Below are positions 1-64,000 of a DNA stretch of 64,000 nt, one piece after another. The position numbers and the translations under genes are program-made. Origin of the DNA: Candidatus Altimarinota bacterium (lineage in GTDB: Bacteria > Patescibacteriota > Gracilibacteria > BD1-5 > UBA2023); contig JAYVGV010000034.1 in assembly GCA_043771825.1 (NCBI GenBank), forward strand, positions 9,475 through 73,474, given 5' to 3'. The first letter of the stretch is position 1, and each line of letters opens with the position of its first letter. The notes under the pieces were generated by a model. The model worked only from the letters and a program-made list of their open reading frames with translations, did no database searches and was not told the DNA's origin.

Positions 1-649
1 CTTTAAGACTCATATCGGCACATACTTCTGGTATATCCTCTGGTATAGCATAGCACTCTCTCTGATAGTCTTTAGTTATCCTCTCTTACTTATACTTTTG
101 AGCACTCTTCATAGTATACTTGGGTGGATCTATGGGGTCGTGGGGGTCATCGGTATCCTCTATATGATGACGCGCCTCTATCTCTCTTGGTACCATATGC
201 TTTCCGAAGGCTCTGGTACAGTCCATACATTCCAAGAGTCGATCAAGCTCTCAAAAGGGAGGATATGGAAGATATTCTGGAAAGTATTTGCATTCTCACT
301 GATTATCTGACTTATCAGTAGTCTCATCGAATCATGTATGAGCGGACTCTTCTCTATAATCTGATCTACCCATATCATGAATGAAGTAGCTCAGAGCATC
401 AATCAAAATAAGAATGACCTTCTACAAATGCTTGCTCAGATAAGTGCGATCCTCAAAGAAAATTCATGAAGTGTATCTCTTATAGCGTTTGTTTTTGGAA
501 TATTTTATTCTGTGAGTTCTGTCGTATCACGAGGACTCTATCATATCTTTTATGTGAGATACTATCTCGATATCAGAGAGGAACACGAGAATGAGAGTTC
601 TTTCATAAAATCTATCCTCTACGGATCATCGCATTCACAAAACCCATAA
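1..649 (+). CDS. hypothetical membrane protein, 5'-truncated by window edge
   Basis: This frame has no TAA/TAG from nt 2 to TAA at 647-649 once three in-frame TGA are read as Gly. Translation is hydrophobic and helix-rich (GWIYGVVGVIGILYMM). No family recognised. Confidence 0.45.
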
Positions 650-2204
650 AAAGTGGATGTGGCTCAAATGGACGAGAGGCAAGCTCTGGATGAGCCTGAG
701 TCGCTATCATATAGGGATGATCTCGGAGTTCCACGATCTCAGCAAGTGTCCCATCAGGAGAAGTCGCTGAGACGATGAATCCTGCTTTTTCCATCTGTTC
801 TCGATACAGAGGATTGAATTCGAACCTATGACGATGTCGTTCGTTCGTTTTTAGGGTCGCATAAGTTTTTGCTGCGAGTGTCTCTGGGTGGATGATACAC
901 TCATAGCTTCAGAGTCTCATGTTCCCTCATTTGGTCGTGAGCTCTTTCTGATGATCCATGATATGGACGATATTCGCGATACCTCCTGGGGTGAACTCCT
1001 CACTCGAGGCGTCCATAATACCGAGAACATTTCGAGCAAATTCGATCGCCATAATTTGCGAACCAAGACATATCCCAAGATACGGGATATTCCTCTCTCG
1101 TGCATACTTTGCTGTCATGATCATGCCTTCTGTACCACGAGTCCCGAATCCTCCTGGAATACAAATTCCATCGAATATTTCGAGGATCTTCACGCCACCT
1201 TTTTCGATATCTTCTGCCTCGATAAATTCGAGTTTGATATTCTTTTCTCGGGCATATCATGCGCACTTGAGTCACTCGTTCAGAGAATAATAGGCATCTT
1301 CGAGTCCGACATATTTCCCGACCATAGCAACACGCAATACCTCTGTAGATGCTTCGATATTTTCGAGGAGTTTCTGCCATTTCGACATATCAGGAGTCTC
1401 TGGGACAAATCCGAAGGCTGTCATCACCTTCTCTCAAAAATCATAACTATCAAACAAAAGCGGGACACGATAGATCGAGTCGAGTGTCGGTGCTGGGATG
1501 AGATGAGAAGGGTCAATCCCTGTCGAATGAGCAATCTTCGTGAGTGTATCTTCTGGAATCTCTGCATCAGCTCGGATGATGAGAAAATCTGGAGAAAGCC
1601 CGTAGCTCATGAGAGTACGCACAGAGTGCTGGATCGGCTTAGTCTTAAGCTCCTTACTCGCACCAAGGTATGGGAGGAGCGCTACATGGACGAATATCAC
1701 ATTCTTATTGCCAAGCTCATGCTGAAGCTGCCGAGCGGATTCGAGGATATACTCGTTCTCCATATCACCGACTGTACCACCGATTTCTATGATCGAAATA
1801 TCGGCTCCTGTCGACTCGAATCCTGTCTGTATCTTCTCTTTCACGAGATCAGTGAGATGTGGGACGATCTGTACGGTACCTCCGAGATAGTCTCCACGAC
1901 GCTCTTTCATGATGATCTCTTCATAGAGCTTCCCGGACGTAAATGAAGAGAATTTATTCATATCTGTATCGAGAAAACGTTCATAATGGCCTATATCGAG
2001 ATCCGTCTCCGCTCCGTCATTCGTCACGAATACTTCTCCATGTTGGAATGGGCTCATCGTCCCTGGATCAACATTCAGGTATCCATCGAACTTCTGGCAA
2101 TACACTTTCTTCCCCATTCCTTTTAGGATAGCTCAGAGTGATGCGGCTGAGATTCCCTTTCCTATACCAGAGAGGACTCATCCTGTGACGAAGATTATTT
2201 TCAC
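612..2204 (-). CDS. pyrG: CTP synthase
   Basis: Track fragments 612-794, 927-1193 and 1434-2117 share one frame and join through TGA=Gly. N-terminus from GTG is VKIIFVTG[G][15 protein letters not shown]. GATase motif is LGICLGSQ. Joined length is 531 codons. Confidence 0.93.
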
Positions 2205-2232
2205 GATTATTTGAGGTTAAATTACAAAAGAA

Positions 2233-2258
2233 AAAAGAGGTCAAGAAAGACCTCTTTT
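2233..2258 (-). terminator. intrinsic terminator downstream of the glycosyltransferase gene
   Basis: Hairpin aagaggtc/gacctctt with a T-run on the minus strand. Confidence 0.5.
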
Positions 2259-2336
2259 TATCGTATGACGACTAATGTGTTTGGCACCGTTATCATGGAT
2301 AAATTATAGTGAAAAAAATGGAAAAGCAAGTTTTAT

Positions 2337-3089
2337 TTATTCATGAAATTTAATATTTTGTCTTTCTTTTATTTGTCTCATTAACACATATTTTTCTTTA
2401 TCAAAAGAGTGAGTAGCGTTACTCGTACCTCCCAAAATTCTGTTATTTGATGAAAATTGGAACCCATATATTGAAAGATTTTTAAAATTTGCAAATCTTA
2501 ATAAGGATATAATCGTCGTATATCAAGTGGTTGGAATTTCTCCTCAAAGACTATTTTCCAATTCTCACCACAAATCTTCAGGAATTATTACTGCATAAGG
2601 CGTATATTGCATATATTTCCTATAAGCAATAAATCGTTTTAAAACAAAATAAGGTCTTGATGATTTTCATGGTGCTCAAACATTAAAGAGCAACGAAGCA
2701 GTTGATTTTTTAATACAATCCTCAACTTCTTGGGTTCGGAAAAGTTGCATTGATCAAAAACACATCATATCTGTCTTAGTTCAAGTATTTTCTTGGTCTT
2801 GAAATTCAGGTATAACACCATAATTAAAACGAATAACAATATCATGTGAATCAATTTCATTTCACTTCCCAACAATGTTAGGAGCGTTTCAAACGATGGC
2901 TATTGTTTTTCACTCAAATAATTTAAGAAATTCTGGATTATCGCAAAGCCTATATTTAATACCCATTAACTCCTCAATTCTAGAAAGAATTGGTCAAAGT
3001 AAGCCTAAAAAAGAAGTTGCTGTAATTGTCACCCCCTTCTCCAATGTTGGATTACTATGGAGAAATGAATTTATTAATCAAATATTCAT
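2337..3089 (-). CDS. sialyltransferase-fold glycosyltransferase (GT29/GT42-like motifs)
   Basis: 250-aa ORF visible only with TGA=Gly. It carries KTIAIVGNAPNIVGKGNEIDSHDIVIRFN (sialyl-motif-L-like), PTTGYTTIISLLRFANFKNLSIYGF (motif-S-like) and a later H-x4-E. An alternative ATG lies at 3128. Confidence 0.65.
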
Positions 3090-3165
3090 AATGTCAATAT
3101 AACTATTATTTGGAGAATTACAAGTCATTTTTTACATTTTCTTCGAAATCCTTACAATTCATCTC

Positions 3166-4497
3166 ATGCACTCCCTCTTCTCAAAAGACATCACTCCTCT
3201 CGCATCTCTGCTCCGACCAGAGAATTTGGATGATCTTGTCTGACAAACTTACCTTATCGGCGAAGGAAAGCCGATAAGGAAATTTATCGAAGCAGGGAGA
3301 CTACCATCTATCCTCCTCTGGTGACCACCAGGATGTGGGAAGACGAGTCTTGCCCGAGTGATATCGAAGTCACTCGATGCCGAATTTTTCCACCTCTCAG
3401 CCGTACTCGCAAAAAAAGATGATGTCATCAAGATTATCGCGAAATCTCAAGCAAATTTCAAGTCTGGGCGCCAGACGATCCTCTTCCTCGATGAGATCCA
3501 CAGATGGACCAAATCTCAGCAAGATGTCCTCCTCCCTTGGGTCGAGAAAGGGATCATCACTCTTATCGGTGCGACCACAGAAAATCCGAGCTTTACCGTG
3601 ATCAATGCTCTCCTCTCACGATGTCGGACGTATATCCTTGAACCAATCAAGGAAGAAGAAATCATAGAATTCCTCGAGAGAAATAGGGAGAAGATCTCTG
3701 AGCGTTATCCTAAAGTAGAATTTTGATGAAAACTGTGAACTCAGTGGGGTTCAGGGGAGGAAATTGTCTGAGTCAGATGAGAAAAGGAAAATGAAGAGCA
3801 AAGCGAGCGAGTTTTTCCTCCCCCGAGAATTTTGGATACTTTCGGTCACAAAAGTAACATAAAATTGATTGCCAAACTCGGAAATGGCGATCTCCGTAAT
3901 ACTCTCAATCTCCTCGAAACTGCCTGTATCCTCCAAGGCGAGTGACCTCTCACACGAGAGAATATCCTCGCCGCAGGATCAAAATCACTCATGTATGATG
4001 CTGATGGCGAAGAGCACTATAATCTCATCTCTGCCATGCATAAGTCGCTCCGTGACTCTGATGGCGATGCAGCGATCTACTGGATCGGGCGTATGCTCGC
4101 AGGTGGTGAAGACCCGAGATATATCGCCAGACGCATGATGAACTTCGCTTCAGAGGATGTCTACGATCCACAAGCGATGATCCTCGCGAATGCGACGTAT
4201 GAGCTATGCGAGAAGATGGGGATGCCTGAGTGTGAGCTCCCTATGATGAATACTGCATACTATCTTGCGGGTCTTCCCAAGGATAACTCTGTCTACATGG
4301 CGATGAAAGCCATGCACGATGATGTGAAAAATTTCTGAAATCTAGGAGTCCCTATCCATCTCCGAAATGCTCAGACAGAACTCATGAAAGAAGCAGGATA
4401 TGGGAAGTGATACGAGTATGCTCATAATCTCACAAATAAAAAAAGCTCCCAAGAACACTTTCCTGAGGAGCTACGAGGGAGGAAGTATAGAAAATAG
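3166..4497 (+). CDS. rarA: replication-associated recombination protein A (AAA+ ATPase)
   Basis: Walker A is LLW[G]PPGCGKT, with TGA at 3322-3324 as the first Gly. Also FLDEIHRW and the C-terminal MgsA helical domain ([22 protein letters not shown]). 443 aa, ends at TAG 4495-4497. Confidence 0.93.
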
Positions 4498-4541
4498 CAG
4501 CTCTTCGTTTATATATTGAAGGTTCCCATTTTTATGTAAAA

Positions 4542-5150
4542 CTACTTTGATTTAGTATTTTTTCTCCATATCTTCCACCAAATATAAAGAGCGATCAGTG
4601 GCAGGAGTATAAGAGTCGCTTCATGTGAATATGCTTTTACGAGTGTGATCACTTCTTCACCAAGGTACCACCCGAGTGCTACGAGGATGCCGCACCAGAG
4701 AGTCGCACCGAGAAAAGTGATAAGCCAAAATGGAAGGAGTGGCATGCGAAATATCCCTGCAGGAATCGAGATAAGATGTCGTACAACAGGTATGAGTCGA
4801 CCGAGAAATGTATAGAGATTTTGATTTTTCAGAAATAGTGACTCAGCCCGATGATACTTCTCGTGGGTGATCAGGATATATTTCCCATATTTTAGGAGAA
4901 GGGGTTTCCCGATCCATCGACCGAGTATGCAGTAATTCGCTGTTGCTCATACTACTGATCCGAGACCTCCTACGAGAGTCGCAAGCCATGGATCGAGTCC
5001 TCCTGCATGAGCTATCCACCCTGCTGGGATCATCACAAGTTCCGAAGGTACAGGGATGATCGAAGACTCCATCGCCATGAGGATGAATATATCAGCATAT
5101 CCAAGAGTACCAAAATAGGAGATCAGGGAGTCGATGAATGAATGAATCAT
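4542..5150 (-). CDS. DedA/SNARE-associated family membrane protein
   Basis: Track fragments 4542-4745 and 4947-5150 are in one frame and join through one TGA. Checked for TAA/TAG codon by codon. Motif IPVPSELVMIPAG...GRLIPVVRHLISIPAG. Confidence 0.85.
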
Positions 5151-5222
5151 AGAAGAAAAGTAATAGTGCTTATAAGGTGTTTATTTTCTTTTGAAAGTCA
5201 ATATTTACCTGAAAAGAAAGAT

Positions 5223-5250
5223 TTGCATTTCATACTATTTCACATATAAT
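5223..5250 (+). promoter_or_regulatory. sigma70-like promoter of nusA
   Basis: TTGCAT, 16-nt spacer, TATAAT, about 75 nt upstream of the nusA ATG. Confidence 0.5.
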
Positions 5251-5270
5251 CTTTTTAGTAAATAGAAACA

Positions 5271-5299
5271 GACCTGCCGAAACGGCGAGTCTTTTTTTT
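5271..5299 (+). terminator. leader hairpin plus U-tract between promoter and nusA start (putative attenuator)
   Basis: Stem gacctgcc/ggcgagtc (6 of 8 bp) with loop gaaac, followed by eight T. The element ends 26 nt before the ATG. Confidence 0.45.
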
Positions 5300-5325
5300 A
5301 CCCCAATTTTTAACCCATTCCATCT

Positions 5326-6417
5326 ATGTTCGACCTCGCAAAAATCGAAGCCGCCATCAATCAAATCTCTGCCGAGAAAAAAATCGATAAGAAACGTCTC
5401 GTCGAGATCATCGAGCACGCGATCAAAACAGCATATAAGAAAGACTATGCATCCAAGGATGCAAATGTAAATGTAAAACTTGATATTTCTACAGGAGCGG
5501 TCGAGATCTCTGTCGAGAAGACGATCGTCGAATCAGTCCTAGATGGGGATATCGAGATCTCCCTCGAAGATGTGGGCGGAGAAGAGAGTGGATTCTCTCT
5601 CGGAGATACTGTCGAGATCGATGTCTCAGATGAAGTCATGAATTCTGAAGGGTTCGGACGTATCGCTTCGCAAGCAGCCAAGCAGGTCATCGTCCAGAAG
5701 ATCCAAGAGACTGAGAAAGAGAAGCTCTATCACCTCTTCAAAGATAAGGAAGATACGATCGTGAATCTTCGTGTCGAGCTCGTAGAGAAAAATCGTGTGG
5801 TATTCGAATATAACGGGAACCAAGTCGTCCTTCCAAAGAGCGAACAAAATAGTAAAGATAAATATGCTCCAGGACAGCGTATGTATCTCTATGTTCGTAA
5901 GGTCGAGATCGATCCAGAATTCGGCCCTCGTGTCATCCTCTCTCGTAAGGACAAGGAGCTCGTCGTGAAACTCTTCGAGATGAATACTCCAGAACTCGAA
6001 GAAGGAACTGTCGAGATCGTGTCGATCGCTCGTATGGCAGGCGTGAAGACGAAGATCATCGTCGCCTCTGATGAAGAAGATGTCGATCCAGCAGGATGTC
6101 TCATCGGACCGAAAGGTATGCGTGTGCGTGGTATCGTCGATGAGCTCTTCGGTGAGAAGATCGATATATTGAACTATACGACTGATCAAAAGGAGATGGT
6201 GCGTCGAGCACTCATCCCAGGTACTGTAGAAGATATCGAGATCGACGAAGAAGATACTATCATCCGTGCGACCGTGAAGGACGAAGAAAAGGCGAAAGTC
6301 CTCGGACGTGGAGGGACCAATATCAATATCGCAGGTGATCTCCTCGGATACCGTATCTCTCTGACGACCATCGAAGGAGCTCCTGTAGATCCGAAAGAGG
6401 AATCGAGTGAAGCTTAG
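5326..6417 (+). CDS. nusA: transcription termination/antitermination factor NusA
   Basis: Uninterrupted 363-aa ORF with the expected NusA order of N-terminal domain, S1 and two KH domains (IGPKGMRVRGI, LGRGGTNINIAGDLLG). No in-frame TGA. Confidence 0.95.
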   Translation: MFDLAKIEAAINQISAEKKIDKKRLVEIIEHAIKTAYKKDYASKDANVNVKLDISTGAVEISVEKTIVESVLDGDIEISLEDVGGEESGFSLGDTVEIDVSDEVMNSEGFGRIASQAAKQVIVQKIQETEKEKLYHLFKDKEDTIVNLRVELVEKNRVVFEYNGNQVVLPKSEQNSKDKYAPGQRMYLYVRKVEIDPEFGPRVILSRKDKELVVKLFEMNTPELEEGTVEIVSIARMAGVKTKIIVASDEEDVDPAGCLIGPKGMRVRGIVDELFGEKIDILNYTTDQKEMVRRALIPGTVEDIEIDEEDTIIRATVKDEEKAKVLGRGGTNINIAGDLLGYRISLTTIEGAPVDPKEESSEA

Positions 6418-6474
6418 ACGGGAAATGTCCCAAAGGAAATTCAAGAAAATTATCTATCGAGCCTCAATCTAAAT

Positions 6475-6504
6475 AAAAAATCTCTACCTTTTGGTAGAGA
6501 TTTT
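6475..6504. terminator. bidirectional intrinsic terminator
   Basis: aaaaaa-tctctacc-tttt-ggtagaga-tttt between convergent nusA and the 6503-7291 gene. Confidence 0.6.
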
Positions 6505-7291
6505 ACGTATATCTAACAATCCAAACTTCTTCCCTAAGTCTCAACAGAGCTTCTGCATTTTGCTCATAGCTCGTATGAAAGGTCTTACGGTGACTATAGA
6601 GTCATGCTGGATGTTTCAGTGTCTGTTTGAGATTTTCATGAGCACCATTCATTTCTCTTGTATGGTAGTCTTTCAGGATTCATCGTATCGCCGAGGTATA
6701 CTCATCTACATATCTCCAAGCATTTACTATCGATTGTACTCGACTATTTACGCTTGCTATTTTCTCTGCGAGTCTTTCACAAGTTTCTCTATGAGCTATT
6801 CCAGATACAGAGTATATATCTTCTACATCTTGAGAATCAATTCACTCAAACGACAAATCCATCATACTCAGAATACCATCATGGAGTTGTTGTTTACCAT
6901 CCTCAGTGAGAAGAAATGTATATATTTTCCATAAAAGTGATATTTCTACTGGTGAAGACTGGATCCGAAGCCCCTCTTCAGATCTTGCCGAGTCCATCTG
7001 AGCGAGAGCATGTTTAGAAAGAAATGAGAAAATGCGTCGAAAGAGTTTTTTCGAGTGAATCGTGTGAAAATCTTCAGGAATAAGAACTCAGTCTACAGAA
7101 TCCATTCTTTGATTCAGAACATTTTGAACCATATGAGGAACTTTTTGAGGTTGACCCAGTGAGGTTGACCAATTATGAGTGCTCTGTATTTGAGCATCAA
7201 TCCGATCTCTTTCTAGCGGATTCCCAAAACTTGTATCAAATCGATGATCGAATGAATCGACAAGAATATCTAGAATAATCGAATGTTTCAT
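6503..7291 (-). CDS. hypothetical protein (262 aa)
   Basis: Track ORF 7088-7291 continues through TGA to TAA at 6503-6505, translated codon by codon. No family recognised. Confidence 0.55.
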
Positions 7292-7326
7292 GGAAGAAAT
7301 AGTTATTTTTATGGTATAATATATCT

Positions 7327-8091
7327 TTATAAATAATTATCAATTTTTATCTCACAAAACCTCTCAATGCCCGCGTAATCTGCGAAAAACTCATACTTCC
7401 AGCCGTATGATTGAATCACCTTTTCCGCTATTTCTCATTGATCGAAGCCGAATTCTATGAGTAGCGAGATAGTGGGATAGTCAGACAGTCGGATAGATTG
7501 AGCAATCTGATCAAAAAGTCGCTCATACAGTTCGAATCCTGTCTCATCTCCGCCGAAGAGGGCGAGCTCAGGCTCGCAGTGTGTATCCGCACTCATATGC
7601 TCCCAGTCTCATCACTTGATATAGGGAAGGTTGGCGAGGAGGAGGATTCTGGAAGCTCCTTTGCAAAGGAGCTGTCACGAAGTGACTGAGGATTTTTCTT
7701 CTGGAACCAAATCCCTCCCCGCTTCACGGTACTCCCTTTGCAAAGGGAGTTTATCCAGCAAATCTGAAACGATAAACTCTGCTTTTTTCTGTGGAAAATG
7801 TGCACGAAAATTTTGCTCTGCCACCTCGAGTGCTTCATGAGAAATGTCGAGAAAGATCACTTCATCTACGAGATCGGTACATGACCCTCCGATAATCCCT
7901 GAACCACAGCCGATATCGACAATAGTTTTTATATTTTGCGACTGGATAAGTCTCCTCGCTCTTCGTACGAGTCACTCTGTCTCCAGTCGTGGGATGAGTA
8001 CATCGGGTGTCACGAGAAATTCTCTACCAAAAAAAGTCACTTTTCCTATGATATATTCCAGAGGATAGTCAGGATGATTACTTTTATGCAT
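7327..8091 (-). CDS. prmC: release-factor glutamine methyltransferase (HemK/PrmC family), short form
   Basis: Motifs VLIPRLETE[G][19 protein letters not shown] (a variant of NPPY) and [20 protein letters not shown]. 254 aa. Confidence 0.8.
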
Positions 8092-8848
8092 TATCGAAGG
8101 ATTTCTTCGAGAAAATAAGAGAACCGAGAAAAAGTAGTATGAATATATAGATTAGAGCTACACCATATCCCATCCACCACGTGAGAAGATCGATCGGAGC
8201 TCACGTCGCGACATAGTTCTTAAGATTGAGTGCTTCGAGATTCGGGAAGAGCACGAGTATCGCTTGTGCAGCATATCACATGATAGCGCTATGATTCCAG
8301 ATCGCATAGTCGAGCATCGTATATCCGCCATGTCCGATGATATAGCTTGCGATCGTGAGGAACATCGCGATCATCGGAGAAGTAAATGCAGAGAAAAATA
8401 AGATAAGCGCCAGAAGAGAAAAAAGCTTCAATACTATCCCGATAACTGCAGAAAAAAGAAGCGGATCAAGGGGGAATCATTTTACCCAAAGAAGTCCTAT
8501 GAGGATACTGGTTTGGAATACAACCATAGTGAGTACGACTACCGAGAATCCGATGAACTTCCCGAGAAATATCGATGACCTTCCTACAGGCTTCGAGAGC
8601 ATGAGAAATATCGTACGCCCTTCGATCTCACGAGCGATCATGCCTCATCCGAGGAAGAGGATCACGGCGAGTCAGGTAAGCTCGATGAATGATAGCCCAA
8701 AATCATAAAGAACCCGCTCAAGCTCTCCGAGTGCGAGCGTCTCAAGAGCAAAAGATATCATGATAAATATCACTCCGAGAAAAAGAATCAGAGAGAAAAA
8801 TCGATTGCGGACGAGTTCTCGAATAGTATTGAGGGCTATAGTGAACAT
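8084..8848 (-). CDS. ABC-2 type transporter permease-like membrane protein
   Basis: 254-aa polytopic ORF under table 25 ([18 protein letters not shown]..., [16 protein letters not shown]). Its stop overlaps the prmC start by 8 nt. Confidence 0.65.
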
Positions 8849-8857
8849 GAGGAAATA

Positions 8858-9259
8858 TTAATTACTAGTTTTGAGTTGTTCGAGAATTTTTTCTTGCATA
8901 TTTCGTAGATGTTCTTGGTCTCATTTTTTTGCATGGGAAGGATCGAGATCATCTATGCTCTCTGTAGGAATGAGATGATAGTGGGCATGAGGGACCTCGT
9001 ATCAGACGAACATCGTACATATACGTCGACATCCTGTAGCTATCTGTATTGCAGGGCTGAGCTTCTTCGCTACTCTAAATATAGCAGAGTAGTATGGCTC
9101 TGGTACATCTGCGAAGTGATCGACTTCTATCTTCGGGACGATGAGAGTATGACCGAGCTTCAGTGGAGATATATCGAGAAATGCATAGATATATTCATCC
9201 TCATAGATTTTATAGGATGGGATTTCTCAGGTGATGATGCGAGAAAATAGAGTAGACAT
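8858..9259 (-). CDS. HIT-family (histidine triad) nucleotide hydrolase
   Basis: [28 protein letters not shown]...HAHYHLIP, which contains the HxHxHxx triad. 133 aa. Confidence 0.85.
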
Positions 9260-9436
9260 ACTAAATAGTAGTAAGGATTATTTTTATCCTTTTAATTAAT
9301 AACTCAATTCATTCTCATAACTTCATTAATACCTCCTCAAGATTTTCCCAAGGAAGCACTGGCAATAATTGGGATACTTTAAATGATTTCATTGGGTCGT
9401 CTCACTCAGTATGTAGCATATAAGTAATTATACAAA

Positions 9437-10378
9437 TTATAGAATACTTCTGATAAATTCTTTATGTCCATTCGCAAAATCTTTTATACTTTGCGATTTC
9501 TTTCATTCTAATTTTACTTGGTCAAGTGTCAAGATTCACTCACTACAGATAATCCCTATTATGCCATGATCGAGCTGTATCACGGTTCCATATTTTTCTC
9601 ATTCTCTTCTTTCCCTGCTGATAGAGGCTACAGATTCAAGAAGGAGCCTTTTGCCTTCATACATTGTATAAATCCCTGGCCATGGAGTGAAGGCTTGCCA
9701 CATATGGTATATTTCTTCTGCAGATTTTGACCAATCAATAAGACCTTCTTCCTTAGTGATTTTTTTGCAATAACTTGCTTCAGTATGATTTTGTAGAAGT
9801 GGTGTGATCCCTCCAGTTTCGAGCTCACGAAGAGTCTGGATCAGAGTCGGTCCAGAGATTTTAGAAAACTTCTCGAAGAGGGTCTCTGAAGTTTCTTGCG
9901 AATCGATAGGAATTATCCTGATTTTTAAAATATCTCCCTCATCCATCCCCTCGCTCATCTCCATGATTGTCACTCCTGTCTGTTTCTCACCATGAAGGAG
10001 GGCTGATTGGATCGGGGAGGCTCATCGATATTTGGGGAGGATGGAGCCATGGATATTGATGGATTTTTTCTTCGGGATTTCCAGAAGCTCCATCGGTAAG
10101 ATCCGACCATAGGCAACCACGATGAAGTAGTCACACTCGAAACTTCGAAGTGTATCGAAAAAATCAGTATTCTCTCGAATTTTCGTCGGAGTAAGTACGG
10201 GAATGTTTCGTTCTTTCGCAAGTTCATGGACAGGCGTAGATCGCATCATTTGATCTCTTCCCCAGGGTTTATCTGGATTGGTCACGACGCATACTACCTC
10301 CATATCGGAAGCAGAAAGAAGATCAAGAAGGACATCTCGAGCGAGGATCGGTGTCCCGAAAAATCCGATTCGGATCAT
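9437..10378 (-). CDS. fmt: methionyl-tRNA formyltransferase
   Basis: Fragments 9599-9973 and 10022-10378 join through TGA. Motifs MIRIGFFGTP, INIHGSILPKYR[G]ASPIQ and the C-terminal Formyl_trans_C-like region. 313 aa. Confidence 0.92.
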
Positions 10379-10380
10379 GT

Positions 10381-10842
10381 TTAATTTTTAGGAGTAGTGT
10401 TTTTCTCGATGGCTTTCATCGTCGTATCGAGATTTCGAAGCGTACTATCGAGAGACTTGAATTCATCACTATAATTGGTTTGTTCGATATAGTGATTGAG
10501 TTTATTTTGCGCAAGATCGACATAAGGTGCGAGTCTCTTTCCGATCAAGGGAAGATCGACCGTAATAGCAAATATCCATCCGACACCAGCAAGTACGAGG
10601 GCGACTCCGACGAGCGCTCCGAATCCACGAGCGATACCAGCGATGAAGTTGGGCCAGAGCATCTTCCATGGGGAGTGTATATATTCCATAAACTCATCGA
10701 GACCAGCTGAGCCTATAGCATCGATAAGACCCTCTATTTTATTTACTTGCTCAGGAGAAAGAGATTCTATTGCGACTTTTTTCCGAGTCGGCATTTTCTT
10801 TATTTCTTTGTGTTCGCTGACGGATGCTTCGATTTTTCGCAT
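10381..10842 (-). CDS. small membrane protein (DUF5665-like)
   Basis: Intact 153-aa ORF ending 2 nt before the fmt start. Contains WPNFIAGIARGFGALVGVALVLAGVGWIF. Confidence 0.55.
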   Translation of the reverse strand: MRKIEASVSEHKEIKKMPTRKKVAIESLSPEQVNKIEGLIDAIGSAGLDEFMEYIHSPWKMLWPNFIAGIARGFGALVGVALVLAGVGWIFAITVDLPLIGKRLAPYVDLAQNKLNHYIEQTNYSDEFKSLDSTLRNLDTTMKAIEKNTTPKN

Positions 10843-10972
10843 AAAGAGAAATTATAATGGATTTATTTTAGTGAAAACCTGACTCCGAGCAAACCTATTT
10901 GCAAAAGAAAGCTTTTTTCATAGAATCGAGTCGTCAAAATAAGACTCTCATAGAGAATCAATATCGTATTTT

Positions 10973-11046
10973 GTCCCCGTAGTTTAGTGGAAGAACAAGG
11001 CACTCCTAAGGCTTAGACACAAGTTCGATTCTTGTCGGGGGCACCA
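10973..11046 (+). tRNA. tRNA-Arg (anticodon CCU)
   Basis: Hand-folded cloverleaf. Acceptor gtccccg/cgggggc, T-arm acaag-ttcgatt-cttgt, anticodon loop cuCCUaa, encoded CCA. Confidence 0.8.
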
Positions 11047-11095
11047 GAAGTTTTTTACAGAACCTTTCTCATTTATTGGAATTTTTGACGAATCT

Positions 11096-12286
11096 ATGTA
11101 TCTGCTTATTGGCATATTCGCCATCATACCGCTTATCTTCTCTCATACTTTTGCGAGATTTTGAGCGGATTTTATTATCGATAACGGTATTGGGCATTTT
11201 GAATCTCTCAAGATGCATATTTTCCTTCTACTTCTCACCTTCGCATGAGTCGAGATGATGATACAAAAGTGGACTAAGTCGAAATCCTTCACCACAAAAA
11301 AATACCCAAAAATAGCTCTGTTCCTATCTATTCTCATCTTATTTATCGGCATAATTCTCTATCCTCACGAGACTCTTCGAGATCTCTTTTTTGGTATTTG
11401 AGAAAAACAACATGGTCTCCTCTTACCTCTTGGACTTATATGACTCGGGGTACTCCTCTCATTTTTAGAAAAATCCGAAATGAGAAAAATCTCTTATACT
11501 ATCGTCTTTGCCTGAAGCCTCGTAGCTCTCGTAGCTCTTATCGAGAGCATGGGGTACAATATATTTACCTGAAGTTCTTATGAAGTACAGTGAAACTGGT
11601 GAGAAGTACGCAGTACGAGTACCCTCGGAAATCCCAACTATGTCGCTTGATACCTCCTTATGATTCTCCCGATCCTTTTGGGAACGATAGAGTCTCGAAG
11701 CAAGTATATACTTTTTGTTCTTATAACTACTGGGATAGTCGCGACAAAAAGTATCATCGCTATGGGAATACTGTGAGGCTATATTCTCTTTCTTCTTGTA
11801 GAGAGGCTCTACCCGAAGAAAACCCTATCCATACTCCCTTCTATCATAGCAATCTTGTCCATCGGAGCTTATATATTTTATTATGGAACTGAAAAATGGC
11901 TTTCTCTGAGTTCGAGATTCATCCTCATGAAACATACGCTCATTGGAGGTTTTGATAGCCTTTCTTGAATCATTTTTTGAGATGGACCTGATGCGATCAT
12001 ACGGCTTTTCAGCTTAGAGCGTGCGGGAGAGATCGATGCATACTTCCCTCCGAATATGATCGTAGATTCATCGCATAATATTTTTATCGATTTTTTCAGT
12101 ATGTATGGACTTATAGGAGTAGGTATATCTATTACTTTTCTTATTAGTCGATGGAGATATCTTGATAGTACTACAAAACATGGACTCATCCTCTGACTTT
12201 CTTTTCTCAGTCTCAATGTATTTGTCATAGCACATATGATGCTTCTTGTATTTTTTCTTGAGCTTTTTAGGAAAGAGAAGATATAA
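11096..12286 (+). CDS. O-antigen ligase/Wzy-like polytopic membrane protein
   Basis: One frame is continuous for 396 aa under table 25, checked line by line. Motifs STLGNPNYVAGYLL and VDSSHNIFIDFFSMYGLIG. Confidence 0.7.
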
Positions 12287-12364
12287 ATATTACGAGGAGA
12301 TTTTTTGATTTTTTCAACTTTCTCCCTATAATAAAAATCGATTTTTATTATTAAATATTATCAC

Positions 12365-13678
12365 TTGGATCCCCAACAAATTCTTCTTTTTATTATATTG
12401 ATAGCTTTATCTGCATTTTTCTCAGGAACGGAAATAGCTTTTCTCAATACCTCGCGCCATAGTGTAAAGTGACTTATAAAAGAAAAACGATGGTGAGCAA
12501 AATCTCTGGAGATTGTAAAATCAGATATGGACAAACTGCTAATCACTGTAATGATAGGAAATAATCTTGTCAATGTAGCAGCTTCAGCACTATGAACTAT
12601 AGCAAGTATATCTCTTGCCAAGTCTCTCGCATTTCCAGATGAGTATGGTATATTGATCGCTACAGGGGTAGTCACCATGATCATACTTCTTTTTGCTGAT
12701 ATCACTCCTAAAACGATATGTGCTCGCTTTAGTACTCCTATTAGCCTGATGGTAGCACCTATATATCGAGTACTCATACCACTTTTTTACCCACTTGGAT
12801 ATTTTCTGAACCTTTTTGTGAAAATGGTAGCAAAGTTTATAGGGGCTGATCACTATAGTACCAAAATCAGCTATGCTGAAGTAGAAGCATTTATCGATAT
12901 GTCTCATTCAGAGGGGGAAGTCGCGGCAGATGAACGCAGACAGATCAAAAATCTCCTCTCTCTCGGTGAGACGACTGCTGACTCTGTCATGACGCCACGC
13001 GTGAATGTAGAGTTCATCTCACTCCATGATACGGTCGATGAGGTCTGTGAATTTCTGATGCTATCATCTCATTCTCGTGTCCCTGTCTGTGGTGAGACGA
13101 CGGATGATGTCGACTATGTGATCACATTTCGCGAAGCGTTCAAGCTTCAGAGAGAGGGTCATGGCAAAGCGAAGCTGAAGTCTCTCGCTCTCGAAAAGAT
13201 CATGAAAGTCCCACTCACTCAGCCACTCGATGATCTCTTCGAAAAGTTCCAGAAGTCTCGTCGTCATATCGCCCTCGTCCTCGATGAACACTGAGGGACT
13301 GCCTGAGTCGTGACGATGGAAGATGTCCTCGAGGAAGTATTCGGGGATATCAAGGACGAGAAAGATAAAGAAGAGATTTATATGCGTCGTATGAAGGGTG
13401 GGAAGATAGAGGCAGTAGGGACACTTCTCATGGATGATATACTCGAGGAGTATGATATACTAGCTGAAGACTATGGTATACCAGAAGAGTACCTCGGGGA
13501 ACCACTTTCTTATGTTATCATGGCTGTGGAAGAGGAATTCCCAGAAGTAGGAACAGAAGTACTCTTTGAGTGAAGTATGGGAAGTATCGTCCTTCGGGTG
13601 CTCGACGTCCATGATAATGTCATAGAAAAGATCGAATGCGAGAAATGCCACACTCCTCCAAAGAAAAATAAAAAATAA
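12365..13678 (+). CDS. CNNM/CorC-HlyC family transporter (DUF21-CBS-CorC_HlyC)
   Basis: DUF21 N-terminus (LSAFFSGTEIAFLN), a CBS pair (VMTPRVNVEF...HSRVPVC) and a C-terminal transporter-associated domain. TTG start assumed. 437 aa. Confidence 0.82.
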
Positions 13679-13680
13679 AA

Positions 13681-13710
13681 AAATCCTTCAATTTCTTGAA
13701 GGATTTTTTT
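13681..13710. terminator. bidirectional intrinsic terminator
   Basis: aaatccttcaa-tttc-ttgaaggattt with flanking A and T runs. Confidence 0.6.
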
Positions 13711-13731
13711 ATTACACTATATTTATACATA

Positions 13732-13929
13732 TTACACTTTCTTAGAGACTGCTCGATAGTATTCTCGGACGATTGCTTGTTCACGAATTTTTCTCTTCGA
13801 AAGATCACGAGTATGATTCTGAGAGTTCTTGAGCTTGTTTGCAGTGCGAGTCTGGAAGAATGATTTCTTATAACGCATAAGGAGTTTCTCAGAAGACTCA
13901 GATTCTTTACGGACGGCGAAGCAAATCAT
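13732..13929 (-). CDS. rpsU: 30S ribosomal protein S21
   Basis: 65-aa basic ORF (...LLMRYKKSFFQTRTANKLK...SKRKIREQAI) of S21 size and composition. Confidence 0.75.
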   Translation of the reverse strand: MICFAVRKESESSEKLLMRYKKSFFQTRTANKLKNSQNHTRDLSKRKIREQAIVREYYRAVSKKV

Positions 13930-14076
13930 GGGGAGATGGATAAGAATAGAAATTTCGTGCGAATTCTATAGGAAAAGGGAGTGAAGTCAAGTTTATTACA
14001 GTGATTAATTTTATAATTACAGCAATTAGGTTTACATCTTCCCTAATTGAAATATCGAGATAAGAAGTATACGCAT

Positions 14077-15564
14077 TTACGAGGTAAGCCCTAATTGTAT
14101 TAAGATACTCTGACGAATAAGATTGAGATTGAGTGCAATATACCTGAGAATTTCTATATCTTCCCTTGAAAGCCGAAGGGTTGTATTATTTTGGAAAAAA
14201 AGTACCTCTCATATTTCAGTCCGCTCAATTCCATAACTTCACCTTTGATCAATAGATTCACCTATACTATAAAGATCGCCTCCATACTCTGACTGTAAGG
14301 AGTCAGCTGTAATTTCTCCATCGAGATAAGAAGTAAGTACTCTCTCGGGATTTTCGATATCTGGAAATCTACTTTTCAGGGCTTGAATATACGCCTGAGA
14401 GAATTGTCTGTCACCATACCACTCGAGAATACCTACTATATCAAATATACGACATTCAAATGGAATATGTGGTCTCGAGAAGACTCTGCCAGGGGTAAAA
14501 ATATTATCTTCTACGCTAATATCAAAAGTGAGTAATGCCTCAGTAAGTCTAGCGTTATCAAAATCCTCTATGAGAAATGACTTTTCTTCGAGCTTGTCTA
14601 TACTTTTCTCAGTGCATACTATCCATCGAATGGGAACAAATATTTTTGCATGCGTCCCTGGAAGTTCGATAACCGATCATTCGATGATATTATTTTCATA
14701 TAGATCAATAGGGATACGGTAATGGTGTGTCCACGTTAAATACGAACCGACTATATTCAAAGATCCAAATCATTGCTCAAAAAGTTCGTATGCTTTGCAG
14801 ACTTGGTAAAATTTTCCTCCAAGAAACCCTATATATTCATTCATAAGTGATATTGCACGCTCTGCTTTATAGGCTCTATCTTTTTTAGATTTTTCAGACT
14901 GGTCATCATATGTGATTTTATTATCGATAATCTTCTGTATAAAGTTGTAATACAGAATCATATATCCTCACCCATCATTTTCGAATCATGGATCAGCCCA
15001 ACTGACTAGCCAGGGTGCATCATTATTTTGATCGCGAAATCATATTTCTTTCAGCCTATCGAGTAGAGTATCAAATTCAGGTCATCTCCTTTTCCACGGT
15101 CTATCTGGGTGGAATAAGTTCGTAAGACGAAGGTATTGCTTCCTTGCTTCTGGAAGTGATGCATCTTCCCCGATTCACAGTATTTCATGTGCTTTCTTTC
15201 ATCCAAATATATGCACATCGTACACTTTCTGATCTACCACTTGTATTGCAACTCCAGAGAGCCCTCGTCATTCAGCATCTCAAGAAAGACTTCCCTCATC
15301 TGATGGAGTAGTATGTCCTGGAATAAAATCAGGGTCGCAACCACTCGCAAAATGAGTATCCATAAGTTTCAATACTCGTCATCGACTCCCATCGGTTACT
15401 GAGAATACTCATCCGACATCAATTGTTGATAATGATCCATGTCTTCTATATTCAGGGGCGATTCTTTCTTGAGTCCTATGGCATACTCCTTCAAGGTATT
15501 GAACATGCGATCAATCTTCTCATGGTTCATCGGCAAATTCGAATGATGGTATTTCATCGTACAT
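14077..15564 (-). CDS. J-domain (DnaJ-like) protein with uncharacterised C-terminal region
   Basis: KKAHEILGIGEDASLPEARKQYLRLTNLFHPDRP carries the HPD motif. The frame matches track ORF 14770-14961. A conservative start is ATG 15363 (428 aa). The upstream in-frame ATG 15564 (495 aa) is preferred on first-position G content. Confidence 0.6.
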
Positions 15565-15573
15565 ATAATCATG

Positions 15574-15601
15574 AATATACCAACATATTAAAATATGTCA
15601 A
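15574..15601 (-). promoter_or_regulatory. sigma70-like promoter of the J-domain gene
   Basis: Minus strand reads TTGACA, 16-nt spacer, TATATT. The -10 ends 10 nt before ATG 15564, so the leader is very short or absent. Confidence 0.4.
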
Positions 15602-15630
15602 AAAAATCTCCTACCATTATAGCAGGAGAT
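15600..15630 (-). terminator. intrinsic terminator of typA
   Basis: Stem atctcct/aggagat followed by a T-run on the minus strand. Confidence 0.55.
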
Positions 15631-15646
15631 TCGATTTGTACAGATA

Positions 15647-17455
15647 TTATTTCCCTCCTCTCTTTCTCTCTCCTTCTGTGAGCCACTTCTTGCGAAGGCG
15701 CAGAGACAGTGGAGTGACTTCGACGAGCTCATCTTCTGCGATATAGTCGAGACAGTCTTCGAGTGTCATCTTGCGGATCGGAGTGAGGCGGATCGCTTCG
15801 TCTGTTCCAGAAGCTCGCATATTCGTGAGTTGCTTGTTCTTCGTCGCATTCACGACGAGATCTCCTCCCTTCAGGTGTTCCCCGATGATCATCCCTTCGT
15901 AGAGTTCGACTGCTGGGTCGATGAGGATCGGTCCTCGCTCTTCGAGTTTCCAGAGAGAGTATGCCATAGAGAGTCCTGGAGTACCAGAGATCATGGATCC
16001 GACATCACGCTTCTCGATCGCTCCACGAAACTCGTCATAGTGAGAGAAGGACGAATAGATAATACCCTCTCCCTTCGTCTCGATCACGAATCGTGAGCGG
16101 AACCCGAGAAGTCCACGAGTCGGTACTTCGAATTCCATATTCACAATACCATTGACTGTATTCATATTCTTACAGATTCCTTTACGCTTTCCGAGCATCT
16201 CGAAGATCGTACCAGAGCGGTCCTCTGGGACCCACATCACGACATTTTCGATCGGCTCATGTTTTTTTCCAGCGACTTCATGGAAGATGACCTGAGGACA
16301 TCCGACCTGAAGCTCGAATCCTTCACGGCGCATTGTTTCTACCAGTACAGAAAGGTGGAGTTCTCCACGACCAGAAACATTATAGCTATTGCCATCGGAG
16401 TTCTCGAAGTCGATCGCGAGACCTACGTTCATCTCCATTTCTTTTTCGAGACGTTCTCGAATCTGACGAGATGTGACGAACTTTCCTTCCTTTCCAGCGA
16501 ATGGAGAATCATTGACCATGAATTCCATCTTCAGAGTCGGAGCATCGACCGTGATTGCTGGCATAGCAGCGACATTGGCATCGGTAGATACTGTCTCACC
16601 AACATAGATATCTGGGATACCAGCGATCGTAATGATATCTCCTGCCTCTCCTTCATCGACTTCGATCTTCTTGAGCCCGAGAGATGTATAGATCTTGGAT
16701 ATTTTTCCACTTCGGCGAGTTCCGTCATTTCCGACGATCGTGACCGTCTGTCCGACTTTCGCTTTTCCTTCGTAGACACGTCCGACACCCATACGTCCGA
16801 CATAGTTGTCATAGGCAAGATTGGCGATTTGCATCTTGAATGGCTTTGCGGTATCATTCGCTGACTCAGCGACTTGCTCGAGGATCGTGTCAAAGAGTGG
16901 GTAGATATTCACGCGCTCGTCTTTCATATCTCGGATAGCGATACCCTCACGAGCGATAGCATAGACGATACGTCCGTCGGTGATATCGAGTTGCTCATCT
17001 GTCGCACCAAGCTGGACAAAGAGATCGAAGAGCATATCGACGACGGCTTCTGGTTGAGCGGTAGGCTTGTCGATCTTATTGATGACGACGATAGGCTTGA
17101 GACCAAGTTCGAGAGCTTTCTTCAGGACAAATTTCGTCTGTGGCATAGGACCCTCATACGCATCGACCACGAGACATACTGAGTCGACCATACGGAGTAC
17201 GCGTTCGACTTCAGATCCGAAGTCCGCATGCCCTGGAGTGTCGACGATATTGATCTTCACGTCTTTGTACATGACGGCAGTGTTCTTCGCGTAGATGGTG
17301 ATACCACGCTCTTTTTCTTGGTCATTGGAATCCATGACACAGATATCGACTTGCTCGTGAGCTGCGAAGGTACCTGACTGGCGGAGGAGGGCATCGACGA
17401 GAGTCGTCTTACCGTGATCTACGTGGGCGATGATCGCAATATTTCGGTATTTCAT
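15647..17455 (-). CDS. typA: translational GTPase TypA/BipA
   Basis: [32 protein letters not shown] and NKID motifs. I start at the conserved Met (17455), not the track's upstream Met at 17587. No in-frame TGA. Confidence 0.93.
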
Positions 17456-17659
17456 AATATCTAGGGAGTGAGAAAAGTAATGCTTGCATTCTTTTTGAAG
17501 AGAATGTCGAATTAAGAGACCGAAGATCTCATAATCGAAAAAATGAGAGGAAAATAAAATTCGCTCGGAGTATACAGAGAAAAGCAAAAAAGCAAATCAA
17601 AATATGTATTTAAGTTACTTTAATTTAAATTGTCAATGCATTCGATATAAAAATAGGTA

Positions 17660-17688
17660 TTGACTTCCATAAAATAGAGGGAATAATT
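17660..17688 (+). promoter_or_regulatory. candidate promoter of the giant-protein operon
   Basis: TTGACT, 17-nt spacer, ATAATT. An in-frame ATG at 17696 lies about where transcription would start. Confidence 0.35.
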
Positions 17689-17803
17689 TGATTAAATGTC
17701 TATTTTGCATATAATTTTCTGAAATATCTCGAAAACTCTCAGAAATATTTGCCAAAAAAATGGAAATAGTGTAGGGTGAAAGAGTAATATAACATCTCTT
17801 TTT

Positions 17804-20800
17804 ATGTCATTTTTTGATCGCCCGAATAAGTTCATCATCCAAACCGCTGTAGAAATGGGTATAGATAACGCGAAAAACTCCCGAAACCTCAATCAAGAAG
17901 AAATCAAAGATGAGTATGAAAAGGCTAAAAAAGCTCTACAAAAATGAGGTGAGTCGGAAGAAATCACCACTCTCTATACTAAGTTTATAGTCTTATATGA
18001 AGCAAACCTGAAAACGTCTATCCAGGCTACAGCTATCCTCAAAGATGAGCTCACATGGAAACATCTCGGAGACCTCCATGAAGCAGTAAAGAATGGGGGG
18101 AAAGGACTGAGCCTTACGGATATCGAATGACTCAATCAATTTGCCCTTGCAGAACATGGACGACAAGATCGATTTGATTCACAGAGAGATGATGTTACGG
18201 TAACTCTTCTCAAAGATTGGTTTCGTATATATGAAACGCTCAAACAAAAGAGTACCGAATCTATGAAGGTATCCTATAAAGATGCTTTGCGAGTAGCATT
18301 TCTCACAGCAAGTACGGTTCCATTCACTTTTCGATATAGTGAAAGAGATACTATTCTCGAACTTTTTGTCACTCTCAAAGATAATAAGATCCTCATAGGA
18401 TCGAAAGAACATACACTCATTGGTGAGAAGATCAAAATCGAAAAAATCAGTATGGATAGAGAGAATTTTTATATTCCATTTCGTATTGAGGGGAGGGATA
18501 TGACGTACAGTGAACCCTTAAAGAAGCAGGAATTCCTCGATAAATACTTACAAGATATCCTCGACGGCAAAGATATCCGTATACAGTGACACCTTGTCCA
18601 TATCTCTCGCACTGGTGAGCTCATCCCTCGGGTGATAGCAACTCAGACGGTAGCCCAGACTCTACCATGAAAACTGCCAAAGTGAATACAGCTACAAGCC
18701 CCGATCGAACTCAAGTGGTCACTCGAAGCATATGCAGGGTGGAACAAGCAAGAACTCGGAAAGGTCGGGAAAACTCTGAAAAATCTTCAAGAAGAACTTA
18801 AGAAACTTTGACACTATAATTGAGATATTAGTGGCATATTCGATATTGCGACGCTTAGCTCTGTGATATCATTCCAAAAAGCGAAAAAACTCACTCGTAT
18901 AGATGGACTTGTCGGGGTCGAGGAGACGATCCCAGCTCTCTTCAATACACCACCAAAACCAAATGATTTAGTACCGATAGCTCCTCTCACATGAGATACA
19001 GATACACCCCTTCCAAATCCTGTACCAGCAGCAAGCCCAGCTCCGCTACTCTGAACTCGAAGAGCCCCATGAGTACCGACAGCTCCTCGATGAGCTGAAC
19101 ATGAGTCACTAAAATCACCTGGTATTCACGAGTTTTCCGATGCACTTATATCATTTCGTAAGATCATCCAAGCACATGATGAAAAGGTAAGTGGAAAAGG
19201 TGTAGAGAGGTTTAAAAGGCTCCTCCCTACAAGTGAAAGTACTGTCAAGATCTGAGGAGAGGTCATCGAGTGAGCCTATCAGAGAATACAAGCAATTGCT
19301 TCAAAAATCGATCCTCAGAAACTCTGAGCAAAAGACCGTGCGATGTATGATGAGTGTCTGCTCGAAGTTGCTCGTTACTATGCGGATGAGCATAGCATTT
19401 ATGCGAGTGTCGGGGTCGAAAATCGCCACTGGAAAAACTATCCTCGCTCTCTTGAACTTACAGGATGAGTACTCAGAAATCTTTTTGTGAAAGAAAGTAT
19501 CGTGATCGATCCCCCTCCGACAGATGCATTTATCCGTACTAAAATGATGAGTATTGATCCCGAAACTGCTAAAAAGTTCGATGCACTCTATGGAAAGTGA
19601 TATAGTTTTAGAGAGATTATGAGTAATCCTACGCTTAATGGTGCGTGGGACACAATTCGTGAGAAAGTCCTCGGGGATTATGAGAAGAAACTTCAAAAAA
19701 CTCTCTCTAATGCAAATGATCGATACAAAAATGGCACACTTCTTATCCCTGATCCACCCCAGAAAAAAGCTTTTGACCTGATGGTAGATGTCATGTGAGC
19801 ATGAGGATTCTGGGATGCAAAAGCGGAAGATAGGGACAAAAGATTCAATATTGCTATTATTGCTGGATCGGCTCTTGCAGGTACAGTGGTAGCTCTTGCT
19901 ACAGCTCCTGTGACACTTCCAGGCATGGCAGGAGCAGCGCTCCTCTGAGGAGGTATTACGACAGTAGGCTCTATAGTTTCAAAATGAAAGATTGCTGATG
20001 GGCTCCAGTGAGCTCAAGATACAGGATTTGAGCTTTTTCTTAATACTGCCACTTTCTGAGCTGGATGACTGATTGCGCGTGCAGGAGTAGGAGCTTGGTG
20101 AAATGCGAGTCTTATCACTTCTAAATACTCAGAGATAGCAGCAAAGTCAGGTATAGCCTTATCTGAATGAACCGCTGGGATGATGCTCTGAGCTGGTATA
20201 GAAAAGACAAGGGCACAGTATGAAGGTGTCGGTCTCTCGTGGACAGAGTCGATGTCGAACAATTTTTGGTGGGCATTTCTCCCTCTTACCATCCAATATA
20301 GATGAGTATTCAAGGCTCAATCTCTAACTCTCGCAAATAGAGTAAATAATAACGCTGAAAGGGCTCAAGTATCAGGCTCTACACAAGCCGTACAATCAGA
20401 GAGTCGAGCCATCGCAGCTGAAGCGGAGTCACTCAGTGCGAAGGTACAGGCAGAACAAAAAGCTGTCTGAGTACAACCAGCACCTACGAAAGGAGCAAAT
20501 ACACCAGAAGCTCCCACACCGAAATCCACGCCAAAACCTACCGAAACTCCCGTGTCCTATGATGTAGGAAATGGGTATACGCTCGAATCAAGAGCGGGAA
20601 ATACATTCATCGTTCTCAAAGATGGAGTATCACAATTTGGAAAACCGAAGACTCTCGCTGAAGTAGAACAATTTCTGTCTACATCACACAATACTGTCGT
20701 TCCTGATGCCATAAAAGCTCAGATAGCAGCAAGGCCTGCGAATGCACCAGTATCGACTCCTGAAGGACTAGCACCCGCTGGAGTTGCAGCTCCGAGACCA

Positions 20801-22009
20801 GCTCCAGATAGCACTTCTCAGCCTTCCAGTGGAAGTCATGGGGATCATGCCACTGGCACAAGTCACACACAGAGAAGTACCGTACAGGAGTGAGGCAGTA
20901 TCGATATATCTCACCTTCATACGATAATCGACTGAAAGTTTAAGGCACTAAAAGAATGACCCCCCACAGAAATCTGAGACCTTTCAGTCTCTCGACAAGC
21001 AGATGGGAAAATCCGAGTGAAAGGAAAAGACATCGACTATATCACTACAGAAAAAGATGCAAAACAGAGAATATCTACTCATATACAAGCATCACAGGAG
21101 CACTATGACTCGCTCCTAAAAGGATCTATAAAGTCGAGCTTAGATCATTGGCCAAAAGGAAAACAAGCAAAACTCACTCATGAGTGAGCTGAATATAGTC
21201 TGAGTAGACCAAAAGAGTGAGGAGATATAATAGTGACTGATAAAAATGGAAATGTCATATCAGGAGATCTTGCTGATGCGATATTCGCATCGAATGCCCA
21301 AAGGATTCTAAAAACCAAAGTAGATTCTTTCCTCGAAAAACATGGTCATGAGAAAGCATTTACCAAAGTTTGACCTGATGCATTCGCATTCAAGTGATGG
21401 CAAGAATGGAACGGAAACTGGAAATGGTATAATGTCCCTATAAAGCTTGCATCTGGATGAGCACGGTGACTCTCTACGATCACTCTCAAAGAGCTCATGC
21501 AGCCACTAAAATCATGAAAGGCAGTATGGGATACATTCACGACTCCAGGATCTCCTCTTGCTGTAGGGAATAACGCACTGAAAGCTATAGTACTTCGAGA
21601 CATACAGCAAGAGTGGAGTATAGGATGAGTAGGAAAGGCTGTCGTAGGACGATGAGTGATGCTATCAGCAGTACCTCTGATGACGTATGCTCCGATGCAT
21701 AAAGATGAGAATGGTAGGATGCAAAATAACCTCAAGCCCGACGAACTTCTCGAAAGTATGGCATACTTATTCTACGGATGACTCATCTGGTGATCTGTCG
21801 CTTCTCACCTGTTTACCGAGAGTCAGCCTCTCACTTGGGAATATTGATCATGAACTCCATGAGCCGAAGTACCACACCCAATACCTACAAAAGTTCCAGC
21901 TCGGACTTCTCCTCATTCCGATCAATGAGATTGAGAACTTCCACCAAGTAAGGTACAGCCAGGAGAAACACGGATAGATCCTATAAGTGATATAAAAACT
22001 CCACAGTAA
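17804..22009 (+). CDS. giant envelope protein 1 (1401 aa), no recognised family
   Basis: Single frame with no TAA/TAG, checked line by line. It includes track ORFs 18263-18589 and 20552-20893 and about 48 in-frame TGA by hand count. Features are a PG_binding_1-like motif, Pro/Thr linkers and Gly/Ala-rich hydrophobic helices. Alternative start at 17696. Confidence 0.72.
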
Positions 22010-22018
22010 TTTTGAGCT

Positions 22019-22732
22019 ATGAATCTTAGAAAACCACTTACATGAGGAGTATTTGCAATGCTTACAATGATCTCACCTTGAATCGAGGCACATCCTGATG
22101 TGAAGGCATTTGTCCGGACAACTATAACCCGTAACTGAGTGACCGAAGTTATGACTTCTCAGAGTTTCTGTAATTTTTCTTTAGTGGAAATCGATGGTCA
22201 TGCTAAATTCATGACAGCTCGGCACTGTGTCGATAACTCAGTCAAGTCTTCAGATCCGCATGATATCATTTTGCTGGATCAGCTTCCTCCTCGATCAAGG
22301 AGTGAAGATATCACAGATGCTCATATCCACACGGTTTCCCCCTATATGGGGAGAGAAATATCAGGAAAGACTCTCACAATCAAAGGATTCCTCCCGACAT
22401 CACAAGATCACAGTGTCAGAAAAATGTATACCATTCGAGGAAAATCTCGCTATAATACACAAACAGGTAATGTAGATATGGTCATCGCAAAAGCAGACTT
22501 CGAGAACATGCTTCAGTCTGTCGGACGTGAATGTCGAATGGGCAACTACTACCGCTCAGGGATGAGTGGGGGTGTCGTCCTCGACGATCAAGGTCGAGCA
22601 TTTGGAGTCATCTCGAAAAACGAAATTATATGTGCAAGGGATCAAAATCTTCCGATCATCTGGGTTAATGATAAAAAAACTACTTATAGTATAGTGATTG
22701 CACCTCTCCAAGATTTTCTCCAGAAAAAATAA
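22019..22732 (+). CDS. secreted trypsin-like (S1/PF13365-type) serine protease
   Basis: N-terminal hydrophobic signal-like segment. Triad context is TARHC (His), HDIILLD (Asp) and GMSGGVV (Ser). Starts 9 nt after the ORF1 stop. 237 aa. Confidence 0.78.
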
Positions 22733-22747
22733 ATAACCTTTCCTCCT

Positions 22748-25588
22748 ATGACGCCTCCACTTACTCCTCGTGAGACTTCTCCAGAATCTGAGAATAAACC
22801 AAAAACTTTTGGAAGTTTTTATACGCAAATCACCGAGTGATGAATCCTATCACCCGAAGAAGAAGATATTCTTCGAAAAAAAGTACTGGAAAAATATGGT
22901 GGTATATCTGGTATGCTTAAAAAAAGGAAAGAATTTATCACTGAGGCTACCCGTCGTGAGCTCGATGAGCTATTTACTGATAGCCCGAACAAAGATCAGA
23001 TTCTTGCCAAGCTTGATCCATTCCTTCCTGGAGCAAAAACTTTGGATGCTGCCAAGACTGTAGCAGTCAAACTCCCTGAAGAGGTCAAAGCTTGAGTCAC
23101 CCAAGCTCAGGAAGCGCTCTGAAGTCTCCCCGATACTGCACAGAAAGCTGCCCAAGCGGCTCTTGCTTCATGAGGGCAAGCCGCATGAGCAGTCGCTCAG
23201 GCGTTAGAAACAGGAAATATCGTACAAGCTGGAGTAGAACTCTCGAAAGCAGCAGATAGCTGGAGTGGGAAAATCACGAAAGTTATGGATGCAGTATGAG
23301 CAATTCTTGCATGGATTTTTAGTATTGGTTCAGGAAATTCGAGTAAAAAGTGGGCTGAATTGCTAGGAAAAATAGGCATGGGTACTGTAGCATGAGTGGC
23401 AGCTACAGGAAAAGAAAAAGCTGGTGGGATTCTCGATGCTGGGAAGACAAAGCTCGAGGAAGGAAGGAAGCTCTTGAGCGACGTAGAGAAGTGAGAACTC
23501 ATAGGAGAAAAATATTGGGCGGAGTTCACGAATGCTGGATGGATCAAGGATCCTGTAAGACAAAAGAAACAGTTTAAAGAAGTTTTTGACCAATATGCGT
23601 GAGATCTCGTCGATATCACGAAGGAGATGGGAGCGAATATATCAGATCCCAACAAAAAATGGAACGCCTTCGATAGTCTCTGGAAGGTAGCCGCTACACC
23701 TTCTAAGTTCATCCTTGCACTTATAGCGAAAGATATCATCCCGAAGCAAGCTATAGCTACGACCATATATGATACTGGTCGAGCATCTCTACGAGTATAC
23801 CTTCTCTCACCACATACACTTATCAGCAATGGTCCTTCCCAATTTCTCCACGACTTTGGGATCATATGACCATCGGATATATCATGACTCAAAGATGCTG
23901 AGAAACAGGCACTTATCGGCGTGATGAGTCATACTATGGCAGTACCACTGTATCTTTCAGGAAAGCTCACATCATCATTGAGTCGCATAGCTCTTCTTGG
24001 CTCTTACTGGGATCAGGGAACGGGAAAGGCGAAGATATTCGCCAGTGTCGATAGTATGATGGGGGATTTCGTGAAAGCGGCAAATCAAGTAGATGGTCCC
24101 GGGGGTATACTCGATATGCTCGGGAATAATGAGACGACCCAAAGCCTCAAAGACTACACCAAAGATATGCGAAATATAGCAGAAGAGATGAAGATGCGAG
24201 CGCTGGTCACAGAGACATTTCGATCTATGCAAAAAACGGGGAGTACCCCTGCCCAGATAGCCGATGAGATCGAAAAACTCTCTCTCGGGAAGAAAATAGT
24301 AGGGCTCGATCTCACAAAAATGAGAACAACCGTCGATCTCACCGAAGCAAGATCAGCAGTATCTGAGTATATTACCAGAGGGAAAAGTGGCCTCACCTGG
24401 CTCGATGAGACAAAAGGATTTTTCCGAAACTCTGTAGCACCACTGAGTGCACACAAGGACAATCTTGCTCTTTTTAAGAATCATGCTGAGGAAGCCCTCT
24501 GAAACTACGGAAGAGCACTCGATGGTGTGTTGAAAGCAGATGCGAAGGTACCCATACTCTCAGAACTCGTAGCAACGTGGAAGAAGCTCAAGCTCGGATG
24601 AGCCACATCTGAGCTGATCGACTGACTCGAACGGTGACACCTTCCCGTGAAGGTCGCCAATGTCACCGATGCAAAGTGAGTCATGGAACAACTGATCAAA
24701 ACCATACCAAAAGGATTTGAGCACCTTTTTGCTGGAGTGACGATATTCCTCACGATACAGCATGTAGCAGAAGCAAAGCCTGAAGATAAACTCAAGACAG
24801 CGATATATGACATCATGGCTATTAACCCTCTTTTTGGATGAATGATGCTTATGTATGAGGGGGCTACGATGGAAGGGGGAACGCCGACGAAGATGGCCTA
24901 CTTCGCCGGTGGTGGAGTCGTGACAGCTCTCGGAACGAAACAAGCACTTTCTATGATTGCTCAACATGGACTTGGATGATGACTCTGAAGACTTGCGATC
25001 TCTCCCATCACTATGACCTATGAAGCAGGTACGGCTGCTATACGATGAACACAGTACGCATATAGCCTCGCAAGATTCGGTACGCATAGCGGTGGTATGG
25101 CACCATTTTTGCGAGCGAGAGCACCAGGGGCACTCATGGTGGGAGGTGTGATCACCTACCTCGTGATGCATGAGATATTCCGAAAGGAGACAGAGGAGCT
25201 CATGCGAAGTGCATGATTCTTCAAAAAAGATGGTACGATAGATGATGCTAATATCAAGACCGCTTGGAGCAAGGTTCCATCTGATAAAAAACCCAAAATT
25301 CTCCAAGAACTCCTTACCTGAGTATTCGATAAAAAACACGGTGTCATGACGACTCTCAAAGAAGATAATAGTGTCGTCGTCCATAGTGGTTCAGGCTCTG
25401 ACTCTGTAAGTATCACGGCCGATGTATTTGATGCGATACATGGGATGTTCGGTGATCTCGGAATCTCGAATCCGAAGATATTCATGAGCGAGCATACTAC
25501 AGCGGATATGAAGAAAGCGATCGATGCACTCCCCGTAGATCTCCAAAGAAAACAAGAATTCATGAAACGATTCGGTATTATGACATAG
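22748..25588 (+). CDS. giant membrane protein 2 (946 aa), no recognised family
   Basis: Single frame joining track ORFs 22913-23095, 23921-24502 and 25346-25588, checked line by line for TAA/TAG. Ala/Gln-rich amphipathic stretch and several hydrophobic helices. Confidence 0.72.
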
Positions 25589-25591
25589 AAA

Positions 25592-25631
25592 ATCACGTAT
25601 AATCCAGCATTACTGCTGGATTATACGTGAT
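25592..25631 (+). terminator. perfect 18-bp hairpin after ORF2 (terminator or processing site)
   Basis: atcacgtataatccagca-ttac-tgctggattatacgtgat, 3 nt after the TAG stop. No clear U-tract follows. Confidence 0.5.
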
Positions 25632-25708
25632 CTGTATTAAATACATAAAGTGCAATTTCCATAAATCTCGATTTCCCATGCATTTTTTATATAAAGCAAT
25701 CTCTATTT

Positions 25709-25737
25709 TTGACAAACCCTCCCTATAGTGCTAAAAT
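25709..25737 (+). promoter_or_regulatory. near-consensus sigma70 promoter of giant ORF3
   Basis: TTGACA, 17-nt spacer, TAAAAT, with an extended -10 TGc. Confidence 0.55.
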
Positions 25738-25764
25738 TTCTGAAGTATTTATAATTTTCTCTTT

Positions 25765-28700
25765 ATGTCTCATTCTTTCTTCAGGAAATTTGGAAAAAAT
25801 CCTACTCTCTTTTTTGCTACTCATAGTGAAACTCCCCCTCCGATATCACCAGAAGAGCAGATGAAGCGAGATGCTATAAAGGCATTTCCTGATCTTGCGA
25901 AGCTCGCTGATAAAGTTTCGCCTACTGAGCTTTATAATCGAGCAAAAGTGATGAGTAAGCTCAAGGATATGGCTGATAACCCAGAGAAAACTTTTGGAAC
26001 AGTAAAGTCCTATACCAATGGAGCAAGGGAGGCGACAAAGAATCTTAAAGCAGTTCTTACGATTCTCGAATCAAATCCAAAGATCCAAGAAATCGCGAAT
26101 ACCACCATAACTGCATGGTTCAAGGGATGGGATGGTCCTGGAGATACGAATGTGGCAGTCGTATCTGGAACAAATATGTCTATACGGAGATTTATTGGCA
26201 ATGTAATCAATGATTCTCAACTCATCGCACAACTTTTCTCTGCTCCAGAGAAAGCACCAGAATCAAAAGAAAGTGAAGAAGTACGCCAGAGAACCAGATT
26301 CGGTACTTTTCTCCTTGCCCTTGAGACGCGCTATCCAAGTAGTGACTATAAGGCGATATTTCGACAAGCACATGAGGCACTTTGAAAGTGAGATATCGAT
26401 ACAACGAAAGATCTTGTAAGAAAACCACTCAAAGATGATTGGAATATCGATGTAAACTCTATCATAGACGCTCAGTGACATATCAATGCACTCCGTGCTA
26501 TCGGGGCTACTGATGAAGCAGCACTTTGAACGAAAGAACAAGTGAAAGGGAAATTCGAAAAGTGAGGTCAATTATCATCGAAAGAATCGGCACTTATTGC
26601 TGATATTGGTACAAATATTGAAAGAGAAAAGAGTCGCTTGAAATCCCAAGCTGAGTCAAGATATAATGCAGTATTAGCAGCTCTTCCAGTCCATGATCCT
26701 ATGCATATACAAGTCGAGAGAAATAAAGATACTATGATCGCTCAATTCTCAGAAGATATGGCATATATGAGCATTATGGATGGTTTCGTCAAGAAAAATG
26801 GTTCTGAATGACTCAAACAGCTTGGTGAGGTCTATGATGATATGCGAGGACTCTATGGTACACTGAACTTCACTGATGAAAATACTAAAATGACCAAAGA
26901 AATGGCGACTATGCTCGCGTCATTCGTCCTGACTGGTGGTGCATGAACCCTCATACGTGGTCTCGCTGCTGCTGGCCGAGCCGTCGCTGGAGCTGAAGCA
27001 TTGAAAGCAGTCGATGTAGCAAGTAAAATCGGTATAGCACGACAGAATATAGCTCGTGCAGGAAATGCTGGTCGAGCGGCGGTAAGTAGTCTTGGAAATG
27101 GTGTTGTAAAAGTAGCAGAGTGAGTCCAAACTATCGGAAAGATTGCTTCATCGACACGACTCTGAGCTGTCCCAGTAGAAGCATTGAAGTTTACTACGGC
27201 CGATTCGCTTCTTCGCACAGCGTTTCGTGCCGAGGGCGAGAGAAGTGGTTTCGAAGATTATTTTGAAAAATTCGCCAAAAATATTGCGATGTTCACAGCA
27301 TTTGCTGGTATGGAAAAATTCGTCAGCTGACCGATGAAAGAAAAACTTCTCTGAGCCCTTGCACAAAAGGGAGTCCAGCTTAATCCAGCTTCTACTTTTG
27401 CTGTCGGAACTACCGTACTAACCGGAGGTGATGTCGCGGCGATGTGGGGGCTCGGTATGGCAGAAAAAGGTGAGTTCCATATGCTAGAATGGAAAGAGGT
27501 ATTTCAGGCACTGGCATTTCGCATCGGGATGAAGTGAGCAGAGAAAGCATTCCCAAAAATCGCAGAAAGTATTCAAGCTCAGATTGATAAAAGGGGATCT
27601 TCCCAGAAGAAATGATCAGCTCCTGAGGGTGCTAAAACCGAGAGATCACCAAAGTTATCAGATGAGGAGCTTCTGGCACAAGGACTCAAAAATGAAATCG
27701 CTGCCGCAAAACGCGGTGATATCCAGATCACACCAGAAGCCCTTGCGCTTAAGGAAGCGCAACTTGCGCAACTTGAAGCAAAACTCTACAGTAGTCACAA
27801 TCAGAAAATAGAAGCATTAAAAATTGGAGAACAAGTCCGATTTGAAACAAGAAATAGTCAATATGTTTTTGAAAGGGTAAAAGATGGGTATAAACTTATC
27901 GAAACTTCTAATCCTGAGATGCAAAAATATATTGGAACGACATATACAAATATCGTTGAAGCATGAAATAAACTTTCTTTGATGCAGGGTGAGAAAGTAG
28001 TACTACAGACCTCAAGATTAAAACCTGAACCTACATGAATAGATGCCCAAGGGAAACTCTGACTTACTAAAACACGAGAATTTAATCACGCTAATCTCAA
28101 TGAGCGTGCTGATTTCAGAAAAACTCTTGATAATGCAACACGAGGTGATAGTGTAGAAATCTGAGATTCCGTATATCGAAGAGTAAATAATGGATGGCAA
28201 AAGTTTGATGCAGGAACTCCTCTCGCTCAGCGCGACTATACTCAGTGAACATTCCGTACGACAGAGCAAGTCATGACAGATTGGAATCTTGCGAAGAAAC
28301 CAGCAACCTTTAAGAAGGCTGAGTCTCAAGGAGAAGCGACTAATGAATGAGGTAAAGCAAGACCTACTTCAAAACCTGATCTTCAGGCGAATTTAGAGAA
28401 ATCTATAGCAAAAACTGAGGCAGATCTCGCGAAGATGCGCGCTGACTTAAAAACACTTCAAGATCAACTTATTAATAAAAGTTGGTCAAATCCTACCGCA
28501 AGGATGAATGCTGATGAAGCTATAGTAAAACTGAATGAACAAATAGCAAAAAAACAAGCAGATATAGCAAAAACTGAGAAACACTTGGCTGAGCTGAATG
28601 CTAACAAGAAAAGGGAAGCAGAGACACCCCTTAGAAAAGAGCGTAAAGAGCGTGCTGAAGAGCTTCGATGAAGAAGAGATGAGTTTAAGGTCCTCTCACC

Positions 28701-29580
28701 AGAAGCAAGAGTAGCAGAGCTTGATCGTGTCAAAGCAGAGTGAGTAGAACTTCAATGAAGAAGAGATGACTATGCAAAAAATCTGGAAGCAAATAAAGAA
28801 AAAATGTCTCCTGAAGCGAAGAAGCAACTCGAGAAAGATATCGCAGAACTCGATAAGAAAATCATGGCAAATAAAGCTCAGGAAAATATGATGACCAAAC
28901 TCGAGAAAGATATTAAAAAGGCTGATGATGATCTGCGTGCTACTAGGGTAAGTCCTGACGAAGTGAAGAAGCTTGCAGAGACTCCTGCTTGAAGAAAGAA
29001 GCTTACAGCATGGCTAGAGGATCAAAGAAAACTCGATTGGTCAAACTACATGAGGATACTCATAGCTGTATTAGCAGCACTCCTCCTCGCAACTCTCTTC
29101 AAGCGTTGTGCAGACGGAAGTATGCCATCTGATACAACTCCTCCACAGTCTGATGGGAAAGATCCATGAAGAGAGATAGATGCTGCTTGTGGAATTGATT
29201 CTGGAAAAGAAAGATGAGTGCTCATAGATAAAAGAAAAAGTAATGAATGAGCAGTCCTTACGGAAATTCGCCGTATAGATATCTCTCGAAGATATATGAA
29301 TACACCAAGATGGAATGATATACTTGCAGTATTTAAAGAAAATGAAAGTCTTTTAGAGAATTCAAAATTTGCTGATTCGTTTCGAGCTATATTCAAGAGA
29401 CCTAACCCTACAGATATACAACATATACAGAGATGGATTGGAATGGAATCGGTAGATAAAGAAACAGCACAGGATGGTATACTTGGTCCTAATACTGCAA
29501 AGGCACTTATAGAATTTATGAATATATGTAAGAGGAATCAAAGTGTGCCTAAGCCACCTCCTGCTATTCAGAATACATAA
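25765..29580 (+). CDS. giant coiled-coil/PG-binding envelope protein 3 (1271 aa)
   Basis: Single frame joining track ORFs 25765-26385, 28435-28671, 28804-28992 and 29296-29580, all lines checked. Gly/Ala hydrophobic helices, a long Lys/Glu coiled coil, a TM helix ILIAVLAALLLATLF and a C-terminal DGILGPNTAKALIEFM (PG_binding_1-like). Confidence 0.72.
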
Positions 29581-29597
29581 TACATGTAGCCATTTTC

Positions 29598-30230
29598 TTA
29601 AAACTCTGTCACTTTTACTCTACTCAATATATTCCTCCCCCCGTCGAATATCTGATTCTCCACTATCTCATATCATGCTTCACTGAAGAGACCTTCAAGT
29701 TCGATAAGGGTGAATCCATGATAGTATCTTGTATATTCTCCGATCTTTATACTATAGTCACCACCTCATTGGTGACTATTTTTGTATCTTTCTTGATCTC
29801 TGAGATTCCAGTTCGTCATATAGATACGCCCTCCAGGTGCGAGAAATCTCCGTACTTCATGGAGGACGATGATTCGTTCTTCATACGTTTGGAGATGATG
29901 AAATGAGGCAAGAAAGAGGATAGCATCGAAGGTTGAATTTTTGATTTCTGAAATTCAGAGTCAGGTCATATCGATAACGTCAAAATGAAAATCTGGATGT
30001 AATTTTTTAGCTTCTTCGATCATCCCGAGAGAGCTATCGAGACCGAGATACGATGAAAAAATATATCACTGTTTTTCTACCTCTTCTAGGAATCTTCCAT
30101 TTCCACATCCGATATCAAGTATACTCATATACCCTCGGGTTTTTATATCTGCGAGGATAGAGTCGATCTCTGGCCAGGGATGATCCCTCCGACTTTCAGA
30201 GAATGTACGAGCAAAGTTATCGTAGGACAT
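29598..30230 (-). CDS. class I SAM-dependent methyltransferase (Methyltransf_11-like)
   Basis: ILDIGCGNGRF glycine-rich SAM motif, then ...FDAILFLASFHHL...LAPGGRIY. 210 aa under table 25. Confidence 0.82.
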
Positions 30231-30233
30231 ATG

Positions 30234-30833
30234 CTATTGAAAAATAGAATCCCAACCTTTAAGATACCATCGACGCGCACAGACGATCATCACAAAAATC
30301 ATATTTACGACAAATGCGTATATCCAAAATAGGGATGATTGGATCGTAACATCCGTCTGAGTGAAGAGTATAAGAACCTGAGCGATTCCGACAATAAAAA
30401 ATGTAAAAAGTGTTTCTGCCCAAGGCAGAATCCATCCCTTCTTCAGAGTGGGAAGATATCAGAGAAAATCTACAATAATACTTAAAATCACCGTCAGGAG
30501 AATATCTTTTGTATAGAAATAGAATGGAAAGATGCAGAGCGCACTGACAAGAAATATATAATCATAGATATTTACTTGTATCTTTTTATAGGATTTTATA
30601 CCATAATAGGTAAAAATGATACATGATACCGTGTTTAAAAAAGCGGGAAAAAGTGCAATATACTCAGACTGATCGAGCAATACATAGGTATTGAATCCCG
30701 TTAAAATAAACCAGACAAAATAAGAAAATGGATGCGGAAGAGTCCGTCATGACAATACATCACGAAAATAAGGAAATATCCCTATAAAATAAAAAATAGA
30801 ACTTATGCTCGCAACGAGAATTTCTTTTTCCAT
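30234..30833 (-). CDS. hypothetical polytopic membrane protein (199 aa)
   Basis: Track ORF 30459-30680 extends both ways through TGA. Multiple hydrophobic helices. 3 nt upstream of the methyltransferase. Confidence 0.55.
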
Positions 30834-30836
30834 CGA

Positions 30837-31757
30837 TTATTCTGTAAAAAATGATTCTTCGATCAACATCTCAAAAGGAAGTCTTGGTGCAGGACCAGAG
30901 AAGTAGGTATCGAGATTTTTCGACTGACGGCGAATACGTTCTTCGTATCCGAGTATGAGGAGTGTACTTCCACTTCCTACGCCAAGACCAGTGCAGATAA
31001 CACCCTCTTTATAGGTACGAGTTTCAGAAAGAGGACCAGAGTGTATATCGATAGGATTGTCCATATATTTCCATATATCGACCATTTTCGCGCCTTCATA
31101 ACTCCACAGAAAAATGATGAAATAATCCCCATCTTGAGCGAATCCTTCGTCGGATTGAAGGAGTTCTGCGAGATACGTTTCTATACAGGTAAAATCACGA
31201 TCGATATATGCTTTTCAGGCATCTTTATCAGCATAGACGATAGTATGCTTTCCAGCGAGAGTCATATCTCGACTTGTGTAGTAACTTTTTGGGGCATGGT
31301 ATTCAAAAGCAAAATCAGGGCTCGAAGATTCTCACCAGAGAGTGAGAAAGAGCGAGCGTTGCATCTGAGCAAAAGAGGGATCTTGGATTATCTGGAATTG
31401 GGGGGTATCTCCCAAGCAATAACTTACTACAATATCATCGAATATCAGCACTTCTGTTTCTATATTCATAGTACTTTTTGGAACATATCGAAAGTTCATA
31501 CACTTTTCTACGAAAGGATCATTTTTGGTAAATGGCGAAATGATCGGAATATTCGTGATCTGATAGACGGTAATATTATTTTGAAGCATTTCCGTGCGGA
31601 CGATCTCCGCTCGCACTTCACCGATGAGTGCTGAAAGACTCGAAAGTTCATAAATATAGATCTCCCGAGATCGACATCGAGCACTTTGAAGTGAGATATC
31701 AAAAATATTTTCGGCTATTTCATCGGGAATGGAGCAGGGAAAGGATGATTCGATCAT
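30837..31757 (-). CDS. hypothetical protein (306 aa)
   Basis: Track ORFs 30837-31085 and 31332-31757 are in frame and join through TGA. No family recognised. Confidence 0.55.
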
Positions 31758-31765
31758 GAGAAGTA

Positions 31766-32668
31766 TTATTTCTTGGGGAATATCTTATCGAGGACATTTT
31801 GATCTTTTCTCCAGTTTTTGTGGACTTTCACACGCAAAGCAAGAAATACTTTTTTATCGAAAATTTCCTCGAGGAGTATACGAGACTCAGTACCGATTTT
31901 CTGTATTTTTGCTCCTCATTTTCCGATGACGATCACTTTCTGAGAATCAGATTCGACATTGATATATGCTTGGATCGAGAGCATAGGAAGTGACTTCGGA
32001 GTATCTCATCATTTTTCCTCGATCTGAGTGACTTCGACATACGAAGCATACGGGATCTCATCCCCGAGTTCGAGAAAAAGTCGCTCACGGATGACTTCCC
32101 CGATACGCAGGTCCATCGATTGATCCGTATAAAAATCAGGATCGTAGAGATATGGCCCCTCTGGAAGGTGGGCACTGATACGATCAAATAACTCTTCGAA
32201 TCCGATGCGTGCTACAGAGTCAATCCGGAGATCCACTCATTTTTGCGGATAGCTTTTATTCTCCATATCTTGTTTGGTCTCGATGCGGATCACGGGTTTA
32301 TTGATTTTTTCAAGGAGTGTATCGATACGCTCATCTTCTTCTCCATAGGTTCGAGTGGGATCGAGGAGACGGAGGATGACATCAGCCGAATGAAGAGAGG
32401 CATATGCCTCAGAGTTAATACGTTCATTGATATCATAGACTTTCTGACTTCCATACTGTTCTCATGAATGATTATGGATTCATGGTGTATCGAGAAATAT
32501 CATCTGTATCCCTTTCTCTTCATCGGTGAATATCCCAGGGATACTTCTCTGAGTCGTTTGAGGACGATGAGAGATCGCAGAGACTTTCTCTCCGATGAGA
32601 GCATTCAGAAGAGTAGATTTTCCAGCGTTGGGACGACCCACGATGGCGATATATCAAGTTTTTGGCAT
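31766..32668 (-). CDS. era: GTPase Era
   Basis: [16 protein letters not shown] (G1), DTP[G]IH with TGA at 32480-32482 (G3), and a KH domain [13 protein letters not shown]. 300 aa. Confidence 0.93.
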
Positions 32669-33603
32669 TATGATTGAATTTTAAGAATATAAGGAAATGT
32701 GATTTTTTCTTCTACGACTCGGAGTTCCGTTTCAAATTTTCATCCGAGTGTCTGGAGATGTTCGATGACTCATTGTACCAGCTCTTCGGGACCAGAGGCT
32801 CAAGCAGTGACTCCTACAGATGATATTCAGTTCAGCCACTTTGGATCGATTTCTAGAGCGGTATCGATGAGATAGGCTCATTTTCAGAGATTTTCGGCGA
32901 GATCCCGGAGTTTATTGGAATTCGAACTTGATTTTGATCATACGACCAGGACGAGGTCACATTTTTTTGCGAGAGCTTTTACGGCATTTTGACGGTTGGT
33001 CGTTGCGTAGCAGATATCATCTGTTTTTGGCAGTACGATATCAGGTATGAGTACTTGGATATTTTCTATAAGTTTTTTGGTATCATCGACAGAAAGAGTC
33101 GTCTGAGTGAGGAGTGCGAATTTTCAGTGGGTATGGTTTAGAAGTTCTAGGTCCTCTTCTTTTTCGATGAGAGTGATATGATCAGCTCATTCATCGAGTA
33201 TACCCAGAGCTTCTTGATGTCATTTTTTTCCGATATAGAGGATATGGTATCACTTTCCGATGAAGTCTTTCACTTCACGGTGTACCTTATCGACGAGTGG
33301 ACAGGTCGCATCGATCCATCGTATATTTTTTGATCGAAGCTTTTTGAAATACGTAGGACCCGTTCCATGTGCAGAGATCACGATGAGTCATTCTTTCGGA
33401 ATTTTTTCGATATTTGATTCAAAAATCACTCATTTCCGTTCGAACATTTGAATGACGAAAGTATTATGAATAATCTCGTGATTGACATATATTGTCTCAT
33501 TTGGGTAAGTCATGATGACTTGCATGAGCATACCGACTGCCCGATGGACTCATGCACAGTACCCACGAGGAAATGCTGTATAGATACTCAAGGATCATCA
33601 CAT
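32668..33603 (-). CDS. ispH: 4-hydroxy-3-methylbut-2-enyl diphosphate reductase
   Basis: [34 protein letters not shown] and SSNSNKL motifs. Its stop overlaps the era ATG by 1 nt. 311 aa. Confidence 0.92.
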
Positions 33604-33604
33604 A

Positions 33605-33889
33605 TTATGCAGAAATTATTTGTTCTTTTTTCATCTTATTTTTCCATTCGTTGACCTTTCTTCGGAGCATCTCGCTCGCCTTGATCGGGTTCATATAGAT
33701 TTGTACATCATTATCAAATACCACTGTAGGACCTTCTTTGCAGCGTCCCTGGCAGAGGCAATCTTCGATGATGAGCTCTTCTGGATAGCTATAAAAATCT
33801 CTATCTGCGACGAGACGCTTCTCGACAAAGCTCGAAAATCGCTCAGTACATGAGCGTCATTTGCAGATTTTGACGGTAAGTGGATTCAT
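33605..33889 (-). CDS. thioredoxin-like [2Fe-2S] ferredoxin-domain protein
   Basis: 94 aa. Cys pattern is CK[G]RSC ... CLCQGRCKEGP. Ends 2 nt before the ispH start. Confidence 0.5.
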
Positions 33890-33994
33890 ACGATAGATTA
33901 TAGAGATAGAGGAGGTAAGGGCAAGTTAAATTTGAAGAATCTTATAGCAACCCCCCCCCTTCATATCTGAAAAGGAGGTAACCATACGGAAAAT

Positions 33995-34022
33995 AAAAAA
34001 TCTCCCATTCAAGGGAGATTTT
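33995..34022. terminator. intrinsic terminator downstream of fusA
   Basis: aaaaaa-tctccc-attcaa-gggaga-tttt. Confidence 0.6.
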
Positions 34023-34062
34023 ACTATTCTTAAAGTTTAGCTGTTAACCTTACCCCTTACTT

Positions 34063-36207
34063 CTATTCCTCCTCATCCTCTTCGAATTTCACTCCACGTT
34101 CAGCGCGGATTTTCTCAGTGATATTGTTCGGAACATGAGCATAGTGAGCGAATTCCATAGTGTAAGTCGCTCGTCACTGAGATGATGATCGGAGATCTGT
34201 CGAGTATCCGAACATTTCAGAGAGTGGGACATGAGCACGGATGATCTTCGCCATACCACGCTCCGTCATCTCGATGATCTGACCACGCTTCGAGTTTAGG
34301 TTTCCGAGGACATCACCCATATATTCTTCTGGAGTGTTGACTTCGACGAACATGATCGGTTCGAGAAGGACTGGACGAGCCTTGCGAGCTGCCTGACGGA
34401 ATGCCTTGATCGCAGCCATACGAAATGCGAGCTCATTCGAGTCGACATCATGGTATGATCCAAATGTGAGAGTTGCCTTCACATCGACGATCGGATACCC
34501 AGCGATGATACCACGAGTATAGGCAGCGATAAGACCTTTTTCCACTGCAGGGATGAATTCACGTGGGACGACTCATCCGACGATCTTGTTCACGAATACA
34601 GTCTCTGTCGAGAGTCCTTCTGGATCTGCGGCACGCATCTCTGGAGTGATCGGCTCGAATGTGATAGTGACATCACCGAATTGTCCACGTCCTCCTGATT
34701 GTTTCTTGTGGACTCCTCGTTCATCCGTGACAGTTTGATTGATCGTCTCACGGTAGGCTACCTGTGGAGCCCCGACATTCGCTTCTACCTTGAATTCGCG
34801 TTTCATACGATCGACGAGGATCTCGAGGTGGAGCTCTCCCATGCCTGCCATGATCGTCTGCCCTGTCTCAGGGTTCGATGATACACGAAATGAGGGATCT
34901 TCTTCAGCGAGCTTATTGAGTGCCATACCCATACGTTCTTGGTCAGCCTTCGTCTTTGGTTCTACAGAGATAGATATCACAGGTTCAGGGAATATCATAC
35001 GTTCGAGGACGATCGGGTGATTCTCATCGCAGAGGGTATCTCCCGTCTTCGTATCCTTGAGACCGATGACGGCACCGATATTTCCTGCAGGGATTTCTTC
35101 GATTTCTGTACGATTGTTCGCATGCATCTGGAGGAGACGTCCGATACGCTCTCGCTCTCCTGATACGGAATTGAGTACATATGATCCTGACTTCAGAGTA
35201 CCAGCATACACACGGACGAACGTGATACGTCCGACGAATGGATCGGTCATGATCTTGAACGCGATCGCACCGAGAGACTCAGTAGGGTCTTGCTTCAGAG
35301 TGATAGATATCTCAGCATCATCTGGATCTGTGCCCGTGATCGTACCGTCTTTCACATCGAGCGGTGAAGGGAGGAGATCGACGACTGCATCAAGGACGAG
35401 CTGGACTCACTTGTTCATGAGGGCAGATCCACACATGAGTGGGTAGACTGTATCCGAGATGACTCATTTGCGAAGACCTTGCTTGATCTCTGCTTCTGTG
35501 AGAGTCCCTGCCTCGAAGAACTTGTTCATGAGCTCATCATCTTGCTCAGCTGCTTTCTCGACGAGCTTCGCATGCCACTCTTCAGCAATAGCCTTCATAT
35601 CTTCAGGGATCTCGAATTCGACGACGACTTCACCCATTTTTCCATCGAACTTATACGCCTTCATGTTGATAAGGTTGATGATTCCAGAGAAGTCATTCTC
35701 TTGACCGATAGGAAGCTGAATCGGGATGACCTTGTTTCCTGCAAGACGCTTGATGATAGACTCATATGTCATCATGAAGTCACCTCCCGTCTTATCCATC
35801 TTATTTGCAAAAGCGATACGAGGTACTCCGTACTTATCTGCCTGTTTCCATACGGTCTCAGACTGAGGTTCTACTCCCTGTGAAGCATCGAATACCGCTA
35901 CCGCTCCATCGAGAACTCGCATAGAGCGCTCAACTTCGATCGTGAAGTCCACGTGTCCTGGAGTATCGATGAGATTGAGCTGGACTCATTTCCATGTAGT
36001 AGTAGTAGCTGCTGAAGTGATCGTGATACCACGTTCCTTCTCTTGCTCCATCCAGTCCATAGTCGCACCCCCATCGTGTACTTCACCGATTTTATGGTTG
36101 ATACCTGTATAAAAGAGGACGCGCTCGGAGGTAGTAGTTTTTCCTGCATCGATATGGGCACAGATACCGAAGTTTCGGATATTTTTGAGATCCTTAGAGA
36201 TAGCCAT
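34063..36207 (-). CDS. fusA: elongation factor G
   Basis: Four track fragments in one frame. [13 protein letters not shown][G][14 protein letters not shown] (TGA at 35986-35988) and domains II-V are recognisable. 714 aa. Confidence 0.95.
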
Positions 36208-36250
36208 AAAGTAGTAATTAGAAATTAGATTTTAGGAGGATAGGAGGATT

Positions 36251-36280
36251 CTGTCATTGCGAGCAAGTGAAGCAATCCAG
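36251..36280. repeat. short intergenic inverted-repeat element, copy 1
   Basis: ctgtcattgcgag-caagtgaa-gcaatccag, upstream of the fusA start. The same ends recur at 51563-51599. Confidence 0.6.
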
Positions 36281-36444
36281 TATTTCTGAAATGTAAAAAT
36301 TCTCCCAAATTCGCGAGAATAATATAGAAAAAGGGGCGAATGTCAAAAGGAGTTTTGGAGGAGGGAAAGTAAGAAGTTTTTGTTGACTTATGCCCCCCCG
36401 CAATATACTCAAAGAGTCTTATTATTTTTTTACTCTTTTGTTTT

Positions 36445-36879
36445 ATGGAACTTTGAAACCCTATAATCGCTACCATTACTGGAAAACCAGCATCCTATAC
36501 TCCATTTACTTGAGCTGTAGCATCTTTATTTTGACACAGTACATTATCACTTTATTCTGATAGAATCATCGGAAAATCAAAAAAAATTATTAGCGGAAAT
36601 GAGGTGATTATTAACCTTCAAAAGGTTGACTCAGTAGAGGTTGCCACAAAATGAAATGCACTATGGCTCATTCTTGGGATTTTTACTCTATGAATATTTG
36701 GATTAGGGATTATATTTCTTTTAGTATACTTTCTCGTAAGGGAAAGATTTCTTATTATGGTGAGTGGAAATAATGTTCAAGCAATTGCCATAAGATGAAA
36801 GGATGATCTTCCACAGTTTCAAGATTTTATGGAAAAAGTCATAGAAACACAGAAAACTCAATTGAAATAAAAAAATAAT
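36445..36879 (+). CDS. hypothetical small membrane protein (144 aa)
   Basis: ATG-initiated frame open under table 25. Central hydrophobic hairpin LWLILGIFTLGIFGLGIIFLLVYFLV. A terminator follows. Confidence 0.5.
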
Positions 36880-36902
36880 CCCAATTTTGGGATTATTTTT
36901 TT
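36875..36902. terminator. intrinsic terminator
   Basis: 10-bp stem aataatccca/tgggattatt followed by a T-run. Confidence 0.6.
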
Positions 36903-36982
36903 ATCCTCTCAAATATCTCCTCCTTCACTCCCTCACCGACTTCACCGATGATTCCCACATGCCGGTCGATCTCTGCTTCGAG
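36902..36982 (-). pseudogene. duplicated 3' fragment of sufD
   Basis: 81 nt align without gaps to 38280-38360, with 69 of 81 identical by hand. It encodes LEAEIDRHVGIIGEVGEGVKEEIFERI versus SufD LEAEIDRHVSIIGEVGEGVKEEILERI. There is no start codon or upstream gene body. Confidence 0.6.
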
Positions 36983-37023
36983 AAACAATATATATAACTT
37001 TCATTTACTCTATTGAGCAAAAG

Positions 37024-38178
37024 TTATAACTTTCATTCATCTCATCATGCTGTGAGATACTGACTAAAGTTCTCTCTCGAAATTATAGAAATCTCCCGTA
37101 TCGGTGCATTTGCTGAAAGAGTGAGCACTTTTTTCTCTGATTTCCACTTCATATCGTATCCTGTGATCTTCCCATCTTTCTCTACGATCAGATCGATCTC
37201 TTCCCCTGTATACGCTCGATAGAATGCGATATTTTCATGTGTATTATTCGTAAGGATGCTTTTGTATTTCTCCGCTATATAGAAATTTTCGAAAAGAGCT
37301 CACTTATCTGGACGGAGTTCGAGAGACTCGAAGTTATTGATCAGTGCATTTCTCACTCCTGTATCCCAGAAGTAGATTTTTCGCATTTTCTTGATACTTT
37401 TTCTCTTATTATCCGCATAGGGCGAGAGTCGAAATATGATAAACGCCTTCTCGAGTATATCGACATAGTTCTCGATAGTCTGTATGCTAATGCTAAAATC
37501 CTTGGCTATACTCGCATATGAGACCTCTTGTCCGATCTGATAGGCGAGGACCTTAAGGAGTTTCATGAGAGTATCGGATTTCTGTATACCAGAAAAGGTG
37601 AGTACATCCTTCAGTGTATAGTCACTCGCTATCCGGGCTATAGCATCACGAGGAGTTTCTCATGCTGATGGAGAGAGGGCTTCTGGGTACGATCCATAGA
37701 GGATACGCTCTTCGAGAGAGTATTTCTCGATCATCTGAGCCCCAAAGTGCAAGGAGAGCTCACTATAGAGAAATGGAAAAAGCATAAAGTCTCTATGTCT
37801 CCCCGTAAGTGGCTCGATGACACGACTCTGGAGGTCGAAGCTCGAAGATCCTGTAGCGATGATCTGGATATTCGGATAGGCATCATGGAGGATCTTCAGT
37901 GCACGGCCGATATTTTCCACGATTTGCGCTTCATCGAATATGATGAAGTCGGCGTCTCCGAGCATCATCATGATGCGAGGGAGATCACAGGAAGCGAGAA
38001 TTTCGCGTACTTGGGATTGTTCGCACTGGAAGTAGCGTCACTTCGGGTATTTCTCGAGAAATGATCGAACAAAAGTCGTCTTTCCTACTTGTCGTGGTCC
38101 GTAGAGGATGAGGATTTTCCCACTTCAAAATGCAGACTCAAATGCAGAAGTAATCGATCGGTGAATATAGGATTTCAT
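37024..38178 (-). CDS. AAA ATPase with DUF4143 domain (AAA_14 family)
   Basis: ILILYGPRQVGKTT Walker A and IIFDEAQ Walker B. The C-terminal region (YQIGQEVSYASIAKDFSISIQTIENYVDILEKAFII) is typical of DUF4143. 384 aa. Confidence 0.82.
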
Positions 38179-38267
38179 ATGAGTGTAGTAAGGTGTTTCT
38201 ATTTTACTTTTTCTTGAGAAAAACACAACTTTATTTCACTTTTTCACAAGAAAAACTAAAGTGTATC

Positions 38268-38888
38268 TTAGTTTTTCACTATCCTCTCCAGTATTTCCTC
38301 CTTCACTCCCTCGCCCACTTCACCGATGATGCTCACGTGTCGATCGATCTCAGCTTCGAGGAGCATCCCTTCAGCCGTAGAGACATCGATCCCGTGGGAT
38401 TGGAGATAAAAAAGTGAGTCACCTGATATTCGGTGTATCCGACAGGAGTGTCCACCTTCGATAGAGTCCGTCGCGACTTCGAGCACGGGTCGACCCTTCA
38501 CTCGGGCATTCGTCCCGAGAAGGATATTGGTCTGATCGATACGGAGCTTCACACGCTTGCATCACATAGCTACCTTCCCGACACCATCGAGTTCGATCGT
38601 AGAGCGATCCGTAGCAAGTCAGAGGATCTGGAGTGAAGCATCCGTATCAGAACCTTCGATAAAAACGGACATTTCAAGAACCATATTTGCTCATGTTGCG
38701 ATACCAGCTCCTTGAAAGACAGCTCACTCTTCGATGATAAATCTCCGCTCATACTTTCCATCTCGACTGGGAAAAATGAGATACTTCAGACACTCTCACT
38801 TCCTGATTCGTATCTCATGAAACGCTTCTTCACCTCGATCAAGAATCGGGTCGTTCTCTATGAAAATTTTAGGATTATTATACGTCAT
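38268..38888 (-). CDS. sufD: short SufD-like Fe-S assembly protein
   Basis: C-terminal SufBD beta-helix motifs (NILLGTNARVKGRPVLEV..DSIEGGHSCRIHRISGDSLFYLQSHGI). 206 aa, frame verified line by line. Confidence 0.72.
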
Positions 38889-39068
38889 ATGCCGAAGTAT
38901 AGAGAGAGTGCATAAAATAACAAATAGAATTGTTTGGAAATTCGAGAGAAATTTGATATGATAAGAGAAGTGCATAGTGCGTAGTATAAGCGCGGACAAT
39001 TGTGTCATAATGTAAAAGAATTCTGCCGTATGCACTCTATCTCTGCGCTTTTATCAAATTTATAAACC

Positions 39069-41489
39069 TTGCCCACTAAAAATCACATCATCACCTACGA
39101 AGTCTCTGTCGATCGAGCCAATGAAAAAGGCGTTTTTGTGGCTCGTGAGATGCTCTCAACATTGCATCATGCCGTCGAACATATACGACCTTGGTACAAG
39201 TTTTGGGTCCCGAAGACTATACCCGTTTTTCGATTCGAGATCATCGCATCACTCGGGCAGATTCGGTTCTTTCTATCGACACATGCGGAGTATGCATCAT
39301 TCCTGACGGGGCAGATCTACGCACACTATAGCGATATAGAACTCCATGAGTGCATTCCTCTCCTCCCAAGAGATACATCATACCGATGTCGAGATATCGG
39401 ACTTGCCCATCACTCTCTCGATACGATCAAGCTTTATGTGAACCTCAAAGATCGCACAGAAAAAGATTCTGTCGACCCTCTTTCTGGACTGACTAGCGCA
39501 CTCTCGAAGATACCGAAAGAAGAGACCTGATGATTCATCTTCGACTTCTCGCCCATACATGATCACATATGGCGATGAGAGGAGAAACATGGAATATGGA
39601 AAAGTCATATGATTCCTGACTTCATGAGACTCTATGTGCTTCACTTTTGGTCATGGATTGGCTGGCTATTTTTACCGATTTCTCTTTCTCTGAAGCTTGT
39701 ATCTTTCCTTGTGCCGAAAGGGGAAAGTACAGGAGAAGTCCACGCATATGAAAAAAAAGAAGGAAAAGAAAAAATAGAAACAAAACTCGAATGATATGGA
39801 TACAGTGTGAAAATGCGCGTGATAAAAAATGCTCGCGATACTATCTCTGATGATCTCATCCTCAAAGAACTCGCAGGAAGTATGCATATTTTCGCGAATC
39901 CAAACGGCAATCACTTCATCATGAAGAAATCTCACCTCATCCACGCTCTCCCTCTTCCTCGAAGTCTCCCGAAGTCTGCTATGATCCTCTCTGTCACAGA
40001 GCTCGCAGGGATCATCCACCTTCCGACTCTCTATGTGAAGACTCCCGGGATACACTGGGTGACGACACGCAAATTCGAACCCCCACATGACCTCCCAGAT
40101 ATAGAGAGTCCGAATACTCCTATCGGAATGGCGAACTATAGATGACAACTAGAAGGATTCTGAATCAAGCCCATCGATCGAGCACGTCATATCTATATCA
40201 TAGGAAAGACCGGTATGGGAAAGTCGACTCTCCTCGAAAATATGATATATAGTGATATACTCAATGGTCGGTGAGTCGCTGTGATCGACCCTCATGGTGA
40301 CCTCGTCGAGACGATACTACGAAATATCCCAAAATCTCGAACGAATGATATCGTCCTTTTTGATCCTGCAGATCAAGAGTATCCTATAGGATTTAATATG
40401 CTCGATAATCCTCACCCCGAGCTTCGTCCGATCGTAGCAGGAGGACTCGTATCGATATTTAAGAAGATGTTCGCCGAGAGCTGGTGACCACGTCTCGAAT
40501 ATATACTCCGCAACACTATACTCACACTCCTTCTTATCCCTGAGACGACACTTATATCTATACCGCTTATGCTTACGCATGAAGCCTATAGACGCAAAGT
40601 CGTATCAAAGATCGATGATCCTATCCTTATCCAGTTCTGGAACGAAGAATTTGCGAAGATGACTCCAAGCATGCAGAGTGAAGCGATAAACCCGATCCTC
40701 AATAAAGTCGGGCAATTTCTCTCTTCACCCATCCTTCGCAATATTCTTGGCCAACCAAAAAATCCATTTACCCTCAGGTGGATCATGGACAATAGTAAGA
40801 TATTCCTCGTGAATCTCTCGAAATGAAGAATCGGAGAAGATGCCAGTGCTCTCCTCGGTGCAATGATGGTGACGAAGTTCCAGATCGAAGCGATGACTCG
40901 TGCAGATATACCAGAAGCTGATCGTGTAGATTTCGGACTCTACGTGGATGAGTTCCAGAATTTCGCGACGGACTCTTTCGCGACGATACTATCGGAAGCG
41001 AGAAAATATAAACTCTCTCTTACTATGGCGAATCAGTATATTGCCCAGATGGCTGAGGCTGTGCAGTGAGCAGTATTCGGGAATGTCGGATCACTCGTAT
41101 CATTCCAGGTCGGCTACCATGACGCGCTCATACTCGCAGAGGTATGCGGAGGAGAAGATGTCATCACTCCTCAGGATCTCATGAACCTCAGAAAGTACGA
41201 TATATATACGAAGCTCCTCATCGATGGTATGCCTTCCCCTGTATTCTCAGCGACTACATATGCTCCACTCCATGAGCGTATGGAAGTATCTCCTCAGCAG
41301 ACTCGAGATGTCCTTCTGAAGGTATCTCGAGAGAAATATACCAAGAAAAAAGAATTTGTAGAAAAGAAGATATTCGAGAATATCAATAAAATCCGTGAAG
41401 AAGAAAAGAAATTCCGAGAAGAGAAAGAAGCCTATAAAGAAAAGAAGATGGAAGAAAAGAAGCAGAAGAGAGAAGGCGAAGAGAGGTAG
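39069..41489 (+). CDS. T4SS coupling-protein-like ATPase, paralog 1 (VirD4/TraD-type)
   Basis: Seven track ORFs in one frame join through TGA. HIYIIGKTGMGKSTLLENM, VIDPHGDL, FGLYVDEFQNF and EARKYKLSLTMANQY motifs. TM hairpin mid-protein. TTG start assumed. 806 aa. Confidence 0.78.
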
Positions 41490-41501
41490 GCAGCTATAAT
41501 T

Positions 41502-41978
41502 TTAATCATATCATTCATCACATCTTGAACATCACATCTTCTCTAAAACATTTTCTGTTCTTTGAGGAGTAGTTCTCAAAATCACCTGAACTATTTGTTC
41601 ACCCCTTCTACTACACACAATCTCTTCGCCTATTTGAGCTATAGTTCCTGAACATGTAGAGCAGGATGCATAGTCCATTCGTGTATCTCTTTCAAAATAA
41701 ACAGGTTTTCAGGGTGGAAATTCAGCAATTCATGGTGGTTGTTTTTCAGAAGTTACGAGACGGCTGAATGTGTTTCAATGTCATGTAGTACTACCGTAGC
41801 CCAAAAATGGCCTTACACTATGAGGTGTTCTTCACAGAAGGGTATGTTCAAAGGATCAATCTGGTTTTAGGAATGTAGTGATTGAAATAGCCTCCATGGA
41901 GGTATGTGTATTTATAGAATCCGCAGTTTGAGTAACCCCAGCTAGAAGATCTGCAGTTTGAGTATCCAGGCGTTTCAT
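41502..41978 (-). CDS. hypothetical Cys-rich (zinc-ribbon-like) protein
   Basis: 158-aa ORF seen only with TGA=Gly. ...DYASCSTCSGTIAQIGEEIVCSRRGEQIV...GCSRCDEGYD. It overlaps and replaces track ORF 41848-42072, which is in another frame. Confidence 0.35.
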
Positions 41979-42169
41979 ACGAATAAATATTATATAAGAA
42001 TTTCCTAAGATTACTTTTCAATCTAGGAAATTGAAGACAGGTGTATAATAGGCTAATCATATGTTTTGTCAAATTTATTCTTTTAGGTCTATTGCATATT
42101 ATAGTATTCTTTCCTTGCGAATGATAATTTTCTCGCTATAATCATTTTCATATTTCTAAATTCCTTCCT

Positions 42170-43132
42170 ATGCGCCGTATCCTTCTTATTATCACTCTCG
42201 TATTTGGATGTTTCCTTTCAGTTCAAGGTATATTTGCAGTAAATGATGTCAATATCCGAGATACTTCCCAAGTGACGATCAGTGGAAATGCAGAGAATGA
42301 TAAACTTGGGAGTTTCATAGGTCCAATAGTGAACTTCTTCTACTCGCCAGTAGCGAGTGGCGATGCGACGATACCCAATATTTTTCTCAATATTACCGGA
42401 GCGATCAAAAACTTCTTCATCACGATTGCTGCTATATTCCTTATCATTGGAGTACTGAAGCTTCTCTTCTCTGGAGGGGACGAAGAGGCACAAAAAAAAT
42501 GGAAAAACAACATCATATGGGTTTCTGTCTGAGTTTTTGTGATGCAAATATCCTACTCTGTATGGAGCACGCTCTATCTCAAAAGTGGAACGAATTCATT
42601 CGATATTGATGGTCGTCTCGCATGGACATTCTGGATCAATATATTCGAACCAATAGTCAATATTATGCTCCTTTTGGCTTCTTTTGGCTTCATCGCTATG
42701 GCAGTATACTCTTTCTATACGATCATCACAGGAGGGGGGGATGAAGAAAAGCTCAAAAAGTGAAAAAATATCATCATTTATGCAGCAATCGGATTCATCC
42801 TCATCCGTATACCGGAAGTCCTCATCACTGCTCTCTATGGAGAACCATCAGCTGCTTGTAAAAATAATATCTGGATCGGTACATGTGAGATCGGTGCAAA
42901 AAACCTCGGCAATGGAATAAATATTTTCGGAAAAATACTCGCATATGTCAATGGTTTCCTCGCACTCTTTGCTGTAATAATGGTCATCTATGCAGGATGG
43001 CTGATATTTATCTCTGGGGGGGATGAGGAAAAGCTCAAAAAAGCAAAAAAAACTATGCTTTTTATCGCTCTTGGTATCATCCTTCTTGTAGGAAGTCAGG
43101 CAATATTTCGATTCTTCTTTCTTCAAGGATAA
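42170..43132 (+). CDS. T4SS pilin-like protein with three tandem pilin modules
   Basis: Signal-like N-terminus, then three repeats of hydrophobic helix, SGGDEE(A/K)(Q/L)KK(W/G/A)K, hydrophobic helix. 320 aa. Confidence 0.75.
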
Positions 43133-43182
43133 AAAAAGTCCAAGTTTTTGCATTTTTCTGGCGTTTTTAGTATAATAGTTGC

Positions 43183-45612
43183 ATGAGTATGTCGGAAGTC
43201 ATTTTTATTATTATTACTGTCACAAGTATTGTCAGTATATTTTATATCGTGACTCGCCGCAAGATTGCATTAAAGCGTTCGCTCGATATGACATTTCTTC
43301 GGGTGATCATCGGCCGCAAAGATAGCGATAAAGATGAGAAAAGCGATACTGTAAAAGATTTTCGAGAGCAGATATCGATCATGGAGCAGCTCCTTGCAAG
43401 CATGAAGTCACTCTACTCGAGTACTGCTATGGGCTGGCTCTTCGGGCAAGAGTATCTCTCACTTGAGTACGTGGCGCACCATCAGGAGATTTATTTTTAC
43501 CTCGTAGTACCCAAGAGAGCCAAACTCCTCGTAGAAAAACAAGTTCTCGGATTTTATCCAGACTCTTTCATCGAAGAAACCGATGAGATCAATATATTTG
43601 AATGACGAAATATCGTACGTGGTGAGATCATGAAGCTGAAGAAGTCATACCAATTCCCTATACGTACCTACCAAAAGCTCGAGACGGATCCGATGAATGG
43701 TATCCTCTCAGCACTCTGAAAACTCACAGAAGAAGAGTCATGAGTCGTACAGATCCTTCTGCGTCCTGTCGATGATGATTGGCAAGAGAGAATCCGCAAG
43801 CGAATACGAAAAAGTGAAAAAAAGTGAGGATACCATATTTCTTGGAATCCTCTCGAATGGATCGGTGGACTCCTCGATATTTTGACCCATGATCCCAGTG
43901 ATTCAAAGCAAGCTCCAGAGAGCGATAATACAGACGATGAGCCGCTCGACGAAGAAGGACTCATGAAAGAAAAAGTGAAAAAAACAGGATATGCCGTCGT
44001 CGTACGCATACTCACAACTGGTAACAATGAAGAGCATGTCTATGCTGAGCTCCAAAATATTATTTCTTCTTTTTCTCAGTTCACTTCTCCGACCTATAAT
44101 CGCTTCAAGCCTGTAAAGCGGAAATCTCTCTCGCTTCTGATCAACCACTATATATTTCGCCAATTTGCTTGGTGGCAGCATGCAGGTATCATGAACAGCG
44201 AAGAGCTCGCGACACTCTTTCATTTTCCGCATAATAAATACAACAAACAACCCGAAATCCGCTGGCAGAGATTCAAGCTCATCAAGGCACCAACCAATAT
44301 CCCAAAAGAAGGACTCTATATCGGAGATAATCTATTTCGTGGAGAGAGAAAGCCGATTTTCATAAAAAATGAGGATCGATTTCGTCACTTCTACGTCATA
44401 GGACAGACAGGTACAGGAAAGTCCTCAATCCTCTCGACGATGGCTCGTCAAGATGTGCGAAATGGTCGATGACTCGCTATGCTCGATCCCCATGGAGACC
44501 TCGCGAAGGAACTCGTAGGCTATATCCCGCGTGAACGTGCGGATGATCTCGTCTATTTTGATCCGGGAGATCTCGCACGTCCTATGGGACTCAATATGCT
44601 CGAAGCCTCCAATGAAGATGAAAAACAGATGGTCGTCGCTGACTCGACGAATATCATGATCAAGCTTTTTGGAAGTGAGATATTTGGTCCCCGTATCCAA
44701 GACTACTTCCGCAATGGATGCCTGACTCTTATGGACTATCCTCAATGAGGAGCGATCACAGATCTGATCCGACTTTTTACTGATGAGAACTTTCAGAGAG
44801 AACGTCGTACGACTCTCAAAAATGCGGTCGTCCGAGCTTGGTGGGATTATACGTATGCGAAGATGTGAGATCGAGAAAAGGGGGAGATCATCCCGTATTT
44901 TGCTGCAAAATTCGGACAATTTATCACGAACACGATGATGCGTAATATCGTCGGTCAGACCAAGTCTGCATTCGATATCGGGGAGATCATGAACCATGAA
45001 AAGCTCCTCCTCGTCTCGCTTTCAAAGGGGATCATCGGTGATCTGAATTCGACACTTCTTGGTTTGATCTTAGTTTCTAAAATCCAAATAGCGGCACTCA
45101 GAAGACAAAGTATGGCAAAAGAGGATCGCAAAGACTTTTTTCTCTATATCGACGAATTCCAAAACTATGTCACAGACTCCATCGAATCGATCCTCTCGGA
45201 AGCTCGGAAGTATCGACTCGGCCTTATCATAGCCCACCAGTACCTCGGACAACTCGAAAAATCTGACGCCCTCACCAAATCGAATCTCAATCTCAAATGA
45301 GCAATATTCGGTAATGTCGGAACGGTCATGAGCTATAAGCTCGGTGCTGAAGATGCAGAGTTCATGGCGAAGCAATTTGCCCCCGCATATTCGGATCAAG
45401 ACTTCGTCAATATGGATAAGTTCAAAGCCGCCCTGAAGCTATCCGTCGATAGCCAGCCGACACCAGGATTCTCTCTTGCACCACCCAATCCATTCGCTGA
45501 AATGCCCGATGAAAAAATCGGTGCCGCCCTCAAAGAACTCTCTCGACTCAAATACGGAAGAGAACGTGAATTCGTCGAAAAAGAAATCATATATCGTATC
45601 GGTGCTGTATAA
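43183..45612 (+). CDS. T4SS coupling-protein-like ATPase, paralog 2
   Basis: N-terminal TM helix. HFYVIGQTGTGKSSIL, MLDPHGDL, FFLYIDEFQNY and EARKYRLGLIIAHQY motifs. Five track ORFs in one frame. 809 aa. Confidence 0.78.
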
Positions 45613-45616
45613 TCCT

Positions 45617-46582
45617 ATGAAAAAACCTCTTCTTTGCATCTCACTCATAATCTATAGTCTCCTTTTTTCTCTAGAAGAAGGCTATAGTGCATGAAAAAAA
45701 ACTATATGTGATCCCAAGCTCATGTCATGCTATGAAGAGCAGGTAAAGAATTGTACAGGACCGACTTCACCATGGGGAAACTGAGCAGATCTGTGAGCTA
45801 TCACTATCAAATACGAGGAATTTAAATCTGAAAAAATCGATGACTTTATCGCTAAGATCCCCCAGACACAGACTGGTCCAGATGAAAAAGAGAGTATGCA
45901 AAAAAAGGTCGATGCTCTAAAAAGTCGACAGTTTCTCTGATTTCGTGCTACTGAAGCTGCTCGTCTTCTCTATAGAAGTAATATGAATCAGATATTCTCT
46001 TGTGCCATCATAGCGAGTCGATGGAGCAAGCTCGAAAAGCTCGATACAATAGTCAAAAAAAATGGCAAAGCAAGCGATATCCTCCAAAAGCTCGATAAAG
46101 AAAAGAAAAGATATGAATCCCTCATGCGAAATAAAAACTGTTTCCAAAATAATAGCGATAAAGCTGATGATAAAGTCGTCGATCGTCTTTCTTTCAGTGC
46201 GGCCGGAGAATACTGTAGATACACCTACTATCTCGACTATATAAGCGCAAACATCACGAGTGATTTCTCGGCTGCAGTGGAAATAGATAGAAAGATCGGT
46301 GGAAATACTGGAACTACAGAAATCGGTACTACTATCGCTGCAAGCACAAGTATGGGTCAATGGATGACCACACTCGAATCAGAAAGATCTCGGGCCAATA
46401 GTACTATTCCAAAAGCAGTAGTAGCATTCCAGGAGATGGATCGCACCTATATCACCCATCTTCTTCTCATCATCATCTATGATGATTATCTGAAACTCAG
46501 AGACCGCCTTAATACCTACATGAGTATCGTCTCTCAAACCTTCGAAAAAGCCTATAATGCGCAAGATGCAAATAAACGATAA
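45617..46582 (+). CDS. hypothetical secreted protein or lipoprotein (321 aa)
   Basis: Starts 4 nt after the ATPase stop. Signal-like MKKPLLCISLIIYSLLFS. The frame joins track ORF 45983-46582 through TGA. Confidence 0.55.
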
Positions 46583-46595
46583 GCTTCGGATAATC

Positions 46596-46621
46596 AAAAA
46601 CCTCTCAATTGAGAGGTTTTT
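46596..46621. terminator. bidirectional intrinsic terminator
   Basis: aaaacctctc-aatt-gagaggtttt between convergent genes. Confidence 0.65.
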
Positions 46622-46623
46622 GA

Positions 46624-46842
46624 TTATTTTCCGAGTTCTTCTGTCTTTTTTTGACGAGCATAGAACTTGTCCATAGTACTAGTCTTAAGAAGAGTTTTCT
46701 TCCCTGTATAGAAGGGATGGCACTTCGAGCAGGTTTCTACACGGATTTCATCACCTTTTATAGTACTTCCTGTCTCGAATGTATGTCCACATGAACAGAT
46801 AGTTTTTACCATCTTCCATGCTGGATGGATATTTTTTTTCAT
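46624..46842 (-). CDS. rpmE: 50S ribosomal protein L31
   Basis: [27 protein letters not shown]...[12 protein letters not shown] start at the conserved Met, not the track's upstream TTG, which lies inside a tRNA. Confidence 0.9.
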
Positions 46843-47010
46843 AAAAAATAGGGTTAAGAGTATATGCATATCGCTCATGCCACCGCAGTAGGAGATACGA
46901 AGTGCCTCTTGCTTTTTTTGTATCGGCAAAAAACAAAACCGAAGAGAGTATTTTCTCAGAGAAAAATAGAAATACATTTTTTCTTCTTCTCCAAAAATAT
47001 AATACCTACA

Positions 47011-47095
47011 TGGTGCCCAGGAAGAGACTTGAACTCTTACACCGTAAGGCAACGGCTTCTAAGACCGTCGTGTCTACCAATTCCACCACCTGGGC
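47011..47095 (-). tRNA. tRNA-Leu (anticodon UAG), class II
   Basis: Acceptor gcccagg/cctgggc, anticodon loop cuUAGaa, long variable arm, T-loop ttcaagt, encoded CCA. Confidence 0.82.
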
Positions 47096-47116
47096 GAAAA
47101 TATTATAGTCTTTTTA

Positions 47117-47201
47117 TGGTGGGCCGGGAGGGATTCGAACCCACGAAGGCGAAGCCAAAGGATTTACAGTCCTCCCCATTTGACCACTCTGGTACCGACC
47201 C
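47117..47201 (-). tRNA. tRNA-Tyr (anticodon GUA), class II
   Basis: Acceptor gggtcgg/ccggccc, anticodon loop cuGUAaa, long variable arm, T-loop ttcgaat, encoded CCA. Confidence 0.82.
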
Positions 47202-47285
47202 ATAAAAAAGAATTGAGAATTCTAGATTTTTTCGACATTGTTTTTTATCCAAAATCCAATATTCCAAATTCTAAACTCCTGAAAG

Positions 47286-47361
47286 TGGAGCCACCAATCA
47301 GACTTGAACTGATGACCGCCGGTTTACAAAACCGATGCTCTACCAACTGAGCTATGGTGGC
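47286..47361 (-). tRNA. tRNA-Thr (anticodon UGU)
   Basis: Acceptor gccacca/tggtggc, D-arm gctc/gagc, anticodon loop uuUGUaa, T-arm atcag-ttcaagt-ctgat, encoded CCA. Confidence 0.82.
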
Positions 47362-47495
47362 ACTCGGGCAGATTGTATAAAAAATGATTGTCTTGTCAAA
47401 AAATTTTTCTATAATATGCGGGGATCGCCGAGAAAATCTATTTCTCTTCCTACTTCAGTAGATCTGTGCCGATTTTTCATCTTCCCCTTCACACT

Positions 47496-47951
47496 ATGAT
47501 CACGATCCTTGCAGTTACTGATGGGTACAAACACTTCGATGAAAGCATAAAAGAATACGCAAAACGTATAGCGAAATTCGTGACGATAAAACGGATAAAG
47601 CCGATCTCGCATACAAACCCCGAATACATCAAAGTAAAAGAGACTCTTCTCATCATAGATGCCCTCAAAAAGATGAAATGAAGGGTCATACTCCTCGATG
47701 AGAGAGGAAAAGGTATGAAAACCAGTGAATTCCATGAAATGCTCGAAAATACGAAAAATCTCAGTGAAGAGTGTATTTTTATCATCGGGGGAAGCTATGG
47801 GGTGGATCTAGAAGTATTTGCCGATATCCCTCACATGACTTTTCGGATCTCTGACTTTATCATGCCGCACTCCCTCGCACTCCTCATCCTGCTAGAGCAG
47901 ATATACCGTGCATACGAGATCATGAAAGGAAGTGGATACCATCATGCATAA
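47496..47951 (+). CDS. rlmH: 23S rRNA (pseudouridine1915-N3)-methyltransferase RlmH
   Basis: SPOUT-family size and C-terminal motifs (FIIGGSYGVD...ISDFIMPHSLALLILLEQIYRAYEI). 151 aa from the ATG at 47496. Confidence 0.85.
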
Positions 47952-47956
47952 AAAAA

Positions 47957-48218
47957 CCCACGACTATGGGTATAGCGTGGATTCGAATTTGGATGCCTAT
48001 CACCACTCACTGTGAGATCTTAAAAAAAATGATCTCGGGAGGACGAAAGGTCAGGGGGGTTGGTACTCAACCAGAGCACGATATTGCTATCAAGCTGCCC
48101 GACTGACCTTTCGTATTAGATTTAAGAGGAATTACGAGCCTCTTTTTGCCCAGTGCTGGGCCCATATCCTATCTCTTTAGAGGAAGAAATACGATACGGG
48201 CCCTTCACCAGTGTTTTT
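47957..48218. ncRNA. unassigned structured RNA candidate
   Basis: There is no credible ORF here. Hairpins include a 12-bp stem acgaaaggtcag/ctgacctttcgt enclosing two sub-hairpins, one of which has a GCAA tetraloop on the minus strand. There is also an 11-bp stem gggcccgtatc/gatatgggccc. Hairpin plus T-run terminators face outward at both ends. Confidence 0.3.
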
Positions 48219-48720
48219 TTGCTCTTTATATTGGTATACAAGAATTTGCTCTTTTTGTATAGATATGGGAGAGTTTGTTTTGGTATTGGTAGCAGGAAGG
48301 TCCTTTGAGCAAGGTTTCCTATTATCGGTCAGTCAGGTCTTGTTAATGATCATTCTCTTTCGAGAAGACATAAGCAGTATATCATGTTCCCGAGAATCTT
48401 ACGAGATTCACTCTATTGTATTATGATGATTTATACGGATAATAATATTTTCTATCTGTGTTCTTGGCTTCCTCATGAGGAATGTTGACACTATAATTTT
48501 TCGATCACTTATTGAACCATTTTTGTATAAATAATGTGTATGTGAGCAGTATGTGTATACACGGTATGCTGATTCTCATGAGGCTACACGTCCTATCTTC
48601 ATGATATTTTTGTGAATATCTATCCTCTCCTCCTTCATGGGATAGAGAGTACACTATATGTTGTGTATGGATAGGATTTTCGTGAATCCTAGTGGTATAG
48701 TCACCTCCTATAGCCTCACT

Positions 48721-49413
48721 CTAAGCATGGAGAAGAGCAAAAGCTGTTACCACCCCAGCAGTCTCTGTACGCAGGATCCTTTCTCATAAACGTACAAATA
48801 AGAAACCATTATTATTCATTTTTTCTCGTTCTTCATCCGACCATCCCCCTTCTGGCCCTATCCAGATGCTGATATGTTCAGAAAATGGAAGTTCTGATAT
48901 TTTTGTGACTCTTCCTGTGGTATCGAGTGTCATATGGAGCGTATCTCCGCGTGGGAAGTCTGTCATATCGAGAAAGTGGAGCTCAGGGAGCGAGAGTCCC
49001 CCGCACTGCTCTACTGCCTCTCGAATGATCGCACTGAAACGCAGCTTCTTTGCTTCTGAGAGGAGAAGTTTCTGAGAATACTCTGATCGGAAAAATATGA
49101 ATTTCATAATTCCGACTTCGACTCCTTTCTGGAGGATATACTCGATTTTCTCGATCTTATTGGGAAGCGCCTGATAGAGAGTGATCCTTTTCATGGGTTC
49201 CACTTTTGGGAATTTTCGATCTTTTCCACGAAGGGAGAGAGATTTTTTCGTGATATTTATGATCTCATAGGTCGTCTCTGACCCATCTCCATCAAAGAGT
49301 ATGATCGAATCACCTGACTGTGATCGCATCACGCGTGTCACCTGATGGAGGATATCAGGGTCATTGATACAAAGATCAATAGTCAAGGGAGATGATACAA
49401 AAAATCGTTGCAT
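48721..49413 (-). CDS. rsmE: 16S rRNA (uracil1498-N3)-methyltransferase RsmE
   Basis: Track ORF 48784-49413 ends at a TGA. Reading through adds the conserved C-terminus L[G]ERILRTETAGVVTAFALL, ending at TAG 48721-48723. 230 aa. Confidence 0.88.
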
Positions 49414-49416
49414 AGA

Positions 49417-49950
49417 CTATTTCCGTTCTTGTATAAGCATATAAATATCTCTCGGGAGAAGGAGAGTATCGAGGATGATACGCCCGACGAGAAATAAAAG
49501 AAATATCGATCCCTGAGCAAATCCATAAGCAAATCCCGCAATATCGATGAGAGGATTATCTCCTATTCTTTGTTGATCGAAGTAGAGAGAGAGCTTGCTA
49601 TCTGAAAGAGGGAACGATCATAGAGGAAGAGTATATTCTGGAGTGATATGGTCATAGTATGAATCTGCTTCTTTTGTATCGAGCATTTTCAGAGCATCGT
49701 CATAGGTATCCATGGAGATCTGCCCACTTTCGAGAGCATTCTGTATATCCCCCTTGAGACTATTGAGTGATTGTCCTGTCTCTATTCGCCGTCTAAGTTC
49801 GAAGATATCGAGTTTTTTCTTCGAGTGTATTTTTTCTTTTCATTTTTCGAAATCCTCTTTTTTCTTCTCTATGACTACTGCTTCACTTTCTTTGCTTTCA
49901 CGGATGCGTTTACGACCTTCATCGAAGGCTCAGGGATTCTCTCATGGCAT
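49417..49950 (-). CDS. hypothetical protein with C-terminal TM helix (177 aa)
   Basis: ATG-initiated ORF under table 25, ending 3 nt before the rsmE start. Charged N-terminal half and a hydrophobic tail GSIFLLFLVGRIILDTLLL. Confidence 0.5.
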
Positions 49951-50120
49951 AGAGAAAGTATAGGGAAAAATGTGAATTTTTCAAACCTGAAAATATCATA
50001 AAAATTCTCAAAAACAAGAAGTTCAAGGAAGTAGAAAACTCTCTAGATGAGCTTACTCATTGCGTAAGTGACTCTAGAAAATTTTTGCAGTGACGATGAA
50101 ATTCGCAATTTTCAGAATTT

Positions 50121-51536
50121 TTACAAACCTTCCATTTCCATTCAGATAAGTATATTCATCTCCGCGGCATATTCGAGCGGGAGCTCCTTCATGAGCGGTG
50201 AGACGAATCCACGGACGATAAGCGTCTTCGCTTCATCTTCTGGGATACCGTGTGACTGGAGGTAGAAGAGGACATCTTCATTGATCTTTCCGACGCTTGC
50301 CTCATGTGCGACGAGTGCATCATCAGTCGCGACTCGTATATCAGGGATAGTATCGGAGCGAGACTCTCCATCGAGGATAAGCCCATCACAGTCGATCTTT
50401 GCGACAGCACCAGTAGCAGATTTCTTGATATCGAGAAGTCCCCGATAGGTCGAGATTCATCCTCTTTTTGAGAGACTCTTCGAGATGACTTCACTCGATG
50501 TATTTTTGCCTATGTGGATGATTTTTGCTCCTGTATCAGTATTTTGTCCAGCATTCGCAAAAGCAATACCAAAGTGAAGTGCCTTCGAGTTATCTCACTT
50601 CAGTATCGAGCAAGGATAGAGCATCGTGACTCATGAGCCGAGATTCCCTCCCACCCATTCGATCGATCCACCCTCTTCGACGATGGCACGCTTAGTGTTG
50701 AGATTATAGGTATCGACTGACCAATTCTCCACAGATGAATATCGCATTTTTGCATGTTTTCCGACATATATCTCGACACATCCGGCATGGAGACTCGAAG
50801 TTCCATATTTTGGAGCACTGCATCCCTCGATATAGTGAGCTTCAGCATCATCTTCTATGATGATAAGTGTATGTTCGAATTGCCCTCCTGCCTTCACATT
50901 CATGCGGAAATATGCCTGTAGTGGATCTGTGATCTTCACTCACTTCGGAATATAGAGAAATGTCCCTCCACTCCATACTGCACCATGAAGAGCTGCAAAC
51001 ATATGATCACTCATCGGAACAACTTTCATGAAGTGCCTTCGGACGATATCTTCATATTTATGGATCGCGACGGACATATCTTCGAATATGACTCCCTGAT
51101 CTTGGAGCTCCTGACGAAGACTATGATACACTACTTCACTATCGTACTGAGCACCTACTCCTGCGAGCATCTTTCTCTCTGCTTCAGGGATACCAAGTCG
51201 ATCGAAAGTCTTTTTGATCGCATCAGGAACATCGTCCCATGACTTAGAGTCTCCTCATCCTTCAGCCTTAGCAAAGTAATATATAGACTCCAGATCAAGT
51301 GCTTCAAGTGAGGGTCACCATGTCGGCTTGGTAAAGCTTCGATATTTTTCGAGAGATTTCAGACGATGATCGAGCATCCAAGTCGGTTCTTCATTCGAGA
51401 GAGAGATCTGCCTGACGACCGATTCATCGAGTCAGACCTTCGCCATCTGTGAATATACGATACTATCACTCCCATCGAGTGTCGCTCGGGAGATATCTCC
51501 GAAAGCTTGTATGTCGTCTTGGTTTTGTGGAGTCAT
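50121..51536 (-). CDS. sufB: Fe-S cluster assembly protein SufB
   Basis: Track ORFs 50631-50939 and 50940-51170 plus flanks lie in one frame. AHYIEGCSAPKY..., VLFYLQSHGIPEDEAKTLIVRGF. 471 aa. Confidence 0.92.
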
Positions 51537-51562
51537 AGTTTTGAATGAGTATTACAAGTTTT

Positions 51563-51599
51563 CTGTCATTGCGAGGAACGAAGTGACGTGGCAATCCAG
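51563..51599. repeat. short intergenic inverted-repeat element, copy 2
   Basis: ctgtcattgcgag-gaacgaagtgacgtg-gcaatccag in the 128-nt sufC-sufB spacer. Confidence 0.6.
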
Positions 51600-51664
51600 A
51601 GTTTATAGAAGTTCTTTTATTCTTTCAGTGAGATCAGTCCACTTACGAAGAAGAGAGAACTGGA

Positions 51665-52393
51665 CTAAAATCCCTTCTGTCTGATGACGTCTATGAGCTC
51701 TTGTCAGCCATGGCGATCTATTTGTCAAGACTTCATTATCAGCACTCTATCAACATTTATAGAATCAAGAAGGTGGAAATTATGAGAAATAATAATGACG
51801 AGCTTCGCCATACTTCGCCACTTTTCTATCTGTTTGGATAGTATATCAATAGCACCAATATCCAATCCTGAATCAATCTCATCGAGAAATATACACGAAG
51901 GATCAAGGAGTGCTATCTGGAGCATCTCTATACGTCGCTTCTCTCCTCAGGAGAATCCGACATAGAGATCTCTATCCAAGAATTTGGTATCGAGTCCATA
52001 TTCAGGAAGCATCTTTTCTACCATCCTCCGAAATATGAAAGGTGTCGGAGCTTTTGCTAGAGGATTCCTCAGAGCAAAGTGATGTGTATAGATGGTACGG
52101 AGGTATTCGAGGAGTCGTATGCCTGGGATCTCAGGAACATTCTGAAATGAGAGGAACATCCCTCTATTTGAGAGAATATCTGGTGAGAGATCTGATATAC
52201 TTTCCCCGCTGAGCATGAGTGATCCTACTACCTCATAGCGCGGATGATGAAAGAGGGCAAAAGCGAGAGAGGATTTCCCACTTCCATTCTCTCAGAGAAT
52301 GGCATAGATCGATCCTTTCTCAAAGGTATACGAGAGATCTCTAATAATCTCTTTTTCTCATACAGATACGGATATGTGGTCAAGTGATAGCAT
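51665..52393 (-). CDS. sufC: Fe-S cluster assembly ATPase SufC
   Basis: Walker A IL[G]ENGSGKSSL (TGA at 52292-52294), ABC signature FS[G]GEKRR and Walker B IFLDEIDSGLD. 242 aa. Confidence 0.92.
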
Positions 52394-52454
52394 GTGGACA
52401 TCATAGGCATCATATCTAAAAATGCAAGAAAAATTCTTTAGAAGGAGGACAAAT

Positions 52455-52652
52455 ATGATTGATTTGAACGGATATTTCACTATACTTTCATTGCTCCTTG
52501 CTTCCAGGAGGAGCAAGGGGTATTTATTACCTAATCCTTTTTCTTATGAAAAAGTTTGCCATAGAACTTCCATACTGGAAGCATCGTATGATACGGATAG
52601 AAGTATCTGATATCTATATGCGATTCGTGAAGCGGAGACGCTAGATCGATAA
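52455..52652 (+). CDS. possible small protein (65 aa) or small RNA
   Basis: ATG preceded by gaaggagga 5 nt upstream, one in-frame TGA, and a terminator immediately after the stop. No homology recognised. Confidence 0.3.
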
Positions 52653-52654
52653 AG

Positions 52655-52682
52655 AAAAATCCCCATTGTAGTGGGGATTTTT
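52655..52682. terminator. intrinsic terminator
   Basis: aaatcccc-attgtagt-ggggattt followed by tt. Confidence 0.55.
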
Positions 52683-52795
52683 CAAAGGGTATCTATCCTA
52701 TTTGCCATAGAAGATAATTTTAGTATATCCTATCTCTTTCGGAAATCAAATTTTTTTGTAAAAAGTATTCACTATCGTATGGTTCTCAAAACACC

Positions 52796-52824
52796 AAAAA
52801 TCCCCCCCGAAAATCGGGAGGGAT
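52796..52824 (-). terminator. intrinsic terminator of the S-layer gene
   Basis: The minus strand reads atccctcccg-atttt-cgggggggat followed by ttttt. Confidence 0.6.
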
Positions 52825-52850
52825 CGATGGAACAATTATCGTAGAAACGA

Positions 52851-55709
52851 TTATTGAGCTGATACATTAGAGTATTCCTCTGTTGTAGCACCATTGTAAG
52901 TAAGAGCGAGGACTTCACCGAGAAGATCTGTAGGATCGACGAAGTTTGAGTCTACGAGAATCTCATATGAGTATGAAGATCCATTCTTACTAATTGTAGG
53001 AGGGGTCACGAGCATGAGGTTCGCCGCGACACCTGGAACACTACCAGTACCAGTACTATCAGCTACTACAGGACAAGTAGATGCACTTGATCCTTCAGAG
53101 CGAAGACAGTAGACTGCTGTATAGGTAGAGTTGTTCACTGCTACTGGCTTGACACGGACCTTAAGAGCATTAAGGGTGATATCAGACTCAGAAGAGACAT
53201 TAGTCACCTTTACGAGGAAGACCTTTGCTGACTTCTTAGAGATAGAGACAGTAGGAGGGATCACACCGACGACGTAGTCAGTCGTAGATACTGAAGCAAG
53301 AGTTCCTGGAGCGAACGTAGCCGAGCTACCAGAAGCCTTATCGACAGTATTGAGAGTGACAGCAAGATCGATACGCTTACCGTGCTCTCCACTACCGAAT
53401 CCAGTAGTAGTAGCGACCACCTTGAAGTTACGAGTAGTATCCTTCATGACTTCAGCTGACATACTATCGAAGACGATAGAACCAGAGTTTACAGTCACAG
53501 TAGCAGAAACTTGAGAGTTAGTAGCGACATCGACGAGCTTGACACTGTTTGAAGAGATGATAGTCGTCCAGTCAGTCACACCACTCATAGAAGCAGCATT
53601 TGTGACGGTGAGCTTGCGAGCTGTGACATTCTCCGCCTCAGCACCTACACCGAATCTTCCGATTTCGATATCAGCACTAGAGTAGACTGTACGAGCAGAC
53701 ATAGGAGCGACAGTAGCGTTCTTGAGAACGACTGTACCATTCTTCACTGTCACCTTATCACCAGCTTGAGACTTAGTAACAGGTGAGACATTACCATTAG
53801 AAACGTTCTTGACTTGAGCGATAGAGAATGTTCCGACGTAATCCATAGGAACGTTTACTGCATTTGAACGAACATTTGCAACGACACGGATAGTCACAGG
53901 AACACCTGGCTCGACACGGAATCGGTCAGAAGTAGCAGACCAAGTACGATTAGCAGTACCGAGAGTAGTAGCGACGATCTCATAGTCTACACCATTGATA
54001 TATACCGTGACTTTATTGTCTGAGAAGTCAGCAAATCCACTTGCAGAACCTGTAGTAAGAGCGAATGTATAGTTTGATACATCGAATGAAGCATCAGACG
54101 TTACAGTAGCTTTGTAGAGATCTACTGAAGTACCAGGAGCGACAGTACGAGTACCTGTAGAGCTCTTAGTAATAGTAAGATCAACTGCGGAAAGAAAAAG
54201 TATAGCTGTAGGTGAAGGGTTTGCACCATTTACAGTCATAGCATATCCTGTAGTCTTCTCAGTACCAGAGACATCTGTACTTGCATCGACACGGAATGTC
54301 GTTTGAGAAGAAGCTCCTACGTAGACGATATCACTACGAAGTTCGATAGAAGCCTGCTCACCAGAGAGACGAGAGATATTAAGACCTGTTACCATGACTT
54401 TATCAGTCGTGACTGATACAGATCCGACCTTAGTACCGTTGAAGTACGCAGATACATTTGAGAGTACCTTTGTATAGTCTTCACCAGTTCCCTTTGTGAG
54501 GGTGAATCCAGCGATAGTACCTTCCTTTCCAGGAGTGAGCTTCACTGTAACAAAGAGTTGGTTTGACTTACCAGAAGTTACAGATGAAGTAGTGATACTA
54601 TCAAGTGTAAGAGATGCAACTGAGTAAGAAGTAGTGTTGAGAAGTCCGAGAGTCACTGGAGTTCCAGAGACAGTCGCACCATTAAGAGCATTTACTGTAG
54701 TAACTGCAAATTGGTGTTGGCTGTTTGAAGCACCATTGAGACTTACGAGGACATCGAGCATTACAGAAGTACCTGCCTTAAGGACAAGTGCGTTTGTAAG
54801 CTTGAGAGTAGCAGCCTGAGATGAAGTACTGAGAGTACGAGAGTCTGATACATTTGTACCATTCTGAGCAAGTACTACTGCAGAGATATCAGCGACTGGT
54901 CCAAGACCTGAACGAGTAACGACGACTGAAGAGACAGTCACATCAGCAGCACCAGCAGTGAGCTTCACTGTACCTATCTTCACTGAAGAAGCGTTCATAG
55001 GAACGTACTGAGCCATAGCCTGTCCTTCGAGAGCGACAGTGAGAGCACCAGCAACTACTACACCAGTACCAGTAGTACCAGTTCCAGTAGGAGGGACGAC
55101 TGGAGGAGGAGTAGGATCTACATCAAGACCAGCACATACGACAGCGACCTTGAATGCTTCACCACGAGTGGATGATGCATTTGGACGGAAGTACATATTA
55201 GAAGAGATACATCCGATCTCATTTGCACGGTTTACATATCCGCGAAGGTCACCAAGACCGTCGAGATCCATGTATCCAGCATCGACATCAGAACCAGTTT
55301 CACCAAGTGATCCGAGGATCATCTTGACCATTTCAGCACGAGTGATATTAGCAGAAGGACGGAAAGTCGCAGATGCTGTAGATACGACACCTGCATCAGC
55401 AAGAGCCTCTACATAACCACAAAGATCTCCGAGACGAGCGCCGACATCACTATAGACATCACCAGAACAAGCCGTAGCCTCGATACCACCGAGATTAGCG
55501 ACCACCTTTGCGATTTCCGCGCGGGTAATATTGTTGCCGAGACGGTATCCAGCTTCAGTAGTCTGAGCTGAGATAACGCTGTTATCAGCAAGAACTTCAG
55601 CATAGGTAAGAAACTCAGAAGCAGCAGAAACAAGTGAAGCACTTGTAGAAACTGCGACGAGAGTCGCTACACCCATAGCAGAAGTAAGCTTCGTAAGGAA
55701 GTTACTCAT
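52851..55709 (-). CDS. S-layer-type surface protein with three N-terminal SLH-like repeats
   Basis: Signal peptide MSNFLTKLTSAMGVATLVAVSTSASLVSAA. Three repeats end ...NITRAEIAKV / FRPSANITRAEMVKM / FRPNASSTRGEAFKV. A PTPPPVVPPTGTGTTGTG linker is followed by about 700 aa of Thr/Ser/Val-rich beta-type sequence. No in-frame TGA. Start set at Met 28 of the track ORF. Confidence 0.82.
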   Translation of the reverse strand: MSNFLTKLTSAMGVATLVAVSTSASLVSAASEFLTYAEVLADNSVISAQTTEAGYRLGNNITRAEIAKVVANLGGIEATACSGDVYSDVGARLGDLCGYVEALADAGVVSTASATFRPSANITRAEMVKMILGSLGETGSDVDAGYMDLDGLGDLRGYVNRANEIGCISSNMYFRPNASSTRGEAFKVAVVCAGLDVDPTPPPVVPPTGTGTTGTGVVVAGALTVALEGQAMAQYVPMNASSVKIGTVKLTAGAADVTVSSVVVTRSGLGPVADISAVVLAQNGTNVSDSRTLSTSSQAATLKLTNALVLKAGTSVMLDVLVSLNGASNSQHQFAVTTVNALNGATVSGTPVTLGLLNTTSYSVASLTLDSITTSSVTSGKSNQLFVTVKLTPGKEGTIAGFTLTKGTGEDYTKVLSNVSAYFNGTKVGSVSVTTDKVMVTGLNISRLSGEQASIELRSDIVYVGASSQTTFRVDASTDVSGTEKTTGYAMTVNGANPSPTAILFLSAVDLTITKSSTGTRTVAPGTSVDLYKATVTSDASFDVSNYTFALTTGSASGFADFSDNKVTVYINGVDYEIVATTLGTANRTWSATSDRFRVEPGVPVTIRVVANVRSNAVNVPMDYVGTFSIAQVKNVSNGNVSPVTKSQAGDKVTVKNGTVVLKNATVAPMSARTVYSSADIEIGRFGVGAEAENVTARKLTVTNAASMSGVTDWTTIISSNSVKLVDVATNSQVSATVTVNSGSIVFDSMSAEVMKDTTRNFKVVATTTGFGSGEHGKRIDLAVTLNTVDKASGSSATFAPGTLASVSTTDYVVGVIPPTVSISKKSAKVFLVKVTNVSSESDITLNALKVRVKPVAVNNSTYTAVYCLRSEGSSASTCPVVADSTGTGSVPGVAANLMLVTPPTISKNGSSYSYEILVDSNFVDPTDLLGEVLALTYNGATTEEYSNVSAQ

Positions 55710-55960
55710 AAATATATATGGGTAAAAAAGTAAAAAATGCGGATATCTCCGCGGGCGGGGACCATTTTGACGATCATGGTCAGTGATCATCGGGTGATAA
55801 CTTCTGGTCAGGAAGTTACCGCCTTTCTCACTTGCGTGAGAGAGGTTAAAGCTTTAACCTCAAGTTATTTGCATAACGAGAGGAAAGAGGGGGTGATAGA
55901 TCTAAAAATTAGATATTTAAAAAATGAATATTTCTAGAAAAATGTTTGGAATCATCGCAA
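55710..55960 (-). promoter_or_regulatory. long structured 5' leader of the S-layer gene
   Basis: Several strong hairpins on the minus strand: gaggttaa-agct-ttaacctc, tctcac-gcaa-gtgaga and gtaacttc...gaagttat. The promoter was not pinned down. Confidence 0.35.
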
Positions 55961-56444
55961 TGATTTCTTTGATTTGTAGAACTTTATATACGAATATAAA
56001 AATCACACTCTCTCTCCTCTCCTCATACAGTGATCTTAATAAGGTGACCAAAGCAATAGGAAAATGATGTTAAAGAACATCCGCAAAGACGATCGTCCTG
56101 CAAAATACACGAGTAATAATATGAAAACAAGGACTTAAAGTCAAATGAAAGTGCACCCTCTTCACGATATTTTCACAACAAAAAATACTCGTAAGAGGAT
56201 AAATACAATATGCAAGTATAAAGTTTTCTATTGTAGAAAAGGGAAATGAGGAAAATCGAGAAAAATAAATTCCTTTTTCACAAAAAACTCCTACAATGAG
56301 TCTGTCATTCGGAAAAAGCAGTATATATAGACCATCCCAGAGGAAAATACACACGAATCCCAACTATACACCCAAAAAATCATCGTCTCCTCATCGGGCT
56401 TCTCTCCGAATGCTGGTTTCTGTTCCTTCAATAACTTTAGATAT

Positions 56445-57959
56445 ATGTCTATAAATGTTCTCATAAGTCTCATCCTTGGATGAGTATTTGGTGGTGGTAT
56501 GATATACTTCCTCCAGGGTCGAAAAAATACCGAAGTCGCATCTGCACTAGTCAAAGCGGCAGAAGAAAAAGCAAAAATGATCGTCTCTCTCGCTGAAGAA
56601 ACTCGCAGTCACACAAAGCGTGAAGTAGAAGAAGCAAAAAATGATCTGAAAGATCGAAAAGATCAGATCGTCCAGAGCGAAGAACGTCTCATGGAAAAAG
56701 AGAAACGTATCGATATAAAATCTGAAGAAATCGATCTAAAAAAGGATATTCTTGGACAGAAAGAAAAGGAACTTGAGGGGAAGCTCGAAGATGCAGATAC
56801 AAAATCACGGGAGCTCGAAGGGAAGCTCGAAGAAATGGCAAAACTCTCACAAGAAGACGCCAAAGATATGCTCATGAAGTATACCGAAGAGCGCTATGAG
56901 AAAGATATACTCGGGCTTCTAGAAAAGAAGAAAAGAGAGCTCAAATCCCGAGAAGCCGATGTTGCTCGTGAGATCATCATCAAGAGTATACAACAATATG
57001 CCTGAGAAGTCTGTGGCGAGACTACTCAGACCCTCGTGACCCTCGAAAGTGATGATCTCAAGGGTAAGCTTATAGGAAAGGAGGGGCGTAATATCATCGC
57101 ATTTGAGAAGGCAACGGGGGTCTCACTTATCATTGATGATGCTCCTGATACCGTATTTCTCTCAAGTTTCGACCTTTTTCGTCGCTATATCGCGAAGAAA
57201 TCTCTCGAAGATCTCATAGAAGATAAGCGTATCCAGCCCGCTCGTATCGAAGAAATCGTCGAAAAAAATCAACAAGAAGCCGATAAGCTCATCACTGACC
57301 TCGGAAGAAAGACTGTAGAAGAGATGGGGATCATAGGTATACCTGATGAGATCATGCCACTTATCGGGAAATTCCGATTTCGTACCAGCTATGGTCAGAA
57401 TATCCTCATGCACTCAAAGGAAGTCGCCTATATCGCTGAAGCAATAGCAAAACTCATCGGTGCTGATCCAGTACTCGCACTGAAGTGAGGACTTCTCCAT
57501 GATCTCGGAAAAGCCATGGATCACGATATCGAGGGGACTCATCCTGAGATCGGTGGGCGTATCGCACGAAAATATGGTCTCGATGAAAAGATCGTGAATA
57601 TCATCGAGGGTCACCATGATGATGTCCCTCAGATCTGTATCGAGACCAAGATCGTCCAGATTGCAGATGCCATATCTGCAGTCCGCCCAGGAGCACGCCG
57701 TATGAATGTAGAAGACTATATCAAGCGTATCCAAGAGATGGAGAATATCGCTATGGGATTCCCCGGGGTCAGTAAAGCCTATGCACTCTCCGCAGGACGA
57801 GAGATACGAGTATTCGTCGATGCTGATACTATGAGCGATCTCAACGCGAGCAAAGTGGCTCAGGAGATCGCATCTCAAATAGAAGCCAACTGTAACTATC
57901 CTTGAGAGATCAAGGTGATCGTATTCCGAGAAAAACGTATTATAGAATACGCGAAATAG
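56445..57959 (+). CDS. rny: ribonuclease Y
   Basis: N-terminal TM helix, coiled coil, KH (LIGKEGRNIIAFEKATG) and HD domain (HSKEVAYIAE...LLHDLGKA...IIEGHH). Three track ORFs in one frame. 504 aa. Confidence 0.92.
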
Positions 57960-57995
57960 ACATATACGTATCATTTTAGTATTTAAGCTCGCTTC

Positions 57996-58793
57996 ATGTA
58001 TCCTACTTTCGAATTACTCGCTGTAAGATTTTATACTTTTGGGATTATCATAGCCTGCACGTGGCTTTTGTTTTTCGTGCTACTCCATCGTTTTTCACTT
58101 CAGAAGGGGATACTCCGTCCAATATTTTCTGATATTTTCACATTCACCCTTTCGATATTCTTTTTTTCACGCATATTCCATATCATGAGAGATTGGCTCG
58201 ATGAGAAGTTCATCCTTATTGAACTCTTCGATGGAAAAATAGTAGAGTTTTTGAAACTGTTTTTTATCCCACAAAACTATCTTTTTTCGCTTTTTGGTGC
58301 GATCGTAGGTTTTATACTTATCTTCACCATCAAGACTCATGCGATGAGGAAAGAGCGTGGTCGCTACTTCGATGCTATCATGCTCGCATTTCTCTTTTCT
58401 TGTCTCCTTTGATACTTCGGATCTCTGCTCGGTGGACAAGTCTATGGTATATCATTTTCTTCGCCTATTTCCATCACCTACAATCATATCGATACTATCG
58501 TGAAGGATAGGGCTCCTCTCTTTCCTCTCGCATTTTTTTATATCATCATCATTAGTGGTATTCTCTTTGGAATACGGCGATTTTCTTCGAAAAAAATCCT
58601 TCCCGATGGTCTTATAGGATATATAAGCATCGGGGCATTCTCACTTATGATTTTTCTCGGGGAATTCCTCGATGGTGCACGAGAAGATATCTTCTATGAT
58701 TTCTTCTCCCTGAGTCTCAATCAGCTGTGAGCTCTCCTTGGACTCATTTTTGCTATACTATGACTTCTTCGTCTCATACAAAAAAGGATATAA
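57996..58793 (+). CDS. lgt: prolipoprotein diacylglyceryl transferase
   Basis: Polytopic 265-aa protein of Lgt size, topology and synteny. The region L[G]YFGSLLGGQVYG matches the GRxGNFxNxExxG position. Family call is moderate. Confidence 0.72.
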
Positions 58794-60292
58794 TAAGAGC
58801 TCGTGGGCTCTTCCTTCTATTTTGTGGAGCTTTCATCCTCGGAGATATCCTCGGTTGCCAGAGAGATATACTGAATATGTGTCTCTTGGTAGGATTCACT
58901 TTCATGATACTCATAGTAAAGAGAAGAGTCTATTCCCCTATTCTTCTGTCTCTTCTTCTCGGGGTCAGCCTCGGATTTTCTCTCGGACAATCTGCGAGCA
59001 TCGAGCAAATGACAAAGTACGATGAACTACGTGAGATGACGCAAGGGTTCACTCTAAAGTGAAAGACGGAAGGAACGATAGAAAAACTCCTGTTTCAGAA
59101 GGAACGTACGAAAGTCTATCTTCTATCGATCGACAGCTTCGACAAGATCGACAGCTTCGCCAATAGTGGCAGTAGACTACTCCCAAAAAGAAAATATACG
59201 ACTTCTCTCTTTGTCGAAGTTCCCTCCAATCTGACTCTCAGAAGTGGAGATCGGATAGGATTCTCTGGGAAAATCGAGAAAAATATCACCTTTCCTCTGC
59301 ATGATTTTTCTCGATATGCATACTTTCATGGATGATTTGGGACGATCTTCGTACCGAGTTTTCACAAAATATCTTGAGTATCAGTCTGAGTGATCGAAAA
59401 AATCCAGGGATCATGGGGTCATATTTTTGAGTCATACTTCCCGAGAGATATCGCAGGGACACTCCTCGGGATGACGATAGGATCGATAGATCTCCTCTCA
59501 CGTGAAACCAAAGAGGCATTCATCGCAACAGGTATGTCTCATATACTCGTCGTAAGTGGATCCAATATCGCTTTTCTTATCATCCTTCTTACTTTTTTTC
59601 TGAAGTATCTCCCTTTTAGAAAGTACTTTCGCTTGAGCATCATTCTCTCGTTTCTCCTATTTTATGGTACACTAGTAGGATGGGATGTGTCAGTGGTACG
59701 AGCGACCCTCATGGGCATACTCTCCTATATAATCGTAGAATACGGAGGTAAGTGATCGAGTCGAGCATCTCTGGCACTTGCTTGTGTGGTACTGACATTC
59801 TTCCATCCTCTTGCACCCCTCTATGATGCATGATTTTGACTCTCATTTGCAGCGACATTTGGGATACTCGTCTTTCATACACAAGTAGAGCAATGGTGCA
59901 GGAAATATCGACTGCCACACACTCTCATATCGATACTCTCCGTCAGTATCTGAGCTATGCTCGGAAGTCTTCCTCTGATTATCTACCACTTTGAGCGTAT
60001 TCCTGTCTCATCACTTCTTGCGAACATCCTGATCTGAGGGATTCTTGGTTGGATACTTTTTTCGAGTATACTTTTTGTAGGAATTACATGGGTATCTCAT
60101 ACTCTTGCGGTCATGGTTGGATATTTTGTATATATCCCGACCAAATTCATCCTCCTTCTTTCATGATTCTTCCAAAATGGATGGATAATATCTATCCCGT
60201 CATCTCTTGCTCCTGGGATCACCGTATTTCTTCTCGGGATATTTATTTTTATTTTTTTAGAAGCTCCTCCGAATAAAGAGGGAAAACTCTAA
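58760..60292 (+). CDS. comEC: ComEC/Rec2-family DNA internalisation channel, short form
   Basis: FIATGMSHILVVSGSNIAFL competence-domain motif and many TM helices. Frame verified line by line. 510 aa, with no C-terminal metallo-beta-lactamase region visible. Confidence 0.82.
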
Positions 60293-61026
60293 GGATTTCC
60301 CATTCCAAAAAAATCGTTTGTATTTATTGGTGATGGTTTCCTGAGATCTTCATCTGCAGTATCGAGAAAGGTGCGTATGACTTTCTCGTATTCAGAGATG
60401 ATAAAGAATGCATATGTTTCTGATTTTTTTGCTTCTATACTGACATTCGAGGTGCGCAGGAAGAAGGAGAAAAAGAGACTCACAGATTTCTCTGCGACAC
60501 TTCGCATCAGTCAGGAGAAGAGGTCAAGAGTTTTTTGGTGTAGGATCACCGAACTCTCATTCTGGGAGAGGAATTCCTGTGCAGAACTCATCCAAAGGGT
60601 CACCCAATTACGTATCGAAGTATCGAGGCGATCATCATGGAATTCATGTACATTATCATAATGATGAATCTTTGTATAGAGGTCTACTGGGATATTTTTA
60701 CCAAGCTTGAGAAAAAGATAGTGGGCTGCCTCAGGATATATGAGTGCTATGATGACGATGATAAATCTCGATGGGTAGCTACTCTGGAGGAGGAGTACGA
60801 CGCTCGGGATGAGCTCTTCATAGAGAGGATTCTTGATAAATCGTGAGAGTATGAGGAAGAGATCATCATTGTCTTGTTTTGCTTTTTTTTCATCTTTTTG
60901 TGTTTTTTGGAGCTGTGATTGAGCTCTACGAGAAGATTCTTTTTGTTTTTCACTTTTCTCACTCGGGGCTTCCGAAGAAGTCCCTCATATTTCATTCCCA
61001 TCGAGACTGAGATCATCGAGAGACAT
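60289..61026 (-). CDS. hypothetical protein (245 aa)
   Basis: ATG-initiated frame without TAA/TAG, all lines checked. It includes track ORF 60289-60507. Acidic/Lys-rich N-terminus. No family recognised. Confidence 0.5.
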
Positions 61027-61031
61027 AGGTA

Positions 61032-62321
61032 TTATGCAAGAGGGGATACGAAATTATCTGGTATAGGGAATTTCTTGGCAATTTCTCGGATTTTTTCTCG
61101 GATTTCGGATTTCTTCTCTGTATTATCTTTCTGTTTCAGAGCCTCTATCATGAGCTCAGCGACTTCTGCACAGTCATCTTCTCTGAGTCATCGCGTCGTG
61201 ATAGCAGGCGTCCCGAATCGGATACCAGAAGGATCCATAGGTTTTCGAGTATCACCAGCAATGGAGTTCATATTGAGGGTGATCCCGACTTCATCGAGTA
61301 CAATCTGCCCCTCCTTCCCCGATATACCCAGAGAGCTCCATATATCAGCGAGGAGAAGGTGATTCTCTGTCCCTCCTGTGAGAAGTCGGATATGATGATT
61401 TTTGAATACTTTTTCCATCGCCTTCGCATTGAGGAGTATTTGACGAGAATATGCCTGAAATTCGGGTGTCAGAGCTTCTGCGAATGCTACAGCCTTCGCA
61501 GCTATTATATGCATATGCGGACCTCACTGGAGTCCTGGAAATACCGATTTATCGATCTTCTTAGCGATCTCTTCGCTTTCTCGTACGAGGATGAGTCCTC
61601 ATCGTGGACCCCTGAGTGTTTTATGGGTCGTCGAAGTGATAATATCAAATCCATAATGAAATGGATTTTTCACGGCTTTTCCAGCGATAAGTCCGGCAAT
61701 ATGAGCCATATCAGCCATAGTATAGGCACCGACTTCACGAGCAATATCGACGAATTTTTGGTAATCGAGCTCTCTCGGATATGCCGAAAACCCTGCGAGG
61801 ATGATCTTCGGCTTTGTTTCTATAGCGACACGTCGGAGCTCATCATAGTCTATCTCTCCTGTTTCTGGATCTTTCATCTTATACCGTACAAAATTGAAAA
61901 TCTTCGAGATATATGTCACTGGATGTCCATGAGTGAGATGTCCCCCATGAGAGAGATCCATACCCAATATCGTATCTCCTGGTTCACAAAGAGCAAAGTA
62001 GGTAGCGATATTCGCTGGAGCTCCTGAGTGTGTCTGGACATTGGCATATTTACAATCAAAAAGTGCGCATGCACGCTCGATGCAGAGCTCTTCGAGAGGA
62101 TCAGTGAAGTCTTGTCATCCATAATAACGTTTATGGGGATATCATTCAGAATATTTATTTGTAAACACTGATCCCATAGCCTCATGACAGGCGCGAGAGA
62201 CATAGTTTTCTGAAGGGATCAGCTCAAGACCTGAAAATTCTCGGTGTTCTTCTCATCTTATGAGTTCTGCTATTTTCGGATCTTGTCGAGCGATATGGGT
62301 GATATCTTGTGGTGTGCTCAT
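61032..62321 (-). CDS. glyA: serine hydroxymethyltransferase
   Basis: [17 protein letters not shown] and [12 protein letters not shown][G]G (PLP-Lys region). Track ORFs 61188-61514 and 61599-61967 are in one frame. 429 aa. Confidence 0.95.
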
Positions 62322-62419
62322 AATAAAAAAGTGAAAAGGTGGGAGTAATAAAAAATATCATCTCTCCTTCCTAGTCGATTCTTGTATTGGGATTATTTTT
62401 ATAAAACATAGGTAAGATA

Positions 62420-63682
62420 TTATTTTGTAAAATCTTTACTTTTCATTTCTTCGATGAGTTTTTCTCGTTCCATATTCGTCGAAAGGAGAGTATTAAGTAT
62501 GATTTTTGCATTTTCCATCTGTCTATCATATCGTGCAGTAAAATCTCTATCAAAAAGTGGAATAAGTATATCGGGAGTAATCCCATTATTATCAATATTT
62601 TTATCTTCTGGAGTATACCATTTAGCGATCGTGAGCTTGAGGATGCTTCCATCTTTGAGGATAAATGGCTCTTGTACCGACCCTTTTCCATAGGACTGCT
62701 CTCCTATGATAATCGCTCTTTTATGGTCTTGAAGGGCTCATGCGACGATCTCTGTAGCAGAAGCTGAGAGATTATTGATGATCATCACAATCGGAATAGT
62801 GGTATTAGTAGAGCTATTGGAATTTGTATAGAACGAGTCAGTTTTTTTGGGGTCGTTCTCTTTTGTCGTGACAGCAAGTGTACGATCTGAGAGGAGAAGG
62901 GAAAGTATATCTACTGCAGCATTAAGATATCATCATCCGTTATTGCGAAAATCGAGGACTACTGCCTTTGCTCATGAGGAGGTGAGTTTTTTGAGTGATT
63001 TTTGGAATTCTTCTGGTGTTCTTTCTCAGAAAAATGCCACCTCAATATATCCAATATCAAGAAAAGCTCAAGTAAACATTCGTTCTTGTGTCGATGGTAT
63101 ATCGATGGTATCTCTAGTGATTTCAATCAAAGTTGGTGTGACATTCTCTCATCGAATATAGGTGATTTGGACTTTCGATCATTTTGGTCATTTTATCTTT
63201 TTTACTGCTTCGTCTGCTCTCATGCCGAGCATAGAATCATTTTCTACTTTAAGGATTATATCACCATCTTGCAGTCAAGATTTTTTTGCTGGTGAAGTAT
63301 CAAATACTTTTCTTATAATAATCCCCTTTATATGCTCATCTATGACTGCCCCTATACCTTCGAAATTTCCATTGAGTACTTCTGAAAATTCTTTTGCTTC
63401 TTTTTGTGGAAAATAACTACTATGTCGATCTCAGAGAGATCCTACTAGTGAAGTTATCATAGCATTTTCTATATCTTCTTTTGATTTTTGTGAAAAATGA
63501 TAATATTGATCTTGTATTGTTTTTTCTACTGATTGGATCTTCTGTGAAGTAAAAATAGAACTTCATGAGAGACTCGTTTGGATTTGATTATCAGTATAGT
63601 TTCATACGGCATTGATACAAAATCATAGTAAAATTCCTACTATGAAAATAATTATTGATATATTTTTCTTTAAAAAAGACAT
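62420..63682 (-). CDS. carboxy-terminal processing protease (S41 family)
   Basis: N-terminal TM helix, PDZ region (GIGAVIDE...[G]LQDGDIILKV), FRNNG[G]GYL, SASATEIVA[G]ALQD and YGKGSVQ. 420 aa. Confidence 0.88.
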
Positions 63683-64000
63683 ATACTCATTCCCTACAAT
63701 TAAAAACTAAAATACGTGTAAATAACTCTCTATTTTTAGTACACCAAACAGTGTAGGAAAATACGATATAAAAACAAGTTAATATGATTGTATTATTCAC
63801 AATAAAATCTTTGTATAGAACATCGCAGTATTCTTTTTCATAGAAAGATTAGTATTCTTTTTCTTTTAGACAAATGTGTAATTATTTTTCTTTTAAAAAA
63901 CCTCTCCTCTCTTAGAGAATTCTTCTCAAAATTTTCTAATAAAAAGAGTAAAATTTAATAATTCTAAACTATTGCTTCAGGAACAGAGAAAAAATTTGTA

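Follow-up and report, generated by a model that had tools for sequence, protein, structure and literature searches.

A code-25 gene cluster of three giant proteins and a predicted secreted protease in Gracilibacteria, a candidate wall-tethered surface complex

Locus layout and coding under genetic code 25

The window, by which we mean the whole 64,000-nucleotide stretch of DNA that was analysed, contains four ORFs on one strand under genetic code 25, within positions 17696/17804-29580. These are a giant protein (G1), a serine protease, and two further giants (G2 and G3); all feature coordinates given here refer to the + strand. G1 (17804..22009) has 1401 aa from its homolog-supported start, or 1437 aa from the first ATG (17696). 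The protease (237 aa, 22019..22732) follows after a gap of 9 nt, and G2 (946 aa, 22748..25588) after a further gap of 15 nt. G3 (1271 aa) occupies 25765..29580. A sequence-only reading of this DNA had described four co-directional table-25 ORFs with these sizes and spacings, and our analysis reproduced them. We use the 1401-aa form of G1 because homolog alignments begin only at M37 (nt 17804). A promoter-like site, TTGATT-16-TATAAT (17688..17715), which is a consensus match only (10 of 12 positions), lies upstream of this start and inside the longer ORF that begins at 17696, a position that also favours 17804 as the start of G1.

Four nucleotides past the G2 stop codon begins a hairpin whose 18-bp stem pairs perfectly around a 4-nt loop (25592..25631, stem arms 25592-25609 and 25614-25631). 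It has a folding energy of -30.5 kcal/mol (z = -9.6 relative to shuffled sequences) and no T-run after it, and is probably an operon terminator. Hairpins of different sequence are also found 3' of G2 in two relatives (L008 and L001). The short intergenic gaps and the hairpin 3' of G2, here and in these relatives, give G1, the protease and G2 the structure of an operon. G3 has its own sigma-70-type promoter, TTGACA-17-TGcTAAAAT with an extended -10 element (25709..25737), which matches the consensus at 11 of 12 positions and was the top-scoring site in a 13-kb scan. Both the hairpin and the consensus promoter ahead of G3 had been pointed out from the sequence, and both stand.

The block contains 101 in-frame TGA codons, about 48 of them in G1. 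Read with the standard code, the coding frames stay free of stops for at most 152-206 aa, in line with the earlier statement that no fragment above 210 aa would remain. In orthologs, these TGA positions align 65 times to TGA, 66 times to GGN and never to TGG, as expected from a code-25 reading. All four genes show dN/dS values of 0.09-0.30 (0.24 for the protease). G1, the protease and G2 are identical in an independent assembly (L004), and full-length orthologs at 26-80% identity are present in at least seven other assemblies. Because of the dN/dS values and the alignment of TGA with TGA or GGN but not TGG, we conclude that all four genes are real and that they are readable only with UGA as glycine. 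Code 25 is permissive, with just two stop codons remaining, and it yields many spurious ORFs of more than 150 aa, whichever of the six frames of the window is read. An artefactual origin of the four ORFs is nevertheless refuted by purifying selection in all four genes and by glycine-specific substitution at the TGA positions, and the full-length orthologs and the confident AF2 domains in G2 also argue against it; we give it practically no probability.

Domain architecture of the giants and the embedded protease

From its N-terminus onwards, G1 has a conserved domain, a PG_binding_1 domain, a Pro-rich linker and a helical domain, in that order. The PG_binding_1 match (Pfam PF01471, 18773..18916; residues 324-371 of the 1401-aa form, 360-407 of the 1437-aa form) has an E-value of 6.8e-8 and scores 33.0 bits against a gathering cut-off of 23. 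The G1 family profile also hits phiKZ gp144 (3bkh) and SleB in their PG-binding domains (E = 3.7e-6 to 4.6e-5), and NCBIfam matches the same region to a SleB segment at 1.9e-8. Judged by these profile matches, the motif is a genuine PG_binding_1 domain, and we found no detectable hydrolase domain in G1. Past the helical domain come hydrophobic helices rich in Gly and Ala, then Pro/Thr linkers bearing small beta modules, and finally a pair of hydrophobic helices at the C-terminus. The Gly/Ala-rich cluster (aa 683-799 of the 1401-aa form, 19850..20200) keeps its hydrophobicity across orthologs, and only through it can the most distant G1-like proteins be connected (L013_1326 to L009_1058, E = 1e-12). 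The two C-terminal helices (aa 1276-1338, 21629..21817) lie in a region conserved with L005 and L011. Directly past the last of them is the motif GAEV (21860..21871); exactly one GA[EQ]V is present in six of six G1 orthologs, 3-50 aa from the C-terminus, and a role for it in processing or sorting is no more than a guess. The AF2 model of G1 is too poor to judge its fold, and the family negatives for G1, like those for G3, come from sequence searches.

G2 begins with a conserved helical N-terminal module of ~90 aa, followed by helical domains and about five moderately hydrophobic C-terminal helices. The N-terminal module (aa 20-95, 22805..23032) was modelled with an AF2 pLDDT of 92-95, and it also heads proteins of other architectures (P0029 and P0021). 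The C-terminal hydrophobic helix bundle (aa 655-812, 24710..25183) was modelled with low confidence and contains the most conserved G2 motifs, IPKGFEHLF and NPLFGG. Searches of G2 against Pfam, PHROGs, NCBIfam and PDB profiles, as well as Foldseek on its usable AF2 model, returned no match, and an exhaustive HMMER search among 1.84 billion proteins found 40 clusters. Among the giants, orphan status is thus best tested for G2.

G3 has a conserved N-terminal half (aa 1-620) bearing Gly/Ala-rich helices, a modular, coiled-coil-containing middle that differs between strains, and a C-terminal domain that contains Cys and ends in DGILGPNT. A single strongly hydrophobic, transmembrane-type helix (aa 1098-1116, 29056..29112; family mean Kyte-Doolittle 2.8) precedes the conserved Cys. 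The end of the protein (IQHIQRWIG...QDGILGPNTAKALIEFM, 29377..29529) appears weakly PG-binding-like: it scores 13.6 bits against Pfam PG_binding_3 (E = 0.08, cut-off 24.6), hhalign places it on the PG-binding region of G1 in the expected register (P = 0.0023), and a DG[IM]LGPxT motif is found in every full-length G3 ortholog. The PG-binding-like motifs proposed for G1 and for the end of G3 are therefore firm in the former and tentative in the latter.

No named domain was found in the giants other than PG binding, as had been claimed, and the support for this is fullest for G2. The three were also said to share bundles of Gly/Ala-rich helices. They do so in composition, and each of them has conserved hydrophobic segments, but blastp and hhalign found no relation between G1, G2 and G3, so the resemblance is one of composition only. 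AF2 confidence was low in all hydrophobic regions of the modelled giants (G1 and G2). Judged by eye, none of the three has an N-terminal signal peptide.

The protein encoded between G1 and G2 is a putative secreted serine protease of the chymotrypsin/trypsin fold. Its predicted catalytic residues are His69 (TARHC), Asp82 (DIILL) and Ser183 (GMSGG), in the order His-Asp-Ser and in TAxHC, D[IL] and GxSGxP-type motifs, and none of them changes across three orthologs of 29-71% identity. The N-terminus is signal-peptide-like, ending IEA/HP at an AxA-type cleavage site that is likewise invariant in the three orthologs. The match to Pfam Trypsin_2 (PF13365; E = 0.0026, 18.9 bits) is under the gathering cut-off of 27.6, NCBIfam gave no match, and PDB profile and phmmer searches returned nothing significant. 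Together, the signal peptide and the invariant triad agree with the earlier assignment as a secreted serine protease.

Distribution and mosaic evolution

G1 and G2 are adjacent wherever upstream sequence exists (L001, L002/L003, L004, L005, L006/L007, L008, L009, L011, L012 and L013/L014). The protease and G3 are found together in the window, L004, L008 and L005, and are missing from several relatives, so a four-part machine is not universal. The conserved unit is G1 with G2, and G3 and the protease are accessory. The expectation that the gene set would be kept in relatives was thus borne out for the G1-G2 pair, present in every locus recovered, but for G3 and the protease in some relatives only.

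Every named source of the relatives is Candidatus Gracilibacteria, and the cluster is confined to a single group of uncultured, code-25 Gracilibacteria, in which it is chromosomal. BipA adjoins G1 in the window, and linkage to BipA or EF-G is conserved. In L004, L009 and L012 the cluster keeps a broad neighbourhood with Era, EF-G and a DUF4143 ATPase; near the distant G1-G2 locus L013 are GroEL, DnaJ, RecA and a glycosyltransferase. Downstream, G3 is followed by a convergent gene for a class I methyltransferase. Elsewhere in the window, and in keeping with an envelope context, lie genes for Lgt and for an S-layer protein that bears an SLH domain. In the relative L001, a neighbouring giant carries a C-terminal HELGH zincin-like motif.

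The giants diverge strongly against this background. G1 is 45-47% identical to orthologs in which the neighbouring BipA is 98% identical, and identity along G1 alternates by segment between 80-90% and 10-40%. Alleles of G3 vary in module copy number. Between the window and L004, G1, the protease and G2 are 100% identical, yet the 3' half of G3 has been replaced: the segment 28322..29615 shows no nucleotide similarity, while its flanks are 99-100% identical. The part of G3 that can be aligned with L004 has a dS of 1.1, compared with a dS of 0 for G1 and G2. The giants are therefore mosaic and hypervariable, evolving far faster than neighbouring genes. Their fast evolution, lack of a known family or fold and narrow distribution mark them as candidates for a role at the cell surface or in host contact, although hypervariability can have other origins, such as effectors or relaxed constraint.

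A possible envelope complex and its relation to known systems

The likeliest reading of these features, to which we assign a probability somewhat short of even, is that the cluster encodes a lineage-specific, wall-tethered membrane complex with variable parts exposed at the cell surface. G1 would bind peptidoglycan by its PG_binding_1 domain and sit in the membrane by Gly/Ala-rich helical hairpins, with Pro-rich linkers of the wall-spanning type connecting its modules. G2 would be its helical operon partner, with a C-terminal membrane bundle. The Sec-exported, trypsin-fold protease would be made together with both, since a gene placed between G1 and G2 is expressed at the same place and time, and it may process the giants, as the sequence-only reading had proposed. 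G3, expressed from its own promoter, would dock to the membrane or to the complex by its conserved N-terminal half and end in a membrane helix with, beyond it, a PG-binding-like domain. The variable parts may meet other cells or phages outside the cell, and such exposure could drive mosaic, recombination-based diversification. Hypervariability, the PG-binding domain and the Pro/Thr linkers hint, indirectly, at surface exposure and host contact, which may take the form of the host attachment or predation suggested from the sequence. In Absconditabacteria, a sister lineage, giant membrane proteins have been proposed to form a fibrous surface and to serve in host recognition (PMC8080830). Without a signal peptide, ~680 residues of G1, including the PG-binding domain, would cross the membrane by a route that this reading does not explain. 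A bolder version, which we regard as rather unlikely, is that G1 and G2, joined in some lineages by G3 and the protease, make up a new kind of envelope-spanning machine whose assembly needs no Sec signal peptides, a wall-tied membrane conduit of Gly/Ala-rich helices in which swappable G3 modules set the host that is bound or fed upon.

The missing signal peptides would be explained if the giants served the T4SS-like module (39-46 kb) as channel, wall-spanning or wall-remodelling parts, or were substrates exported by it; the sequence-only reading had proposed them as its missing channel and wall-remodelling parts. This module, ~10 kb downstream, has two HerA/VirB4/VirD4-type ATPases and a T4SS_pilin protein, with no VirB6 found in it; G1 carries a PG-binding domain, and the cluster keeps the same broad neighbourhood in L004, L009 and L012. 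However, seven opposite-strand genes separate the block from the module (the methyltransferase, a protein of 306 aa that matched nothing in Pfam, Era, IspH, a ferredoxin-like protein, EF-G and the DUF4143 ATPase), five of which are housekeeping genes by Pfam. Pfam and NCBIfam searches gave no VirB6/TrbL, VirB8, VirB1 or TcpH/ConG signal at E <= 0.1, Foldseek PDB results for G2 included no T4SS component, and within 10 kb of the L013 locus Pfam recognised no T4SS gene. As general background, modules of this T4SS-like type are widespread in CPR, whereas G2 is rare, with 40 clusters among 1.84 billion proteins. The proposal is not supported by these results, and we consider a role of the giants in this module improbable. 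A scaffold that lies mostly in the cytoplasm, tethered to membrane and wall, and that serves cell shape, division or polarity rather than forming a surface structure would also need no signal peptides. The long helical and coiled-coil regions, the location on the chromosome among housekeeping genes, where BipA or EF-G stays linked to the cluster, and the C-terminal helix and PG-binding-like end of G3 (which fit an N-in/C-out anchor with the bulk in the cytoplasm) are consistent with it. Extreme divergence, mosaicism and strain-level allele replacement would be unusual in a housekeeping scaffold, the operon includes a Sec-secreted protease, and the PG-binding domain of G1 precedes all hydrophobic segments, beside linkers typical of extracytoplasmic wall-spanning regions; we see a scaffold, too, as having a low probability.

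The variability of the giants could instead reflect polymorphic contact-dependent effectors or translocators, in which helices insert into a target membrane and variable C-terminal parts act on the host. The hydrophobic helices are glycine-zipper-like, signal peptides are absent, C-terminal regions vary and alleles are replaced, and the zincin-like giant of L001 would suit such a role. Pfam and NCBIfam found no toxin, RHS, LXG or MAFB domain, and polymorphic toxins of these types are not supported. Downstream of G3 lies the class I methyltransferase rather than a small immunity-type gene, the end of G3 is a conserved membrane helix with a PG-binding-like motif rather than a variable toxin tip, and the cluster has no dedicated secretion ATPase. 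An effector role is accordingly quite doubtful. A prophage or mobile-element remnant with tape-measure or ejection proteins is suggested by the composition of the giants, and tape-measure proteins head the Foldseek BFVD results for G2, though not significantly (E >= 0.16, TM <= 0.10). No giant matched a tape-measure family (Pfam E <= 0.1; PHROGs E <= 0.01), the PHROGs match being limited to the PG-binding segment of an endolysin family, and no relative was found on IMG/VR contigs. The window has no capsid, terminase, integrase or tail genes, and the cluster has housekeeping flanks (BipA, the methyltransferase, Era, IspH and EF-G) and synteny conserved in several species. Phage origin is thus close to refuted, and we rate it very improbable.

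The wall-tethered complex that we favour has partial counterparts among known systems. G1 has a PG_binding_1 domain in common with the phiKZ endolysin gp144 and the spore cortex-lytic enzyme SleB, but these are proteins of 200-270 aa with a catalytic lytic domain, whereas G1 has 1401 aa and membrane segments. Components of Gram-positive conjugative T4SSs (VirB6-like ConG/TcpH; the PG hydrolases TraG/PrgK/CwlT) are likewise large membrane and wall-acting proteins of monoderm envelopes; the giants differ from them in showing no sequence match, no fold match for G2 and no hydrolase domain, and in a position that does not adjoin the ATPases. Phage tape-measure and ejection proteins are similarly long, alpha-helical and without signal peptides, with Gly/Ala-rich stretches, and are sometimes PG-directed, but the giants lack their families, a significant BFVD fold, viral-contig relatives and phage context. 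By analogy from background knowledge, ESX/type VII loci are also envelope clusters that combine membrane proteins with a dedicated exported serine protease. Their mycosin is a membrane-anchored subtilisin, in contrast to the small, soluble, chymotrypsin-fold enzyme predicted here, and no EccC-type (FtsK/SpoIIIE), EccB/D or WXG100 Pfam family was reported among the 32 window proteins scanned.

The giants of Vampirococcus lugosii, a member of the Absconditabacteria with which UGA recoding is shared, are also proteins of more than 1000 aa encoded in a small code-25 CPR genome and inferred to lie in the membrane, and they are proposed to recognise the host or attach to it (PMC8080830). Most of those proteins have recognisable interaction domains, in contrast to G2 and G3, which have none, and to G1, which has PG_binding_1 only; a G1-G2 operon, an embedded protease and allele swapping of the G3 type are not described for Vampirococcus (PMC8080830). 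With 946-1401 aa and conserved hydrophobic helices, G1, G2 and G3 have the size and predicted membrane character of code-25 CPR giant surface proteins, which are a loose descriptive category (PMC8080830) rather than a family defined by homology.

Coding reality and setting of the block

The window has a GC content of 42% and reads as a normal bacterial chromosome segment under table 25, in which UGA is glycine, while table 11 yields few long ORFs. Its block comprises four same-strand genes, encoding three giant envelope-type proteins (G1, G2 and G3) and a putative protease. G1 spans 17696–22009 and has 1437 aa from its first ATG, but since its homologs all align only from Met37, the start is likely at 17804, giving 1401 aa; a promoter-like site at 17688–17715 agrees with this start. 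The protease ORF (22019–22732, 237 aa) follows G1 after 9 nt, and G2 (22748–25588, 946 aa) follows after a further 15 nt. Before G3 (25765–29580, 1271 aa) lie a perfect 18-bp hairpin (25592–25631; folding energy −30.5 kcal/mol, z = −9.6) and a promoter, TTGACA-17-TAAAAT with a TG extension (25709–25737), the top match in a 13-kb scan. Hairpins of different sequence also lie 3' of G2 in two related loci, L008 and L001, which supports an operon boundary after G2. An earlier sequence-only reading had described this layout accurately, including both gaps, the hairpin, the promoter and the 1401-aa length of G1. No tandem DNA repeats were found in the block.

Several kinds of evidence establish that the four genes are real. 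In-frame TGA accounts for 101 codons, or 31% of the glycine codons of the block, and the longest in-frame stretches under the standard code are 152–206 aa, in agreement with the prior claim that no sense-strand fragment exceeds 210 aa. Values of dN/dS against orthologs were 0.09–0.30 across all four genes. Ortholog codons at TGA positions of the window were TGA (65), GGN glycine (66) or other (92), and never TGG (0). Because these sites pair with TGA or GGN but not with TGG, the reading of UGA as glycine is confirmed directly. In an independent ENA assembly (L004), G1, protease and G2 are essentially 100% identical to the window, Logan assemblies hold the same proteins as table-4 translations (P0001, P0005), and several G2 domains fold in AF2 with pLDDT of 88–95. 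The view that the ORFs are an artefact is opposed by the dN/dS values and the glycine-specific substitution of TGA, and we regard its probability as negligible. Genomes that use code 25 lose much coding sequence when read with the standard code, and the block is an illustration.

Both flanks of the block consist of housekeeping genes, with BipA/TypA upstream and a methyltransferase, Era, IspH and EF-G downstream, all on the minus strand. Further along lies a T4SS-like module (39150–45612) of two HerA/VirB4/VirD4-type ATPases (39150–41489 and 43183–45612) and a T4SS_pilin protein (42170–43132). The surrounding region (39150–46582) also contains a signal-peptide ORF after the module, at about 45.6–46.58 kb, and no VirB6-like gene was seen there. 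Other products encoded in the window are Lgt, ComEC, RNase Y and an SLH-domain S-layer protein, consistent with a walled monoderm cell that bears an S-layer. Neither phage nor integrase genes turned up in the window.

We note three further features of the window. The SLH-domain gene (979 aa, 52851–55790, minus strand) contains zero TGA codons, compared with 31% of glycine codons in the block, a difference possibly due to UGA-Gly being avoided where expression is high. A DUF4143/AAA_14 ATPase gene (about 37024–38180, minus strand) is flanked by an 86-nt direct repeat (85% identity; 36902–36987 and 38280–38365), and the second copy of the repeat is the 3'-terminal part of a SufD-like ORF (38268–39050, minus strand). 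The region looks like an insertion with target duplication, and in L009 and L012 a member of this ATPase family directly follows the G2-like gene. Upstream of BipA, an ORF missed by the codon-score gene caller (14077 to about 15560, minus strand) has a J-domain-like HPD motif and matches a 472-aa gene of L001 in position.

Domains and family status of the block proteins

Recognizable domains were few. The PG_binding_1 domain of G1 is, judged by homology, genuine, as its Pfam match exceeds threshold (E = 6.8e-8), NCBIfam matches it to a SleB segment (1.9e-8), and a profile of the G1 family hits the corresponding domains of phiKZ gp144 and SleB (E = 4e-6 to 5e-5). The C-terminus of G3 has a conserved DG[IM]LGPxT motif, for which Pfam (E = 0.08) and alignment to the G1 domain (hhalign P = 0.0023) weakly suggest a PG-binding identity. 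Of the two PG-binding-like motifs proposed previously, the one in G1 is thus the better founded. The 237-aa protein matches Trypsin_2 under the Pfam threshold (E = 0.0026). Three orthologs with 29–71% identity all retain its His69 (TARHC), Asp82 (DIILL) and Ser183 (GMSGG), together with an N-terminal signal-peptide-like segment and AxA-type cleavage site. The protein is probably a secreted chymotrypsin-fold serine protease.

Conserved hydrophobic segments occur in all three giants. G1 has a tight hairpin and two weaker helices at aa 683–799 and two more at aa 1276–1338, G2 has about five helices at aa 655–812, and G3 has two Gly/Ala-rich helices and one strong membrane helix at aa 1098–1114. 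Linkers rich in Pro or in Pro/Thr adjoin the PG-binding domain of G1 and separate its small beta modules. The sequence-only reading had noted Gly/Ala-rich helix bundles shared by the giants; the helices are present in each, but they are a compositional likeness only, and paralogy among G1, G2 and G3 was rejected when blastp and hhalign gave no match. Immediately past the last hydrophobic helix, the motif GA[EQ]V occurs exactly once in every G1 compared (6/6: the window, at 21860–21871, and L001, L002, L005, L006 and L008). The copies of the window and L008, two loci with the protease gene between G1 and G2, continue with a Pro-rich tail of ~45 aa, and the other orthologs end 3–6 residues past the motif. 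In G2, an N-terminal helical module of ~90 aa (aa 20–95, 22805–23032; consensus TFGDLYTQI...ILAKLDPxLPG) also begins proteins with unrelated downstream parts, such as the 636-aa P0029, as a common module for docking or targeting might.

None of the described families contains a relative of the cluster, as is shown best for G2, by exhaustive and fold searches. Queries for remote searches were database copies translated with table 4, in which UGA is Trp, and this slightly degraded both searches and models. For the four proteins, PG_binding_1 and the weak Trypsin_2 were the sole matches in Pfam, PHROGs and NCBIfam, and single-sequence and family-profile searches of PDB with all four matched the PG-binding domain only, in line with the previous statement that the giants have no other named domain. 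Nine G2-family members and nine accessory genes from relatives had no useful Pfam match; these accessory genes are likewise without a family. A word-indexed search of 5.8 billion proteins returned four relatives of G1, two of G2 and five of G3. For G2, an exhaustive HMMER search of 1.84 billion representatives yielded 40 clusters; some seven are full length and the remainder mostly fragments, probably cut at TGA. The AF2 model of G2 (42-sequence alignment; mean pLDDT 68) has several confident helical domains, and Foldseek with it against PDB and BFVD gave no match at E <= 0.001 (best E 0.14 and 0.16; TM-scores <= 0.10). The G1 model (aa 37–1037 of the table-4 copy, four sequences; mean pLDDT 44) was unusable, and the lack of a Foldseek match at E <= 0.001 with it comes from a model too poor to judge. 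Relatives were found neither in JGI metagenome contigs nor in IMG/VR; among species-representative genomes, G2 has three, all Candidatus Gracilibacteria MAGs. The only public name found for a relative was "hypothetical protein [Candidatus Gracilibacteria bacterium]".

Conservation and diversification across related loci

The G1–G2 unit is conserved across a clade. Gene orders were BipA, G1, protease, G2, G3 in L004; the same with genes for 418 and 309 aa before G3 in L008; G1, G2, G3, protease in L005; BipA, G1, G2, a 425-aa gene and an opposite-strand 1356-aa giant in L001; EF-G, G1, G2 and a 694-aa gene, among others, in L002/L006; and G1-like, G2-like in L009. A large same-strand gene lies immediately 5' of G2 in L011, L012 and L013, and these are G1-related, directly or transitively, by matches to the G1 of the window (E = 4e-29), the G1 of L008 (3e-16) and the L009 protein (8e-13), respectively. 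From these orders we take G1 and G2 to be the invariant unit, with G3 and protease accessory, so that conservation of the gene set, raised earlier as a check, holds for the pair in each of these loci and for all four genes in some of them.

Other neighbors of the pair were also observed. The 1356-aa giant of L001 (15854–19924, minus strand), which adjoins G1–G2 and is family-less, combines Gly/Ala-rich hydrophobic helices with a zincin-like C-terminal motif, HELGH. A coiled-coil protein of ~420 aa lies 3' of G2 in L001 (14521–15798), L002 (15744–16994) and L008 (12960–14216), with 47% identity between L001 and L008, and is absent from the window.

The largest and fastest diversifying proteins of the window include members of the block. 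Where BipA is 98% identical (dN = 0.01), G1 is 45–47% and G2 26–73% identical. Compared with L008, residues 1–280 of G1 are 58–90% identical (mostly 75–90%) and residues 440–880 only 10–40%, a pattern unlike that seen against L001; G1 is a mosaic. The most extreme divergence is that of G3. Between the window and L004, G1 through G2 are identical and the downstream sequence is 99.2% identical, whereas G3 has a synonymous divergence of 1.1 and nucleotide similarity is gone at 28322–29615. In G3 alleles of closely related assemblies, four sequence modules, located at 27.6–29.0 kb in the window, vary in copy number and order, with duplications seen between strains and not inside the window copy, which amounts to recombinational, cassette-like diversification. 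Surface-exposed proteins, polymorphic effectors and phage receptors usually diversify in this way.

Proposed working, alternatives and known systems

Our best reading, which we hold tentatively and at somewhat under even chances, is of a wall-tethered G1–G2 membrane complex, a protease in the same compartment and an exposed, variable G3. G1 and G2 would assemble as a membrane complex tethered to the wall, and the secreted protease would work in their compartment. G3, anchored via its membrane helix and PG-binding-like end, would contribute a strain-variable exposed element with a coiled coil. What we infer here is the topology, the physical association of the proteins, their exposure at the surface and their processing. 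No signal peptide was recognizable in G1, G2 or G3. This is the chief problem for our reading, in which the first 680 residues of G1, PG-binding domain included, would have to leave the cytoplasm without one. A signal-peptide-independent, envelope-spanning host-contact machine of a new type seems unlikely.

The missing signal peptides agree with an internal scaffold, which the hypervariability does not fit, and we consider this improbable. Comparably improbable are T4SS accessory parts, as suggested by the sequence-only reading, or T4SS substrates, both favored by nothing but proximity to the module: homology is absent, housekeeping genes intervene, and L013 has the G1–G2 pair without Pfam-recognized T4SS neighbors. 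Without a toxin or immunity signature, we give a polymorphic effector or translocator still less credence, and a phage remnant, for which PHROGs, IMG/VR and BFVD Foldseek searches gave no support, very little indeed. Confident homology of the giants to tape-measure proteins, ConG/TcpH or RHS/MAFB was looked for and not found.

If the proteins are surface-exposed, G3 allele swapping would mark strain-level host or phage specificity, and the G1–G2 pair would give proteomics, cryo-ET and structure prediction something concrete to aim at; if they form an internal scaffold, the interest would be mainly taxonomic. To our knowledge, no member of the Gracilibacteria has been cultured, nor is it known how they contact or exploit other cells. 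Orphan giant envelope proteins are not surprising per se in CPR genomes. We consider the cluster, whose function is putative, a sound and clearly bounded candidate for a part in the surface biology of Gracilibacteria. In Vampirococcus lugosii, of the sister lineage, giant membrane proteins have been proposed for host recognition (PMC8080830), so the general kind is already known. The G1–G2(–protease–G3) cluster itself is not described in the literature we found on Gracilibacteria and Absconditabacteria, and its likeness to the Vampirococcus giants is one of a loosely defined kind.

What the first reader, a model, noticed from the sequence alone, without database searches (positions are those of the whole stretch)
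39069..46582. Minimal T4SS-like module of two paralogous coupling-protein-like ATPases, a tripled pilin and a secreted protein, with no recognisable VirB4/B6/B8-B11
Both ATPases (806 and 809 aa) share the same layout. An approximately 400-aa N-terminal region of unknown function with TM helices is followed by Walker A (IIGKTGMGKS / VIGQTGTGKS) and (V/M)(I/L)DPHGDL. Walker B is LY(V/I)DEFQN(F/Y), followed by EARKY(K/R)L...(A/M)(N/H)QY, as in TraD/VirD4 (TraG-D_C) proteins. They flank the pilin gene, and a 321-aa signal-peptide protein follows with a 4-nt gap. No relaxase, VirB4, VirB6 or lytic transglycosylase is visible in the module. With the short ComEC at 58760 and the giant PG-binding proteins at 17804-29580, this could be a CPR-specific DNA or protein transfer or uptake apparatus whose mechanism is uncharacterised.
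Basis: partly seen in the sequence, partly recalled or inferred. Interest (0 to 1): 0.75.

Follow-up and report, generated by a model that had tools for sequence, protein, structure and literature searches.

The report
Coupling-type ATPases beside a tripled pilin
A Gracilibacteria (candidate phyla radiation) chromosome carries two ancient paralogous conjugation-type "coupling" ATPases, a three-in-one VirB2-like pilin and a secreted helical protein; this is one dispersed part of the already described Patescibacteria type IV secretion machinery, not a self-contained new machine, but it links these "orphan" ATPases to a pilin for the first time.

Summary
The genes are ATPase1 (39069-41489, 806 aa), a pilin with three PF18895 repeats (42170-43132), ATPase2 (43183-45612, 809 aa) and a 321-aa secreted protein four nucleotides downstream (45617-46582).

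Both ATPases are full-length homologs of the coupling-protein-slot ATPase of a Bacillus Tcp-type conjugation operon. The homology includes the N-terminal DUF8128 domain. They are not the canonical Patescibacteria VirB4. They represent two deep paralog clades found across all CPR classes, probably part of the roughly two-per-genome "T4CP homologues" already counted in the literature.

The conserved core in this Gracilibacteria clade is pilin→ATPase2, usually followed by the secreted protein. ATPase1 is adjacent only in close relatives. Outside the clade the paralogs have different neighbours.

A canonical VirB4 lies on the same contig as both paralogs in a related genome, and PrgI/TrsD-like genes lie 6 kb from the triad in another. 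"Minimal, VirB4-less T4SS" is therefore true of the window only, not shown for the genome.

Verdict: a new variant of a known kind, of moderate interest.

The parts
39069..41489 (+). ATPase1: A1-type DUF8128 plus T4CP-like (TraG/VirD4/TcpA-slot) HerA/FtsK-superfamily ATPase, 806 aa. Walker A is at aa 376-383 and Walker B (YVDEF) at about aa 623. It has an internal hydrophobic segment at about aa 181-216 and a Lys/Glu-rich C-terminal tail.
41490..42169 (.). 680-nt spacer between ATPase1 and the pilin. It has no coding potential on the + strand. The antisense 158-aa ORF is probably spurious. A spacer of similar length in L090 is not conserved in sequence. It contains a sigma-70-like site at 42115-42142, just upstream of the pilin start.
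42170..43132 (+). Tripled VirB2-like pilin: a signal peptide plus three PF18895 hairpins (6 TM helices), each with a GG(G)DEEK-KK cytoplasmic loop, and a conserved Cys pair in linker 2. The fusion is ancient and collinear in relatives.
43183..45612 (+). ATPase2: A2-type DUF8128 plus T4CP-like ATPase, 809 aa, with an N-terminal TM helix (aa 1-26). It is the most conserved gene of the module (66% identity to the L002 lineage).
45617..46582 (+). 321-aa secreted protein: signal peptide, four invariant Cys, predicted all-alpha bundle of very long helices. It has no family or fold match. It is found only directly downstream of ATPase2 orthologs in this clade.

Best explanation
This is the Gracilibacteria form of one dispersed part of the Patescibacteria T4SS-derived envelope machinery. 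Shown: pilin, ATPase2 and the secreted protein lie on the same strand with 50-nt and 4-nt gaps, so they are probably one operon. The operon encodes a covalently tripled VirB2-like membrane pilin, a membrane-anchored hexameric-type ATPase of the monoderm coupling-protein lineage (DUF8128 N-domain plus a TraG/VirD4-like nucleotide-binding domain with an all-alpha insert), and a fast-evolving, disulfide-containing secreted helical protein. ATPase1 is the second member of an ancient, pan-CPR pair of such ATPases, and both keep intact catalytic motifs. Inferred mechanism: ATPase2, possibly with ATPase1, sits at the cytoplasmic membrane. It uses ATP either to move a substrate (DNA or protein) through, or to help assemble, a VirB2-type pilus or conduit built from the tripled pilin. 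The secreted helical protein would act as an extracellular pilus-associated or target-contact component (VirB5/CagL-like in role, not in demonstrable homology). The remaining T4SS parts (VirB4, VirB3/PrgI, TrsD) are encoded elsewhere in the genome, as in related Gracilibacteria. No relaxase is present, so classical conjugation is unlikely. Import of DNA or nucleotides (as in the archaeal Ced/Ted system) or effector export to the host cell are the two most plausible directions; import is slightly favoured for an auxotrophic epibiont, but nothing here demonstrates it.
For: Code 25 and intact genes. T4CP lineage: Pfam and NCBIfam; TrwB as best PDB sequence hit; plasmid relatives annotated as T4SS DNA-binding/DUF87 proteins; hhalign probability 100, E 1.8e-46 over 641 columns, including DUF8128, to the Bacillus ATPase next to Replic_Relax in a TcpC/TcpE/AAA_10 operon. 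Not VirB4: no PF19044, PF12846 or PF03135; Bacillus VirB4 and the Gracilibacteria VirB4 fragment do not hit. Catalytic residues (G412, K413, D657, E658, R675, K676, Q686) are invariant in 50 orthologs of both paralogs. Two deep clades, with one member of each in two-copy loci from different CPR classes. Family size and range: 4750 50%-identity clusters at E<1e-30 and at least 598 loci in all CPR classes. Pilin→A2 is conserved in the window, L001, L002/3, L007, L090 and L091; the secreted protein lies downstream in six lineages. Divergence gradient between the window and L002: A2 66%, pilin 42%, secreted 38%, as expected for cytoplasmic versus exposed parts. VirB4 lies on the same contig as A1 and A2; PrgI and a TraC-like gene lie near the triad. 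[quoted passage not shown]
Against: No functional data exist. In canonical systems T4CPs are not needed for pilus biogenesis, so operonic coupling to a pilin is unusual and may reflect co-regulation only. Outside this Gracilibacteria clade the same ATPases sit next to unrelated small proteins and housekeeping genes, with no pilin. The pilin link is therefore lineage-specific, and the ancestral role of the pair may not involve a pilus. According to PMC12102498, the t4cp homologue of Southlakia was not essential for epibiotic growth while the other T4SS genes were. A covalently fused three-domain pilin may not polymerise like VirB2. The secreted protein has no significant fold match. The VirB4-like overall fold leaves open that these ATPases do VirB4-type rather than coupling-type work.
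Confidence: 0.55

Rival explanations
1. Stand-alone minimal machine. In this clade the T4CP-derived paralogs have replaced VirB4. ATPase2, with or without ATPase1, together with the tripled pilin and the secreted protein forms a VirB4-independent pilus or translocon.
For: The pilin is operonic with ATPase2, not with VirB4. The full-length AF2 model matches VirB4 (TrwK) best, with alignments of about 770-930 columns (E 7e-13), ahead of the coupling proteins, so the protein has a VirB4-like two-domain build. VirB6 is reported absent, and TrsD/VirB3 unlinked from VirB4, in Gracilibacteria (PMC12102498). No VirB4 lies within 10 kb of 83 of the 85 related loci.
Against: A canonical VirB4 is on the same 120-kb contig as pilin-A2 and A1. 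PrgI and a TrsD-like gene lie 6 kb from the triad in L002. TM-scores to VirB4 are low (0.30), and the DUF8128 profile shows no sequence link to VirB4-N or TrsD.
Confidence: 0.15
2. Housekeeping DNA translocases. The two pan-CPR paralogs are exapted FtsK/HerA-like motors (chromosome segregation, repair or DNA processing), and their position next to the pilin in this clade is a coincidence of gene order.
For: They are near-universal in CPR with a strict two-paralog pattern. Neighbours in other classes are housekeeping genes such as DnaX, RNR, CysS and AspS, plus a sigma-like HTH protein. Pfam DUF87/HerA hits. The literature notes possible exaptation (PMC12102498).
Against: Pilin→A2 adjacency, with 10-118 nt gaps, persists down to 66% A2 identity while the flanks change. 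The secreted protein is found only directly after A2. The ATPase carries an N-terminal membrane anchor. The closest characterised-context relative sits in a conjugation operon next to a relaxase.
Confidence: 0.15
3. Remnant or cargo of an integrated conjugative element (ICE) rather than a chromosomal system.
For: The closest non-CPR relatives are plasmid-borne. The pilin matches a Mycoplasma ICE pilin-like family (NF045849).
Against: GC content is uniform across the region. Flanks are housekeeping genes (SufBD, EF-G, L31, tRNAs) and are syntenic in relatives. No integrase, relaxase or repeats were seen. The family is vertically conserved in all CPR classes.
Confidence: 0.03
4. Anti-phage defence system containing a HerA/DUF87-type ATPase.
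For: PADLOC mad8 matches the nucleotide-binding domain (E 1e-13 to 1e-16), and there are weak HerA hits.
Against: No other MADS or HerA-partner genes are present. The match covers only the generic ATPase domain. The module is universal in CPR, chromosomally conserved and pilin-associated.
Confidence: 0.02

Closest known systems
Coupling-protein-slot ATPase of Bacillus Tcp/pLS20-like conjugative plasmids (e.g. NZ_CP154917.1, 885-aa 'DUF87 domain-containing protein' upstream of Replic_Relax, TcpC, TcpE and an AAA_10 VirB4)
   Same: Full-length homology covering both the DUF8128 N-domain and the TraG/VirD4-like ATPase domain (hhalign probability 100, E 1.8e-46, 641 columns). Both are distinct from the VirB4 of the same operon.
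   Different: The Bacillus gene sits beside a relaxase in a complete conjugation operon. The window's genes have no relaxase or MPF genes nearby, are chromosomal, are duplicated into two ancient paralogs, and one of them is operonic with a pilin. Identity is only about 21-26%.
Patescibacteria T4SS (Southlakia epibionticum SEML1_0006-0019; survey of Quinonero-Coronel et al. 2025)
   Same: Monoderm-type, chromosomal and relaxase-free, with VirB2-like PF18895 pilins. T4CP homologues are unlinked from virB4 and number about two per genome (5,713 in 2,918 genomes).
   Different: In that system the pilins are arrays of separate genes next to VirB4-TrsD-VirB3. Here three pilin domains are fused into one polypeptide that is operonic with a T4CP-type ATPase, and VirB4 is tens of kb away (L089/L091). 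The ATPase-pilin link, the A1/A2 clades and the DUF8128 homology are not described in the papers read.
Archaeal Ced/Ted DNA-import systems (CedA1 VirB2-like pilin, CedB VirB4-like, CedD VirD4-like)
   Same: T4SS-derived, chromosomal and relaxase-free, with genes dispersed in the genome and a VirD4-like membrane ATPase working alongside a VirB2-like pilin (PMC11823120). There is a weak NCBIfam CedD hit.
   Different: The CedD match is 33 bits against a cutoff of 600, so this is not an ortholog. No CedA or CedB homologs are present in the window. The transport direction and the substrate here are unknown.
TrwB/VirD4 (R388) and TrwK/VirB4 (R388) structures
   Same: The ATPase domain superposes on TrwB, Cagbeta and DotL (TMt about 0.5; E 1e-9 to 6e-9). 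The full-length model aligns best with TrwK/VirB4 (E 7e-13, about 770-930 columns).
   Different: TrwB has a 2-TM N-terminus and no large N-domain. VirB4 family signatures (PF03135, PF12846, PF19044, DEAW) are absent. TM-scores to VirB4 are only 0.30.
Mycoplasma ICE minimal T4SS (Mbov_0395 pilin-like protein, Mbov_0397 VirB4, TraG/VirD4-like CDS5)
   Same: A wall-less or monoderm minimal T4SS with a pilin-like protein. NF045849 matches above its cutoff, three times in the window pilin.
   Different: ICE-borne conjugation with VirB4 adjacent. The VirB4_plasma hit to ATPase1 is negligible (20 bits against 590).

Membership tests
Type IV coupling protein (VirD4/TraG/TcpA-slot T4CP) | HerA/FtsK-superfamily P-loop ATPase with Walker A, Walker B and conserved Arg/Gln motifs | tested here: met
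   Motifs are read directly in the sequences and are invariant in 50 orthologs. DUF87 scores above cutoff in both paralogs.
Type IV coupling protein (VirD4/TraG/TcpA-slot T4CP) | Sequence membership in T4CP families (PF10412 TrwB_AAD_bind, PF12696 TraG-D_C, PF02534 T4SS-DNA_transf) | tested here: met
   ATPase1 passes all three, marginally: 24.6 against 20.5, 23.7 against 22, and 20.7 against 20.1. ATPase2 passes PF10412 only (21.2 against 20.5), and PF12696 is below cutoff. TrwB scores E 4e-8 over aa 371-662. NCBIfam TraD/VirD4 equivalogs score far below their cutoffs, so these are family-level members, not orthologs of any named T4CP.
Type IV coupling protein (VirD4/TraG/TcpA-slot T4CP) | Homology to an ATPase that occupies the coupling-protein position (next to the relaxase, distinct from VirB4) in a bona fide conjugation operon | tested here: met
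   hhalign probability 100, E 1.8e-46. Operon annotation and Pfam: Replic_Relax, TcpC, TcpE, AAA_10.
Type IV coupling protein (VirD4/TraG/TcpA-slot T4CP) | All-alpha domain inserted in the nucleotide-binding domain | tested here: inconclusive
   The AF2 model has an all-helical block at aa 478-604, between Walker A and Walker B, and the PF10412 alignment spans it. No domain-level superposition was possible.
Type IV coupling protein (VirD4/TraG/TcpA-slot T4CP) | N-terminal transmembrane anchor | tested here: inconclusive
   ATPase2 has one TM helix at aa 1-26. ATPase1 has none at the N-terminus and only an internal hydrophobic segment at aa 181-216. The test is hydropathy only.
Type IV coupling protein (VirD4/TraG/TcpA-slot T4CP) | Genetic linkage to a relaxase or oriT, and substrate recruitment | tested here: not met
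   No relaxase was found in the window or in the fetched CPR loci. Substrate recruitment is not testable here. The proteins therefore belong to the T4CP lineage, but a coupling function is unproven.
VirB4 | VirB4 family signatures (PF03135 CagE_TrbE_VirB, PF12846 AAA_10, PF19044 P-loop_TraG; DEAW-type Walker B) | tested here: not met
   No PF03135 or PF19044 hit. AAA_10 gives E 0.013 over 50 residues only. Walker B is (V/I)DEFQN, against VVDEAWN in the Gracilibacteria VirB4 fragment.
VirB4 | Detectable similarity to bona fide VirB4 of monoderm or CPR systems | tested here: not met
   The Bacillus AAA_10 VirB4 and the L089 VirB4 fragment give no hit to ATPase1/2, whereas the Bacillus T4CP gives 9e-40 and 4e-27.
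VirB4 | Two-domain build of about 800 aa (N-terminal domain plus C-terminal ATPase) resembling solved VirB4 | tested here: inconclusive
   The top Foldseek hits are TrwK/VirB4 (E 7e-13, about 770-930 columns) but with TM 0.30. The DUF8128 profile shows no sequence link to VirB4-N or TrsD.
VirB2/TrbC-type T4SS pilin (PF18895) | Family HMM above its curated cutoff | tested here: met
   PF18895 at 62 bits against 26.6, in three stretches. NF045849 at 50.3 against 40, in three stretches. PF04956 TrbC is weak (E 0.013).
VirB2/TrbC-type T4SS pilin (PF18895) | Signal peptide followed by a two-helix hydrophobic hairpin with a short charged loop | tested here: met
   Hydropathy shows a signal peptide plus three hairpins, each with a GG(G)DEEK..KK loop.
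VirB2/TrbC-type T4SS pilin (PF18895) | Small single-domain subunit that polymerises into a pilus | tested here: not met
   Three domains are covalently fused in one 320-aa polypeptide, conserved collinearly in six lineages. Polymerisation is not testable here.
VirB5-type pilus-tip / adhesin protein (for the secreted protein) | Sequence or fold similarity to VirB5/TraC/CagL | tested here: not met
   No Pfam, NCBIfam or PDB sequence hit. The best Foldseek E-value is 0.6; CagL ranks 6th at E 1.0. Only the general features fit: secreted, all-alpha, about 300 aa.
Patescibacteria T4SS cluster (VirB4-TrsD-VirB3-VirB6 plus pilin array) | Pilin genes clustered with VirB4, TrsD and VirB3 | tested here: not met
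   None of these is in the window. In relatives VirB4 is about 35 kb from the pilin, and PrgI and a TraC-like gene are 6 kb away in L002 only.
Ced/Ted DNA-import system | CedD/CedB/CedA orthologs | tested here: not met
   NF053655 CedD scores 33 bits against a cutoff of 600. No CedA or CedB analogs were detected. This is a functional analogy only.

The most novel reading that the evidence does not exclude
In this Gracilibacteria clade, a coupling-protein-derived ATPase (ATPase2, perhaps as a hetero-oligomer with ATPase1) has taken over the VirB4 job. Together with a covalently tripled VirB2 domain protein that serves as the membrane conduit or pilus, and a private secreted helical protein, it forms a VirB4-independent, relaxase-free minimal translocon used to take DNA or nutrients from, or inject effectors into, the host cell. 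More broadly, the two DUF8128 ATPases would be the motor of a so far unrecognised pan-CPR envelope transport system, whose membrane partner differs from class to class.
Probability: 0.15. Interest if true: 0.8.

Novelty: new variant of a known kind. Interest (0 to 1): 0.5.

Why it matters
Patescibacteria depend on other cells, and their T4SS-like machinery is essential for epibiotic growth in the one genetically tractable species. Yet the roughly two "orphan" coupling-protein homologues present in nearly every CPR genome have no assigned role.

This locus gives the first concrete genomic link between one of those ATPases and a VirB2-like pilin plus a dedicated secreted protein. It also shows that the pair is an ancient duplication and that its "unknown" N-domain (DUF8128) comes from monoderm conjugative-plasmid coupling proteins.

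That turns a vague annotation into testable hypotheses:
- Do ATPase2, the tripled pilin and the secreted protein interact?
- Is VirB4 needed?
- Is the transport direction import or export?

A covalently tripled T4SS pilin is also an unusual structural variant worth examining.

Tried and rejected
- Table-11 reading was rejected because the genes are intact only with TGA = Gly.
- VirB4 identity was rejected by family HMMs and by direct comparison with two bona fide VirB4s. Only a fold-level resemblance remains.
- The secreted protein gave no family, PDB-sequence or significant Foldseek match.
- The pilin against PDB sequences gave nothing.
- Rfam on the whole window found only 4 tRNAs and nothing in the 680-nt gap. 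The gap has no DNA or protein homolog even in L090, where the flanks are 71% identical, so it is a spacer and its antisense ORF is spurious.
- Promoter and terminator scans did not exceed the shuffles.
- Defence-system identity gave only a generic mad8/HerA similarity on the ATPase domain.
- My own pilin HMM did not find pilins near the ATPases outside Gracilibacteria, except at 4-5 kb on the opposite strand in L023 and L027. The candidate 4-TM proteins upstream in the Saccharibacteria-labelled loci do not look like PF18895 by eye, but were not scanned.
- I could not extract Gracilibacteria rows from the published Table S3, because the stored file is truncated. The equation of the DUF8128 ATPases with that paper's paired 't4cp2' hits is therefore an inference from spacing patterns.

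Full report
**1. The observation**

Under the standard bacterial code the region looks like a litter of short ORFs. All in-frame 'stops' inside the proposed genes are TGA, and the genes end at TAA or TAG. Window-wide, treating only TAA and TAG as stops raises the number of ORFs of 200 aa or more from 19 to 98.

At TGA positions that fall in conserved columns, standard-code homologs carry glycine; at four positions this is 77 of 77, and tryptophan essentially never appears. The window therefore uses code 25, as in Gracilibacteria and Absconditabacteria. This agrees with the names attached to the closest database proteins.

- ATPase1: 39069-41489, 806 aa
- pilin: 42170-43132, 320 aa
- ATPase2: 43183-45612, 809 aa
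- secreted protein: 45617-46582, 321 aa, four nucleotides after ATPase2

The quoted Walker A, DPHGDL, Walker B and EARKY...QY motifs are all present. The two ATPases are full-length paralogs, 33% identical over 743 aa with E 1e-113. The pilin contains three PF18895 (T4SS_pilin) units and passes the NCBIfam Mbov_0395 pilin-like model.

Hydropathy shows:
- a signal peptide plus three two-helix hairpins in the pilin
- one N-terminal TM helix in ATPase2
- only an internal hydrophobic segment (aa 181-216) in ATPase1

**2. What the ATPases are**

By sequence they belong to the coupling-protein branch of the HerA/FtsK superfamily.
- ATPase1 passes Pfam TrwB_AAD_bind, TraG-D_C, T4SS-DNA_transf and DUF87, all only just above cutoff. 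ATPase2 passes DUF87 and TrwB_AAD_bind.
- TrwB is the best solved relative by sequence.
- The N-terminal ~370 residues are Pfam DUF8128 (PF26449). This model is not in the local Pfam copy.

The decisive comparison came from plasmids. tblastn found 326 plasmid records with relatives, among them an 885-aa 'DUF87 domain-containing protein' on small Bacillus plasmids. A profile of the window family aligns to that protein with probability 100, E 1.8e-46, over 641 columns, and the alignment includes the DUF8128 region.

That Bacillus gene lies directly upstream of a Replic_Relax relaxase. It shares an operon with TcpC, TcpE and a separate AAA_10 VirB4. It therefore occupies the coupling-protein (TcpA) slot of a Tcp-type Gram-positive conjugation system.

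The reverse test points the same way:
- The Bacillus coupling-slot protein hits ATPase1 (9e-40) and ATPase2 (4e-27).
- The Bacillus VirB4, TcpC and TcpE hit nothing in the window or in 85 related CPR loci.
- A canonical Gracilibacteria VirB4 fragment (PF19044, Walker B 'VVDEAWN') also fails to hit either paralog.

At the fold level there is a twist. The AF2 model of ATPase2 (pLDDT 79) matches full-length TrwK/VirB4 best (E 7e-13, about 770-930 aligned columns). TrwB, Cagbeta and DotL follow, matching only the ~370-480-column ATPase domain. TM-scores to VirB4 are low (0.30). A DUF8128-only profile finds no sequence link to VirB4-N, to TrsD or to anything else. I read this as a VirB4-like two-domain build in a coupling-protein lineage. 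That is interesting, but it is not evidence of VirB4 membership.

**3. Distribution and history**

The family is very large:
- 4,750 clusters (50% identity) at E<1e-30, with full-length matches
- at least 598 loci in a one-genome-per-species collection, covering Gracilibacteria, Peregrinibacteria, Microgenomates, Parcubacteria groups, Saccharibacteria, Berkelbacteria and others

Distances among 194 members split them into two deep groups, typified by ATPase1 and ATPase2. In loci from other CPR classes that hold two copies (L031, L035, L049, L086), one copy belongs to each group. The duplication therefore predates the CPR class divergence.

This fits the published count of 5,713 T4CP homologues in 2,918 Patescibacteria genomes, mostly far from virB4 and of unknown role (PMC12102498). 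The published table shows paired 't4cp2' hits with the same spacing patterns I see. Equating the two is my inference, not a demonstrated fact.

**4. What is conserved around them**

Within Gracilibacteria relatives, gene order is as follows (percentages are ATPase2 identity to the window):

| Locus | ATPase2 identity | Arrangement |
|---|---|---|
| window | – | ATPase1, 680-nt spacer, pilin, ATPase2, secreted |
| L090 | 82% | ATPase1, ~700-nt spacer, pilin, ATPase2, secreted |
| L001 | 80% | pilin, ATPase2, secreted |
| L007 | 76% | pilin, ATPase2, secreted |
| L091 | 76% | pilin, ATPase2 (no secreted protein within 10 kb) |
| L002/L003 | 66% | pilin, ATPase2, secreted |
| L008 | 61% | ATPase2, secreted (only 2 kb of upstream sequence on the contig) |

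The constant core is tripled pilin→ATPase2. It is absent at 56% identity and below, and in other CPR classes.

ATPase1 is adjacent only in the window and in L090. In both, the spacer is similar in length but not conserved in sequence, although the flanking ATPase1 genes are 71% identical at the DNA level. Elsewhere ATPase1 keeps its upstream SufBD neighbour but has other downstream genes, or sits in unrelated contexts.

The tripled pilin is an old fusion. Each repeat is 52-56% identical to its positional counterpart in L002, against about 30-39% to its sister repeats. The extracellular linker 2 keeps a Cys pair.

The secreted protein has only 40 database relatives, all in this clade. It has four invariant cysteines. 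It is predicted as an all-alpha bundle that includes an ~80-residue helix (pTM 0.74) and has no significant fold match.

Between the window and L002, identity falls from 66% (ATPase2) to 42% (pilin) to 38% (secreted protein). This is the pattern expected if the latter two are exposed on the cell surface.

In other CPR classes the A2-type gene is instead preceded by small acidic proteins with conserved C-termini. It is followed by a ~200-aa 'ANYASKSKLV' protein and a sigma-70 region-4-like protein, and then, in L035 and L049, by the A1-type gene.

**5. Is it a minimal, VirB4-less T4SS?**

Within the 64-kb window, yes: no VirB4, VirB3, VirB6, VirB8, TrsD or relaxase was found.

At genome level, probably not:
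- One 120-kb Gracilibacteria contig (GCA_031539225.1) carries pilin→ATPase2, a canonical VirB4 about 35 kb away, and ATPase1 a further ~10 kb on.
- In L002, PrgI (VirB3-like) and a TraC/TrsD-like gene lie 6 kb upstream of the pilin.
- The published survey describes TrsD and VirB3 homologues as unlinked from VirB4 in class Gracilibacteria, which implies all three occur there, and finds VirB6 undetectable.

The suggested tie to comEC is not seen in any relative. One giant ORF (25765-29580) has a homolog about 6 kb from the triad in L002, which is weak evidence. The locus is not an obvious mobile element: GC is even, the flanks are housekeeping genes and syntenic, and no integrase or relaxase is present.

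**6. Most likely mechanism**

Shown: there is an apparent operon of a membrane pilin with three VirB2 domains, a membrane-anchored coupling-type ATPase with intact catalytic residues, and a secreted helical protein. A second, anciently diverged paralog is also present, and in related genomes the rest of the T4SS parts lie elsewhere.

Inferred: ATPase2, perhaps with ATPase1, forms a hexameric motor at the membrane. It either feeds a substrate into, or helps assemble, a VirB2-type conduit made from the tripled pilin. The secreted protein acts outside the cell on the pilus or on the host surface.

The absence of a relaxase argues against classical conjugation. Two precedents frame the options:
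- The archaeal Ced/Ted system shows that a VirD4-like ATPase working with a VirB2-like pilin can import DNA.
- The Saccharibacteria work suggests protein export or another essential role.

I put 0.55 on this overall reading. The gene identities are much more secure than the mechanism.

The rivals are a true VirB4-independent machine (0.15), an exapted housekeeping DNA translocase whose pilin adjacency is incidental (0.15), an ICE remnant (0.03) and a defence system (0.02).

**7. Novelty and score**

Patescibacteria T4SSs, their VirB2-like pilins and their abundant unlinked T4CP homologues are already published (2023-2025). I did not find the following described in the papers read:
- the operonic link between a T4CP-type ATPase and a pilin
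- the covalent tripling of the pilin
- the dedicated secreted partner
- the two-clade structure of the ATPase family
- the homology of DUF8128 to the N-domain of Bacillus Tcp-type coupling-slot ATPases

This is a new variant of a known kind. It is useful because it makes the role of the orphan ATPases testable. Interest: 0.5.

Noticed in passing
window 41490-42169: 680-nt stretch between ATPase1 and the pilin with no + strand ORF, no Rfam match and no homolog. L090 has a spacer of similar length (~700 nt) at the same place, but its sequence is not conserved although the flanking genes are ~71% identical at DNA level. An antisense ORF (158 aa here, 177 aa in L090) is probably spurious.
   Followed up: partly
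window 17696-29580: Cluster of very large ORFs (1437, 237, 946 and 1271 aa) with almost no family hits: PG_binding_1 in the first and a weak trypsin-like hit in the second. The 1271-aa protein has a homolog in L002 at 19771-21333, about 6 kb downstream of the pilin-ATPase2-secreted triad.
   Followed up: partly
L089 1-719 (GCA_031539225.1, JAVKLJ010000003.1): C-terminal part of a canonical Patescibacteria-type VirB4 (PF19044, 'VVDEAWN', 'KRARKYG'), followed by MgtC and SSB genes. It lies on the same 120-kb contig as an ATPase1 ortholog (~8 kb away) and the pilin-ATPase2 pair (~35 kb away). A 47%-identical VirB4 also lies ~7 kb from the A2-type gene in L084.
   Followed up: partly
L035 7260-16551 and L049 7759-15417: In other CPR classes the two ATPase paralogs bracket a conserved pair: a ~175-190-aa protein with the motif 'Y(L/S)(V/I)PANYASKSKLV.GD.LKLTI', and a 346-aa protein with a sigma-70 region-4-like HTH ('LSRERIRQIE'). 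Upstream of the A2-type gene are small acidic proteins with conserved C-termini (for example 'WLKxIPGVNKFFLEQEAKIKTDKI'). Their functions are unknown.
   Followed up: partly
L059 7176-7523, L064 7082-7531, L065 7032-7427, L071 6989-7375, L072 7114-7503: Saccharibacteria-labelled loci have a conserved small 4-TM membrane protein two genes upstream of the A2-type ATPase, which could be its membrane partner. By eye it does not look like PF18895; it was not scanned.
   Followed up: no
window 58760-60292: A short ComEC (510 aa) with only the Competence and DUF4131 domains and no metallo-beta-lactamase domain. It is not near the module in any related locus examined.
   Followed up: partly
window 50121-57959 and L091 1-6582: The block RNase Y / SLH-domain surface protein (~960-980 aa) / SufC / SufBD is conserved next to the pilin-ATPase2 region in L091 and lies 4-12 kb downstream of the module in the window, so larger-scale synteny is kept despite rearrangements. 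In L091 the pair is also followed by rpmH-yidC, genes that typically lie near the replication origin.
   Followed up: no
window ~37237-38200 (- strand): Fragments that look like one AAA+/DUF4143-type ATPase gene, split by in-frame TGA codons under table 11. With code 25, wrong-frame ORFs in this region become long and can mislead simple ORF callers.
   Followed up: no
ATPase1 aa 360-713, ATPase2 aa 401-731: The PADLOC model mad8 (methylation-associated defence system component) matches the ATPase domain at E 1e-13 to 1e-16, so mad8 seems to belong to the same TraG/VirD4-like ATPase lineage.
   Followed up: no
L087 7977-9164 (Sulfitobacter mediterraneus plasmid NZ_CP081110.1): An orphan 395-aa 'T4SS DNA-binding domain' protein among transposases is 39% identical (E 1e-80) to the ATPase domain of ATPase1. 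This is much closer than any characterised T4CP, and it lacks the DUF8128 domain.
   Followed up: partly
window 47011-47361 (- strand): A tRNA-Leu(TAG), tRNA-Tyr(GTA) and tRNA-Thr(TGT) cluster and the rpmE gene lie immediately downstream of the module, which places it in ordinary chromosomal context.
   Followed up: no
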